Under the pieces are notes generated by a model. The model ran no database searches. It was given only the letters and a program-made list of their open reading frames with translations, and was not told where the DNA came from. This document shows positions 1 to 33,241 of a stretch of DNA of 33,241 nt, in pieces. The stretch is from Thermoplasmatota archaeon. GTDB lineage: Archaea; Thermoplasmatota; E2; JACPAO01; JAHFTW01. Location: contig JBFGSX010000001.1 of the NCBI GenBank assembly GCA_041566495.1, positions 1-33,241 on the forward strand, given 5' to 3'. The number at the start of each line of letters is the position of its first letter. The first letter of the stretch is position 1. The position numbers and the translations under genes were made by a program.

Positions 1-40
1 CGGCCGTGGCGACGGCGATGAGCAGGAGGAGCACGCGCAC
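1..40 (-). CDS. partial N-terminus of a secreted or membrane protein (continues beyond the left edge)
   Basis: Reverse strand from GTG at 38-40 reads VRVLLLLIAVATA, a signal-peptide-like hydrophobic start. An A/T-rich box (63-69, GTTAAGT in gene orientation) lies about 26 nt upstream, as for other genes here. Only 13 codons are visible. Confidence 0.3.
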   Translation of the reverse strand, partial: MRVLLLLIAVATA

Positions 41-129
41 ATCGCTTCACTCAGGCCGCCGGACTTAACGGTGGCGGGCTTGCTGCGAGGGTGCGTTGTT
101 TGAAGTAGCGGCCGCCCCGTGGTCATGCA

Positions 130-1038
130 ATGGCCGAATTGGAGACCAGCATCGTGACGGACGTCTTCTTGCCTCTTGCCTTGGCGATCATGATGTTCGG
201 CATGGGGATGTCGACCCCGACCCGTTTGTTCAAGGAAGTTGGCGCGAAGCCCCGTGGCCTGATCCTGGGCTTGATCGGTCAATTGGTGTTGCTGCCGCTC
301 TTGGCCATCTTGGTGGTCGTCGTTTTCCATCCTACGGGCATGCAGCGAGACATCGCCATTGGCTTGCTGCTGTTGGGTGCATTGCCCGGCGGCGCCACGA
401 GCAATGTCTTGACCCATTTGTGCAAGGGTGACTCCGCGTTGTCCATTGTCTTGACCGCCATCACCAGCCTGGCGGCGTTGCTCTGGACCCCGCTGGTGTT
501 GTTGCTCTCCACTCGTTGGCTATACGGCTCCGCCCTCGAAGTCGCCTTGCCGTGGGACAAGGTCGTGGGCCTCGTCTTGGTGGTCATCACCATCCCGGTC
601 CTCCTTGGCATGCTCGTGGGGAAGGCTTGGCCTGCATTCAGTGCCCGCAGCGACCGACCGTTCCGGATCTTCGGCATCGTCATCCTGGCCATTGTCGTGG
701 GCGCCGCCATCTTCGAGAACCGTGTCGGGTTCTGGTCCAAGGCCGCCTTGGCAGTCCCCGCGGCATTGGCCCTGAACCTGGTCGCCATGGGCGCGGGGTA
801 CCTGCTGGGCCGCTTCACGGATGGCGCCCGCCGCCGCAGCATCGTCATCGAAGTGGGCTTCCAGAACGGCACCTTCGGCATCCTGTTGGCCACGACCCAA
901 TTGGAGTCGGCGACAGCTGCGCTGAGCCCTGCATTCTACTCCTTGGTGATGTTCGTCACCGGCGGCTTCCTCGCTTGGAAATGGGCCCGCAAACCCCAGT
1001 CCAGCGACGCGCCTGCACCGACTGCTGAAGCGGCTTAG
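130..1038 (+). CDS. bile acid:Na+ symporter (BASS/SBF) family transporter
   Basis: 302-aa polytopic membrane ORF. The N-terminal LPLALAIMMFGMGMS..F....KPRGLILGLIGQLVLLPLLA and later GALPGGATSNV and GFQNGT segments are typical of the SBF/BASS fold. ATG at 130 lies about 27 nt after the A/T box at 99-107. Confidence 0.85.
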   Translation: MAELETSIVTDVFLPLALAIMMFGMGMSTPTRLFKEVGAKPRGLILGLIGQLVLLPLLAILVVVVFHPTGMQRDIAIGLLLLGALPGGATSNVLTHLCKGDSALSIVLTAITSLAALLWTPLVLLLSTRWLYGSALEVALPWDKVVGLVLVVITIPVLLGMLVGKAWPAFSARSDRPFRIFGIVILAIVVGAAIFENRVGFWSKAALAVPAALALNLVAMGAGYLLGRFTDGARRRSIVIEVGFQNGTFGILLATTQLESATAALSPAFYSLVMFVTGGFLAWKWARKPQSSDAPAPTAEAA

Positions 1039-1742
1039 GCCGGCTCGGCCGTCGCGTCGGCGATTGCATCGTATGGCTCGCCATCGAGGGTCTCACCGTC
1101 AAAGAACGCCATGAGGCCCCGATGCAGGTCGTGCAAGGCAATGAAGTAGAGCACCGAGACGAGCAGGGCACCCCAGGCGACGCCTGGGATGAACACGAAC
1201 GGCAAGTACGCCAAGACCAAGGTCGGCAATGCGATGGGCGATGCGATGACGGGGCGGAATCTGGCGATCTCCAGGAACAGGAACACCGCGGTGACCGTGG
1301 CGTAGGCCACAATCAAGATCTCGGTGGCGTTGGTCTGCCACCCCAGACCCCCGGATTCCGGCGGATAGAGCACGCGGAAGGGTGGCTCCATGGCTTCGCC
1401 ATCTTGTTGGTATGACGTCAAAGGGCCATCATAGGACCCGAAGCCGGGCAACCCCACCCACAGCAGCGCAACGACGGTGAGCGCCGCGAGGACCACCATG
1501 GTCCAGTAGGTCTTGCGGAAGAACGGAGCCCCCCGCCGGCGGTCGGCGGCCTCGAACATGCGGTAGAGGTAGTAGAACCAGAAGATGCCCAGCGTCAGGG
1601 CACTGAGCAAGAGGACGAGCAGGAATGAACGGAACCCTGGGTGTGCATCAGCCTCTCCGGACACACGCCCAGATGCCCCGGGCACTTCTTGGTCATGCCG
1701 GGCAAAGAAGGCAAAACTTGTGCAACGCCCCCTCCCCATCAC
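1035..1742 (-). CDS. hypothetical multi-pass membrane protein
   Basis: Long ORF with about 5 hydrophobic segments (FLLVLLLSALTLGIFWFYYLY, WTMVVLAALTVVALLWV, ILIVAYATVTAVFLFL, LPTLVLAYLPFVFIPGVAWGALLVSVLYFIAL). No family recognised. The true start is probably an internal GTG, because the first about 25 codons are not hydrophobic and overlap the FKBP promoter. Confidence 0.55.
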   Translation of the reverse strand: MMGRGRCTSFAFFARHDQEVPGASGRVSGEADAHPGFRSFLLVLLLSALTLGIFWFYYLYRMFEAADRRRGAPFFRKTYWTMVVLAALTVVALLWVGLPGFGSYDGPLTSYQQDGEAMEPPFRVLYPPESGGLGWQTNATEILIVAYATVTAVFLFLEIARFRPVIASPIALPTLVLAYLPFVFIPGVAWGALLVSVLYFIALHDLHRGLMAFFDGETLDGEPYDAIADATAEPA

Positions 1743-1772
1743 CTAAGTACGAGCCCGGGTGTGAACAGCTCA

Positions 1773-2192
1773 ATGGCCATCCAAGAAGGTGACACCGTCG
1801 CCGTCCATTACACCGGCAAGCTCCCCGACGGGCAGGTATTCGATACCTCCGAAGGCCGTGAACCCCTGGAGTTCACGGTCGGCGGCGGCCAGCTGATCGC
1901 TGGCTTCGACAAGGCCGTCCGCGGCAAGGAAGTGGGCGACAAGACCACCGTCGAGATCCCCCCGGAAGAGGGCTACGGTCAGGCTGACCCCGAGCGCGTC
2001 CAGACCATCCCCCGCGAGATGCTCGACGCTGACGGCCTCGAAGAGGGCCAGGTCCTTGGCCTGCAGACCCCCGACGGCCAAGCCCTCCAGGCTACCGTCC
2101 AGACCGTCACGGAAGAGACCGTCACGCTCGACTTCAACCACTTCCTGGCTGGCAAGACGCTGACCTTCGACATCGAAGTCGTCCGCGCTTGA
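1773..2192 (+). CDS. FKBP-type peptidyl-prolyl cis-trans isomerase (SlyD-like, with insert-in-flap region)
   Basis: GDTVAVHYTGKLPDGQVFDTS....PLEFTVGGGQLIAGFDKAVRGK...IPPEEGYG and C-terminal LDFNHFLAGKTLTFDIEVV are canonical FKBP/SlyD motifs. ATG at 1773 chosen over the track start at 1641. The CTAAGTA box at 1743-1749 lies about 27 nt upstream. Confidence 0.9.
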   Translation: MAIQEGDTVAVHYTGKLPDGQVFDTSEGREPLEFTVGGGQLIAGFDKAVRGKEVGDKTTVEIPPEEGYGQADPERVQTIPREMLDADGLEEGQVLGLQTPDGQALQATVQTVTEETVTLDFNHFLAGKTLTFDIEVVRA

Positions 2193-2231
2193 AGCCTGGA
2201 AACGTCTAACTCCCCCCGTGCCGATGCAGGC

Positions 2232-3026
2232 ATGATGCGAGCCTCTTCCCTTCTTCTGATCCTTGCCTTGGTCTTGGCTGGTTGCGCAAGCGCACCCCCT
2301 GAACCAGAACCCACGGCCCCCACCCAGGACGTCGACACTGGACCCGACACGGGCGCTATCAGTGGCGTCGTGGTGGACGCCGCGATCACCCCCATCAGTG
2401 GTGCCACGATCACCTTGAAATCGCTGGGCTTGAACCTGACCAGCGCCGCAGACGGGACGTTCGTCATCCAGGACCTGGACCCCGGCGTCTACTTCCTCGA
2501 AGCCTCTGCAGACCAGTTCCTGGCGATCCAGCAGACGGTGACCGTCGAGGCCGGCGCCGTGGCCAAGCCCATCATCACCCTCATCCCGGACCCGTCCCCG
2601 GTGCCCTACCAAGCCACCGTCACGTTCGACGGCCACATGGTCTTCAGCGATATTTACGCGGTCTGGTACGTGACATACTACACGGGCAATTCCACGCTTT
2701 GCCAGTGCATCTTCACGTTCGATGTGGAGTCCGGCTACCAGAACCTCGTCTTGGAAGGAGACTGGACACCCAGCATCGACGTGACGGGAGACCATGAGCT
2801 GTACTGGGAGATCTGGGGCGGGGAAGCTGAAGAAGGCTACGCGGCCACTTACCTAGCCCCTCAGGAATCGACGCGACAGACCGGCGCGGCGTTCGGTGAA
2901 AGCGACGGCGAGATCTGGGTGCAAGTGTCGTCCGGGGCGGTCCCGGACATCGAACAACCGTTCGAAGGGTTCCTGTCGTTCTTCTACGTCGACGCGGCTC
3001 CCGATGGCTGGACCTTCTTTGCGTGA
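2232..3026 (+). CDS. lipoprotein with carboxypeptidase-regulatory-like (CarboxypepD_reg) beta-sandwich domain plus unassigned C-terminal domain
   Basis: Signal peptide with lipobox LILALVLAGC. The segment ISGVVVDAAITPISGATITLKSLGLNLTSAADGTFVIQDLDPGVYFLEASADQF..QTVTVEAG matches the CarboxypepD_reg pattern. Paralog of the next gene. Confidence 0.8.
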   Translation: MMRASSLLLILALVLAGCASAPPEPEPTAPTQDVDTGPDTGAISGVVVDAAITPISGATITLKSLGLNLTSAADGTFVIQDLDPGVYFLEASADQFLAIQQTVTVEAGAVAKPIITLIPDPSPVPYQATVTFDGHMVFSDIYAVWYVTYYTGNSTLCQCIFTFDVESGYQNLVLEGDWTPSIDVTGDHELYWEIWGGEAEEGYAATYLAPQESTRQTGAAFGESDGEIWVQVSSGAVPDIEQPFEGFLSFFYVDAAPDGWTFFA

Positions 3027-3077
3027 CGCCGACACATCGACCGTCCCGCCAGCAAGTTCAAATCCAAGGGTGAGGGG

Positions 3078-3878
3078 ATGAAGGCCGTGTCCCTGCGCAT
3101 CTGGGCATTGGCCGCCATCGTCCTGTTGGCCGGTTGCACCAGCGAGGAACCTGCACCGCCGGAGCCAGAGGACAACTCGACGCTGGGACGGGTCTCCGGA
3201 GCGACCGTGACCCCAGACATCCGACCTGTGGGGGGCGTGGTCGTGACCATGAACCCAGGCAACTTTGAGACCCAGAGCAGCTTGTTCGGCGGCTTCAGTT
3301 TCAACAACATACCTCCGGGCACGTACGAGATCACCGCCACCCACGCCGAATACGACCCGGCCAGTGCCATCGTCGTCGTCGTCGCTGGGGAGACCGCCAA
3401 GCCTCGCCTTGTGATGCTACGGGACGTGCCTCCTGTGCCCCAGAACGTCACGGACACGTTCCCCGGCTTCATCCCGTTGTCGTTGGGCCCTGCGGACGAC
3501 GCAAGCAAGGACGGCCAGCACCAGGCGGGTATGGGCAATTGCACATGCGTCTTCGACGTGGCCACACGGGAGCTCATGCAGACCATGGTCATCGAAGCGG
3601 TGTGGTCCGACAGCGTGGAACCGGCCCAACCTACCCGGTTCCGCTGGACCCTCACCATCGATGACAACCGCACTCTCAGCGGTGCTGGTTCGAGCCCCTT
3701 GCTGGTCCACGTGCAGGACGCCGACGTTGGGGGCTGGGCGAACGCCACCGACCTCCAAGTGAGTCTCGTCCCAGACGAGGTATGGCCGGCGTTCGAGCAG
3801 CGCTTCACCCTCTTCGTCACGGTCTTCCAGGTGACCCCGGCGCCACCGGGTTGGTCGCTGGCGAGCGGCGAGGCATAG
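3078..3878 (+). CDS. lipoprotein with carboxypeptidase-regulatory-like domain (tandem paralog of 2232-3026)
   Basis: Lipobox AAIVLLAGC. VSGATVTPDIRPVGGVVVTMNPGNFETQSSLFGGFSFNNIPPGTYEITATHAEY matches CarboxypepD_reg. It shares the C-x-C-[IV]-F core and the AP.GW C-terminal motif with the upstream gene. GGTGAGGGG sits directly before the ATG as an SD. Confidence 0.8.
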   Translation: MKAVSLRIWALAAIVLLAGCTSEEPAPPEPEDNSTLGRVSGATVTPDIRPVGGVVVTMNPGNFETQSSLFGGFSFNNIPPGTYEITATHAEYDPASAIVVVVAGETAKPRLVMLRDVPPVPQNVTDTFPGFIPLSLGPADDASKDGQHQAGMGNCTCVFDVATRELMQTMVIEAVWSDSVEPAQPTRFRWTLTIDDNRTLSGAGSSPLLVHVQDADVGGWANATDLQVSLVPDEVWPAFEQRFTLFVTVFQVTPAPPGWSLASGEA

Positions 3879-3913
3879 GCGGACCTTTTGAGTCGGCCTC
3901 CCCTGGGCCGCTT

Positions 3914-4699
3914 GTGAAACTGGTCGCGTTCGATCTGGAGACCACGGGGACCGACCCTGACAAGGACAAGATCCTCGAATTCTGCTTCATCGAACTCGAT
4001 GAGGGACTGAACGAGCAGGCCCGCTGGTCGCGTCTGGTCAACCCCGGCATCAAGATCCCTGCCGACAACACCGAGATCCACGGCATCACGGATGAGATGG
4101 TGGCCGACAAGCCCGCCTTCTCCCATTACGCCGTGCGCATCCAGAAGCTCGTCGAAGGGACCGTGCTGATCGCCCACAACCACCGCTTCGATGTGCAGTT
4201 CTTGCACAACGAATTGATCGCCGCTGGCCAGACCGGACTCGCCCCCGACCATCCCTGCATCGACACCCTGCAGATCGAGCGCAACGTCAACTCCCATCGC
4301 CTCGAGGCGTGCTACCGCCGCTACGTCGGCGCACCACTTGACGACGCCCACCGCAGCGAGGCCGACACAGCCGCGATGGTGGACGTCCTGCGCCGCCAAT
4401 TGGAGACCCATGCCGACGTCTTGCCTGAGAAGGTCGACGGCCTGATCGTCGGCAACCTCCACCAGCACTTCAATCCGGATGCGGACGTCCGCAGCTGGCT
4501 CGACCACGGCCACCGCTTCTACAAGGACCGGGACGGCACGGTCCGCTTCGGTTTTGGCAAGCACCGCGACCAGCCCGCCAAGGACCACACGGACTACTTG
4601 CTGTGGATGCGCGACCGCGACTTCCCCGACGACACCAAGCGCGTGGTGCAGGAAGTCCTGGGCCCGTCCTACCAATCCCCCCAACGCACCCTCGGGTGA
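3914..4699 (+). CDS. DEDDh-type 3'-5' exonuclease (DnaQ/epsilon-like) with C-terminal extension
   Basis: ExoI VAFDLETTG, ExoII IAHNHRFDVQFL and ExoIII DAHRSEADTAAMVDVL are present. GTG at 3914 is preferred because the family starts just before the DxE motif and the longer ORF (3782) overlaps the lipoprotein gene. Confidence 0.8.
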   Translation: MKLVAFDLETTGTDPDKDKILEFCFIELDEGLNEQARWSRLVNPGIKIPADNTEIHGITDEMVADKPAFSHYAVRIQKLVEGTVLIAHNHRFDVQFLHNELIAAGQTGLAPDHPCIDTLQIERNVNSHRLEACYRRYVGAPLDDAHRSEADTAAMVDVLRRQLETHADVLPEKVDGLIVGNLHQHFNPDADVRSWLDHGHRFYKDRDGTVRFGFGKHRDQPAKDHTDYLLWMRDRDFPDDTKRVVQEVLGPSYQSPQRTLG

Positions 4700-4703
4700 G
4701 ACG

Positions 4704-5276
4704 TTGAAGATCCTCTGCGTGGGCAAGAACTACGCCAAGCACGCCGCGGAGATGGGCAGCAGCACGCCGACGTCCCCGATCTGGTTCTGGAAACCTGACT
4801 CGGCCATCGTCGGAGATGGCGAAGCCGTGCACCTGCCGGAGGGCATCGGCGCCGTCCATCATGAAGTGGAACTGGCCGTACGCATCGACCACCGTGGCCG
4901 CCCCGCCGAGATGACCGTGGCCGTGGACATCACTGCCCGCGACCTGCAAGCGGAGGCCAAGAAGAACGGGCACCCCTGGGCCATGGCCAAGGGATTCCAT
5001 TCCTTCTTGCCCCTCGGCCCATGGGTCCCCGCCAAGGACCTCGACGACCAACGCTTGCGCCTCAGCCTTGATGGCGAAGTCAAACAAGATGGGCACACGC
5101 GTGGGATGTCATGGGACGTCCCCACGTTGCTGGACCACGCCTCGAAATGGGTGACCCTTCGCGAGGGGGACGTGCTGTTGACGGGCACCCCCGAGGGCGT
5201 CGGCCCCATGCTGGCGGGCCAGACCATGGTCGCGGAGCTCGTGGGGCACGTCCGCTTGACCAACCCCATCGTCTAG
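4704..5276 (+). CDS. fumarylacetoacetate hydrolase (FAH) family protein
   Basis: (M/L)KILCVGKNYAKHAAEMG....PIWFWKP..A......V.LP......HHEVELAV and GDVLLTGTPEGVGP are hallmark FAH-fold motifs. TTG at 4704 lies 5 nt after the exonuclease stop. The upstream part of track ORF 4479 is out-of-frame overlap with that gene. Confidence 0.85.
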   Translation: MKILCVGKNYAKHAAEMGSSTPTSPIWFWKPDSAIVGDGEAVHLPEGIGAVHHEVELAVRIDHRGRPAEMTVAVDITARDLQAEAKKNGHPWAMAKGFHSFLPLGPWVPAKDLDDQRLRLSLDGEVKQDGHTRGMSWDVPTLLDHASKWVTLREGDVLLTGTPEGVGPMLAGQTMVAELVGHVRLTNPIV

Positions 5277-7303
5277 GCGATGCCCAGCCCTTGGGTGGCT
5301 TGTTGGCCTCCCGGGGTGAGCCGCATACGGACCGAGCGTCCATCCCGTTGTGCAGCGACCAAGCCCGCGTCCTGCAAGCGCTTGAGGTGGTAGGTGGCCG
5401 TGGCAGCAGACAGACCTGCGGCACTTGCCAGGTCCTTGGAGCGAGCACCGGGGGTTTGCCGGAGGGCCGCGAGGATATGCCGGGCACCCTCGGAGCGCAG
5501 CAAAGGCCCCGCGTCGAGGACCGCCCGACACGTGGCGGCGGGGAAGTAGCACGTGTAGCCGGGGCTTTGGCGGGCCCTGATGAGCCCTGCTTGCTGGAGC
5601 TTGTGCAGGTGGTGCCGGATGCGCCCCGGGTTGGCGCCAAGGCGTTCACACAGGGCGCGGAAGTGGAGGCCCGGATCGGCTTCGAGGGCATCCATGATGG
5701 TGGCCCGGGTCGGGTCTTCTAGGAGCTCGTCAGGGCGGAGGCGACTGAACAACGCTAGGCCGGCAGCTTTGAGCGTGGGCCAACCAAGGTAGGCGAGGCC
5801 CAGCAAGGACGCGGCGATGCCCATGCGGGCACCATGGCCTGTGCTTGGCAGGGCCCAGCCCGTGGCGGCATAGCCCGCGACCGTGAGGGGTTCAGCCGCG
5901 GCGGGGGCCGGCATGCTCTGTACAGGTCCGGTGGAGCGCCGTTCGAAGCGTTGGGTCTCTCCTTGACCGTCCAGGGTGATGAGGGTGGCCTCTTCGCCAT
6001 GTGCCAGATCCACGACGGGCAAGCCCGCAGGCCCCCAGCGCAGGTTCTGGGTATGACCCCCGGCGACGCGCACGACGGGGTCTCCGTTCCGGTCGGTGAG
6101 GATCTCGAAGCTCCAGGCATTGGCGCCGGCGTGGCGTTCCTGCGCCGTGACGTGTTGGCCCCAGCGTTCCCATACGGAGGCGACCGTGGGCACGTGGCCC
6201 ACGAGGTGCCTGGGGGGCGCCGCGGGGGCGAGACTGGACGTCTCGATGGGTTGCACGCGGACACCACTCAAGGGCAGGACCTCCCCTTCGTTCTGACTGA
6301 TGCGGACGCTGTATCCTTCTCGCCCATCACTAAGGTGGAGCTCCCAGGAGTGCCTGGTCTCGGAGCCATCGGCTTGCTGCTGGTAGTCGGCGCGGAAGAC
6401 GTACCCCTGGGGGTGGTAGCGGAGCCAGTCCCGCAGTCCTGCGAACGTGTTGTGGCGCACTGCTTCGTCGAACGCTTGGCTGAGCCGGAACGGGTGGTCG
6501 ATGCCCGTGTCTAGCAGACCCCATGTCTCCATCGGGGCCCTGTGGATGGGTGGCGCCACGATGGCGCTGGGTTGGGGTGCTTGGCCTGCTTGGCCATGCT
6601 GGAAGCCGGTGAGGTGGTAGGTGGCCGTGCGGGGTTCCTGAGCGGGGCCCAGGGCGGTGAACTTGTACGTGACGGGGACCGGGATATCGGCGGCGTACCA
6701 CCAATCCATGGTGATGCTGCCCGGCGCGTGGATGTGCTTCAGTCGTAGCCCTTGCTCCACGACCTGCGAGGCCACCAGGGGCCCCGGGGGTAGGCTCACG
6801 CGCATGCCGGGCAGGGTGCACCCGGGCGTGGTGTGAGACGAGCCCGGGCCAGAGAGCAGGCAGTCGCGGTGGGCATCGTATGTGACAGACCGGTGCATCT
6901 CGGCCAGCACGCCTCGGACCTGGTGCTTGACCTGCTCCGTGGCGACGACGTCACCCTCAAGCCACCAGCGGCGCAGTTCTGAGTCGTACCATGTGTCCCC
7001 GGGGTGCAGGGTCGTGCCTTCAGAGTGCCATAGCACCGGATGGGCTTGGATGAGGCGTCCGTCGGAGCCACGGACACCTTCAGGGGGCAGCACCTGGAAC
7101 CGGGGGCCTTGGCTTGGCTCGCCCTCGGTGTGATGCTCGTAGCGCCAGTCCCCTTCGTACGTGACACTGTACGCCGCCACGTCTCCGCCCTGTAGTGCCC
7201 GGGTCTGCACCGACACCTCTTCGATGGGTACGGCCAGGCTGGTGCCGACCAGCAGGATCATCGCGCCCACGGAGACCAGCAGTGCATGCACGACTCGCCG
7301 CAT
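5273..7303 (-). CDS. paralog 1: single-pass membrane protein with large extracytoplasmic domain and C-terminal cytoplasmic tandem winged-helix (ArsR-like) module
   Basis: N-terminal hydrophobic signal/anchor (ALLVSVGAMILLVGTSLA), then about 460 aa non-hydrophobic. TM is MGIAASLLGLAYLGWPTLKAAGLALF (about 5738-5833). The tail (5276-5737) has two wHTH units: DPTRATIMDALEADPGLHFRALCERLGANPGRIRHHLHKLQQAGLI and ARHILAALRQTPGARSKDLASAAGLSAATATYHLKRLQDAGLV. Confidence 0.85.
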   Translation of the reverse strand: MRRVVHALLVSVGAMILLVGTSLAVPIEEVSVQTRALQGGDVAAYSVTYEGDWRYEHHTEGEPSQGPRFQVLPPEGVRGSDGRLIQAHPVLWHSEGTTLHPGDTWYDSELRRWWLEGDVVATEQVKHQVRGVLAEMHRSVTYDAHRDCLLSGPGSSHTTPGCTLPGMRVSLPPGPLVASQVVEQGLRLKHIHAPGSITMDWWYAADIPVPVTYKFTALGPAQEPRTATYHLTGFQHGQAGQAPQPSAIVAPPIHRAPMETWGLLDTGIDHPFRLSQAFDEAVRHNTFAGLRDWLRYHPQGYVFRADYQQQADGSETRHSWELHLSDGREGYSVRISQNEGEVLPLSGVRVQPIETSSLAPAAPPRHLVGHVPTVASVWERWGQHVTAQERHAGANAWSFEILTDRNGDPVVRVAGGHTQNLRWGPAGLPVVDLAHGEEATLITLDGQGETQRFERRSTGPVQSMPAPAAAEPLTVAGYAATGWALPSTGHGARMGIAASLLGLAYLGWPTLKAAGLALFSRLRPDELLEDPTRATIMDALEADPGLHFRALCERLGANPGRIRHHLHKLQQAGLIRARQSPGYTCYFPAATCRAVLDAGPLLRSEGARHILAALRQTPGARSKDLASAAGLSAATATYHLKRLQDAGLVAAQRDGRSVRMRLTPGGQQATQGLGIA

Positions 7304-7321
7304 CAGTGGTTCAGCCGACTC

Positions 7322-7357
7322 AGCGCTATTTAGCAGCGCTAGCCAAGTCGTCGAAAC
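7322..7357 (-). promoter_or_regulatory. promoter of paralog 1: TATA box CTAAATAG (7326-7333) flanked by two AGCGCT palindromes, plus upstream TTCGA box (7351-7355)
   Basis: Only A/T-rich octamer in the 55-bp gap. The C of CTA lies 30 nt upstream of the ATG (7303). TTCGA starts exactly 22 nt upstream of CTA, the same offset as in paralogs 2 and 3. AGCGCT at 7322-7327 and 7335-7340 brackets the TATA box. Confidence 0.5.
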
Positions 7358-7358
7358 C

Positions 7359-9503
7359 TCAGGCCGTCAGGAAGACCCGCCGCCCCACCCGTTCGGCACG
7401 GACGGCGCCCGCTCCTTGCAGTCGCTTCACGTGGTATGCGACGGTGGCAGGACTGAGCCCAAGCCGCTCTGCGACGGCCTTTCCTGTGACGCCTGGCTCC
7501 TTGCGGATCGACGCCAAGACCGCCTGCGCCCCCTTGGAGCGCAGCACCGGAGCGGCCTCCATGCTGTTGCGATCGATGCTCTTCAAGAAGAGGCAAGTGT
7601 AGCCTTCGGTGCTGCGTTTGGTCAGCAGATCATTGCGCAGCAAGTGGTCGATGTGATGGCGCAGGGTACCATTGGCCAAGCCGGTGACGCGACGGAGCTC
7701 GTTGAAGTGGATGCCCGGCTGACCGGCCACCGCATCGACGATCATCTGCCGCGTCGGGTGTTCGAGGAGCTTGGGCTTCTGCAGCCGACTGAACAACGCC
7801 AATGGCGCCGCTTTCAGGGTCGGCCAGAACGCATACAGCAATCCGGCAAGCACGCTGAAGGCACCGATACCAGCCGCCACACCGGCACTGAGCCAGGAAG
7901 CCCCCGCGGGGGTGTCGTCCAAGGGTGGGGCTGTGCTGTCCGCGGCCACCGCATCAGGGACCACGAGACCGGCCCCGCCGAAATCCATCCGAGTGTAGCC
8001 GACGACGTCGAGGCCACTGGCGTCCAGGTAGTCGATGATGGCATCCAAGCCGGTCTCACCGGCCGCGAAGTTCTCGGTGGTGTAGGCCTGCGTGTGCCTT
8101 TCTCCAGCGGTGACCACGTAGCGCGCATCAGAGCATCCCCTGTCGTTGCCCAAGCAGGTCAATCTGTGGCCCCACGAGTTCAGTTCTCCCTGCCCGCCAT
8201 AGTCGATCCAGCGCTGTGCGACGGCCTCGACGGTGGGCGCGGCACGGGGTAGCTGTGATTTGCTGGGCACGTAGGTGCCGCTCCAGCGCACCCAGGGTTC
8301 GACGCTGACCGTGTACTCGGCGACAGCCTCGCGTAGAGCAGCCGGCCAGTCCCGCGCCGCGACGGGCCTCTCCTGGGTCACTTCGACCTGCAACGCTGAA
8401 GGGCCATCGGTGACCGTGAAGGCCCATTCGGTGACGTCGTAATCTGCGGTCGTCCGCAGACTCCGCTCGGAAGCCAGGACGAAGGCGTCGGGGCGTTCCA
8501 TGAAGCGCTGCAGAGAGGCATCCGCCAGGGCGCGGGTCCACGCGGCTTGACCGTCGAAATCGGCTTCGACGGCACCCATGGAGGGGCCCCATGGCTGGAT
8601 GCTCGCCTGTCGCATGGGTGGCATCGGCGCTGCCCGCTGGGGGTCTGGCAAGGGCCGGTCGCCACGGGCGAAGCCCGAAAGGTCGAGGCGGGCGAGCCTG
8701 CCGTCCTCGTGGATTTGTTCCACCCTCAAAGGGACCGGGAGCCCAGGCACATACCAGTGGTGTTGCTCCCCGATCACGACGTGCATCGCCGCCACGCCGG
8801 CAACCTGCTGGACGCCCATGACCTGGACTCGGCGTCCTTCCTCAGCCACGTCCGTGCTGAGCCCATAGCGGAACGAGGAGGCCATGTTGAGGCAGGAATT
8901 GCTGAGGGGGAACGACGTGCCGACTACGAGTTGGCTGCCTGCAAAGACGCGCCCGGCGACGCAGTCGTCCCTGAAGGAGCCGTATTGCTGCCAGTCATAG
9001 GCGATGGATAGGCCTTCTTGGAGCTGGATCCGGGCAGGTTCTTCACCGATCCAACTCGGCGCGCCTCCCCATACTCCCGACGCACCATAGGACAAGTCTT
9101 CATCACCCGCAAAACGCCGGTACTCTTGCCCGTCGACAAGGTCCCACGTGTCGCTGAACAGATCGAAGTCCCACTCCGTCTTGACGACCTGCAGGACCGC
9201 CGCCTCGAGCAACGCACCACGCTCGTCGAAGACCTGCTCTTGCTGCCACGAGAAGCGCATGTAGGTCCAAGGCGTCCGCCAATCGGGTTCACTGTCGCTG
9301 ATCCCTTGGTAGCCTGATTGCCACGGCCCAGTGAGGGTGATCTTGTAGGCGCCACGGTCGCCGATGCGCGGCTCGGCCACAGTCATCGACGCAGCGCGTT
9401 CGTCGCCCGTGGACGCCATGCCGGTGCCAAGGCCGACGCTCACCAAGAGCATGATGAGAAGGGCGATCGGAAGCCGGCCGACAGGAAACCGCATCGAGGC
9501 CAT
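7359..9503 (-). CDS. paralog 2: single-pass membrane protein with large extracytoplasmic domain and C-terminal tandem winged-helix module
   Basis: Same architecture as paralog 1. Signal/anchor is LPIALLIMLLVSVGLG and TM is LSAGVAAGIGAFSVLAGLLYAFWPTLKAAPLALFSRL. The tail (7362-7781) has HPTRQMIVDAVAGQPGIHFNELRRVTGLANGTLRHHIDHLLRNDLL and AQAVLASIRKEPGVTGKAVAERLGLSPATVAYHVKRLQGAGAV. Confidence 0.85.
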   Translation of the reverse strand: MASMRFPVGRLPIALLIMLLVSVGLGTGMASTGDERAASMTVAEPRIGDRGAYKITLTGPWQSGYQGISDSEPDWRTPWTYMRFSWQQEQVFDERGALLEAAVLQVVKTEWDFDLFSDTWDLVDGQEYRRFAGDEDLSYGASGVWGGAPSWIGEEPARIQLQEGLSIAYDWQQYGSFRDDCVAGRVFAGSQLVVGTSFPLSNSCLNMASSFRYGLSTDVAEEGRRVQVMGVQQVAGVAAMHVVIGEQHHWYVPGLPVPLRVEQIHEDGRLARLDLSGFARGDRPLPDPQRAAPMPPMRQASIQPWGPSMGAVEADFDGQAAWTRALADASLQRFMERPDAFVLASERSLRTTADYDVTEWAFTVTDGPSALQVEVTQERPVAARDWPAALREAVAEYTVSVEPWVRWSGTYVPSKSQLPRAAPTVEAVAQRWIDYGGQGELNSWGHRLTCLGNDRGCSDARYVVTAGERHTQAYTTENFAAGETGLDAIIDYLDASGLDVVGYTRMDFGGAGLVVPDAVAADSTAPPLDDTPAGASWLSAGVAAGIGAFSVLAGLLYAFWPTLKAAPLALFSRLQKPKLLEHPTRQMIVDAVAGQPGIHFNELRRVTGLANGTLRHHIDHLLRNDLLTKRSTEGYTCLFLKSIDRNSMEAAPVLRSKGAQAVLASIRKEPGVTGKAVAERLGLSPATVAYHVKRLQGAGAVRAERVGRRVFLTA

Positions 9504-9525
9504 ACATCCCTGACCCCTAATGAGG

Positions 9526-9586
9526 GTTATAGGACGCCTGGAGCGACCTTCGAATCCTCGAAGAAGAGGGTAGAGTGCGTGTCGAA
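9526..9586 (-). promoter_or_regulatory. promoter of paralog 2: TATA box CCTATAACC (9525-9533) plus three TCGAA boxes (9550-9554, 9558-9562, 9582-9586)
   Basis: CTA lies 29 nt upstream of the ATG (9503). The proximal TTCGA lies 22 nt upstream of CTA. The first and third boxes (both TCGAATC on the plus strand) are 32 nt apart. Confidence 0.5.
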
Positions 9587-9604
9587 TCGTGGTAGGAGCC
9601 CGCT

Positions 9605-11005
9605 TCAGTGCTGGGTCTGCTTGCGGGGTTCGAGCGCGGCGTCCACTTCTTCCTTGCTGAGGCCAGACATCTCGTAGGCCAGGTCGCGGACCGTGCGGCC
9701 GGTCTTGTAGGAGGTCTTGGCGATCGTGGCGGCCTTGTCATACCCGATGAGCGGGTTGAGGGCGGTGGCCATGCTCATGGACTGCTCCACGTAACTCTCC
9801 GCCTTCTCCTTGTTCGCGGTGGTGCCGGCCAGGCAGTTGTCCACGAAGACGGTGCTGATGTTGCTCAGCAAGCGAATGGATTCCAGCATGTTGTGGGCCA
9901 TCATGGGGAGCATGACGTTGAGGTCGAGTTGGCCCCATTGGCCACCGATGCGGACGGCGGTGTTGTTGCCGGTGACGTGGGCGCCCACTTGGACGACGGC
10001 TTCGCAGATGACCGGGTTGACCTTGCCGGGCATGATGCTGCTGCCGGGTTGGATAGCAGGGAGTTGCAGTTCACCTAGGCCGCATGCAGGGCCGCTGGCC
10101 ATGAGGCGGATGTCGTTGGCGATCTTCATCAAGGACGCGGCGACCGTGTCGAGGGCACCTGCGAGGAAGACGTAGGCATCGCGAGCGGCTTGGGCTTCGA
10201 AGTGGTTCTCGGCTTCCTTGAATTCGAGGTTGGTGGCTTGGTAGAGGTACTCGGCGACTTTGGCGCCGAATTCAGGGTGGGCGTTGAGGCCCGTGCCGAG
10301 GGCACTGCCACCTTGGGCGAGTTCCAGGAGACCAGGCATGGCGGATTCGATGCGCTCGATGCCAAGTTGGATCTGACGGGCGTAGCCACTGAATTCTTGG
10401 CCCAGGCGGATCGGCACCGCGTCCATGAGGTGGGTGCGGCCGATCTTGACCACATCGTCGAACTCGGTGGCCTTCTCCGTCAGGCAGTCGCGCAGGTACT
10501 GCAAGGCGGGGATGAGGGTGTACTTGAGTTCCTGGGCGGCGGCCACGTGCATGGTGGTGGGGATGATGTCGTTGCTGCTCTGGCCACGGTTGACGTCATC
10601 GTTGGGGTGGACGTTCTCGCCGAGGATGCCGCTGGCGATGTTGGCCACGACCTCGTTGGCGTTCATGTTGGTGGAGGTGCCGCTGCCGGTCTGGAAGACG
10701 TCGACGGGGAACTGCTCCCCGTGTTCGCCTTCGAAGATGGAAAACGCGGCTTCCGCGATGGCATCGGCCTTGGCCTCAGGCAGTTCGCCCAGGTCCTTGT
10801 TGGCCAGGGCGCAGGCCCACTTGACGAGGCCCACGGCCTTGACGAACTCGGCGGGCATGCCGTGGCCGGCGACGGGGAAGTTGAGGATCGCCCTCTGGGT
10901 GCTCGCGGCCCACTTGGCGTCGATCGGGACCTCCATTTCACCCATGGAGTCGGCTTCAATGCGGCTGTCGGGTCCGGCCATGGTCCCGAGGGGGGCGTCG
11001 CTCAT
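9605..11005 (-). CDS. fumC: class II fumarate hydratase
   Basis: 466 aa with the fumarate-lyase signature GSSIMPGKVNP, plus SSNDIIPTTMHV and TGSGTSTNMNANEV. CGTAAATC box (11028-11035) lies about 26 nt upstream of the ATG. Confidence 0.95.
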   Translation of the reverse strand: MSDAPLGTMAGPDSRIEADSMGEMEVPIDAKWAASTQRAILNFPVAGHGMPAEFVKAVGLVKWACALANKDLGELPEAKADAIAEAAFSIFEGEHGEQFPVDVFQTGSGTSTNMNANEVVANIASGILGENVHPNDDVNRGQSSNDIIPTTMHVAAAQELKYTLIPALQYLRDCLTEKATEFDDVVKIGRTHLMDAVPIRLGQEFSGYARQIQLGIERIESAMPGLLELAQGGSALGTGLNAHPEFGAKVAEYLYQATNLEFKEAENHFEAQAARDAYVFLAGALDTVAASLMKIANDIRLMASGPACGLGELQLPAIQPGSSIMPGKVNPVICEAVVQVGAHVTGNNTAVRIGGQWGQLDLNVMLPMMAHNMLESIRLLSNISTVFVDNCLAGTTANKEKAESYVEQSMSMATALNPLIGYDKAATIAKTSYKTGRTVRDLAYEMSGLSKEEVDAALEPRKQTQH

Positions 11006-11027
11006 CGGGTGCGCGAGCCTGGCCTGG

Positions 11028-11035
11028 GATTTACG
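11028..11035 (-). promoter_or_regulatory. TATA-like box of fumC (CGTAAATC in gene orientation)
   Basis: Isolated A/T-rich element about 26 nt upstream of the fumC ATG (11005) in otherwise GC-rich DNA. Confidence 0.4.
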
Positions 11036-11074
11036 GGTGACGGCGCTTCATTTCAACATCATCCCAGGAAGACC

Positions 11075-11082
11075 TGTAAAGG
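11075..11082 (+). promoter_or_regulatory. TATA-like box of lipoprotein gene 11103-12179 (TGTAAAGG)
   Basis: About 25 nt upstream of ATG 11103. Confidence 0.35.
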
Positions 11083-11102
11083 AGAAGCCTGGTGGGCCGT
11101 GC

Positions 11103-12179
11103 ATGCGTTGGCTCGTCGTGGCCCTCATCGTCTTGGCTGGCTGTGCCGAGGCTCCCGTTCCGGTCCTCGAAGGACCCGACCCCACCGTGCCCATCTATGG
11201 AGGCATCAACCCCGAGTCCTTGCACTTGCTAGGCTCCGACAACAACGAGACCGGAGACGCTCGGGTCCTAGTGGGGCGCTGTGCCAGCCAGCAGAACGTC
11301 TTCGCATACACGTTCCCTGCCCGCTTGGACAATGCATCCGCAAGTAGGGTCGTGCTCACATTCTCCCATGACGTCCCCAACGCCACATCGTTCCTCATCG
11401 CCTCTTTTGCGGATTCCCCTGGAGGCCTGATTCCGACCCGCTTGGTGGCTGGAGGCGCCCACGCATCGGAGGCCCCCCCTTCCATGGGCCAAGTAGAGTG
11501 GTATGAGGCGATGCCAAGGTCGTTCACCATACCCGTTGGACCGGATGGCATGGTGCGCATCGCCATCGCATGCGAAGGCGAGGGTGTCGTCAATTACGTC
11601 ATCGACGAGCCCACGAACCCGGAGCGGCCGGACTACCTGGAGCCCGTGGTGGCGTCCGGTTTCGACGCGTTCCTTGCCGACGGTTACTCCCTCCTCTACG
11701 TTCCGCTTCCTCCAAACACGCGCATCACGGGACCCGCGTGGACGTTGGTGGGAGACGTCATCGTCGACTACTCTCAGACAGCCCCCAATGGTGTTCGGGT
11801 CGGCGAGACCCACATTCAATGGGGTTCGTCCAGGGCGGGCTGGACCACGACGATGTGCGGCCACGATGGTTGGGCAGAGACCGGCACATGGGCGTACGAA
11901 GCAGACTTCGGGCACGGCCCCGAAAGCGCGGGGGGGCTCATCGTTGACAGCATCGCGACGCTGGGATTGAGCCAGATGTTGTTGTTCGGAGACATGGTGC
12001 TCTCCCACTCGGGCAGCGGCGGGGAGGCTCCATGGTTCCGGTTCTCCGTGGAGCACCAAGCGTCGTCGGAGGTAGCGTGGTCCACGTGGTGCGTGGGGAC
12101 CCACTTGGGCGCGCCGCTCGACGTCTTGTTCGCCGCCGCAGGGGCACGTGAGTGGGACATGCCGGAACCGTTCCTTTAG
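11103..12179 (+). CDS. hypothetical lipoprotein
   Basis: MRWLVVALIVLAGCAE is a signal peptide with lipobox. No family recognised. ATG at 11103 lies about 25 nt after TGTAAAGG (11075-11082). The upstream part of track ORF 10425 is antisense to fumC. Confidence 0.7.
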   Translation: MRWLVVALIVLAGCAEAPVPVLEGPDPTVPIYGGINPESLHLLGSDNNETGDARVLVGRCASQQNVFAYTFPARLDNASASRVVLTFSHDVPNATSFLIASFADSPGGLIPTRLVAGGAHASEAPPSMGQVEWYEAMPRSFTIPVGPDGMVRIAIACEGEGVVNYVIDEPTNPERPDYLEPVVASGFDAFLADGYSLLYVPLPPNTRITGPAWTLVGDVIVDYSQTAPNGVRVGETHIQWGSSRAGWTTTMCGHDGWAETGTWAYEADFGHGPESAGGLIVDSIATLGLSQMLLFGDMVLSHSGSGGEAPWFRFSVEHQASSEVAWSTWCVGTHLGAPLDVLFAAAGAREWDMPEPFL

Positions 12180-14257
12180 GCGGCAGCCGGTCCAAGTTGC
12201 AGGATGGTGCCGTTGCCAGCCTTCTGGACCCGCACGACCCCGGCGTCGCTGAGGCGCTTGAGGTGGTAGTGCATGGTGCTGGGACTGATGCCGATCTCAT
12301 TGCGGACATCCACCGCCAGTGAGCCAGGGTGCGCTCGGATGTGCGCGATGATCTGTTGGGCGGCGGCGCTCTTGAGGACCGGGGCCGCTGCCAGAACGTG
12401 GCGGTCGGTCGCCTTGGGGAAGTAGCAGGTGTATCCTGCACTTCTGTGGACGGTGAGGAGCCCGCCTTCGTGCAACTTGTGAAGGTGATGCTCCACGGCA
12501 CCTTGTCCGATGCCGAGGCTGCGCACCAGTGCTTGCTGGTGGATGCCAGGTTCTGCTTCGATGTGGTCCATGAGACGGCGGCGTTGAGGGTTCTCCAGCA
12601 ACTCCGGGGTCTTGATGCGGCTGAACAGCCCCATGAAGGAGGTCTTCAGAAGGGGGTGGAGGAAGTACACCAGGCCGGCGATGAGAGCCCCCGCGCCGGC
12701 CACGGCGACCTCACGAGCGCTCAGCATCGGTCCAGGGTCGAACCGGGATAGGCTCATGGCGGAGGCTTGGACAGGGGGCGCCGGAGGGGTGCTGCCTTCG
12801 GCGTACCAATCCTGAGTGTGTTCCACGTAACGGGTCAGGATGAAGGAACCTGCACGGGTGTCCCATTGGACATGACTGGCCTGGTATTGATCGGTGTAAT
12901 CGTTGACCACGTAAGCCACGGTCCTGTGGTCCCGCGTGTATGCGTCGTGCCCGGCGGTCACTTGCACGATGGCTTCATCGCAGGTCTCCCCGCAGCGGAT
13001 CCAGGTCCGGACGGCATTTCCGGGAGTGTGTTGGTAGTCTGGGCCGCGGTGTTTCTCCCAGATGGCCAGCATAGAGGCCAAGGTGGGCATGCGCGCCGGC
13101 GCGGCCTGGGGCTTCGGGTGGGAGTAGCCGCGGGCATCCTCGATGCCGCGGTCGCTGAAGTCCCAAGTACCTGGGCGGTCGAGGGGCGTGACCAGGTCGT
13201 TGTCTTGGGTGATGAAGCGCGCGTGGAGGCTGATCCATTCGTCACCGTCGGTCACGTCGAAGTTCCAGTAGTGCCAGACGTCCCCTCGGTCCACATCGTG
13301 GAAGTGTCCGGAACTCAGGCCCCGGACGTAGGCATCCGGGTGCGTGGCCAAGTAGTCCCGTAGAGTCTCGTAGGACGGATCATCCAACGCAGCTTGCCAT
13401 GCGTCTTGCGGGGACACAGGCAGGTCTACTCCGGTGCTGTCGATACCCCAGGCCGGCATCGGTGCTGTTCGGAGGTGCGGGACACCCATGGCGCGGGGCG
13501 TGTCTGGTTGGAGCCGCACGTCTGCATTGCCCCGGGCATAGGCCTCCAGTGTCCAGACCGCTTCCGTGGCGCCCGCTTCGACGATGCGCACGGGGTATGG
13601 GATGCCACTCTGATACCAGAACGTCATGGCAAGACCGCCGCGGTGGGCCTCCACCACCATCGTGTTTGTCTCTTCGATGTGTCCGGCGGTGACGTAGTGG
13701 CCGATGGCATCCATGGCACGGACCGCACCCCAGCAGGAGACTCCCGGGAACGTCTGCTTGGCCACGGCGACGGTCGTGCCTTGCCATGGTGCGACGAGTC
13801 CGCAAGGGATGGCGCCGACGTGGGGTTCGAAGCGGAGGTAACGCTGCTGCATGTCCATTTGGGTGCCGTCTTGGACGGTGGTAGACGATACCAGGGCAGC
13901 AGACGCAACAGCGTCCAGGCTTCCAGGGGCCAGGTACCAGACCAGGTCAGTGGTGTGCTTGCCGTTGGCTGTGTTCTCGACCACGTGGACGGCGTTGTAC
14001 CATGCGCGAGTGCCATCGGCCAGCAGGACCTGTTCGTCCGGTAGCCAGGACAAGTTGTACTGGCCCATGCGGCTCGGGGAGCCACCCGTGATGGTGTAGC
14101 GGGCTTCGTCGCCGGCCTTCGGGGCGGCGAACGAGAACGAGCCCTCGGGCTCGGCCGCCTCGGCGTTGCTGAGCCCCACGGCGCCGATGGTGCCACCGGC
14201 AAGGAGGAACACAGTCAGGGTGAAGGCAAGGTGACGGGGTCGGGTCAACAAGTGCAT
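12176..14257 (-). CDS. paralog 3: single-pass membrane protein with large extracytoplasmic domain and C-terminal tandem winged-helix module
   Basis: Same architecture as paralogs 1 and 2. Anchor is LAFTLTVFLLAGGTIGAVGL and TM is VAVAGAGALIAGLVYFLHPLLKTSFMGLFSRI. The tail (12179-12613) has NPQRRRLMDHIEAEPGIHQQALVRSLGIGQGAVEHHLHKLHEGGLL and AQQIIAHIRAHPGSLAVDVRNEIGISPSTMHYHLKRLSDAGVV. ATG at 14257 is preferred to GTG at 14272 because the TATA box starts only 13 nt from 14272. Confidence 0.85.
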   Translation of the reverse strand: MHLLTRPRHLAFTLTVFLLAGGTIGAVGLSNAEAAEPEGSFSFAAPKAGDEARYTITGGSPSRMGQYNLSWLPDEQVLLADGTRAWYNAVHVVENTANGKHTTDLVWYLAPGSLDAVASAALVSSTTVQDGTQMDMQQRYLRFEPHVGAIPCGLVAPWQGTTVAVAKQTFPGVSCWGAVRAMDAIGHYVTAGHIEETNTMVVEAHRGGLAMTFWYQSGIPYPVRIVEAGATEAVWTLEAYARGNADVRLQPDTPRAMGVPHLRTAPMPAWGIDSTGVDLPVSPQDAWQAALDDPSYETLRDYLATHPDAYVRGLSSGHFHDVDRGDVWHYWNFDVTDGDEWISLHARFITQDNDLVTPLDRPGTWDFSDRGIEDARGYSHPKPQAAPARMPTLASMLAIWEKHRGPDYQHTPGNAVRTWIRCGETCDEAIVQVTAGHDAYTRDHRTVAYVVNDYTDQYQASHVQWDTRAGSFILTRYVEHTQDWYAEGSTPPAPPVQASAMSLSRFDPGPMLSAREVAVAGAGALIAGLVYFLHPLLKTSFMGLFSRIKTPELLENPQRRRLMDHIEAEPGIHQQALVRSLGIGQGAVEHHLHKLHEGGLLTVHRSAGYTCYFPKATDRHVLAAAPVLKSAAAQQIIAHIRAHPGSLAVDVRNEIGISPSTMHYHLKRLSDAGVVRVQKAGNGTILQLGPAAA

Positions 14258-14277
14258 GGCCAGGACTCCCACGCAGC

Positions 14278-14373
14278 CAATATAGGGCGCGCGGGGCGAT
14301 CATCGAAAACCCGCCCACCCCCCTGGGCGGATCTTCGAAAACCGAGGCGCCCATCGGACCAAGGCTCGAAAAG
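14278..14373 (-). promoter_or_regulatory. promoter of paralog 3: TATA box CCTATATTG (14278-14286) plus three TCGAAAA(C/G) boxes (14303-14310, 14335-14342, 14366-14373)
   Basis: CTA lies 28 nt upstream of ATG 14257. The proximal TTCGA lies 22 nt upstream of CTA. Boxes are spaced 32 and 31 nt. The first two sit in near-identical 14-mers, GATC(A/T)TCGAAAACC. Confidence 0.5.
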
Positions 14374-14385
14374 CCTTGCTGGGAC

Positions 14386-14844
14386 CTACTTCACGGCCAA
14401 TGCCGCACGGATCGCTTCGTGGATGCGCTTGGCGCGGGCCATTCGTTCAGCGTCCCGTTCGGTCTCGGCGACGACGGGCGGGACCGCGGTGGGCTTGCCT
14501 GATTTGTCCAAGGCGACGAAGGTGACGTGGGCACTGCCGACGTGGCGGACATTGCCCGTCGGGGGGTCTTCGGCTTCGACCCGGACCCCGACGATCATGC
14601 TGGTGCGTCCCGTGTGGCGGACGGTGGCGTGGACATGCAGGATGTCCCCGACGAAGACCGGTTCTTTGAACGACATCCGTTCGAAGCTGGCGGTGACGAC
14701 CTTGGGTTGGCGGCAATGGCGCCAGGCAGCCACCGCAGCGGCCTCGTCGATGTACTTCAGGATCGCACCACCGTGGACGTTGCCGTAGACGTTGGCCTCA
14801 TCTGGCTGCACGAGCCGACTGAGGGTGGTCGCGGACTTGGACAT
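14386..14844 (-). CDS. acyl-CoA thioesterase (hotdog fold, YciA/Acot-like)
   Basis: LVQPDEANVYGNVHGGAILKYIDEAAAVAA ... VVTASFERMSFKEPVFVGDILHVHATV ... VGSAHVTFVALD is the typical acyl-CoA hydrolase hotdog pattern. Start uncertain (ATG at 14844, ATG at 14859 or GTG at 14871). GGAAGG lies before 14844. Confidence 0.85.
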   Translation of the reverse strand: MSKSATTLSRLVQPDEANVYGNVHGGAILKYIDEAAAVAAWRHCRQPKVVTASFERMSFKEPVFVGDILHVHATVRHTGRTSMIVGVRVEAEDPPTGNVRHVGSAHVTFVALDKSGKPTAVPPVVAETERDAERMARAKRIHEAIRAALAVK

Positions 14845-14912
14845 CGGGATGCCTTCCATGTGGACTCGCACGCCGCCCTTGGCCTTGAACGTAGGCCCTG
14901 GTCCCAGGGGCT

Positions 14913-17456
14913 TCAGGCGCGGACGTCAGGCGTCGACAGGGCGAGGGTGGCCACCCATTGGCGGAGGCCGGGCCCGATGCGGTGTTCCAGTTCCGCGCGC
15001 TCGCTCAGGCGCTCCTTGGCGCGCATCCAGGATTGTCCCGCACGACCCTCGAGGCGAGGCTCGATGAAGTCGATGACCTCTTGGGCCGAGGCCGTAGGGA
15101 GTTCGCCGCAGGCTTCGACGATGATTCCAAGCCAAGCTTCGCCGAGGCGCGCGGTGGTCTCGTCCCAAGTGGCCTTGAGGTGTTCCCAGGCGGCGGCTTG
15201 GGGAGCGGGGGAGACCAGCATGGCGCGCAGCACGGGGCCTTCTGCTTGGGCAGCGATGCCTTGATCGGCGAGCAATCGCAAGATGCGTTCCACGGCTGCG
15301 GGGTCCCGGTATTGGGGCAGGGCGTAGACATAGCGTTCGACCTCTTGGGGACTGGCAGTGCCGTCGCGCCGTTGGGTGTAGACCGCCATGTGTTCTTCGA
15401 GGGTCTTCACGTCTCCGGCGGCTGCTTCGACAGCGACGGCCACGGTGGCCAGTTCCGCATCGGAGGCATCCCCTTGGCGTTCTTTGTCGGCGAGCTCACG
15501 GGCGGCAGCGACGGCCGGCGGGTGGAGGGCCACCGCACCGACGGCCCGTAGCAGCGCCGCGCGGCGTTGCCGGTCAGCGTCGGTCTTGGCGGGAGCGTCG
15601 GCCCAGGCTGCGTGCAGGCGGGCGGCGAGCCATTGGCGGAACGTGGCCTGTTCCGGTTGGCCGTGCAGGAGACCGTCGAGCATGCGGGCGATGCCCACTT
15701 GGAACTCGACGACCTCGTAGTGGGCCGTGCCATCCAGGGTCGCTTCGACGGTGGCGAGGAACGGTTCGATGTGCTGCTTGCCTGCCCGCACCTGCATCCA
15801 CATGTCCCGCAGCAGCGCCACGCGCTCAGGGGCTGCGAGTTCGGAGACGTGGTGTAGGGTCTGTTGCAAGAGGACGTTGTCCAATTGCACGCGGTAGAAG
15901 CCGCCGTCTTCGGCGTTGGGCCACAGCCACTTCAGCGTGCCCTGGACATTGAGGTCTACGGTCTCATTGACCTCGGTCATCAAGTGTCGGTGCTCGTGGG
16001 TGCCCGCGTCGTCGGCGTAACGGATGACGAGGGGGACCCGCCAAGCACCGGATTGATCGCCGATGAGGGGCGAGGAAGTGGTGCGGTATTGGTGCAGTTC
16101 CAACGTACCGTCCCATTGGCAGGTGATGGTGGGGTGGCCGGGTTGTTTGACCCAGTCACCCATGATGCCTGCGACGTCCTGGCCACTGGCCTTGGCCAGG
16201 TGCGTCCAGAGGTCTTTGCCTTGAGCGTTATTGAGGCGGAACTCAGCCATGTACGAGCGTAGGCCTTCGCAGAACGCCTCTTCGCCTAGGTAGGATTCGA
16301 GCATGCGCATGACGGCGCTGCCTTTGCCGTAGGTGACGGCATCGAACATCTCCTGTGCTTCTTCGGGTGTCTTGACGGGGTGGTAGATGGCGTGGGTAGA
16401 GCCGAGGGCATCGGTGGACAGGGCGCCGGCGGCGCGCTGTCGGAACGGCACCCAGACGTCGAGGCTGGGGTCCATGGCGTCCGCGCACTTGTGGGCGATC
16501 CATTCGGCGAACGCCTCGTTGAGCCATAGGTCATCCCACCAGGCCATGGTGACGAGGTTCCCAAACCACATGTGAGCGAATTCGTGGGCGACCACGAGAG
16601 CGACGCTGCGCCGGTCGTCCCAGGAGGCGGTCTTCTCATCAAGCAGGACCAGGCTCGGCCGGAACAAGACCAAGCCGGCGTTCTCCATGGCGCCGAAGGC
16701 GAAACTGGGGACGGCGATCTGATCGTACTTTCCGAACGCGTAGGGTTGCCCGAAGTAGTCCTCGTACCAGGGGAGCATCTTGGCGGCCAATTGGTTGCCA
16801 TGGTCGCCGTGTTGTTCTTGACCCCGCATGGCCCAGACCTGGAACGGCGTGTCCCGGGCGGAGGTCTCGGTGCTGTTGGCGAAGTCACCGATGCAGCACG
16901 CGATGAGGTAGCTGGACATCTTGGGAGTGGTGGTGAAGGTGTGGGTAGCGTTGGTGCCGTCGTCGTCGACCGATTCCGTTGCGCCATTGGTCAGTACCGT
17001 GAGTCCGGAGGGGGCGGTGACGGTCCAGGTCCATGCCGCTTTGTGCGCTGGTTCGTCCCAGCAGGGCACGATGCTGCGGGCATCGGTGGCTTCGCATTGG
17101 GTGGCCAGGCAGGCCCTTTCGCCGTCCTTGGAAAGGTAGAGGCCAGCCATGTCGTGGCGCACCTTGCCGCTGAAGGCGATGCGGATCTGGGCCTTGCCCG
17201 TGCCCAGTGCCTGGGGCAGGGTCAGGGTCAGTCGGTCGCCGTCTTGAGATGCTTGCGCGGTCCACGATTCGCCCTGTTCCACTGCCGCCTCCGCGATGTC
17301 CAGTTTGTCGGCGTGGAGCACGATGGCGTCCGTGGCGTCGTGGACGTCCACGTCGATGGTGACGTGCCCCGTGAACGCCTCCTTGGCGGGGTCAGCCGTC
17401 AAGTGGAGCTTGTAGTGCGTGGGGCTCACGGAGGTGGGCAATCGGTGCTCGGACAT
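14913..17456 (-). CDS. pepN: M1-family zinc aminopeptidase (aminopeptidase N / tricorn-interacting-factor-like)
   Basis: 847 aa with the exopeptidase motif GAMEN and zinc motif HEFAHMWFGNLVTMAWWDDLWLNEAF (HExxH-x18-E), plus a long ERAP1-like helical C-terminal domain. Confidence 0.95.
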   Translation of the reverse strand: MSEHRLPTSVSPTHYKLHLTADPAKEAFTGHVTIDVDVHDATDAIVLHADKLDIAEAAVEQGESWTAQASQDGDRLTLTLPQALGTGKAQIRIAFSGKVRHDMAGLYLSKDGERACLATQCEATDARSIVPCWDEPAHKAAWTWTVTAPSGLTVLTNGATESVDDDGTNATHTFTTTPKMSSYLIACCIGDFANSTETSARDTPFQVWAMRGQEQHGDHGNQLAAKMLPWYEDYFGQPYAFGKYDQIAVPSFAFGAMENAGLVLFRPSLVLLDEKTASWDDRRSVALVVAHEFAHMWFGNLVTMAWWDDLWLNEAFAEWIAHKCADAMDPSLDVWVPFRQRAAGALSTDALGSTHAIYHPVKTPEEAQEMFDAVTYGKGSAVMRMLESYLGEEAFCEGLRSYMAEFRLNNAQGKDLWTHLAKASGQDVAGIMGDWVKQPGHPTITCQWDGTLELHQYRTTSSPLIGDQSGAWRVPLVIRYADDAGTHEHRHLMTEVNETVDLNVQGTLKWLWPNAEDGGFYRVQLDNVLLQQTLHHVSELAAPERVALLRDMWMQVRAGKQHIEPFLATVEATLDGTAHYEVVEFQVGIARMLDGLLHGQPEQATFRQWLAARLHAAWADAPAKTDADRQRRAALLRAVGAVALHPPAVAAARELADKERQGDASDAELATVAVAVEAAAGDVKTLEEHMAVYTQRRDGTASPQEVERYVYALPQYRDPAAVERILRLLADQGIAAQAEGPVLRAMLVSPAPQAAAWEHLKATWDETTARLGEAWLGIIVEACGELPTASAQEVIDFIEPRLEGRAGQSWMRAKERLSERAELEHRIGPGLRQWVATLALSTPDVRA

Positions 17457-17615
17457 GGCGCCGCCATCGCCTCCACCGCATAACGACTAGGGCCCGCAAA
17501 AGCGCGGGGAAACCCTCCCCGGGCGCTGTTTCGCCGGATGCCTACCCAACACTCATCCTTGCACCTCGGGGTCAGGGGTCAAGCTGCCCAGTGCAGCCCA
17601 CCCACGGTGGACCCC

Positions 17616-18086
17616 ATGCCCGACATCATCCAACACCATCATTTCGATGCCCCGCCCCACGCGATCTTCAAGGCCCTCACAGACGCCAAGACCCTGTGTA
17701 CGTGGTGGACGACGTCCGCCACCAGCGACCCCAACATCGGCGGCGAATTCCAGTACGAGTTCCACCACACGGCCGAGGCCTTGGCTCAGGGCAAGGCGGA
17801 CATGGTGCAGGAGGGCAAGTACGTGGAGTGCGACGTGAACACGATCCAATACCCGTGGGCGGTAGGCCCCCGCCAGACCACGGTCAGGTTCGTGCTTAAC
17901 GTCGAGAACGGTGGCACGGACCTGAAGCTGGTCCACAGTGACGTGCCCGACGACGAACCGACCCTCCAGGCGCTAGGCGAGGGGTGGACGTTCTTCCTGG
18001 GCAATCTGGCCAATGTCTTGGCGGGCAAGCCCGATGGCCGACCGGAAGCGGGGCTGCTGGTCAGCACCCCAGGCGTCAGCGTCTAA
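17616..18086 (+). CDS. SRPBCC/AHSA1 (Aha1-like START fold) domain protein
   Basis: MPDIIQHHHFDAPPHAIFKALTDAKTLCTWWTT......GGEFQYEF and ..GGTDLKLVHSDVP......L..GW..FL.NL are typical of the AHSA1 family. ATG at 17616 chosen over track start 17538. Confidence 0.8.
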   Translation: MPDIIQHHHFDAPPHAIFKALTDAKTLCTWWTTSATSDPNIGGEFQYEFHHTAEALAQGKADMVQEGKYVECDVNTIQYPWAVGPRQTTVRFVLNVENGGTDLKLVHSDVPDDEPTLQALGEGWTFFLGNLANVLAGKPDGRPEAGLLVSTPGVSV

Positions 18087-18466
18087 GCGTCGGCGAGGTT
18101 CTCGAGGGCTTCCCAAGCGAGGTCGACTTCGTCGACGCCGATGTAGATGGAGCCCCCGTCTTGGCCCTTGGCGGCACCGAAGGAGACGTGGATGTTGACC
18201 TTCTTGTCGCCGAGGGCCTTGGCGACCTGGGCCAGTTCGCCGGGCTCGTTCGGGAGTTCGATCTCAATGACCTCTTCCTGGGTGAACGTGATGCCTGCGG
18301 CCTTGAGGGCGCTACCGGTGGCTTCGTCGTCGCCGGTGACGATGCGCAGACCGCCAGGGCCGGCGCTGAATGCGTCGATGTTGATGCCCGCCTTGTGGAG
18401 GGCTTGGGCGACATCACCCAGGGTGCCCGGGCGGTCTTCGACATCCAGCGTGTACAGCATGGCCAT
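18083..18466 (-). CDS. tandem ACT-domain protein
   Basis: MAMLYTLDVEDRPGTLGDVAQALHKAGINIDAF and a second unit IEIELPNEPGELAQVAKALGDKKVNIHVSF are two ACT-type beta-alpha-beta-beta-alpha-beta units. Confidence 0.75.
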   Translation of the reverse strand: MAMLYTLDVEDRPGTLGDVAQALHKAGINIDAFSAGPGGLRIVTGDDEATGSALKAAGITFTQEEVIEIELPNEPGELAQVAKALGDKKVNIHVSFGAAKGQDGGSIYIGVDEVDLAWEALENLADA

Positions 18467-18504
18467 GCATCCTGGTTGTGGATGGGGGTTTTTGGCTTGT
18501 TTGG

Positions 18505-19314
18505 TCACGGGGAGCGAGGCACCGGGTCCGGGAACAAGGGCTGAGCCGGAGCCCTGGTGCAGCGTTTGGCCAGTGTCAGATCGCCAAGCGCCGCTGCGAT
18601 GCGGGGCATGGAGTCCACGGCGTTGCCCTCGAAGCGGTTGGTGACGATGGCGAAGGTCTCGACGGCGGGATCGCTGCGGGAGCGCATCTCCAGGACGTCA
18701 TCCAAGCGGTCTCGTTGGGTGACCCAGCGGCCTTTGCGCCTGACGAGGTTGCCCACGAAACGGATGTAGCGGAACGAGCCAGTGTCCCAGGCCGGGGCCA
18801 ACGCCTTGTCGTAAGTGCCCCAGCATAGGGCGACCCCGTGCCGGCGCAGGAGATCTTCGGTCTCTGGGGTGAACCAGGCGGCATTGCGAAACTCGATGGC
18901 CAGCCCCTCCGTCGGGGCTATTTTGAGCAGCGATTCCAGCCAATCGATGTGCTCTGGTCCGAAGGCACGGGGGAACTGGGCCAACGTAGGACCCAAGCGC
19001 CGGGCGTTACGAAGCGGCGTCAGAGTATCCAAAGCCCCCCGAGCGGCATCCAGTGCCGCGTCGTCGTAGCCTTCGTGAGTGGCCGCCTTGCTGAGCTTGG
19101 GGAGGAACCGGAAGCCCTCAGGGGTCTGTGCGATCCAATCTTCGAGCGTGCCAGCCTCAGGCTCCTGGTGATACAGGACGTCTGCCTCCACCACATCGAA
19201 GACCATGCTGTAGCGAGGCAGCCATTCCCGGTGCAGCGTGCGCAGGGGGTACAAGATGTGGTCGAAGTGGCTGTTGCTCCACGCAGCGAGGCCGACGTGA
19301 AGATGCGGTTGCAC
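18505..19314 (-). CDS. DUF72 (YecE-like TIM-barrel) family protein
   Basis: HVGLAAWSNSHFDHILYP........WLPRYSMVFDVVEADVLYHQEP....EDWIAQTPEGFRFLPKL....TH is the characteristic DUF72 N-terminal pattern. The GTG start directly abuts the TAG stop of the upstream GGCT-like gene. Confidence 0.85.
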   Translation of the reverse strand: MQPHLHVGLAAWSNSHFDHILYPLRTLHREWLPRYSMVFDVVEADVLYHQEPEAGTLEDWIAQTPEGFRFLPKLSKAATHEGYDDAALDAARGALDTLTPLRNARRLGPTLAQFPRAFGPEHIDWLESLLKIAPTEGLAIEFRNAAWFTPETEDLLRRHGVALCWGTYDKALAPAWDTGSFRYIRFVGNLVRRKGRWVTQRDRLDDVLEMRSRSDPAVETFAIVTNRFEGNAVDSMPRIAAALGDLTLAKRCTRAPAQPLFPDPVPRSP

Positions 19315-19788
19315 CTAGGCCAGCGTCCCACGGACCAATGCTTCCGCCTGCGAACGGACGGCATCGAGGTAGGCGCCCGGTAGGCCCAGGCGCCCGCAGA
19401 TGGCCAGGAAGGAATCCAGGTAGTTGCCGTCCGGTGCCTGCTCCGGTGCATCTTCGACGAACGTCAACGCTGCGGCCCGGCCTGGTTCCGCGTGTACGAT
19501 GACAGGCACGGGCTTGTACGTCGTGACGAATCCTTGCGGGCCGTACAACTTGTCCAGCTCAGCGTGGGGCATGGAGAACAGGAACCCTTCCACGGAAGCT
19601 TCGGGGTCTTTGACGATGTTCGCGTGCGGCGTGAAGGTGAGGCGCCAACCGGGCAGCGTGGAACGCGTGGCGGCGCCGGGGTCTGCGCCGAAACGACGCA
19701 GGACGTCGGGGTCCATGTAGGAGCCATAGGTGAAGACGGGAACATGCATGCCACTCCCATCCAGGGCCGGCTTCATGGGTGCTTCCAT
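19315..19788 (-). CDS. gamma-glutamylcyclotransferase-like (AIG2/GGCT fold) protein
   Basis: VPVFTYGSYMDPDVLRRFG.......LPGWRLTF........IVKDPEASVEGFLFSMPHAELDKLYG fits the GGCT/AIG2 YGSxM..E pattern. Start uncertain (ATG at 19749, 19776 or 19788, or TTG at 19839). Confidence 0.7.
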   Translation of the reverse strand: MEAPMKPALDGSGMHVPVFTYGSYMDPDVLRRFGADPGAATRSTLPGWRLTFTPHANIVKDPEASVEGFLFSMPHAELDKLYGPQGFVTTYKPVPVIVHAEPGRAAALTFVEDAPEQAPDGNYLDSFLAICGRLGLPGAYLDAVRSQAEALVRGTLA

Positions 19789-19842
19789 CGGGCTGGGCCC
19801 CAGGGAGGGCGCCGGAATCGACCAATGGGCCCTCCCCAACCG

Positions 19843-19850
19843 CTATAAAT
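19843..19850 (+). promoter_or_regulatory. TATA box of icd (CTATAAAT)
   Basis: Best TATA-like octamer in the window. It lies 20-29 nt before TTG 19870 and ATG 19879. It may also serve the divergent GGCT-DUF72-ACT unit. Confidence 0.55.
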
Positions 19851-19878
19851 CGGACCACCTGAGCCGCGGTTGAAGCAC

Positions 19879-21165
19879 ATGGCCTGGAATTTCACTGTCC
19901 CCGAAGACGGCGCCGAGATCAAGGTGCAAGAAGACGGCACCCTCGTCGTCCCGAACAACCCTGTTATCCCTTTCATCGAAGGCGACGGCACCGGCCCCGA
20001 CATCTGGGCGGCCAGCCAGCGCGTCCTCGATGCCGCTGTGGCCATGGCCTACGGCGGCGACCGCAAGATCGCCTGGATGGAAGTCCTTGCTGGCGAGAAG
20101 GCGTTCAACGAGACCGGCGAGTGGCTCCCGGAAGCCACCCTCGAAGGCGTCCGCCAATACAAGGTCGCCATCAAGGGCCCCCTCACGACGCCCGTCGGCG
20201 GCGGTATCCGCAGCCTGAACGTCGCTCTGCGGCAGATCCTCGACCTGTACGTCTGCCTGCGCCCCGTGAAGTACTACGCTGGTGTCCCGACGCCGGTCCA
20301 CGGCCCCGAGCGCCACGACTGGGTCATCTTCCGTGAGAACAGCGAAGACATCTACGCAGGTGTCGAGTTCGCTGCCGGGACGCCCGAGAACAAGAAGCTC
20401 ATGACGTTCCTCCGCGACGAAATGGGCGTCTCCAAGATCCGCTTCCCCGAGACCTCCGGCCTCGGCATCAAGCCCATCAGCAAGGAAGGCACGGACCGCC
20501 TCGTGCGCGCCGCCATCCAGTACGCCATCGAGCACGACCGTGACAGCGTCACCCTCGTGCACAAGGGCAACATCATGAAGTTCACCGAGGGTGGCTTCCG
20601 CGACTGGGGTTACCAGCTTGCCAAGGAAGAGTTCGGCGCGGTCGAACTCGACGGCGGCCCCTGGTGCACCTTCAAGAACCCGAACACGGGCAAGACGATC
20701 ACGGTCAAGGACGTCATCGCTGACGCCATGCTCCAGCAGATCCTGACCCGCCCGAGCGAATACGGTGTCGTCGCCACGATGAACCTGAACGGCGACTACC
20801 TCAGTGACGCCCTGGCTGCCTGCGTGGGCGGCATCGGCATCGCCCCCGGCGCCAACATCAACTACGTGACCGGCCACGCCATCTTCGAGGCGACCCACGG
20901 CACCGCGCCCAAGTACGCGGGTCTTGACAAGGTCAACCCTGGCTCGGTCATCCTGAGCGGCGTCATGATGCTGCAGCACCTCGGCTGGAACGAAGCCGCT
21001 GACTTGATCCAGAAGGGTCTGGCCGAAGCCATCACGCAGAAGCGCGTCACGTACGACTTCGAGCGCATGATGGACGGCGCCACCCTCCTGAAGTGCAGCG
21101 AGTTCGGCGACGCGATCATCGAGAACATGGGCGGCGTCGAAGCGGCCCAGCCCAACGCCGCTTAG
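19879..21165 (+). CDS. icd: NADP-dependent isocitrate dehydrogenase
   Basis: [34 protein letters not shown] and the signature [13 protein letters not shown] are present. Length and order match prokaryotic homodimeric ICDH. TTG at 19870 is an alternative start. CTATAAAT box at 19843-19850. Confidence 0.95.
21129..21161 (+). repeat. direct repeat copy 1 (last 11 codons of icd)
   Basis: GGGCGGCGTCGAAGCGGCCCAGCCCAACGCCGC is followed by T-TAG. An identical 33-mer recurs at 21222-21254. Confidence 0.9.
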
Positions 21166-21221
21166 GCGTGGCGAAGGCCGCAAGGCGCTGACTTCGTGCA
21201 GCCCTGCCAAGGGCAGCACTG

Positions 21222-21254
21222 GGGCGGCGTCGAAGCGGCCCAGCCCAACGCCGC
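21222..21254 (+). repeat. direct repeat copy 2 (displaced duplicate of the icd 3' end, in frame, followed by TAG)
   Basis: Identical 33-mer 93 nt (31 codons) downstream of copy 1. The next codon is GCG instead of GCT (both Ala), then TAG. Confidence 0.9.
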
Positions 21255-21268
21255 GTAGGCTTCTCGAG

Positions 21269-21319
21269 CCCTCCTTCTCCCCTTTCCCCCTCCTTTTGTT
21301 TCCGAGGGGCCATTTTTTG
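21269..21319 (+). terminator. polypyrimidine / oligo-T termination region downstream of icd
   Basis: A 29-nt pure C/T run (21269-21297) ending in TTTT, then TTT, then T6 (21314-21319) inside the inverted repeat CCGAGG..CCTCGG (21302-21329). Archaeal terminators are oligo-T tracts. Confidence 0.5.
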
Positions 21320-21376
21320 ATCTCCTCGGCGCGGACCGACCCAACGTTAAAGTCGGCCCCTAAGCATTCCGAGCTT

Positions 21377-21757
21377 GTGTTGGCGCCCCAGATTGAGACC
21401 ATCCTGACCTCCGACTGGGTGCACGAACAACGCGCGGTTGGCAAGGCCATCGTCGTGATCGGTCAAAGTGGGCGCTTGCACCACGCGGACCCCCAACTTG
21501 CGGCGTGGCTTGGGCGTGACGAACTTGGCAACAACGCGTTCGACCTGGTGCCCCCGGAGTTGGCTGCAGAAGGGGCGAAGTCCATGAACGAGAACAAGGA
21601 CGTGAATTCGTTCACGGTCTGGTTCCCGTTGTTGCACGCCAATGGCAAGCCCAAGTGGTTCCGCTGGGACGGTCGCCGCATGGATGGTCTGCTCGTGGAC
21701 GCGGTGTCTCCAGAGGAGAACCCCGCAGACCAGTACGTGCACGTCCTGACGAGCTGA
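21377..21757 (+). CDS. small hypothetical protein, possibly a stand-alone PAS-like domain
   Basis: About 126 aa. AIVVIGQSGRLHHADPQLAAWLGRDELGNNAFDLVPPE...FTVWFPLLHANGKPKWFRWDGRRM loosely resembles a PAS core. GTG at 21377 lies about 27 nt after the GTTAAAGT box (21346-21353). Start and function are tentative. Confidence 0.45.
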   Translation: MLAPQIETILTSDWVHEQRAVGKAIVVIGQSGRLHHADPQLAAWLGRDELGNNAFDLVPPELAAEGAKSMNENKDVNSFTVWFPLLHANGKPKWFRWDGRRMDGLLVDAVSPEENPADQYVHVLTS

Positions 21758-21773
21758 TCCAACAGGCGGTCGC

Positions 21774-23036
21774 CTAGATCGGCGCGATCCAGGTGTAATC
21801 CACGCCTCCGCTGGCCATCCAGGCCACGAGGCATGCCTCGTATTGGCAGGCGATGCCTCCGAACTCACCCAGGGGTCGCTCCAAGCCAGGGCTAGTTGGG
21901 CGATCGGGGTGGGTGGGACCCCCGCCGAACAAATGCTCAGTCCAAAGCTGTGTGCCGTCATGGTCCAGGTGCGCCAAGTAGACCGGCATGCTGTGGCCTT
22001 CGTCGCATCCGGACACGCAGTAATCAGGGTGGCCGGTGAAGAGGACGAGTAAGCCCCCGGTCGGAGGCGCTTCTGCCCAGTAGACCCAGTCGCCGTTCCA
22101 GTGGGTGTGGTCGACGCCGGCCAAAATGTCGAACGGCCCCGTCCACGAGACGCCGCCCGTGTCGCTGCGGTAGGCGCTGGCCCCCCCTGGCACGGTCATC
22201 CAAAGGTGTCCTTCCAGGCCTTGGCTGAGCATGCGGGTGCCGCCGGAGGATGGGACGGTGGATAGAGTGGCGCCGGATCCGTCGAGTCTGTATACGGGGG
22301 TGCCGCGCTGGTTTGAGCAGGCGGCGATCCAACCGTCAGCGAATTGGGGCTTGCCAAAGAGATTGCAGGGTAGTTCATGGACGGGGCCCCATGACGCACC
22401 GCCATCGGTGCTCAGAGACCACCATCCCTCTGCCTTGCCGGCGGTCTGCCAGACCATCATGACCTCGTCCCCATGGACGCTCATCCAGGGCCTGTCGGTC
22501 TTGGGTGCCGCACCCAACTCAGTGCCACTCCACGTGACCCCAAGGTCGGGGCTGCGGTACACCTTGATGGCCGACTGTCCGCCGCTGTTGGTCAACGCGG
22601 CGACGAGCATGGTATCATCGACGAAGCCGATGATGGGATCGGCCCGTAGGTCTCCGTCGCCTACTTCGGTCGAGGTCCACGTGGCGCCACCGTCTTCGGT
22701 GATGAACAGGCAGGTCTCGAAGCCGGGGCAGTGCGATGTTCGGGTCTCAAGGAAGCCAGAACCAGGGATGGGGCCAGGATTCACCTCCTCGGCGCCGTAG
22801 CCTTGCACCCCGATGACGAAGAGGCCTTCGCGGTCGGGATGAGCGGCCACGTATGGTTCGCCCCAGGAGTCGCCTTCTTTGCCCAAGACACCGACGCACG
22901 CCTCGGCGGGTTGGTACGATACCTGTGGGCAGCGGATCGCCAAGGGAGCCACGGCTTGTTCGGGCAGGCCCTCAGGTGCGGAGGACTGGGCACAACCTGC
23001 CAGAACAACCAGCAGGACGGCGAGTATCGCCTTCAT
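21774..23036 (-). CDS. lipoprotein with BNR/Asp-box repeats (beta-propeller, sialidase/Ycf48-like fold)
   Basis: MKAILAVLLVVLAGCAQ is a lipobox signal peptide. Asp-boxes are TEDGGATW, SPDLGVTW, STDGGASW and SDTGGVSW. CACTAATC box at 23060-23067 lies about 27 nt upstream of the ATG. Confidence 0.8.
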   Translation of the reverse strand: MKAILAVLLVVLAGCAQSSAPEGLPEQAVAPLAIRCPQVSYQPAEACVGVLGKEGDSWGEPYVAAHPDREGLFVIGVQGYGAEEVNPGPIPGSGFLETRTSHCPGFETCLFITEDGGATWTSTEVGDGDLRADPIIGFVDDTMLVAALTNSGGQSAIKVYRSPDLGVTWSGTELGAAPKTDRPWMSVHGDEVMMVWQTAGKAEGWWSLSTDGGASWGPVHELPCNLFGKPQFADGWIAACSNQRGTPVYRLDGSGATLSTVPSSGGTRMLSQGLEGHLWMTVPGGASAYRSDTGGVSWTGPFDILAGVDHTHWNGDWVYWAEAPPTGGLLVLFTGHPDYCVSGCDEGHSMPVYLAHLDHDGTQLWTEHLFGGGPTHPDRPTSPGLERPLGEFGGIACQYEACLVAWMASGGVDYTWIAPI

Positions 23037-23059
23037 GCCCGGGAGAGCCGGCGCTCATC

Positions 23060-23067
23060 GATTAGTG
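23060..23067 (-). promoter_or_regulatory. TATA-like box of BNR lipoprotein gene (CACTAATC in gene orientation)
   Basis: About 27 nt upstream of ATG 23036. Confidence 0.35.
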
Positions 23068-23095
23068 CTTGCGGTCGCGAGGACCACGTTGTGTG

Positions 23096-23138
23096 ACCCG
23101 TCCGCCTACAGAGCCGATAGCTCTGCGCGCGGACGGGT
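23096..23138 (-). repeat. nested inverted repeat (hairpin) between the deaD stop and the BNR lipoprotein promoter
   Basis: Outer 10-bp stem ACCCGTCCGC (23096-23105) / GCGGACGGGT (23129-23138). Inner 5-bp stem AGAGC (23110-23114) / GCTCT (23120-23124). No T-tract follows on the transcribed strand. Confidence 0.6.
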
Positions 23139-23147
23139 GCACGGGCA

Positions 23148-24692
23148 TCAGCGGCGCGTCGGGGCCTTGAAGCGCCAGTCTTCAGCCGGGCGAGGCATGA
23201 GGGGGCGACCGCTGAGGCGGACGCGACCTAGGGTCTCGCAGAGTTGCTCGATGCGGTCGGCGGGGACTTCGACGACGCACATCTTCTCGAGGATGTCGAT
23301 GCGTCCGACGTCTTCGCCGCGCAAGCCGCCGGCGTTGGTGAGGACACCGACGATGGCTCCGGGGCTGACGTTGTCCATCTTGCCGACCTTGAGTGCGAGA
23401 GCACTGGGGCTATTGGAGACGGGGGCTTGGACCTCGGGGACCGGGATCATGAGAGCCTCGATGGCGCGCATGGCGATGTCCTCTGCGTCCATGCCGTCGG
23501 CGATGGCCTGCTTGAATGCTGCGATGGCGCCCTCGCTGGGTTCCTTGTCGCCAAGGGAGGCGATGACGCGGTTGCTGCGGATCGTGGCCAGTTCGGCTTC
23601 GTCGGGGAGGACGTATTGCTCGAGTTTGCCCACCGCGCGGCGCACGGCACCGAGGCGGTTGACCTTGCCAGGTCCGATGAAGACGATGCTGGCACCACTG
23701 CGACCGGCACGACCAGTGCGGCCGATGCGGTGGATGTAGGTGTCCACGTCGCCGGCCGGTTCATCGTGCAGGACGATGTCGATCTCATTGACGTCAAGGC
23801 CACGGGCAGCCACGTCGGTGGCGACCAGCAATTCGGCCTTGCCTTCGCGGAAGCGCTTCATGACACCGTCGCGCTGGGGTTGGCCCATGCCACCGTGCAA
23901 GGCTTCTGCCTTCAGGTGTTGTAGCTCGTTGACGAGTTCTTCGACGCGGGCGCGGGTGCGGGCGAAGAGCAGCGTGGCGCGAGGGTTCTCGGCTTCGATG
24001 ATCTTCTGCACGGCGTCTGCACGGTCACGGCCGGCGACGATGGCGTAGCCTTGGCGGATGTCCGGGGCAGCACCGGCACCCATGCGGATGGTGACGGGGT
24101 CGACGAGGGTCTTCTTGGCTAGCTTCTCGATCTGTGGGGCCAGGGTGGCGGTGAACAGGACCGTCTGGCGTTCCTTGGGAAGCGCGGCGACGATCTGGTC
24201 GAGTTCATCCGCGAAGCCCATGCTGAGCATCTCGTCGGCTTCGTCGAGCACGAACATGGACATCTCGCGCAGGTCGAGGGTGCCGCGACCCAAGTGGTCG
24301 ATGACACGACCAGGGGTGGCGACGAGGATGGCGTTGGGGTGGCGTTGCAGGGCCCGGGCCTGGTCACCGAAAGGAGCGCCGCCGATGAGACAGATGACGT
24401 CCACGGGGCTGCCCTTGCCGATGGCCTGCAGTTCCTGTTGGACCTGCTTGGCCAGTTCGCGCGTCGGGGCGAGAACAAGGCCGCGGCGGCCTTCACGGGA
24501 CGCCTCGATGAGGGGTACGCCGAAGGCGGCGGTCTTGCCGGTACCGGTCTTGGCCTGACCGATCAGGTCACGGCCTTCGAGCAGTGCGGGGATGGCTTCT
24601 CCCTGGATGGGAGTGGTTTCGGTGAAACCCATGGCCTCGAGGGCCGCTAGGGTCTTCTCATTGAGCGGAAGGTCCGCGAATCGGATTTTCAT
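23148..24692 (-). CDS. deaD: DEAD-box ATP-dependent RNA helicase, DeaD/CsdA-type with C-terminal DbpA-like RNA-binding domain
   Basis: Q motif TPIQ, motif I AKTGTGKT, II DEAD, III SAT, VI HRIGRTGRAG. The C-terminal LKVGKMDNVSPGAIVGVLTNAGGLRGEDVGRIDILEKMCVVEVP resembles the DbpA/DeaD RRM-like domain. The start ATG overlaps the upstream helicase stop (ATGA at 24689-24692). Confidence 0.95.
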   Translation of the reverse strand: MKIRFADLPLNEKTLAALEAMGFTETTPIQGEAIPALLEGRDLIGQAKTGTGKTAAFGVPLIEASREGRRGLVLAPTRELAKQVQQELQAIGKGSPVDVICLIGGAPFGDQARALQRHPNAILVATPGRVIDHLGRGTLDLREMSMFVLDEADEMLSMGFADELDQIVAALPKERQTVLFTATLAPQIEKLAKKTLVDPVTIRMGAGAAPDIRQGYAIVAGRDRADAVQKIIEAENPRATLLFARTRARVEELVNELQHLKAEALHGGMGQPQRDGVMKRFREGKAELLVATDVAARGLDVNEIDIVLHDEPAGDVDTYIHRIGRTGRAGRSGASIVFIGPGKVNRLGAVRRAVGKLEQYVLPDEAELATIRSNRVIASLGDKEPSEGAIAAFKQAIADGMDAEDIAMRAIEALMIPVPEVQAPVSNSPSALALKVGKMDNVSPGAIVGVLTNAGGLRGEDVGRIDILEKMCVVEVPADRIEQLCETLGRVRLSGRPLMPRPAEDWRFKAPTRR

Positions 24693-26008
24693 GCGCGCCT
24701 CTGGGTGCGTTGGCCGGTACGCGGGGCACGGGAGCCCCCGCCTTGGGTCCGGCGTTGTTGGTTGCCGCCGGCGGAGCCTGCGGGCTTGTAGCGGCGGCGC
24801 GGGTTGCTTTGTGCGCCTTGGTTGCCACTTTGTTTCTGTTGGACGACGGGTTGGTTCGGGGCGACCTTGGGGTCGGGCCCGTCAGGTGCCGCCGATTCGT
24901 CCATCTCCACGTCCATGTGGGGGACCTGCTTGCCGATGTGGTGTTGGATCGCCTTGAAGTCCTTGACCTCGTCCGATTGGACAAAGGTGAAGGCGCGTCC
25001 TGCGGCGCCGTTGCGGGCCGTGCGGCCCACGCGGTGCACGTAGGAGTCTTCGTCGGGCAGGTCGAAGTTGACCACATGCGTCACGCCCTGGACATCGAGG
25101 CCGCGAGCGGCGACATCGGTGGCGACCAGGAGACGGGCGGAGCCGTCACGGAAGGCGGTCATGGCGCGTTCGCGCTGACCTTGGGTCATGTTGCCTTGGA
25201 GGGCGACGGAGGACCAGCCCTTGCTCACGAGTTTGATCGCGAGGCGCTTGGCCAGGTGCTTGGTACGGGTGAAGACCACGGCACGGGCAGGTTGCTCGTC
25301 GTGGAGCAAGTGCAGCAAGGCGCTGGTCTTCAGGGGTTTCTCGACGCGGGTGTGGAACTGTTCCGCTTGGGGGACAGTCGCTTCGCCGTCATCGACGGCG
25401 ATGTGCACGGCGTCGTTGGTGAACTCGTTGACGAGTTTCTGGACCTCTGCCGGGAACGTGGCGCTGAAGAGCGCCGTCTGGCGTTGGCGAGGCACCATGC
25501 GTTCCAGTTTGCGCATGTCGCGCACGAAGCCCATGTCGAGCATGCGGTCGGCTTCATCCAGGACCCAGACCTTGACGTTGGACAGGTCCGCGGCGCCGCG
25601 CTCGATCAGGTCGAGGAGACGACCGGGGCATGCCACGATGATCTTGGCGCCTTTCTTGTCCAGGTCGGACAGTTGTTTGCCGAAGCCGACGCCGCCATAG
25701 ACGGAGACGATGCTGAGGGAGCTGGCCTTGGAGAGGTCGGTCAGGACCTCTGCCACTTGTAGGGCCAGTTCTCGGGTCGGTAGCAGGATCAGGCCGACGA
25801 TGCCGCTGTGCTCGTCGCGCAGGGCGTCGACCATAGGGATGCCGAAGGCAGCCGTCTTTCCGGTTCCAGTCCTTGCTTGACCGACCACGTCCCGGCCTTT
25901 CAGCATCGGAGGGATGGCTTGTGCTTGGATGGGCGTGGGCGTCTCGTAGCCCATGGCGACGATAGCATCCAATGTGCCATCGTTGATAGTAAACTCTTCA
26001 AATTTCAT
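24689..26008 (-). CDS. rhlE: DEAD-box ATP-dependent RNA helicase, RhlE-type with basic low-complexity tail
   Basis: TPIQ, ARTGTGKT, DEAD, SAT and HRVGRTARNG are present. The C-terminal tail is rich in R, G, Q and N (QSGNQGAQSNPRRRYKPAGSAGGNQQRRTQGGGSRAPRTGQRTQRRA). Confidence 0.95.
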   Translation of the reverse strand: MKFEEFTINDGTLDAIVAMGYETPTPIQAQAIPPMLKGRDVVGQARTGTGKTAAFGIPMVDALRDEHSGIVGLILLPTRELALQVAEVLTDLSKASSLSIVSVYGGVGFGKQLSDLDKKGAKIIVACPGRLLDLIERGAADLSNVKVWVLDEADRMLDMGFVRDMRKLERMVPRQRQTALFSATFPAEVQKLVNEFTNDAVHIAVDDGEATVPQAEQFHTRVEKPLKTSALLHLLHDEQPARAVVFTRTKHLAKRLAIKLVSKGWSSVALQGNMTQGQRERAMTAFRDGSARLLVATDVAARGLDVQGVTHVVNFDLPDEDSYVHRVGRTARNGAAGRAFTFVQSDEVKDFKAIQHHIGKQVPHMDVEMDESAAPDGPDPKVAPNQPVVQQKQSGNQGAQSNPRRRYKPAGSAGGNQQRRTQGGGSRAPRTGQRTQRRA

Positions 26009-26011
26009 GCG

Positions 26012-26102
26012 GAACCCGCGTCGCGCGGGATTGTCCGGAGTGCCCGAAGGCAGTCACGGGCCTCCGCGCTATCACCAGCCTCTCCGGCTAACTACTATAG
26101 GG
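26012..26102 (-). promoter_or_regulatory. promoter and about 60-nt structured leader of the rhlE-deaD helicase operon
   Basis: The palindromic CTATAG (26095-26100) is the only TATA-like element and lies about 88 nt upstream of ATG 26008, so this unit is not leaderless. A GC-only hairpin, CCCGCG-tcg-CGCGGG (26015-26029), ends 6 nt before the start codon. Confidence 0.4.
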
Positions 26103-26188
26103 TTGCGGTCGCGCAGATAGTGCCCGCCACAGCCACATACGGCGCCCGCAGGGCCGCAGGTGAACCTGTCCACCCTCCTGTGGTGAGG

Positions 26189-26195
26189 CTTATAC
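26189..26195 (+). promoter_or_regulatory. TATA-like box (CTTATAC) of the heme-oxygenase-like gene
   Basis: About 30 nt upstream of ATG 26222. A small hairpin ACGGAG-accc-CTCCGT (26194-26209) follows. Confidence 0.4.
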
Positions 26196-26221
26196 GGAGA
26201 CCCCTCCGTGGACCGTTTAGC

Positions 26222-27019
26222 ATGTCCGACTTCAAGGAGTTCCAGAACAAGGTCAACGACATCGTGCTCAATCACCCCGTCGTGACGAACAACGAATACT
26301 GCAAGTGGGTCGCCGAAGGCAAGATGACCACCGAGGACGTCAAGGACCTCACCATCCAGTTCAGTGTGTTCTCCCACTACTTCATCCAGGCTCAGTTGCT
26401 GAAGTGCTTCAGCGCCCAGACCCTGGAGCAGTACCGCTCCGGCAAGGAGATCCTGATGAACGAGCTTGGCGTGTCCTTCACCAAGCCCGGCGCCACCGAG
26501 TCGGACGACCCCAACGCCGTCCCCACCGAGGGCACTGTCCAGGGCGGCAAGTACCGCCACACCGCTGCCCACTTCGAGTGGCTCCTGAAGTTCGCCGAAC
26601 CCCTTGGGCTAGGCTTCAACGAGATCGGCAAGTGGAACATGGGCAACGAAGGCACCCACGCTTTCTGCAATGGTCTCAACGAATGGTACGGCAACCCCGA
26701 CCCCTGTGTCGGTGCCGGCGCCAGCTACGCCGTCGAGAACTGGGCCGCCGCGGGCTTCTGGAAGCAGCTCATCGCTGGCATCGAAGCGTACAACGAGTCC
26801 TCCGGGGCCAAGCTGAACCTCGGCTTCTGGAAGTGGCACGACATGGTCGAAGACCAGCACGCCGCCCACACCCACGAGGAACTGGAGGAGGACTTCGAAG
26901 AGCCCTGGTTCAACGAAGCCAAGTACCTCGAGGGCGCCACCCACATCCTTGACCGCGTGCAGCAATTCTGGGACGGCCTCAACGAGAGCCGCCTGGCCCG
27001 CCACACCGTCACCGCCTAA
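26222..27019 (+). CDS. heme-oxygenase-like fold (Haem_oxygenase_2 / iron-containing redox enzyme) family protein, candidate di-iron oxidase
   Basis: All-helical 265-aa protein. NEYCKWVAEGKMT.EDVKDLTIQFSVFSHYF, ILMNELGV, HTAAHFEWLLKFAEPLGL, YAVENWAAAGFW and WHDMVEDQHAAHTHEE give E / ExxH-type pairs typical of this superfamily. ATG at 26222 lies about 30 nt after CTTATAC (26189-26195). Confidence 0.7.
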   Translation: MSDFKEFQNKVNDIVLNHPVVTNNEYCKWVAEGKMTTEDVKDLTIQFSVFSHYFIQAQLLKCFSAQTLEQYRSGKEILMNELGVSFTKPGATESDDPNAVPTEGTVQGGKYRHTAAHFEWLLKFAEPLGLGFNEIGKWNMGNEGTHAFCNGLNEWYGNPDPCVGAGASYAVENWAAAGFWKQLIAGIEAYNESSGAKLNLGFWKWHDMVEDQHAAHTHEELEEDFEEPWFNEAKYLEGATHILDRVQQFWDGLNESRLARHTVTA

Positions 27020-27039
27020 GCCGCTGAGCTTACGCGTCA

Positions 27040-27070
27040 CCTTTTTTCCCCTCCCCCCTCTTTTCTCCTT
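27040..27070 (+). terminator. polypyrimidine / oligo-T termination region downstream of the heme-oxygenase-like gene
   Basis: A 31-nt uninterrupted C/T run containing T6 (27042-27047) and T4 (27061-27064), starting 21 nt after the stop codon. Confidence 0.5.
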
Positions 27071-27457
27071 GTGGGCCCCGATATCACCTTGGTGGCCATC
27101 TTCGCTCTTGGCGGCCTAGCGATCGGGCTCTTGACCTGCTTCGTCGGCCTCACCAAGGGACAGGAATTCACCAGCTGGCTCGCCCTGTACGGGTTCATCG
27201 TCACGGCGACGACGCTGTTGGGCACCCAATCCCCGTTCTGGACTGTCCTTACCTCCGCCTTGGTGGCCAACACCGTGGCCGCGGTGGTGCAGATCCTGCT
27301 GCTACCCAAGTATCGGGCAAGCAACCCATGGTATGCCGACGAGTTGGATCGCCCCATCCACCACACGGCCGGTTGGCTGACAGGGTTCGCCTTGTTCGAG
27401 GGGGGCTTGTTCGGCGTCATCGCCGCCTCATTGGCCTGGAGCCTGTCGTTGTTATGA
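27071..27457 (+). CDS. hypothetical small membrane protein (about 4 TM)
   Basis: Hydrophobic segments are ITLVAIFALGGLAIGLLTCFVGL, WLALYGFIVTATTLLG, FWTVLTSALVANTVAAVVQILLL and LTGFALFEGGLFGVIAASLAWSLSL. GTG start. No family recognised. Confidence 0.55.
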   Translation: MGPDITLVAIFALGGLAIGLLTCFVGLTKGQEFTSWLALYGFIVTATTLLGTQSPFWTVLTSALVANTVAAVVQILLLPKYRASNPWYADELDRPIHHTAGWLTGFALFEGGLFGVIAASLAWSLSLL

Positions 27458-27494
27458 CAGACGCTTCAAGAAGCAGGAGCAGCCTGGGCCGATT

Positions 27495-28793
27495 ATGCGC
27501 TGGATTGCCCTGTTGTTGATCGGCGTCACCCTGGCTGGGTGCGCCGACGTCCAAGACCTTCCCCCGGTGGCCTCTGAGCCAGACCAGGCGGAGCCGCTGT
27601 TGAGGTTCTCCCCCGCATTGGATCTTGGTTCCAAGGCAGGCCCCATGGACCTCGGTGTCGGTGGCTTCGGCACCAGTTGCCAAGACTCCGTGGACGACGG
27701 TGACTGTGGCCTGGGAGAACCCTCCATCGAGGTGGACGGCGCTGGCACGATCTACGTCACGGGCGTCTGCTGCCTCACCACGGCCCCGCCGGTGTATGTG
27801 AGCCGCGACGGTGGGGAGACCTTCCAGACTCTGGACACCCCGGGCGTCCGGGAGGCATTCGGTGTCGAAGGGGACTTCGCCATCGATGAAGAGGGCCGCG
27901 TGTACTATGCCGACATCGAGGTCGCGGGCACCTTCCAAGTGACCGTCTGGGATGCTGAGGGCAATTACCTGCACCACACCAAGTGGCCAGCCCCACCCCT
28001 GGTGGACCGTGACTGGATCCGCGCCGAAGGGGATGGCACGGCATACTACGTCTACAACACGGGAGCCATGGGCACCCGCGTCTACAAGTCCACGGACCAT
28101 GGCTTGACCTGGACCCCGGACGCCATCAAGGTCGTCCCCTACGCCCTGGGCAACGTCGCAATCGACCCCGGCGTCGAACTCTGCCTGTTCGGTGGCAACA
28201 TGGGGGGCATGCGCAGTGTCGACTGCAGCCGTGACGGCGGCGCCACCTGGACCAATGAAGCGTCCTCCATGCCAGTCGGCGGCAACGACACATACCCCGT
28301 CGGCGCCTACGATGAGGCGGGCAACCTTTGGCTTGCTGAGACCCAGAACATCGAGGGCGGCCAAGAGATCGCAGTCACCTGGCGGGACACCAACGGCACC
28401 TGGCACGAGCCCTACACCATCAGCCCCAAGGGCACCCACCGCATGCCTTGGCTGGCAGCGGGCACCGAGGGCGGTGTCGCAGTGGCATGGTACGGCGCTG
28501 AGGACCCCAGCGGCGACTGGTTCATGCACGTGGGCGCCACGACCGATGGCTTTGCGGGCAACCAGACGTGGGACGTCCAGGTAGCGGACCCGATTCCCGT
28601 GTTCCAAGGCAGCCTTGGCCGAGACCTCCTGGATTTCCTGCAAGTGGACATCGGCCCGGATGGTAGCGTCCACGTGGCGTACAGCCGCCTGCCTGGCACC
28701 CCCGGCCAGGACGGCAACGAGGAGCAATTGATCTACGTCCGCTCGGAGCCGATCCCGGCACTGGCCATGGATGAGTTCTGGCTCGGACCCTGA
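27495..28793 (+). CDS. lipoprotein with BNR/Asp-box repeats (second copy type in the window)
   Basis: MRWIALLLIGVTLAGCAD is a lipobox signal peptide. Asp-boxes are SRDGGETF, STDHGLTW and SRDGGATW, with beta-propeller-like repeats of W/Y-rich strands. Confidence 0.8.
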   Translation: MRWIALLLIGVTLAGCADVQDLPPVASEPDQAEPLLRFSPALDLGSKAGPMDLGVGGFGTSCQDSVDDGDCGLGEPSIEVDGAGTIYVTGVCCLTTAPPVYVSRDGGETFQTLDTPGVREAFGVEGDFAIDEEGRVYYADIEVAGTFQVTVWDAEGNYLHHTKWPAPPLVDRDWIRAEGDGTAYYVYNTGAMGTRVYKSTDHGLTWTPDAIKVVPYALGNVAIDPGVELCLFGGNMGGMRSVDCSRDGGATWTNEASSMPVGGNDTYPVGAYDEAGNLWLAETQNIEGGQEIAVTWRDTNGTWHEPYTISPKGTHRMPWLAAGTEGGVAVAWYGAEDPSGDWFMHVGATTDGFAGNQTWDVQVADPIPVFQGSLGRDLLDFLQVDIGPDGSVHVAYSRLPGTPGQDGNEEQLIYVRSEPIPALAMDEFWLGP

Positions 28794-28891
28794 TCGCGCG
28801 GGCAGGCGCGGACGCCACGTGCAGGCGATGGCGGCCATCACCCGCCGACCGGCGGCGCAAGGGTTTGGTGTGATGGGCGTGATGCGAACCT

Positions 28892-29218
28892 GTGGCTTCG
28901 CTGGATCGCTTCCGTGCCTGGATGAACGACCGGCGTCGCAACGACACCTTGGTCGATGCCTGGAGCGGCGTCCATCTCGTCACCGGCATCTGGATGGGAT
29001 GGGTCATGGATCCGTTCGTGGCCCTGCTGATCCTGGTGCTCTGGGAGCCGTTCGAGATCTTGATCCTGAGCCCCTTGGCGGACCGTTTCCTTGGTATCGA
29101 GTTCGGGTTCGAGAGCCTGCGCAACTCATTGTCGGATATGACGTTCGACGCCTTGGGCGTCGCGATGGGGTTCTGGTTGTTGGCTGCCTTCGTCGACCCG
29201 CCGTTCATGTTGTTCTAA
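28892..29218 (+). CDS. hypothetical small membrane protein
   Basis: 108-aa ORF with hydrophobic helices (VHLVTGIWMGWVMDPFVALLILVLW and ALGVAMGFWLLAAF). GTG at 28892 or ATG at 28921 as start. No family recognised. Confidence 0.5.
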   Translation: MASLDRFRAWMNDRRRNDTLVDAWSGVHLVTGIWMGWVMDPFVALLILVLWEPFEILILSPLADRFLGIEFGFESLRNSLSDMTFDALGVAMGFWLLAAFVDPPFMLF

Positions 29219-29673
29219 TCGACAAACGGGCAGGCGGCGATCTCGCCTCGGGTGCGCACGTGCATCAGTGATAGGGCAGCTGTGTGCACGGCCCAGACAC
29301 CGAAGAGGCTGACCCAGAACAACCAGGATGCAAGGCCGGCTTGTAGGCCCTTGGCGACCCATGCCAGCATGGTGACGAAGAACACCAAGCCTCCGATGCG
29401 GATCCACAGACCGCGGCGGGTGGGTGCGAGGTGGTCTCGGCGCAGACCCCATGCAAAGACCGCGATGCCCGCCACGTGGACGGCCACGAGGAAGGCTAGG
29501 TACAGGGTGGCGGCTGCTTCGTGTTGCCATGCAAGGATGGGCACGACGAGCAGTGTCGTCATCGCCAGGAGGGTGGTCTTCCACCAGAACTTTGCGCGTT
29601 CGCCGAAGACCAGGCGGCGGGGCTCGTCCATGTCACGGGCATCCGCAGGCCACAGTTCCAGGACCTCATCCAT
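29215..29673 (-). CDS. hypothetical membrane protein (about 4 TM)
   Basis: 152 aa with TTLLAMTTLLVVPILAW, ATLYLAFLVAVHVAGIAVFAW, IGGLVFFVTMLAWV and WLFWVSLFGVWAVHTAALSL. ATG at 29673 lies about 23-26 nt from the A/T box at 29693-29706. Confidence 0.6.
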   Translation of the reverse strand: MDEVLELWPADARDMDEPRRLVFGERAKFWWKTTLLAMTTLLVVPILAWQHEAAATLYLAFLVAVHVAGIAVFAWGLRRDHLAPTRRGLWIRIGGLVFFVTMLAWVAKGLQAGLASWLFWVSLFGVWAVHTAALSLMHVRTRGEIAACPFVD

Positions 29674-29692
29674 GCGGCTTCAGAGCCCGGAC

Positions 29693-29706
29693 CAGATAAA
29701 AGTTTA
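29693..29706. promoter_or_regulatory. single A/T-rich element (GATAAAAGTTTAG) centred between two divergent start codons; candidate bidirectional TATA box
   Basis: It is the only A/T-rich stretch in the 53-bp gap between ATG 29673 (minus) and GTG 29727 (plus), about 23-26 nt from one and about 28 nt from the other. Confidence 0.45.
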
Positions 29707-29726
29707 GCCGGGGCTAAACCGTTCGG

Positions 29727-30809
29727 GTGGGGGGTGCCCCTGTGGCCAGCCACCCCGACAACCCACGCGCGTTGCTCGGCTGGCGGCTTCCACCATGTGG
29801 CCCCGTGACAGGGCCCGAACGTGACCGGGCCGCTTATGCGAGGCCACCCCCGTGCGACGGCATCAACATCCACCACGAACACCAGGCTCCGCCCCAGCGG
29901 CACCGCAGCTACGGGCGCAACATCCTCATCGCCTTGATCGCCAGCGGCAGCGTGTTCTTTGCGGAGTTGTGGGCCGCCATCCGCACCGGCAGCCTGGGCC
30001 TCTTGGCCGACGCCGGCCATCTCCTGGTGGACCTGTCAGGCCTGCTATTGGCATACTTCGCCTTGCGGATCGCCAGCCGCCCCGCCGATCCACAGGCCAC
30101 CTTCGGATACGCCCGAGCAGAGGTCCTGTCTGCAGCCATCAATGGCCTGCTGATCGTGGCGATCGCCATCGGCATCGTCTTCCGCGCCATCTACAGGCTG
30201 AGCTCGCCATTGGAGAGCCTCGATACAGACCTCGTCTTGATCGTGGCCACCCTGGGCCTGGTCGCCAACGTGGTCGCGGCACTGTTGTTGCACCGGGACG
30301 CAGAGGAGAGCATCAACACGAAGGGCGCATTCCTCAACGTCATGGGCGACGCGCTCGCCAGCGTGGGCGTCATCATCGCCACCATGGCCGTCCGCTTCAC
30401 CGGCGACACCCGGTATGACACCTTGATCTCGTTCGTCGTGGCCGGCATCATCGTCGTCGCAGCGTGGGGGTTGCTGCGGGGGGCGGTCGCCATCCTCCTG
30501 GAACGGGCCCCACCACACCTGCAACCTGAGGACATCAAGCGCTCCGTGGAAGGTCTAGACGACGTGGTGAACGTGCACGACCTGCACGTCTGGACACTGA
30601 CGCCGGGCAACCACAGCCTCAGCATGCATGTCAGCATCACGAGGGAATCGGCTGCGCGCTTCCAGGAGGTCACCAAAGACATCGAAGACCTGCTGCTGGA
30701 ACGCTTTGGCCTGGCACACTGCACGATCCAGGTGGAGCCTGAGGGGGAGGATGAAGTATCGGACGTCTACGATCCGTTCCAACAGAGCGGGCCTACTCGT
30801 TCAGGGTAA
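29727..30809 (+). CDS. cation diffusion facilitator (CDF) family metal efflux transporter
   Basis: His-rich N-terminus (INIHHEH). TM2 is SLGLLADAGHLLVDL and TM5 is KGAFLNVMGDALASVGVI. TFGYARAEVL and the C-terminal VHDLHVWTL....L..HV cytoplasmic domain are also present. Start at GTG 29727 (about 28 nt after the A/T box) or GTG 29805. Confidence 0.9.
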   Translation: MGGAPVASHPDNPRALLGWRLPPCGPVTGPERDRAAYARPPPCDGINIHHEHQAPPQRHRSYGRNILIALIASGSVFFAELWAAIRTGSLGLLADAGHLLVDLSGLLLAYFALRIASRPADPQATFGYARAEVLSAAINGLLIVAIAIGIVFRAIYRLSSPLESLDTDLVLIVATLGLVANVVAALLLHRDAEESINTKGAFLNVMGDALASVGVIIATMAVRFTGDTRYDTLISFVVAGIIVVAAWGLLRGAVAILLERAPPHLQPEDIKRSVEGLDDVVNVHDLHVWTLTPGNHSLSMHVSITRESAARFQEVTKDIEDLLLERFGLAHCTIQVEPEGEDEVSDVYDPFQQSGPTRSG

Positions 30810-31029
30810 GGTAGCCTTCTTCTTCCTCAGCAACACCCTCCGGCTTGACCACGGTCATGGGCAGCGGGGCGAGGGTGAACAACATCCCCAACGGCAGCAG
30901 AATAGCGAACCAGAGGGGGGATTGGTGGTCGATGAGCATGATGGTGCTCGCAGCCACCGTCATGATCCCAGCGACCTTCGACAAGATCGTGACGCGCTTG
31001 TAGTCACTATCGGAGATGACCAGGGCCAT
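30793..31029 (-). CDS. hypothetical small membrane protein (78 aa, about 2 TM)
   Basis: VAGIMTVAASTIMLI and LWFAILLPLGMLFTLAPLP are hydrophobic helices. A clear CAAATAATG box (31049-31057) lies about 24 nt upstream of the ATG. The 3' end overlaps the CDF gene by 17 nt on the opposite strand. Confidence 0.45.
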   Translation of the reverse strand: MALVISDSDYKRVTILSKVAGIMTVAASTIMLIDHQSPLWFAILLPLGMLFTLAPLPMTVVKPEGVAEEEEGYLTLNE

Positions 31030-31048
31030 GAGTGGTTCGACTGGCAGG

Positions 31049-31057
31049 CATTATTTG
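31049..31057 (-). promoter_or_regulatory. TATA box (CAAATAATG in gene orientation) of small ORF 30793-31029
   Basis: About 24 nt upstream of ATG 31029. Confidence 0.4.
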
Positions 31058-31189
31058 CGGTTTGTGGCGCGTGCCGTCTCCACCTGGACGAATCTTGGGG
31101 GCACCGGACCCCCGAATACGTAGGGCAATGGAGAGGACACACGGGGGTCCGGGCGCATAGCCCCTCATGGGCCCCGCTGTGGCTTCAGC

Positions 31190-31720
31190 TCATTCGCGAA
31201 GGGGCGGAACCCTGGACATCCACGCAGCCGCCAGCAGCAACCCAAGGGCCAAGGTGGCACACCAGAAGCCAAGCCCAGGCAGTGCCACTTCGGAGAATGA
31301 ACCCGTGGCGTTCACCAGCCCATAGGTCCGGCCACCCCAGAAGGCATGCACCTCGTCGGGCCAGAACAGGCAACTGACGAGCGCAGCGGCCAGGACCCCG
31401 CATTGTAGCCAGAGGTCGCGCCGCCAGACCGCCGGTTCGTAGACGATGCTTCGACCGGCGACCCGGACAAACACCCAAGCCACGATCGCCAACACCAAGG
31501 CCGCCGTGAGGTAGGGCACTTGGGTCGAGGCCGGTGCTTCTGGGCTGAACAAACCGACCGCGACCTGGTCGTAGCGCACACCCTGGCTTTCGTAGCGGAC
31601 CAGCCACCACGGCAGCCAGACGGACGTCAAGAGCAAGAAGAACGCCACCACAGACATGGTGCGGCTGCGCCGTAGCGCATCGGAGGCATCTTCGACAGGC
31701 CGCTCATCTGCTGATGCCAT
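31190..31720 (-). CDS. hypothetical membrane protein (about 4 TM)
   Basis: Helices are MSVVAFFLLLTSVWLPWWLV, YLTAALVLAIVAWVFV, LWLQCGVLAAALVSCLFW and LPGLGFWCATLALGLLLAAAW. ATG at 31720 preferred over TTG at 31726. Confidence 0.6.
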   Translation of the reverse strand: MASADERPVEDASDALRRSRTMSVVAFFLLLTSVWLPWWLVRYESQGVRYDQVAVGLFSPEAPASTQVPYLTAALVLAIVAWVFVRVAGRSIVYEPAVWRRDLWLQCGVLAAALVSCLFWPDEVHAFWGGRTYGLVNATGSFSEVALPGLGFWCATLALGLLLAAAWMSRVPPLRE

Positions 31721-31800
31721 GGGCAATCAGGCGACGAGCCCATCCCGTTTGACCATTGGCCACCAGCAAACCTGAAATCGTTCAAGGACGCGGGGGCGCC

Positions 31801-32424
31801 ATGGAGGGGCTGCAGCATGCACCTGATCGTGACCATGCGTTGCACCTTGAGCAGGCCCGCCGTATGTTGGCACTGCCCATCGAAGTGAGCCGCATGCATT
31901 GGCATCCCTTCGGCGTCTACACCATCCCGATGCCCAAGCGCCGGACGGACGAAGGCACCTGGTCACGCCGCCTGCACATCTGGCACCCCTCCGGGACCCC
32001 TGTTGGGGAGGCCAGTCCATACGGCGTGCACACCCACTCCGGTGTGGCCCAGAGCCATGTCCTCGCGGGGACGCTGCACCACCACCTGTATGCCTTCGAA
32101 GCGGACGAGGCGGGCATCTGGGACCGCGCGGCCTTGGGCGTGCCCGAAGGCCGGGCGACGTTGACGGGGCACGTCTGGGCGCCCACCGATGCCGGCGCCA
32201 CGCACACCTTGCCTGCCAACCAGCCCCACGGGGTGAGCAAGCCCCCGGGCTTTGCCATCAGTCTGTTTGAACAATTGGATGGCCCGACAGAGCAACCGTT
32301 CACCACCTGGCAAAGGACGGATGTACCTGCGGAAGAACTGGTATTGAAGGCGCCCGCGCCGTTGGCACAAGTGTTGCACGAGGCGACGCAGCTCTTGGAA
32401 CAAGCCTTGTTCAATGCAGCCTAG
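31801..32424 (+). CDS. hypothetical soluble protein, possibly cupin-like (His-rich)
   Basis: RLHIWHPSG....SPYGVHTHSGVAQSHVLAGTLHHHLY and THTLPANQPHGV suggest a metal-binding beta-barrel. Start uncertain (TTG at 31756 or ATG at 31801). No confident family assignment. Confidence 0.45.
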   Translation: MEGLQHAPDRDHALHLEQARRMLALPIEVSRMHWHPFGVYTIPMPKRRTDEGTWSRRLHIWHPSGTPVGEASPYGVHTHSGVAQSHVLAGTLHHHLYAFEADEAGIWDRAALGVPEGRATLTGHVWAPTDAGATHTLPANQPHGVSKPPGFAISLFEQLDGPTEQPFTTWQRTDVPAEELVLKAPAPLAQVLHEATQLLEQALFNAA

Positions 32425-32454
32425 ACCAGCAAGACCGGTGCTGCTAGGGTCCGT

Positions 32455-33201
32455 TCAGGTGGCCGCGATCAATGTCTCGGTGCCAAGGAAGGCCAGACCC
32501 GCCCCCACTGCTTCTGGCACCCACATGACGCTGCGGTGATCGGCCTCGTCAATGCGGGTCACGTGGCCCCCCGCAGCGGCGACAATGCGTTCGGATTCCT
32601 CGGGGGGCACGTCTTCGTCTTGAGTGGCGAACACGGCGTGCAGGTCACCGCTCCAATGCCGAGCACACGCCTCGACATCCATCAGGTCGTCGATGCGGAA
32701 GCCTTGGAAGTAGCCCATCAAGTATCTCATGAAGCGGGGCCGGCCAGACTCAGGCAGGCCCATGAAGGCACGGGCCCGGGTAAAGATCGGCAATGTCTCC
32801 GGAGGACCGCCAAGGCACAGGATGCGGGCTTGGCTGTCGGTGCGGGACGCAGCGACGATCGCCGCGGCCGAGCCCAGGCTGTGTGCGACGATGACCGCCG
32901 GTCGCAATTCATGGATAGCCTCTTCCAGGAATGCGGTGAAGGTCGGCAACGCTCCGATGCCTTTGCCGTTCTTGCCGTGTCCAGGCCCGTCAAGCGCGTA
33001 GACCCGATGGCCTGCGTGGGTAAGGGGCTCGATGTAGGCTGCTAGCTGCAAGCCGCGTCCACCCCAACCGTGCATCAAGAAGGCCGGTGGACCATCGGTC
33101 GGGCCGAACGCCACCGCGGCACGGCCAGCAACTTTGACCTCGATTCCTTGCTCTCGCCATGAGGTCTCCCTGGCTGGCTCGGCATGTTCCGTGCGGGCCA
33201 T
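32455..33201 (-). CDS. alpha/beta-fold hydrolase
   Basis: PPAFLMHGWGGRG (oxyanion HG), nucleophile elbow VAHSLGS (GxSxG-type), and late D..H (IDEADHRS) give the typical alpha/beta hydrolase order. ATG at 33201 preferred over TTG at 33207. Confidence 0.85.
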   Translation of the reverse strand: MARTEHAEPARETSWREQGIEVKVAGRAAVAFGPTDGPPAFLMHGWGGRGLQLAAYIEPLTHAGHRVYALDGPGHGKNGKGIGALPTFTAFLEEAIHELRPAVIVAHSLGSAAAIVAASRTDSQARILCLGGPPETLPIFTRARAFMGLPESGRPRFMRYLMGYFQGFRIDDLMDVEACARHWSGDLHAVFATQDEDVPPEESERIVAAAGGHVTRIDEADHRSVMWVPEAVGAGLAFLGTETLIAAT

Positions 33202-33241
33202 GAACAAGCGCGCAGCCCAGCGCTCGCGTAGGGGCGGCGGC

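Follow-up and report, generated by a model that had tools for sequence, protein, structure and literature searches.

A three-copy array of membrane proteins with tandem winged-helix tails in a Thermoplasmatota archaeon: candidate transcription regulators and a promoter box specific to their genes

What are three large neighboring membrane proteins, each ending in a module of DNA-binding type, likely to do in a Thermoplasmatota archaeon? Apart from a few two-component systems and the ArnR-type regulators, the means by which archaea perceive their surroundings are, to our knowledge, hardly understood. The locus lies in a 33,241-nucleotide stretch of contig JBFGSX010000001.1, hereafter the window, and its paralogs A, B, and C belong to a family that offers a concrete and testable case, namely, a confidently modelled ectodomain without a match in Pfam, PDB, or BFVD, an extremely conserved putative transmission segment, and an output module with a candidate operator.

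Gene organization

Three minus-strand open reading frames (ORFs), A (5273-7303; 676 amino acids), B (7359-9503; 714 amino acids), and C (12176-14257; 693 amino acids from the ATG at 14257), were found to share the architecture outlined in a preliminary description of this DNA: an N-terminal signal/anchor, an ectodomain of about 460 to 500 residues, one transmembrane (TM) helix, a juxtamembrane string, and two ArsR-type winged helices (wHTH). In A, the signal/anchor (residues 1 to 24) is encoded at 7232-7303, the ectodomain (residues 25 to 490) at 5834-7231, the TM helix (residues 491 to 508) at 5780-5833, the juxtamembrane string PTLKAAGLALFSRLR at 5735-5779, and the tandem wHTH tail with the stop codon at 5273-5734, all on the minus strand. 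The corresponding parts of B, on the same strand, are at 9408-9503 (signal/anchor, residues 1 to 32), 7890-9407 (ectodomain, residues 33 to 538), 7827-7889 (TM helix, residues 539 to 559), 7779-7826 (juxtamembrane string WPTLKAAPLALFSRLQ), and 7359-7778 (tail and stop codon), and those of C, also on the minus strand, are at 14156-14257, 12710-14155, 12656-12709, 12611-12655 (juxtamembrane string PLLKTSFMGLFSRIK), and 12176-12610. An alternative GTG start would extend C to 698 amino acids (ORF 12176-14272). Of the two, the ATG at 14257 is more probably the true start, because a TATA-like box is found 27 nucleotides (nt) upstream of it, as in A and B, and because the 693-residue public gene call P0003 agrees.

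Two other genes had been placed between the copies, and both were recovered: fumC was found, and a protein with a lipobox (LAGC) is encoded at 11103-12179 on the plus strand. Scans of the whole window for tRNA genes and Rfam families gave no matches.

Membrane topology and the juxtamembrane segment

By hydropathy, B and C each have an N-terminal hydrophobic segment and a single TM segment preceding the tail, and the TM segment of A, GARMGIAASLLGLAYLGW, is weaker. Among 145 full-length relatives, the N-terminal hydrophobic segment is present in 141 and the TM segment preceding the tail in 132. The net charge flanking the TM segment is +1.6 on the C-terminal side versus -0.2 on the N-terminal side, the n-region is positive, and the number of ectodomain cysteines is even in 79 of 83 members. 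The topology assigned to A, B, and C from hydropathy and charge rules, with which the even cysteine counts agree, has an external ectodomain and a cytoplasmic tail, as had been suggested.

The juxtamembrane strings and wHTH motifs quoted in the preliminary description are present in all three proteins; within the tail pattern PG[IL]H..L......G.[IL].HH[LI].[KH]L, C reads G.V.HH instead of G.[IL].HH. No region of the protein is better conserved than the juxtamembrane motif, W-P-x-L-K-x-G-x-x-G-L-F-S-R, which is separated from the first winged helix by only about 10 to 15 residues. Mean pairwise identity is 53% in the juxtamembrane segment, 40 to 44% in the wHTH domains, and 22 to 30% in the ectodomain modules, so that the tail is indeed better conserved than the ectodomain.

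The tandem winged-helix tail

Two wHTH stretches were recognized by Pfam in each tail, with matches to PF24266 (65.7, 72.3, and 68.4 bits for A, B, and C, respectively; cutoff, 31 bits) and to HTH_24, HTH_20, and MarR_2. These same families were found in 58 to 60 of 60 family members. In Pfam and NCBIfam, the tail is the only part of the proteins with matches, and these identify it as an HVO_0163-type tandem wHTH module. The NCBIfam ArsR/SmtB model NF033788 (cutoff, 55 bits) scores above its cutoff for A (73.4 bits) and below it for B (40.3 bits) and C (50.0 bits). Among PDB sequences, the tail matches ArsR-family or putative DNA-binding proteins (5duk, YgaV, ArsR, PH1932, the ArsR-family regulator 8qkf, and NolR).

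In the AlphaFold2 (AF2) model of B, the two winged helices occupy residues 576 to 640 and 645 to 713, and they represent an internal duplication (hhalign, 3e-18). The assignment of the tails to ArsR/SmtB-like winged helices held in structural comparison, since two were modelled per tail and single ones superpose on ArsR, CzrA, SmtB, and CadC at 1.1 to 1.8 Å (Foldseek). The recognition-helix residues H616, H617, T687, H691, and R694 are near-invariant and are kept across the paralogs. The conserved set H599/H616/H617/C637 matches no described ArsR site, and the CxC motif is absent from the alignment. PADLOC matches cover the wHTH parts alone (Csa3/CARF HTH), and a link to defense systems was rejected.

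The ectodomain

Ectodomain-only BLASTP comparisons gave E values of 6e-6 (A-B), 1e-19 (A-C), and 2e-11 (B-C), and the three ectodomains are thus homologous beyond chance. Across 83 family sequences, D49, C181, and C204 never vary (residues numbered as in B), and conservation reaches 90% or more at G48, Y53, P258, and W432. The ectodomain landmarks listed in the preliminary description are found family-wide in these 83 sequences, except that B has ASIQPWG in place of APM..WG. The AF2 model of the A ectodomain (pLDDT, 89.7; pTM, 0.88) and that of full-length B (pLDDT, 87.3) are available for comparison; the latter consists of a beta-rich domain (residues 39 to 301), two alpha/beta modules (residues 318 to 403 and 421 to 509), and a TM helix (residues 540 to 558). 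The two modules were considered as an internal repeat, which was rejected at an hhalign probability of only 0.9%.

The ectodomain had been described as assignable to no named family, and this held. It has no match in Pfam or NCBIfam, Pfam searches of 60 family members returned HTH families only, an ectodomain profile had no matches among PDB sequences at E values up to 10, and no convincing match for it came from PDB or BFVD when full-length and ectodomain-only models were searched with Foldseek. Porin, lipocalin, and TbpB matches were discarded at TM scores of at most 0.15 and root mean square deviations (rmsd) above 20 Å. The ectodomain is a candidate for a new Pfam family and possibly a new sensor fold.

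A promoter box upstream of the family's genes

A direct-repeat box, approximately GGATTCGAnGAtC, precedes the ATG at positions near -53 and -85, and a TATA-like box follows roughly 24 nt downstream of it. The A promoter (all promoter features are on the minus strand) has the box AGGTTTCGACGACT at 7346-7359, which overlaps the last base of the B stop codon and has its core at -53 from the ATG, and the TATA-like box TAAATAG at 7326-7332 (-29 from the ATG), which is conserved in the A gene of locus L002; the TATA-to-ATG spacing implies a leaderless mRNA. Upstream of B are a proximal box, AGGATTCGAAGGTC (9545-9558; core, -52), a distal box, ACGATTCGACACGC (9577-9590; core, -84), 32 nt from the proximal one, and the TATA-like box TATAACC (9525-9531; -28). 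C has a proximal box, GGTTTTCGATGATC (14298-14311; core, -51), a second box, GGTTTTCGAAGATC (14330-14343; core, -83), a weaker third box, GCTTTTCGAGCCTT (14361-14374; core, -114), and the TATA-like box TATATTG (14278-14284; -27 from the ATG at 14257).

A position weight matrix (PWM) of the box was built from the distant loci L005 and L007 only and then run on the window, out of sample; its best match in the window is the proximal box of B and its second best the distal box of B. Unbiased 6-mer enrichment placed GATTCG and ATTCGA about 50-fold above background. In the intergenic DNA upstream of family genes (1,583 nt), the pattern [AT]TTCGA was counted 17 times, against a single occurrence in 7,011 nt of other noncoding DNA, a comparison in which a Fisher test overstates the independence of the window and L002 sites, which share descent. 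Position, orientation, and the spacing of 31 to 33 nt are fixed, and the box was present in four of four family genes at three loci fetched afterwards. No clear box was seen for L002_A (strict pattern), L005_2, L007_1, L007_3, L007_4, L007_5, or L008. A general promoter element was considered and rejected, as the sole occurrence outside family promoters turned out to lie inside an uncalled ORF, and there is no true intergenic occurrence elsewhere in about 7 kb of other noncoding DNA. A family-specific box is consistent with a common DNA-binding output of A, B, and C; a different factor that coregulates the paralogs could also be its binder.

Comparison with known regulators

One-component transmembrane transcription regulators (TTRs) are already a recognized class in archaea, with about four per genome and a predominance of single-pass forms, according to Demey et al. 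2023 (PMC10269533). Like these TTRs, which combine at least one TM segment and a DNA-binding domain in one polypeptide, A, B, and C have a TM segment (hydropathy; AF2 helix 540 to 558 of B) and two wHTH above Pfam cutoffs each, and by these predicted features they fall in this broad class. Their family is neither named nor described in the passages searched of PMC10269533. Its distinguishing features are a C-terminal DNA-binding part with two ArsR-type winged helices in tandem, a large unannotated ectodomain of about 460 to 500 residues, and genes that stand in multi-paralog arrays with a common promoter box. The promoter box specific to promoters of the family is a new finding. The tail module (Pfam) and the TTR class were already known.

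Bacterial ToxR, TcpP, and CadC are likewise single-pass membrane-tethered transcription factors with an extracytoplasmic sensor and a direct link from sensor to promoter without a phosphorelay. ToxR and CadC, however, have the opposite polarity, with an N-terminal cytoplasmic wHTH of the OmpR/PhoB type and a C-terminal periplasmic domain, whereas the wHTH of A, B, and C is C-terminal and of the ArsR type, and these proteins come from an archaeon, in which promoters are of the TATA/BRE kind. Pfam found no Trans_reg_C match in A, B, or C, and no part of them has homology to ToxR, TcpP, or CadC. In ArnR and ArnR1 of Sulfolobus acidocaldarius, an N-terminal HTH is followed by a HAMP-like region and then by TM helices at the C terminus, a domain order opposite to that of A, B, and C, and the two are not known to possess a large ectodomain. 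There is no HAMP match (Pfam) in the three proteins, and no ectodomain homology to ArnR or ArnR1 was detected. ArnR and ArnR1 are described in PMC6396743 as membrane-bound one-component regulators acting on promoters of surface-structure genes.

The same module, PF24266 followed by a second wHTH (HTH_24/HTH_20), makes up soluble HVO_0163-type proteins of about 170 residues in haloarchaea and other archaea, and one from Haloplanus is 31% identical over 82% of the tail. These proteins have no signal, ectodomain, TM segment, or WPxLK..LFSR motif, all of which are present in A, B, and C; no functional characterization of them was found in the literature searched. Metagenomes were scanned for relatives with a six-sequence alignment as query. 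Short two-TM proteins (275 to 300 residues) on marine Thermoplasmatota-like contigs have the same layout of hydrophobic N terminus, outside segment, TM segment, and tandem wHTH and share the EANPGIHF signature, but their outside segment is an acidic low-complexity loop of about 60 residues, and they have neither the WPxLK..LFSR motif nor the HH...C residues. Each winged helix of A, B, and C fits ArsR/SmtB by sequence (NF033788, HTH_5, and HTH_20; B and C below the NF033788 cutoff) and structure. An ArsR/SmtB chain, however, is soluble, has only about 100 residues and a single wHTH, carries defined metal sites, and pairs into a homodimer, in contrast to membrane-anchored chains of 676 to 714 residues with two wHTH. 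Identity of the tail with ScpB was rejected, there being no ScpB family among the Pfam matches and the Foldseek superpositions having rmsd values of 10 to 11 Å and TM scores of about 0.3.

Proposed mechanism and alternatives

The explanation that we favor, and consider fairly probable, is that A, B, and C are type I (N-out, C-in) single-pass receptors that double as transcription factors, with their own box-bearing promoters as the candidate target; as far as sequence and models can tell, they are probably self-regulated environmental sensors. The signal/anchor would export a three-module ectodomain of about 460 to 500 residues, predicted by sequence and AF2 to consist of the variable beta-rich domain followed by the two alpha/beta modules, with disulfides probably formed by one invariant and one common cysteine pair. 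The beta-rich domain may bind an extracellular or envelope cue that differs per paralog, and the signal would cross the TM helix and the conserved W-P-x-L-K-x-G-x-x-G-L-F-S-R segment. In the cytoplasm, the HVO_0163-type tandem ArsR-like wHTH would bind DNA as an intramolecular pseudodimer, acting either tethered or after proteolytic release. The site that it probably recognizes is the direct-repeat box GG(A/T)TTCGAnGAtC, about -53/-85, upstream of BRE/TATA of the family's own leaderless genes. Archaeal activator sites typically lie upstream of BRE/TATA, and this placement of the box makes positive autoregulation plausible. Recognition helices are conserved from one paralog to the next, so that different sensors would feed into a single type of operator. 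The multi-paralog arrays suggest that input specificity diversifies on a constant output, which bears on the expansion of regulatory networks in uncultured archaea.

Regulated proteolysis like that of Notch or anti-sigma factors, in which binding or loss of a ligand leads to cleavage at the TM/juxtamembrane region and the tail of about 150 residues becomes a soluble regulator, is a variant of the favored explanation and not its opposite, and we regard it as unlikely. Substrates of site-2 proteases and rhomboids typically carry helix-destabilizing residues near the membrane, and the most conserved stretch of these proteins is a string with Pro and Gly at that place; moreover, the soluble HVO_0163-type proteins imply that the module is workable untethered. 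However, none of the loci examined has a linked protease gene, the conservation would be explained equally well by signal transmission or dimerization, and the short two-TM relatives keep the tail without the motif. An extension for which we see only a small chance is that Thermoplasmatota-specific receptor arrays of one to five paralogs perform combinatorial sensing on a shared operator, the tail being cleaved off in the juxtamembrane segment or within the membrane and activating GGATTCGA-box promoters. If true, it would constitute an archaeal analogue of Notch- or SREBP-type signaling found from sequence alone.

Two further readings give up the DNA-binding regulator or specify its input. The paralogs might be nonregulatory proteins of the envelope or cell surface, with cytoplasmic tandem winged helices that hold on to a partner protein or serve as a nonspecific DNA tether, as in ScpB/kleisin or ESCRT-II; a chromosome or cytoskeletal complex could be anchored to a surface structure, for example, with the paralogs forming a hetero-oligomeric surface assembly. 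The best Foldseek matches of the whole tail are tandem winged-helix proteins (ScpB [4i98, 3w6j, and 6juv], ESCRT-II [3cuq], RPC34/62, and SelB), the paralogs are always side by side at their loci, and the ectodomain has no recognizable ligand-binding fold. We nevertheless judge this quite unlikely: those matches superpose poorly (rmsd, 9 to 12 Å; TM score, at most 0.3), compared with 1.1 to 1.8 Å for single winged helices on ArsR-family proteins, both winged helices belong by sequence profile to DNA-binding families (ArsR, MarR, or HVO_0163) rather than to ScpB, the recognition-helix residues are near-invariant, and a family-specific promoter box stands at a fixed position. It is very doubtful that the ectodomain senses lipids or envelope stress in the way of LolA/RseB(MucB), with an open beta-barrel and a small C-terminal domain that report membrane or envelope damage. 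MucB (6in8; probability, 0.90) is the sole high-probability Foldseek match of the ectodomain, and other weak matches (AttH, Fsa2/Phm7, AimA, and TbpB) are lipocalin- or LolA-like open barrels, but the 6in8 alignment, obtained with an unsplit multidomain query, has TM scores of 0.18 (query normalized) and 0.26 (target normalized), an rmsd of 15 to 15.5 Å, and an E value of 2e-3, and Pfam MucB_RseB/LolA was found in 0 of 60 members.

Distribution of the family and age of the paralogs

An exhaustive profile search recovered 452 clusters (50% identity), nearly all of the same architecture, and the tail is present in 146 of the best 151 of these. The architecture of A, B, and C is that of a family of about 450 clusters and not a singleton of this window. 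Members are automatically annotated by IMG and NCBI as ArsR or wHTH regulators, and literature searches found no description of the family. Besides the query, a word-indexed protein search brought up only a single orthologue and several tail matches in short or incomplete proteins, and a profile scan of genome contigs found one related metagenome-assembled genome (MAG).

A local amplification to three copies had been proposed in the preliminary description, and here the comparisons point the other way. Pairwise identity among A, B, and C is only about 23 to 32%, whereas orthologues of all three occur in synteny in another MAG at 59 to 62% identity (61% for the A orthologue in L002), and the conserved locus 4HBT-fumC-FAA-hydrolase-RNase T carries arrays of one to five family copies in other lineages. 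The paralogs are therefore old and not the product of recent local amplification. Purifying selection acts on both parts of the protein, with dN/dS values for A of about 0.29 in the ectodomain and about 0.10 in the tail.

Three divergent paralogs at a conserved locus

The three minus-strand ORFs of the preliminary description, paralogs A (5273-7303, 676 aa), B (7359-9503, 714 aa), and C (12176-14272 or 12176-14257, 698 or 693 aa), are present as stated there. The ATG at 14257 is preferred as the start of C because it lies 27 nt 3' of a TATA-like box, a spacing like that in A (-29) and B (-28). Alignment of A, B, C, and one close database relative recovered the quoted juxtamembrane strings, two winged-helix (wHTH) signatures, and ectodomain landmarks, with two small errors: the landmark APM..WG does not occur in B, where ASIQPWG stands, and C carries Val at the G.[IL].HH position. 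Ectodomain-only BLASTP was significant for all pairs (A-B, 6e-6; A-C, 1e-19; B-C, 2e-11), which supports paralogy beyond the tails alone.

An exhaustive profile search with an ectodomain-only query, counted as representative clusters at 50% identity, found 452 clusters with E values up to 1e-3, of which 365 remained at a limit of 1e-10; almost all are 670 to 820 aa long. The tail was present in 146 of the top 151, the remaining five being fragments. The few family members with source names are auto-annotated as "ArsR family regulator."

Among the species-representative genomes scanned, the family was found only in one Thermoplasmatota MAG, whose orthologues of A, B, and C are 59 to 62% identical and stand in the same order as in the window. 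The order 4HBT, C, lipobox protein, fumC, B, A, FAA hydrolase, and RNase T is shared by window and MAG, and more distant contigs keep the 4HBT/fumC/FAA-hydrolase/RNase T frame, in which the paralogs number one, two, four, or five. This variable copy number, the syntenic orthologues, and the low identity between paralogs (23 to 32%) contradict the local amplification to three copies that had been proposed. Judged from their sequences, the copies are ancient rather than recently amplified; some duplications in the family are lineage specific.

Purifying selection was found throughout when the window was compared with the MAG orthologues, with rough dN/dS values of ~0.27 to 0.29 for the ectodomain and 0.10 to 0.17 for the tail at a dS near saturation. 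Across the family, the best-conserved part is the juxtamembrane string (mean pairwise identity, 53%), followed by wHTH1 (44%), wHTH2 (40%), the transmembrane helix (TM; 38%), alpha/beta module 1 (30%), alpha/beta module 2 (24%), and the beta-rich domain (22%).

Ectodomain and topology

The ectodomain had not been assigned to any named family, and scans of A, B, C, and 60 individual relatives found no match to it in Pfam, NCBIfam, PADLOC, or PDB sequences. With an 83-sequence family alignment as input, AlphaFold2 modeled full-length B with a pLDDT of 87.3 and the A ectodomain with a pLDDT of 89.7 and a pTM of 0.88. The B model comprises an N-terminal helix (residues 11-32), a beta-rich domain (39-301), alpha/beta modules 1 (318-403) and 2 (421-509), a low-confidence linker (510-539), the TM helix (540-558), a short juxtamembrane helix (560-565), wHTH1 (576-640), and wHTH2 (645-713). 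Foldseek comparison of the ectodomain model with PDB and BFVD gave no convincing match (TM score of 0.26 or less, rmsd of 15 to 30 Å); because the model was searched undivided against these two databases, the result is best described as no detectable match rather than a new fold.

Hydropathy analysis revealed an N-terminal hydrophobic segment in A, B, and C and, in B and C, one more TM directly preceding the tail; the corresponding segment of A scores lower and is rich in Gly, Ala, and Ser. Of the 145 full-length relatives analyzed, the N-terminal segment is present in 141 and the TM before the tail in 132; no further strongly hydrophobic stretch was seen in any of them. The net charge of the n-region is ~+3.6 in these relatives, and that of the 15 residues after the TM is +1.6 versus -0.2 before it. 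The ectodomain has an even number of cysteines in 79 of the 83 members examined; C181 and C204 (B numbering) never vary, and a further pair, C450 and C457, co-occurs in 62. Together, the hydrophobic segments, charge bias, and even cysteine counts indicate that the ectodomain faces the exterior and the wHTH tail the cytoplasm, in agreement with the orientation first suggested. The N-terminal segment could act as an anchor, since short relatives retain it as TM1.

A tandem winged-helix output module

Pfam and NCBIfam matches were confined to the C-terminal ~150 aa of A, B, and C, a region with two wHTH stretches per protein. PF24266 (HTH_HVO_0163_N; 66 to 72 bits, cutoff of 31) is the best description of the first, and the second matches HTH_24, HTH_20, and MarR_2; the two are related by internal duplication (hhalign E = 3e-18). 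A tail profile matched the PDB sequences of 5duk, YgaV, ArsR, PH1932, the ArsR-family regulator 8qkf, and NolR, all ArsR-family or putative DNA-binding proteins. In Foldseek searches of PDB, single winged helices of the model fit ArsR, CzrA, SmtB, and CadC at 1.1 to 1.8 Å, which, with the Pfam matches, bears out the assignment of the tails as winged helices. The recognition-helix residues H616, H617, T687, H691, and R694 are near invariant across paralogs.

A metagenome scan yielded one extra full-length member (L008), soluble tandem-wHTH forms of ~170 aa, and many marine contigs (L013 to L045, 40 to 56% GC), probably from marine Thermoplasmatota, that encode anchored proteins of 275 to 300 aa, in which TM1 and TM2 flank an acidic low-complexity loop of ~60 aa and precede the tandem wHTH (EANPGIHF...). 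PF24266 and a second wHTH were found in all of these forms; therefore, the output module, to which the tails of A, B, and C belong, is an archaeal HVO_0163-type unit that occurs soluble, minimally anchored, or behind a large ectodomain.

H599 (in PGIH), H616 and H617 (HH in the recognition helix), and C637 (GYTCYF in the wing) of wHTH1 are each at least 94% conserved within the large-ectodomain family and could form a metal or redox site on the cytoplasmic side; in soluble and short two-TM relatives, YH stands in place of HH and the Cys is absent.

A promoter box upstream of family genes

An element, GG(A/T)TTCGAnGAtC, recurs upstream of family genes. GATTCG and ATTCGA rank first in unbiased 6-mer counting (~50-fold over background), and intergenic DNA upstream of family genes (1,583 nt) holds 17 copies of [AT]TTCGA, compared with one in the other noncoding DNA (7,011 nt) and 24 in coding DNA (70.7 kb), counts in which window and MAG sites share descent. 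The single "other noncoding" match lies within an uncalled ORF (17538-18086, plus strand) and is thus coding. Relative to the ATG, box cores stand at -51 to -53 and at -83 to -85, 31 to 33 nt apart and in one orientation, with a third copy at -114 in C. A position weight matrix built from two distant loci (L005 and L007) alone gave its two highest scores in the whole window to the boxes of B; at three further loci, an out-of-sample test found the box in 4/4 family genes at equal place and orientation. With a stricter pattern, four of six window matches lie within the three promoters. Several family genes have no clear box. The best-scoring nonpromoter match in the window, AGAATTCGAGGATC (3970-3983, minus strand; matrix score, 16.5), is antisense inside the RNase T-like gene and probably due to chance.

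The proximal box starts ~24 nt 5' of the TATA-like box, which in A, B, and C occupies 7326-7332, 9525-9531, and 14278-14284 (minus strand), 27 to 29 nt 5' of the ATG; most relatives at other loci have one at similar spacing. This distance implies that the transcripts are leaderless and that each paralog, although part of a tandem array, has its own promoter. In archaea, sites just 5' of BRE/TATA are typical of activators, such as Ptr2 and EarA. Given this position and the near-invariant recognition helices, the most economical reading, an inference, is autoregulation, in which the box would be a site for the family's own tails.

Proposed function and alternatives

We consider A, B, and C best explained, with moderate confidence, as type I transmembrane one-component regulators. 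The variable beta-domain would sense a cue and the signal would pass through the TM and juxtamembrane segment, and the tandem wHTH pseudodimer would bind the box and control at least the family's own genes. Release of the tail by proteolysis is compatible with the hyperconserved Pro/Gly-rich juxtamembrane string and the existence of soluble tandem-wHTH homologues, and we regard it as unlikely. A nonregulatory tether or scaffold is suggested by the two-winged-helix tail as a whole, which loosely resembles the tandem winged helices of ScpB and ESCRT-II (rmsd, 9 to 12 Å); this role is hard to reconcile with sequence signatures of the ArsR type and with the promoter box, and it seems quite unlikely. 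That the ectodomain is a LolA/RseB-like lipid sensor, we judge improbable: its single high-probability Foldseek match, MucB/RseB (probability, 0.90; TM score, 0.18/0.26), is at most a lead toward a LolA-like open barrel.

As type I regulators, A, B, and C would functionally resemble ToxR/CadC with inverted polarity. Membership tests rejected the ToxR/CadC, ArnR, ScpB, and canonical ArsR/SmtB families, although on the NCBIfam ArsR/SmtB profile (NF033788; cutoff of 55 bits) A scored 73.4, B 40.3, and C 50.0. The A, B, and C family falls under the transmembrane transcription regulators, a class recognized in archaea (PMC10269533). The ectodomain family, the WPxLK..LFSR juxtamembrane motif, the conserved multiparalog locus, and the promoter box appear undescribed in the literature searched, and the family is a well-defined system open to direct testing.

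Other features of the window

The lipobox protein (11103-12179, plus strand, 358 aa), with the lipobox-like N terminus MRWLVVALIVLAGC, is convergent with paralog C (3-nt overlap) and has no Pfam or PADLOC match. A 48% identical orthologue occupies the equivalent place in the related MAG (L002, 3382-4452); more distant loci lack it. Five ORFs of 222 to 535 aa without a Pfam match (1770-2795, 19843-21450, and 27417-28841 on the minus strand; 25808-27019 and 31756-32424 on the plus strand) lie near CarboxypepD_reg and BNR-like proteins, and the window is rich in uncharacterized proteins that are probably secreted or on the surface. Two adjacent minus-strand DEAD-box helicase genes (23148-24692 and 24689-26008) overlap by 4 nt, the first bearing a C-terminal DbpA RNA-binding domain. 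ORFs 17538-18086 (plus) and 18083-18508 (minus) fall below the 200-aa ORF filter, and the former probably starts at an internal MPDIIQHHHF.

Follow-up and report, generated by a model that had tools for sequence, protein, structure and literature searches.

In Sulfolobus acidocaldarius, the flaB (arlB) promoter carries, upstream of the BRE, two boxes of the form TCGAC-N5-GTCGA at -43 to -84, both of which are needed for binding by ArnR/ArnR1, a membrane-bound one-component activator (PMC6396743). The promoter described here, which precedes a sensor-regulator gene (paralog 2) of a Thermoplasmatota archaeon, resembles this system in the membrane-bound nature of its candidate regulator, in a TCGA core followed by an N5 spacer, and in the presence of at least two boxes within about -40 to -85. 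However, the ArnR boxes are 15-bp inverted repeats, whereas the paralog-2 site, TTCGA-N5-GCYCCA, is asymmetric. The regulators are also built differently: ArnR begins with an HTH, continues with a HAMP-like/cytoplasmic sensor region and ends in two TM helices, while in paralog 2 a signal anchor and a large ectodomain precede a single TM helix, with the winged-helix (wHTH) domains arranged as a tandem at the C-terminus. Finally, ArnR targets the archaellum and pili in another phylum, whereas the motif here is found at the sensors themselves and at lipoprotein genes.

A bipartite arrangement is known from haloarchaeal gas-vesicle promoters, where the GvpE UAS, about 20 nt long (8-N4-8), lies directly upstream of the BRE with spacings that are unalterable (PMC2241852). 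The site of the sensor family is likewise bipartite and fixed in its distance to the core promoter, with a register that is invariant in 62 promoters, but the analogy is a functional one only. GvpE is a soluble bZIP-like activator for which no phased distal copies are described, whereas the candidate reader here is a tandem-wHTH membrane protein, and the PmcA element, TGAAACGG-n4-TGAACCAA (PMC2241852), is unlike TTCGA-N5-GCYCCA. EarA boxes, in turn, occur in several copies upstream of the BRE at euryarchaeal fla/arl promoters and are needed for activation (cited in PMC6396743). By the description given there, they too serve a surface-structure operon, but are set apart by their different sequence and by a small soluble regulator that is not autoregulatory.

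Among bacterial systems, regulators of the ToxR/CadC type are single-pass proteins in which an extracytoplasmic sensor is joined to a winged-helix domain and which act on direct repeats upstream of the promoter; their wHTH is a single, N-terminal domain of the OmpR type, which works as an oligomer and contacts bacterial RNA polymerase. This topology is opposite to that of paralog 2, and there is no homology. Regulators of the ArsR/SmtB type are soluble homodimers that sit on palindromes and are released under the control of metals. Their fold matches each of the paralog-2 domains, but paralog 2 is membrane-anchored, fuses two differing wHTH domains and faces an asymmetric site.

To our knowledge, regulation in archaea is understood from a few cultured models, with almost nothing available for uncultured Thermoplasmatota. 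The locus examined here offers a cis-element that is defined to the base, has a fixed register and phased copies, and comes with a strong candidate reader encoded in the regulated gene. What our analysis adds is the bipartite definition of the element, its family-wide register and phasing, its restriction to a lineage, its lipoprotein targets, and a co-variation that speaks for self-recognition.

The paralog-2 promoter and its setting

The window, that is, the whole stretch of 33,241 nt that was analysed, is contig 1 of a metagenome-assembled genome (MAG) comprising 1.93 Mb in 343 contigs, 72% complete and with a GC content of 64%. It encodes three paralogous sensor-regulators, all on the minus strand, the second of which is preceded by fumC:

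5273-7303, minus strand: paralog 1
7359-9503, minus strand: paralog 2; its translation has a signal anchor, an ectodomain of about 500 aa, a TM helix and two ArsR-like winged-helix domains in tandem
9605-11005, minus strand: fumC, encoding a class II fumarase and lying next to paralog 2 on its upstream side; Pfam Lyase_1 (2e-97) and FumaraseC_C
12176-14257, minus strand: paralog 3

The three paralogs are built alike: behind an N-terminal signal anchor comes an ectodomain of about 480-500 aa, which is followed by one TM helix and, at the C-terminus, by two winged-helix domains. Their Pfam matches are HTH_HVO_0163_N, HTH_20 and HTH_24, with HTH_5 too (above cut-offs), and they have ArsR/SmtB-like NCBIfam matches, of which NF033788 exceeds its cut-off for paralog 1 only. 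HVO_0163, the namesake of the first Pfam domain, is named in one acetylome paper, in a passage that gives no function for it. An AF2 model of the last 175 residues of paralog 2 shows the TM helix followed by two wHTH domains of H-H-H-strand-strand topology, which reach pLDDT values of 83-93; at a pTM of 0.49, the interdomain geometry is unreliable. The single domains superpose on ArsR, CadC and CzrA with an rmsd of 1-1.6 A in Foldseek; a similar tandem of wHTH domains in complex with DNA was not among its matches, and a PDB sequence search gave weak ArsR-like matches and nothing stronger. In this order of Thermoplasmatota, the sensor-regulator family has 2-11 matches per genome. A related-locus search with paralog 2 as the query had no match, while fumC as the query yielded named relatives; our literature search did not find a description of this family or of its motif.

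In gene orientation, the spacer between fumC and paralog 2 reads TGA-agcgggctcctaccacga-TTCGA-cacgcactctaccctcttc-TTCGA-gga-TTCGA-aggtcgctccaggcgtc-CTATAA-ccctcattaggggtcagggatgt-ATG. Its elements are the following, with positions counted from the A of the ATG and with scores from an 18-nt PWM that is defined in the next section:

9607-9605, minus strand: TGA stop codon of fumC
9569-9586, minus strand: distal copy of the motif, TTCGACACGCACTCTACC, containing box 3 (TTCGA, 9586-9582); PWM score 7.0
9558-9562, minus strand: box 2, TTCGA, 8 nt upstream of box 1
9537-9554, minus strand: proximal bipartite site, TTCGAAGGTCGCTCCAGG, at -51 to -34; PWM score 15.2
9527-9532, minus strand: TATA-like box CTATAA, at -29 to -24, beginning 29 nt before the ATG
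9512-9524, minus strand: block CTCATTAGGGGTC between TATA box and ATG; the ortholog of genome G018 shares 12 of its 13 bases, and the block is conserved there only
9501-9503, minus strand: ATG of paralog 2 and presumed transcription start (leaderless); the N-terminus of the ortholog is alike (MASMR vs MVSMR), and the distance to the TATA box lies within the leaderless peak

The proximal site is composed of the half-sites TTCGA (9554-9550, box 1) and GCTCCA (9544-9539), which together form a 16-nt core at -51 to -36 and leave only 6 nt between the end of the site and CTATAA. The distal copy, at -83 to -66, lies 32 nt further upstream, and boxes 1 and 2 form an inverted repeat, CTTCGA-GGAT-TCGAAG (9563-9548). 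The initial annotation had placed three TTCGA boxes upstream of the TATA box, at 9550-9554, 9558-9562 and 9582-9586, and every one of these coordinates holds. It was equally right that boxes 1 and 3 both read TCGAATC on the plus strand, 32 nt apart, and that the proximal box starts 22 nt upstream of CTA as it does in paralogs 1 and 3. Exactly 17 nt separate the two elements in all three genes, with TTCGA at 7355-7351 and CTAAATA at 7333 for paralog 1, and TTCGA at 14307-14303 and CTATATT at 14285 for paralog 3.

Is this the geometry of a leaderless promoter? In Haloferax volcanii, leaderless transcripts account for 72% of protein-coding transcripts (PMC4983044). In the present MAG, with its 64% GC, TATA-like words are strongly avoided, CTAWA occurring only 308 times. 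Measured from the first base of CTAWA or YTTATG, the distance at which the ATG of long, high-GC3 ORFs follows has a sharp peak at 27-31 nt, which a control word does not produce. The 29 nt of paralog 2 fall within this peak. When the sequences upstream of the first ATG were aligned for all long ORFs, mostly codon periodicity was seen, with a faint AT rise at -27. Judged by its sequence, the segment 9526-9586 carries the regulatory elements of an archaeal promoter that is probably leaderless, for which we infer a transcription start at the ATG.

The 99 generic promoters of the MAG, defined by a TATA box plus ATG, have no TTCGA or GCYCCA at the positions of the motif. They are A-rich, or BRE-like, 4-7 nt upstream of the TATA box, whereas the promoters of the sensor family are C-rich there; in paralog 2, the BRE position is occupied by GGCGTCC, in place of a purine/A-rich stretch. 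This C-rich stretch where generic promoters are A-rich suggests a weak BRE in sensor-family promoters, paralog 2 included. The haloarchaeal BRE (CGAAA; PMC4983044), considered for its CGA core, does not account for the boxes, as the box is 17 nt away from the TATA box and not adjacent to it.

A bipartite motif in fixed register

The initial annotation had described a TTCGA-N17-TATA architecture with three boxes. This description stands with respect to the promoter and the shared proximal offset, but not with respect to the 5-nt TTCGA as its unit, since the real unit is TTCGA-N5-GCYCCA, spanning 16 nt. The motif TTCGA-aGrTc-GCYCCA is common to 24 family members from more than 20 genomes of the same taxonomic family; the promoters of these 24 were used to build the 18-nt PWM of 13.9 bits, and in 21 of them the motif begins 50-52 nt before the ATG. 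With 76 further regions fetched, the collection amounts to 91 family genes in 32 Thermoplasmatota genomes. When a site was counted at a PWM score of at least 5 with an in-frame ATG 49-53 nt downstream, 62 of the 91 genes had one; in 58 of those 62 (58/91 family genes) it begins 50-52 nt before the ATG, and the other 29 of the 91 are without a site at the standard distance. The logo of the 62 promoters reads CGaggaTTCGAaGATCGCCCCAgnCgCCYY-WTAW-G. Although the TATA box had played no part in selecting the sites, its core stands at +24..+27 (T 0.89, A 0.82), counted from the start of the motif.

Could clusters of TTCGA arise by chance? The pentamer by itself is frequent: 46 copies would be expected in the window, which has 117, and the MAG contains 29 same-strand clusters of at least three TTCGA within 70 nt, most of which are coding and have spacings in multiples of 3, because of TTC-GAN codon pairs. 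Even the 16-nt pattern, if the TATA box is left out, outnumbers its reversed control only about threefold. In combination, however, the elements are rare: TTCGA-N17-CTAWA has four occurrences in the 1.93-Mb MAG, three of which are the paralog promoters, and the proximal site of paralog 2 has the top PWM score of 3.8 million MAG positions. Counts of TTCGA alone are therefore uninformative, and the composite motif is far beyond chance.

Copies of the motif recur upstream. The 32-nt distance between boxes 1 and 3, which the initial annotation had matched to the period of paralog 3, is a recurring one: 17 of the 62 family promoters have a further copy 29-33 nt upstream of the proximal site, as against five with a copy at 39-43 nt and three at 19-23 nt, which corresponds to about three, four and two helical turns, respectively. 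With a background of 4.8e-4 per position for sites scoring at least 5, the chance of a distal copy within a 4-nt window in at least 10 of the first 24 promoters is about 1e-21, and 1e-11 at a tenfold background, kinship being ignored in both figures. Box 2, in contrast, is no part of a common architecture, as it is confined to paralog 2 and its ortholog, apart from a single other promoter, where the offset is 9. The sites of the two sister genes in the window are these:

7338-7355, minus strand: paralog-1 proximal site TTCGACGACTTGGCTAGC, with a weak second half-site; PWM score 5.5, ATG 52 nt downstream
14290-14370, minus strand: paralog-3 array with copies starting at 14307, 14339 and 14370; PWM scores 12.1, 12.7 and 8.3, spacings 32 and 31 nt

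A fixed motif-TATA distance would also be expected of an extended core-promoter element that defines a promoter class for an alternative TFB/TBP, and some genomes of the taxonomic family do have two tandem TFB genes. Yet several nearly complete genomes with the motif, e.g. G002, G006 and G009, have a single TFB gene, and this led us to reject an alternative TFB. Moreover, the motif is situated upstream of the BRE position, its additional copies, 30-42 nt beyond, are past the reach of TFB, and its paralog-specific variants are unlike what a basal factor would read. Overall, we regard such a promoter class as very improbable.

The motif is restricted to a lineage. A strict pattern, TTCGA-N5-GYYCCA-N2-C-N5-WTAW, was searched in 197 genomes in all:

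This taxonomic family (32 genomes): 14 matches, spread over 11 genomes
Sister family within the order: 1 match
159 genomes of other families in the class: 1 match
Reversed control pattern, all 197 genomes: 1 match

Twelve of the 14 matches within the taxonomic family precede sensor-family genes, one precedes the gene of a 588-aa secreted protein (genome G007), and one is unassigned.

At the level of the individual locus, conservation at orthologous fumC-paralog junctions, on which the initial annotation had staked its claim, bears it out. In three congeneric genomes, fumC is 89-94% identical and is followed by a sensor-family member with the proximal site kept in register (3/3); in other genera, the neighbours of fumC are unrelated. 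The true ortholog of paralog 2 is found in G018 only, with 58% protein identity, and has three boxes, GCTCCA and a TATA box in the same register. The stretch TTCTTCGAGGATTCGAAGGTyGCTCCAGsCGTCCTATAA is identical there except for two positions (y and s), and within the 18-nt proximal site a single spacer base differs. Further upstream, ACGATTCGA of box 3 is identical as well, in contrast to the 19-nt spacer that separates box 3 from box 2, most of which has diverged; the distal copy of the ortholog has kept its TTCGA but has a PWM score below 5.

This comparison also bears on the relation of the boxes to fumC, for which the initial annotation had envisaged an interplay between read-through and the paralog promoter. 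Box 3 is located 18 nt past the fumC stop, and between this stop and the ATG of paralog 2 there is neither a T-run of at least 4 nor a hairpin terminator, so that fumC read-through into paralog 2 may occur. In principle, the boxes might even belong to the fumC 3' end, in termination or read-through control, or be chance clusters of a pentamer that is frequent in the genome. In the G018 ortholog, however, the fumC stop is about 190 nt further away from the boxes, while the box-ATG and box-TATA distances are kept, and the same architecture is found at promoters without fumC nearby. An RNA element or terminator in the spacer is ruled out by the absence of an Rfam match and of a hairpin and by a fold z-score of 0.44; a sigma-70-like promoter was not found in it either. 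With chance excluded by the composite motif as well, an origin of the boxes in the fumC 3' end or in coincidence seems to us extremely improbable, and nothing points to a specific interplay between boxes and fumC, the fumC neighbours in other genera being different ones.

Co-variation of site and protein, and a proposed mode of action

Which protein reads the site? The variation among the family promoters offers a clue, as it is mirrored in the two winged-helix domains. Base 13 of the motif (GC[T/C]CCA) is T in 11 of the 62 promoters. In the proteins of these 11 genes, the residue just ahead of the invariant HH in the wHTH1 recognition helix is R, V, H or N in every case; where E or D takes this place, as in 37 proteins, base 13 is never T, but C in 36 cases and G in one. 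Paralog 2 combines LRHH with GCTCCA, and paralog 3 VEHH with GCCCCG. The co-varying residue sits in the recognition helix, residues 72-84, of the AF2 model. The first half-site behaves correspondingly: it is TTGGA or TGGGA in seven promoters, and 7/7 encode D or N at position 3 of the wHTH2 sequence GL[S]PATV, whereas none of the 28 TTCGA promoters does so, S or A accompanying TTCGA at this position. A further variant, TCAGA, goes with PQT. These site variants coexist in single genomes (G030, G021, G022, G023 and also G000, the present MAG) and are therefore paralog-specific rather than genome-specific.

The two copies of a promoter also vary in concert. Between the proximal and the distal copy of 27 promoters, 9.3 of 11 core positions agree, against 7.5 in shuffled pairs, and 0 of 5000 shuffles reach 9.3; where the proximal half-site is deviant (16 promoters), the distal copy repeats the same pentamer in 11. 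As the identity of proximal and distal spacers is raised too (3.56 vs 2.78), some of this concerted variation could stem from duplicated promoter segments. The co-variation with the protein, in turn, is largely clade-level: a quickly built ML tree, unresolved at its deep nodes, requires five changes for T at base 13, only two of which are forced by well-supported branches, and an independent-pairs sign test, underpowered with its 2-4 pairs on such branches, gives p of 0.5 or more. Although independent events are thus few, the correspondence between promoters and the proteins they encode favours the product of each gene as the reader of its own site, and hence autoregulation, probably in the form of activation.

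On these grounds, we propose that the winged-helix tandem on the cytoplasmic side of the sensor-family proteins binds the site, the most probable candidate being the paralog-2 protein itself, whose cytoplasmic tail comprises about residues 565-714. Each wHTH domain would contact one half-site, the centres of which are about 10.5 bp apart and thus present successive major grooves on one face of the DNA; going by the co-variation, wHTH1 would be assigned to GCYCCA and wHTH2 to TTCGA. Copies located on the same helix face would be bound cooperatively. The bound protein, placed just upstream of the BRE position, would then probably help TFB/TBP to load, resulting in activation, which we propose because these promoters are without the generic A-rich BRE-like stretch. 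The outcome would be a positive autoregulatory loop gated by the extracytoplasmic domain, for which the membrane-tethered tail would have to reach the promoter, either tethered or after release. Taken as a whole, the reading that the tail of paralog 2 binds the bipartite site and probably activates its own leaderless promoter appears to us somewhat more plausible than not. If true, it yields a model, open to testing, in which a membrane sensor of an archaeon passes an outside signal directly to a promoter, and the family would constitute a natural specificity series for winged-helix domains, in which R/V/H/N pair with T and E/D with C, and D/N with TTGGA and S/A with TTCGA.

The same tail could instead act as an autorepressor that blocks TFB/TBP beside the TATA box. 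The ArsR/SmtB-type domains that it resembles are classically repressors, and a site ending 6 nt before CTATAA could overlap the BRE position. But archaeal repressors usually cover the TATA box and BRE or the start, whereas the core of the present site lies wholly upstream, at -51 to -36, and its further phased copies upstream have the layout of the GvpE UAS and of the ArnR boxes, which are activator sites. The missing A-rich BRE-like stretch likewise suggests a weak basal promoter in need of help. We therefore consider autorepression unlikely; the position of the site upstream of the BRE position, the absence of the A-rich stretch and the helical phasing of the copies make up the layout of an activator site.

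Other genes preceded by the motif

The full promoter geometry (score of at least 6, an AT-rich TATA core and an ATG 49-53 nt downstream) is realized at nine sites of the MAG. Three of them precede members of the sensor family, namely paralog 2, paralog 3 and an 802-aa member on contig 78, and six precede genes of lipoproteins or secreted proteins; the products of all nine begin with a signal sequence. By its sequence context, the motif would thus mark a cell-surface regulon that includes the sensors, and as such it can aid the annotation of these MAGs, both of start codons and of the cell-surface regulon.

Since the six non-family genes and the 588-aa gene of G007 carry the motif, its use would not be purely autoregulatory, and a common regulator has to be considered. 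A soluble tandem-wHTH protein or a master member of the family might control the entire surface regulon, without paralog 2 reading its own promoter. Consistent with this are the signal sequences behind all nine sites, six of them outside the sensor family, the secreted protein of G007, the shorter proteins with the same tandem wHTH that are also encoded in the MAG, and a consensus that is broadly alike across paralogs. A single reader, however, would be expected to pull its sites towards one consensus, whereas the variants (TCAGA, TTGGA and TTCGA; GCTCCA vs GYCCCA) coexist within a genome and are kept among orthologues across genera, match clade-specific residues of the recognition helices, and are, where deviant, shared by both copies of a promoter. 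For these reasons, we find a single common regulator rather doubtful.

Self-recognition by the paralog-2 tail, which we prefer, can be extended to the family as a whole. In this extension, the members of a large and fast-diversifying family of transmembrane one-component sensors would form mutually insulated surface-sensing circuits, in which each activates its own promoter through an operator that has co-evolved with both recognition helices, and lipoprotein or secreted-protein genes would be driven too. We put this forward tentatively, as a possibility that falls short of being probable. Were it true, it would represent a natural case of operator-regulator co-divergence in archaea that is readable from genomes.

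One of the six non-family sites is situated in the window itself, on the opposite strand between fumC and paralog 3:

11051-11068, plus strand: motif-like site TTTCAACATCATCCCAGG, followed by a TATA-like TGTAAAGG; PWM score 6.7, 52 nt before the ATG at 11103
11103-12179, plus strand: gene of a 358-aa lipoprotein with an LAGC lipobox

Lipoprotein and secreted-protein genes preceded by the motif

Within the window, the bipartite motif is not confined to the promoters of the sensor-regulator family. The features discussed here are:

11051-12179, plus strand: gene of a 358-aa lipoprotein (MRWLVVALIVLAGC...) with its upstream site, between fumC and paralog 3
9512-9524, minus strand: block CTCATTAGGGGTC of the paralog-2 promoter, downstream of the TATA box and ahead of the ATG
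9505-9507, minus strand: out-of-frame ATG that precedes the paralog-2 start codon by 4 nt (gATGtATGg)
7304-7358, minus strand: paralog-1 promoter, contained in the 55 nt that follow the stop codon of paralog 2

The ATG of the lipoprotein gene lies exactly 52 nt downstream of the motif-like site TTTCAACATCATCCCAGG, and its promoter, on the plus strand, carries the TATA-like sequence TGTAAAGG; the gene probably belongs to the same regulon as the motif-bearing sensor genes. At five further genes of the source genome, all on the minus strand (C173:1520, C116:5814, C180:3154, C101:6636 and C38:6715), the motif stands in full promoter geometry. Their products are all lipoproteins or small secreted or membrane proteins, four with a lipobox of the LAGC or LSGC type. 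In another genome, G007, a perfect composite site of motif and TATA box, TTCGAGCCTCGTCCCACCCTCCCTATAT, stands 51 nt before the ATG of a gene for a 588-aa secreted protein devoid of the wHTH tail (L163, C1:153878); the nearest family gene is about 4 kb away, and six lie within 35 kb.

Paralogs 1 and 2 and the fumC junction

In three congeneric genomes (L040, L041 and L042), fumC is 89-94% identical and directly followed by a family gene, which shares only 58%, 33% and 34% identity, respectively, with paralog 2. The sensors at this conserved position have either evolved very fast or been exchanged. Block CTCATTAGGGGTC is identical at 12 of 13 bases in the ortholog and absent from other family promoters, and may constitute a second, gene-specific site. 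The out-of-frame ATG, which opens a frame of 72 codons, has no counterpart in the ortholog.

The second half-site of the paralog-1 promoter is degenerate (TGGCTA; PWM score 5.5), and that of the paralog-1 ortholog in G018 is weak too (GGCCAA; score 7.8).

TATA-like words and TFB genes

On the two strands of the 1.93-Mb source genome together, CTAWA is found only 308 times, several-fold below the number expected from base composition; outside promoters, TATA-like words seem to be avoided there. Genes for the basal factor TFB are present as two adjacent copies in several genomes of the taxonomic family (G008:C5:152867-154413, G013:C18, G014:C1, G007:C46 and G012:C142) and as one in others.

Follow-up and report, generated by a model that had tools for sequence, protein, structure and literature searches.

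Upstream of the third of three paralogous genes for membrane-anchored winged-helix proteins in an archaeal contig lie three phased copies of a TTCGA-containing box, and the same motif is found at the same position before both sister genes and before their relatives in other genomes. This recurrence makes it very probable that the boxes are a genuine regulatory site. We read them as the paralog-3 version of an upstream promoter element that is specific to this protein family and would be bound by a winged-helix factor, plausibly the tails of the encoded proteins themselves, and we assign this reading a probability of about 0.5. That a protein binds the boxes, which protein this would be, and whether it would activate or repress are points that we infer from sequence comparison.

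The paralog cluster and its promoters

The window, by which we mean the whole stretch of DNA analyzed here, is a 33,241-nt archaeal contig with a GC content of 65%. Its relatives are labelled Thermoplasmatota archaeon MAGs, and the record of the source organism consists of metagenome-assembled genomes only. Three of its genes, here P1, P2, and P3, encode proteins of 676-714 aa that are about 30% identical to one another. Each begins with a membrane anchor at the N-terminus, continues with a large ectodomain and a further TM helix, and ends in two winged-helix domains at the C-terminus (PF24266 HTH_HVO_0163_N plus HTH_24/HTH_20). In P3, the ectodomain comprises about 470 aa, the TM helix residues 514-532, and the cytoplasmic tandem winged-helix tail residues 557-688. 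The gap upstream of P3 measures 128 nt (14258-14385), from its ATG to the stop codon (14386) of a 4HBT thioesterase gene. The genes and promoter features discussed below are as follows, with distances from the ATG given as negative numbers:

5273-7303, minus strand: P1 gene, wHTH paralog
7347-7358, minus strand: P1 box GGTTTCGACGAC, with TTCGA at 7355, 22 nt before CTAAATA (7333-7327)
7359-9503, minus strand: P2 gene, wHTH paralog
9547-9562, minus strand: P2 proximal boxes TTCGAGGATTCGAAGG, with TTCGA at 9554, 22 nt before CTATAAC (9532-9526)
9579-9589, minus strand: P2 distal box CGATTCGACAC, 32 nt upstream of the proximal TTCGA
12176-14257, minus strand: P3 gene, wHTH paralog of 693 aa, ATG at 14257
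14279-14285, minus strand: P3 TATA box CTATATT, which starts 28 nt before the ATG and is separated from it by 21 nt
14286-14297, minus strand: GC-rich block GCCCCGCGCGCC, which separates the proximal box from the TATA box and occupies the BRE position
14298-14311, minus strand: proximal P3 box GGTTTTCGATGATC, TTCGA at 14307-14303, about -54 to -41
14330-14343, minus strand: middle P3 box GGTTTTCGAAGATC, TTCGA at 14339-14335, about -86 to -73
14363-14374, minus strand: distal P3 box GCTTTTCGAGCC, TTCGA at 14370-14366, about -117 to -106
14386-14859, minus strand: 4HBT thioesterase gene, upstream of P3 in the same orientation

Read on the forward strand, the P3 gap contains the sequence TCGAAAA(C/G) three times, as TCGAAAAC at 14303-14310 and 14335-14342 and as TCGAAAAG at 14366-14373. 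An initial sequence-only reading had reported three copies at 14303, 14335, and 14366 with spacings of 32 and 31 nt in a gap of 128 nt, and these coordinates are exact. Written in the direction of the gene, the boxes are GCTTTTCGAGCC, GGTTTTCGAAGATC, and GGTTTTCGATGATC from distal to proximal, with steps of 31 nt from the distal to the middle box and 32 nt from the middle to the proximal one. An unguided repeat search recovered the three copies as a direct repeat spaced by 32 and 31 nt, as well as a 19-nt pair (GGGGCGATCATCGAAAACC and GGGCGGATCTTCGAAAACC). The proximal TTCGA starts 22 nt before the CTA of the TATA box, and 12 nt separate the end of the proximal box from the TATA box. By their sequence positions, all three boxes are upstream of the presumptive BRE and overlap neither the TATA box nor the predicted start site.

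The TATA boxes of the three paralogs (CTATATT for P3, CTATAAC for P2, and CTAAATA for P1) start 28-30 nt before the ATG, and those of the relatives fall in the same range. Since standard archaeal promoter geometry would then place the transcription start at or beside the ATG, this spacing fits leaderless mRNAs from the promoters of this family. In the P2 promoter, a second TTCGA at 9562 overlaps the proximal box, and the P1 box begins 1 nt past the P2 stop codon.

Some further features of the P3 and P2 upstream regions were observed. Between the TATA box and the ATG, there are conserved blocks, TGGGAGTCCT in P3 (14262-14271) and CTCAWTAGGGGTC in P2 (9512-9524), which are kept in the closest relative while adjacent bases vary; these blocks might serve as a second operator or as a signal in the initiator region. 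The middle and proximal P3 boxes also form a 15-nt inverted repeat with 87% complementarity (14303-14317 and 14324-14338), the sole inverted repeat of the gap, running through the spacer CGCCCA-GGGGGG-TGGGCG, which is found in the genome of the window only and is absent in the closest relative. Small overlapping ORFs in the P3 gap were judged spurious because orthologous gaps differ by indels of 1-2 nt. At the other end of P3, a 358-aa ORF (11103-12179, plus strand) without a Pfam match converges on the gene and overlaps its stop by 4 nt, and a gene of 356-358 aa lies in the same place on three related contigs (L001, L004, and L005).

Motif specificity and conservation across genomes

Beyond the three copies in the P3 gap, TCGAAAAS has no match on either strand of the whole 33,241-nt window. 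Shuffled windows had a mean of 0.92 matches, and 6 of 100 reached three anywhere in the window, an expectation that covers the whole window and not three copies within one 128-nt gap. The combination of motif and offset is similarly restricted. The window has TTCGA-N17-CTAWA at three places, 14307, 9554, and 7355, and nowhere else; these minus-strand matches are the three paralog promoters, so that the 22-nt offset claimed for all three of them is upheld; in the closest relative, the pattern is again confined to the three orthologous promoters. The window has four YTAWAWN sites in all, three of which are the paralog promoters. With a relaxed TATA definition applied to both strands of 81.5 kb from four species-level genomes, in which the orthologous pairs of the window and the closest relative are not mutually independent, TTCGA was found at -22 in 8 of 33 TATA-like sites against 0.06 expected, and all eight were family promoters.

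The pentamer itself is common in the window, with 117 observed copies against 46 expected, since TTC-GAx is frequent in coding sequence. The argument that A/T-containing pentamers are rare in this GC-rich DNA consequently holds for intergenic DNA and fails for the window at large. Fourteen copies are intergenic when both strands are counted, and nine of these lie in the 284 nt that make up the three paralog promoters. The promoters themselves contain the seven copies that had been counted previously (14370, 14339, and 14307 in P3; 9586, 9562, and 9554 in P2; and 7355 in P1). Among the others, the copies at 18257 and 18437 are inside an unannotated ACT-domain gene, recognized by synteny with contig L005, and that at 21539 is in a probable small ORF. 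Once these gene-internal hits are removed, there remain 21230, in the icd repeat, and 31036, which are the two exceptions that the sequence-only reading had already listed when it described the motif as rare between genes.

The icd repeat is a duplication of the end of the isocitrate dehydrogenase gene (19879-21165), in which the last approximately 43 nt including the stop, together with the next 9 nt, recur 93 nt downstream (21122-21174 and 21215-21267; 53 nt, 87% identical). It is followed at 21262-21320 by a pyrimidine-rich tract with T4 and T6 runs that resembles a genuine terminator. Elsewhere in the window, two adjacent DEAD-box helicase genes (23148-26008, minus strand) overlap by 4 nt, and one of them has a DbpA RNA-binding domain.

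TTCGA is the top 5-mer of the 13 family promoters, with 18 copies against 3.2 expected, and is followed by AGGAT and ATTCG, while a control set of 37 non-family upstream regions has five scattered copies in total. Scanning the window with a PWM gave no promoter site beyond the family promoters, and outside those promoters the matches of PWM and pattern scans of all four genomes (81.5 kb) were confined to coding sequence. The motif is missing from the other window promoters, among them the strong one of icd at 19843. Matches to RGGATTCGAMG in marine and soil loci were in a coding-like context and had no TATA box.

The gene order 4HBT thioesterase, paralog, a variable gene, class II fumarase, paralog, paralog is common to four Thermoplasmatota genomes (window 5273-14871; L001; L003 6269-22235, whose region is the same as that of L008; and L007, the H32-bin033_1 genome). 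The closest of them, L001 (GCA_041581335.1), is a syntenic Thermoplasmatota contig with 4HBT, P3, a gene of unknown function, fumarase, P2, and P1, whose proteins share 58-60% identity with their window counterparts (60% for the P3 pair). Its P3 promoter has GCTTTTCGAAGC as the distal box and GGTTTTCGAGGATC as both the middle and the proximal box, spaced by 33 and 33 nt. The GC block and TATA box are as in the window and the proximal box is at the same offset; the spacers differ in sequence and length. Between the two P3 promoters, 35 of 38 box positions and 18 of 18 positions in the BRE and TATA box are identical, compared with 22 of 55 in the spacers, where there are also indels (Fisher p = 2.6e-7 for boxes versus spacers). 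The other two promoters are kept likewise. For P2, L001 has CGATTCGA, 32 nt, TTCGAGGATTCGAAGG, a spacer, and CTATAA, in which the proximal boxes are identical to those of the window and the distal box, CGATTCGAAGC, is likewise 32 nt upstream. For P1, it has TTCGACGAC, a spacer, and CTAAATA, with the box AGTTCGACGAC at the same offset.

In L003 and L007, the proteins are only 28-33% identical to those of the window and the synteny is the same. In L003, the paralogs number five and are interspersed with PIN and HepT/MNT toxin-antitoxin pairs. Paralog c of L003 is preceded by three copies of AGGATTCGAMG, the proximal TTCGA being 22 nt before TTATAC; at -22, GTCGA precedes paralog b and TTCGG paralog e. 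Paralog a of L007 has TTCGA 22 nt before TCTTATG and ATTCGC 33 nt further upstream. Conservation in ortholog promoters, which had been proposed as a check on the boxes, is seen both in the near-identity of the boxes in L001 and in the TTCGA at the same offset in L003 and L007.

Measured from the start codon, TTCGA starts at 50-52, 82-84, or 107-116 nt upstream in P1, P2, and P3 of both the window and L001 and in paralog a of L007. L003 paralog c is an exception, with starts at 43, 84, and 107 nt before a called GTG that is probably 6-9 nt too early. Spacings between boxes across promoters are 31, 32, 33, 33, 32, 32, and 33 nt. The suggestion that these are candidate operator or activator sites is well supported by the retention of the boxes relative to the spacers, the fixed offset in four genomes, the spacing of about three helical turns, and the low number of copies in the control regions.

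A GC block with the pattern GCYCCNGNCGYC occupies the BRE position in the P3- and P2-type promoters of all four genomes (14286-14297 and 9533-9544 in the window). This block contrasts with the A-rich stretch that precedes TATA-like sequences of other window genes. The motif is absent from 3 of the 13 family promoters, namely those of L003 paralog d, L003 paralog a (which has TTCGT at -25), and L007 paralog b. The last of these genes follows fumarase and has TGGGASGAATGCCCC twice (11740-11786), 30 nt apart and just upstream of CTATATG, a repeat that may represent a diverged box specificity.

Candidate binding factor and alternative explanations

The family to which the three paralogs belong is sizeable, with 334 cluster representatives at E ≤ 1e-30 in an exhaustive HMMER search (clusters at 50% identity). 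Homologue searches with P3, a family alignment, and P2 gave five distinct proteins, and a scan of genome contigs gave three loci, with L007 as the single additional genome. An AlphaFold2 model of P3 from a 60-sequence alignment has a pLDDT of 85 and places two canonical winged helices after the TM helix at 514-532. The modelled tail matches tandem-winged-helix proteins and also ArsR units, the latter at 1.7-1.9 Å rmsd, and on this model the tails are predicted to be ArsR/SmtB-like tandem winged helices. Their recognition helices are strongly conserved among 139 family representatives.

The ectodomain of the model (residues ~35-500; pLDDT mostly >85) consists of a beta-rich domain and then repeated alpha/beta modules. 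It had no credible match in the PDB, where porin hits had TM-scores of ~0.1. Four of its residues, D50, C152, C175, and W331, are invariant in 60 family members.

The consensus of the element is GG(A/T)TTCGA-N-G(A/G)(T/C), and all copies are in gene orientation. In the proposed mechanism, one fixed copy would stand just upstream of the BRE/TATA core, its TTCGA 22 nt before the TATA box and some 50 nt before the leaderless start, and extra copies would follow one and two steps of ~32 nt further upstream. For P3, this would put the TTCGA copies at about -50, -82, and -113 from the start. Because 31-33 nt is about three helical turns, all boxes would face the same side of the DNA. Such an array would provide sites for a sequence-specific winged-helix factor controlling initiation, and the shared face would allow several membrane-tethered molecules to dock on one side of the DNA. 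We put at even odds that this factor is the cytoplasmic tandem-wHTH tails of the encoded proteins, with auto- and cross-regulation among the paralogs. This identification is favored because the paralogs are the sole winged-helix genes in the window and because their recognition helices are conserved, as is the TTCGA core. Activation through recruitment of TFB/TBP is somewhat more likely than repression, since the sites are upstream of the BRE and not over the TATA box or start site; as a counterpoint, the strong consensus TATA boxes fit the repression of a strong promoter better than they fit activation.

An unlikely but substantial alternative is that the array is bound by a different trans-acting regulator encoded elsewhere, for which the family would be a regulon, and that the tails have other targets. 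All the cis evidence fits any sequence-specific factor equally, most transcription factors of the organism lie outside the 33 kb of genome at hand, and no co-variation of recognition-helix residues with box variants was detected among 13 sequences. The exclusiveness of the motif speaks against a separate regulator, since in four genomes it occurs only in promoters whose genes code for DNA-binding domains of their own. No wHTH or other HTH gene beyond P1-P3 was found in the window, nor was one linked to the cluster in L001. Autoregulation is common among ArsR/MarR-type and membrane-bound one-component regulators, and this also counts against it.

The sequence-only reading left out of account the T4C runs that the P3 boxes bring close to the thioesterase stop codon and their possible contribution to termination. 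The T4C runs, 14, 45, and 77 nt past that codon, could together with the GATC that follows them be tandem terminators or insulators of the thioesterase gene. Runs of at least four T are rare (20 on both window strands, three of which are the boxes), they are kept in L001, and the middle box reads TTTTCGAAGATC, with AGATC 3 nt after T4C. In Haloferax volcanii, intergenic termination involves a T stretch ending at C, with AGATC as a weak downstream motif (PMC7237163). We nevertheless consider it very improbable that this explains the boxes. The whole 14-mer is conserved (GG, CGA, G, and GATC) beyond the T run, and a terminator has no need of 31-33-nt phasing or of a fixed distance to the next TATA box. 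Nor can termination explain the promoters of the sister genes, since the boxes at the identical -22 in P2, P1, L003 paralog c, and L007 paralog a (GGATTCGA, GGTTTCGA, and GTGTTCGA) are without T runs, and the gap between 4HBT and the paralog in L007 has no T run at all. The clearest terminator-like tracts of the window are T6 and pyrimidine-rich (21262-21320 and 27040-27070), whereas the runs in the P3 gap are only T4C, shorter than these and than the T5C tested in Haloferax. A terminator scan of the P3 gap found nothing. A secondary, partial role in termination for the P3 variant of the box has a modest probability.

The least probable of the explanations considered is that the TTCGA which the promoters have in common at -22 was left over from a duplicated ancestral promoter, or is a structural or extended core feature read by the basal machinery of this lineage, with no dedicated regulator. 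Promoter sequence could have been passed on when the paralogs arose by duplication, and the GC block and the TATA box are also common to their promoters. At ~30% protein identity, however, unselected promoter sequence would be randomized, and the spacers are already scrambled between orthologues that are 60% identical. The motif is not a general core element, because other promoters of the window, icd included, are without it, and the extra copies at 32-nt multiples upstream would be unexpected for a core feature.

A conserved RNA hairpin in the P3 gap was also considered and rejected, since the fold of the middle and proximal boxes has z = -2.3 in the window but +0.87 in L001. An Rfam search had no match near threshold and gave noise only.

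Relation to known archaeal and bacterial regulators

As far as our literature searches show, the motif, its -22 offset, and its link to this uncharacterized family appear to be undescribed. By analogy, the P3 array would be an archaeal promoter element of the UAS or operator type, and an element of this type is to be expected. To our knowledge, very few binding sites of archaeal transcription factors are known outside model organisms. The closest analogue of the array is provided by the ArnR boxes. At the flaB (arlB) promoter of Sulfolobus acidocaldarius, ArnR and ArnR1, which are membrane-bound, paralogous HTH regulators acting as activators, need two boxes at -43 to -84, upstream of the BRE/TATA, each of which is required for binding (PMC6396743). 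The proximal and middle P3 boxes (-54 to -41 and -86 to -73) lie in this zone, and the P3 motif likewise has a TCGA core. The ArnR boxes, however, are 15-bp inverted repeats (TCGAC-N5-GTCGA), whereas those of P3 are direct repeats in the same orientation (GGWTTCGA-N-GAYC), and no GTCGA partner was found 5 nt downstream of the P3 boxes. The proteins are also set apart by their architecture. ArnR has an N-terminal HTH, a HAMP-like region, and C-terminal TM helices, an order that is reversed in P1-P3, where an ectodomain and a TM helix precede the C-terminal tandem wHTH. In addition, ArnR targets another operon, while the boxes described here front the regulators' own genes.

A second comparison is with ToxR, TcpP, and CadC, in which a TM sensor carries a fused winged-helix domain; still anchored in the membrane, this domain binds tandem direct repeats located ahead of the promoter. 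For regulators of this type, an arrangement of sites on the same face of the DNA is expected. P1-P3 resemble them in combining a TM sensor with a winged helix and in having direct-repeat sites upstream. The ToxR-type proteins are bacterial, however, with an N-terminal DNA-binding domain of the OmpR-type wHTH and sigma-70 promoters, whereas here the promoter is an archaeal BRE/TATA promoter and the tandem wHTH is ArsR-like and C-terminal.

Archaeal upstream activating sites are a further point of reference, and the Ptr2 UAS in Methanocaldococcus is one of them. Like the P3 array, such elements consist of several short motif copies upstream of the BRE/TATA; they are bound by wHTH activators and help recruit TFB/TBP. 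EarA is reported to bind a 6-bp sequence that occurs four times ahead of the Methanococcus fla promoter (as cited in PMC6396743 and PMC13286277). The EarA motif is TACATA, unlike that of P3, and both EarA and Ptr2 are soluble regulators whose targets are not their own genes. With the T5C terminators and AGATC of Haloferax volcanii, finally, the P3 gap has in common T4C runs directly past a gene in GC-rich DNA; it differs in having T4 only, in the phasing, in the fixed offset to the TATA box, and in the T-less versions of the box in the sister promoters.

If the boxes are indeed sites for the tails, a more extensive reading, which we hold only tentatively, is that P1-P3 are membrane-tethered sensor-transcription factors joined in a circuit in which they regulate themselves and one another. 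The conserved second winged helix of each tail would bind the TTCGA core, and the more variable first winged helix would read the paralog-specific flanks (GGTTTT..GATC, AGGA..AGG, and GGTT..CGAC). The 32-nt phasing would then exist because the DNA is accessible to several membrane-anchored molecules from a single side. Were this circuit real, it would add to ArnR a second class of archaeal membrane-bound transcription factor, one of inverted architecture and with a cis code readable from sequence alone. ArnR and ArnR1 are the only membrane-bound archaeal transcription factors studied biochemically (PMC6396743).

Regardless of the circuit, the motif, offset, phasing, and natural variants define a precise, conserved, and tractable cis element for a sizeable family of Thermoplasmatota sensor-regulators. 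Purified tails and short DNA probes then offer a direct way to test how a tethered archaeal factor communicates with a BRE/TATA promoter. If the boxes were instead terminators or the targets of another factor, they would still make up a well-defined promoter architecture, though one of ordinary interest.

Most of the loci recovered in a metagenome scan proved to belong to another family, of 213-218-aa marine proteins with a TM helix and a tandem wHTH, whose promoters are without TTCGA, and were set aside. This marine family (L010-L033, on contigs of 43-61% GC) has a nearly invariant promoter of its own, in which a palindrome, GTCCGAACACTGGAC, precedes CAATAAG by ~9 nt in the region about 30-55 nt before the genes.
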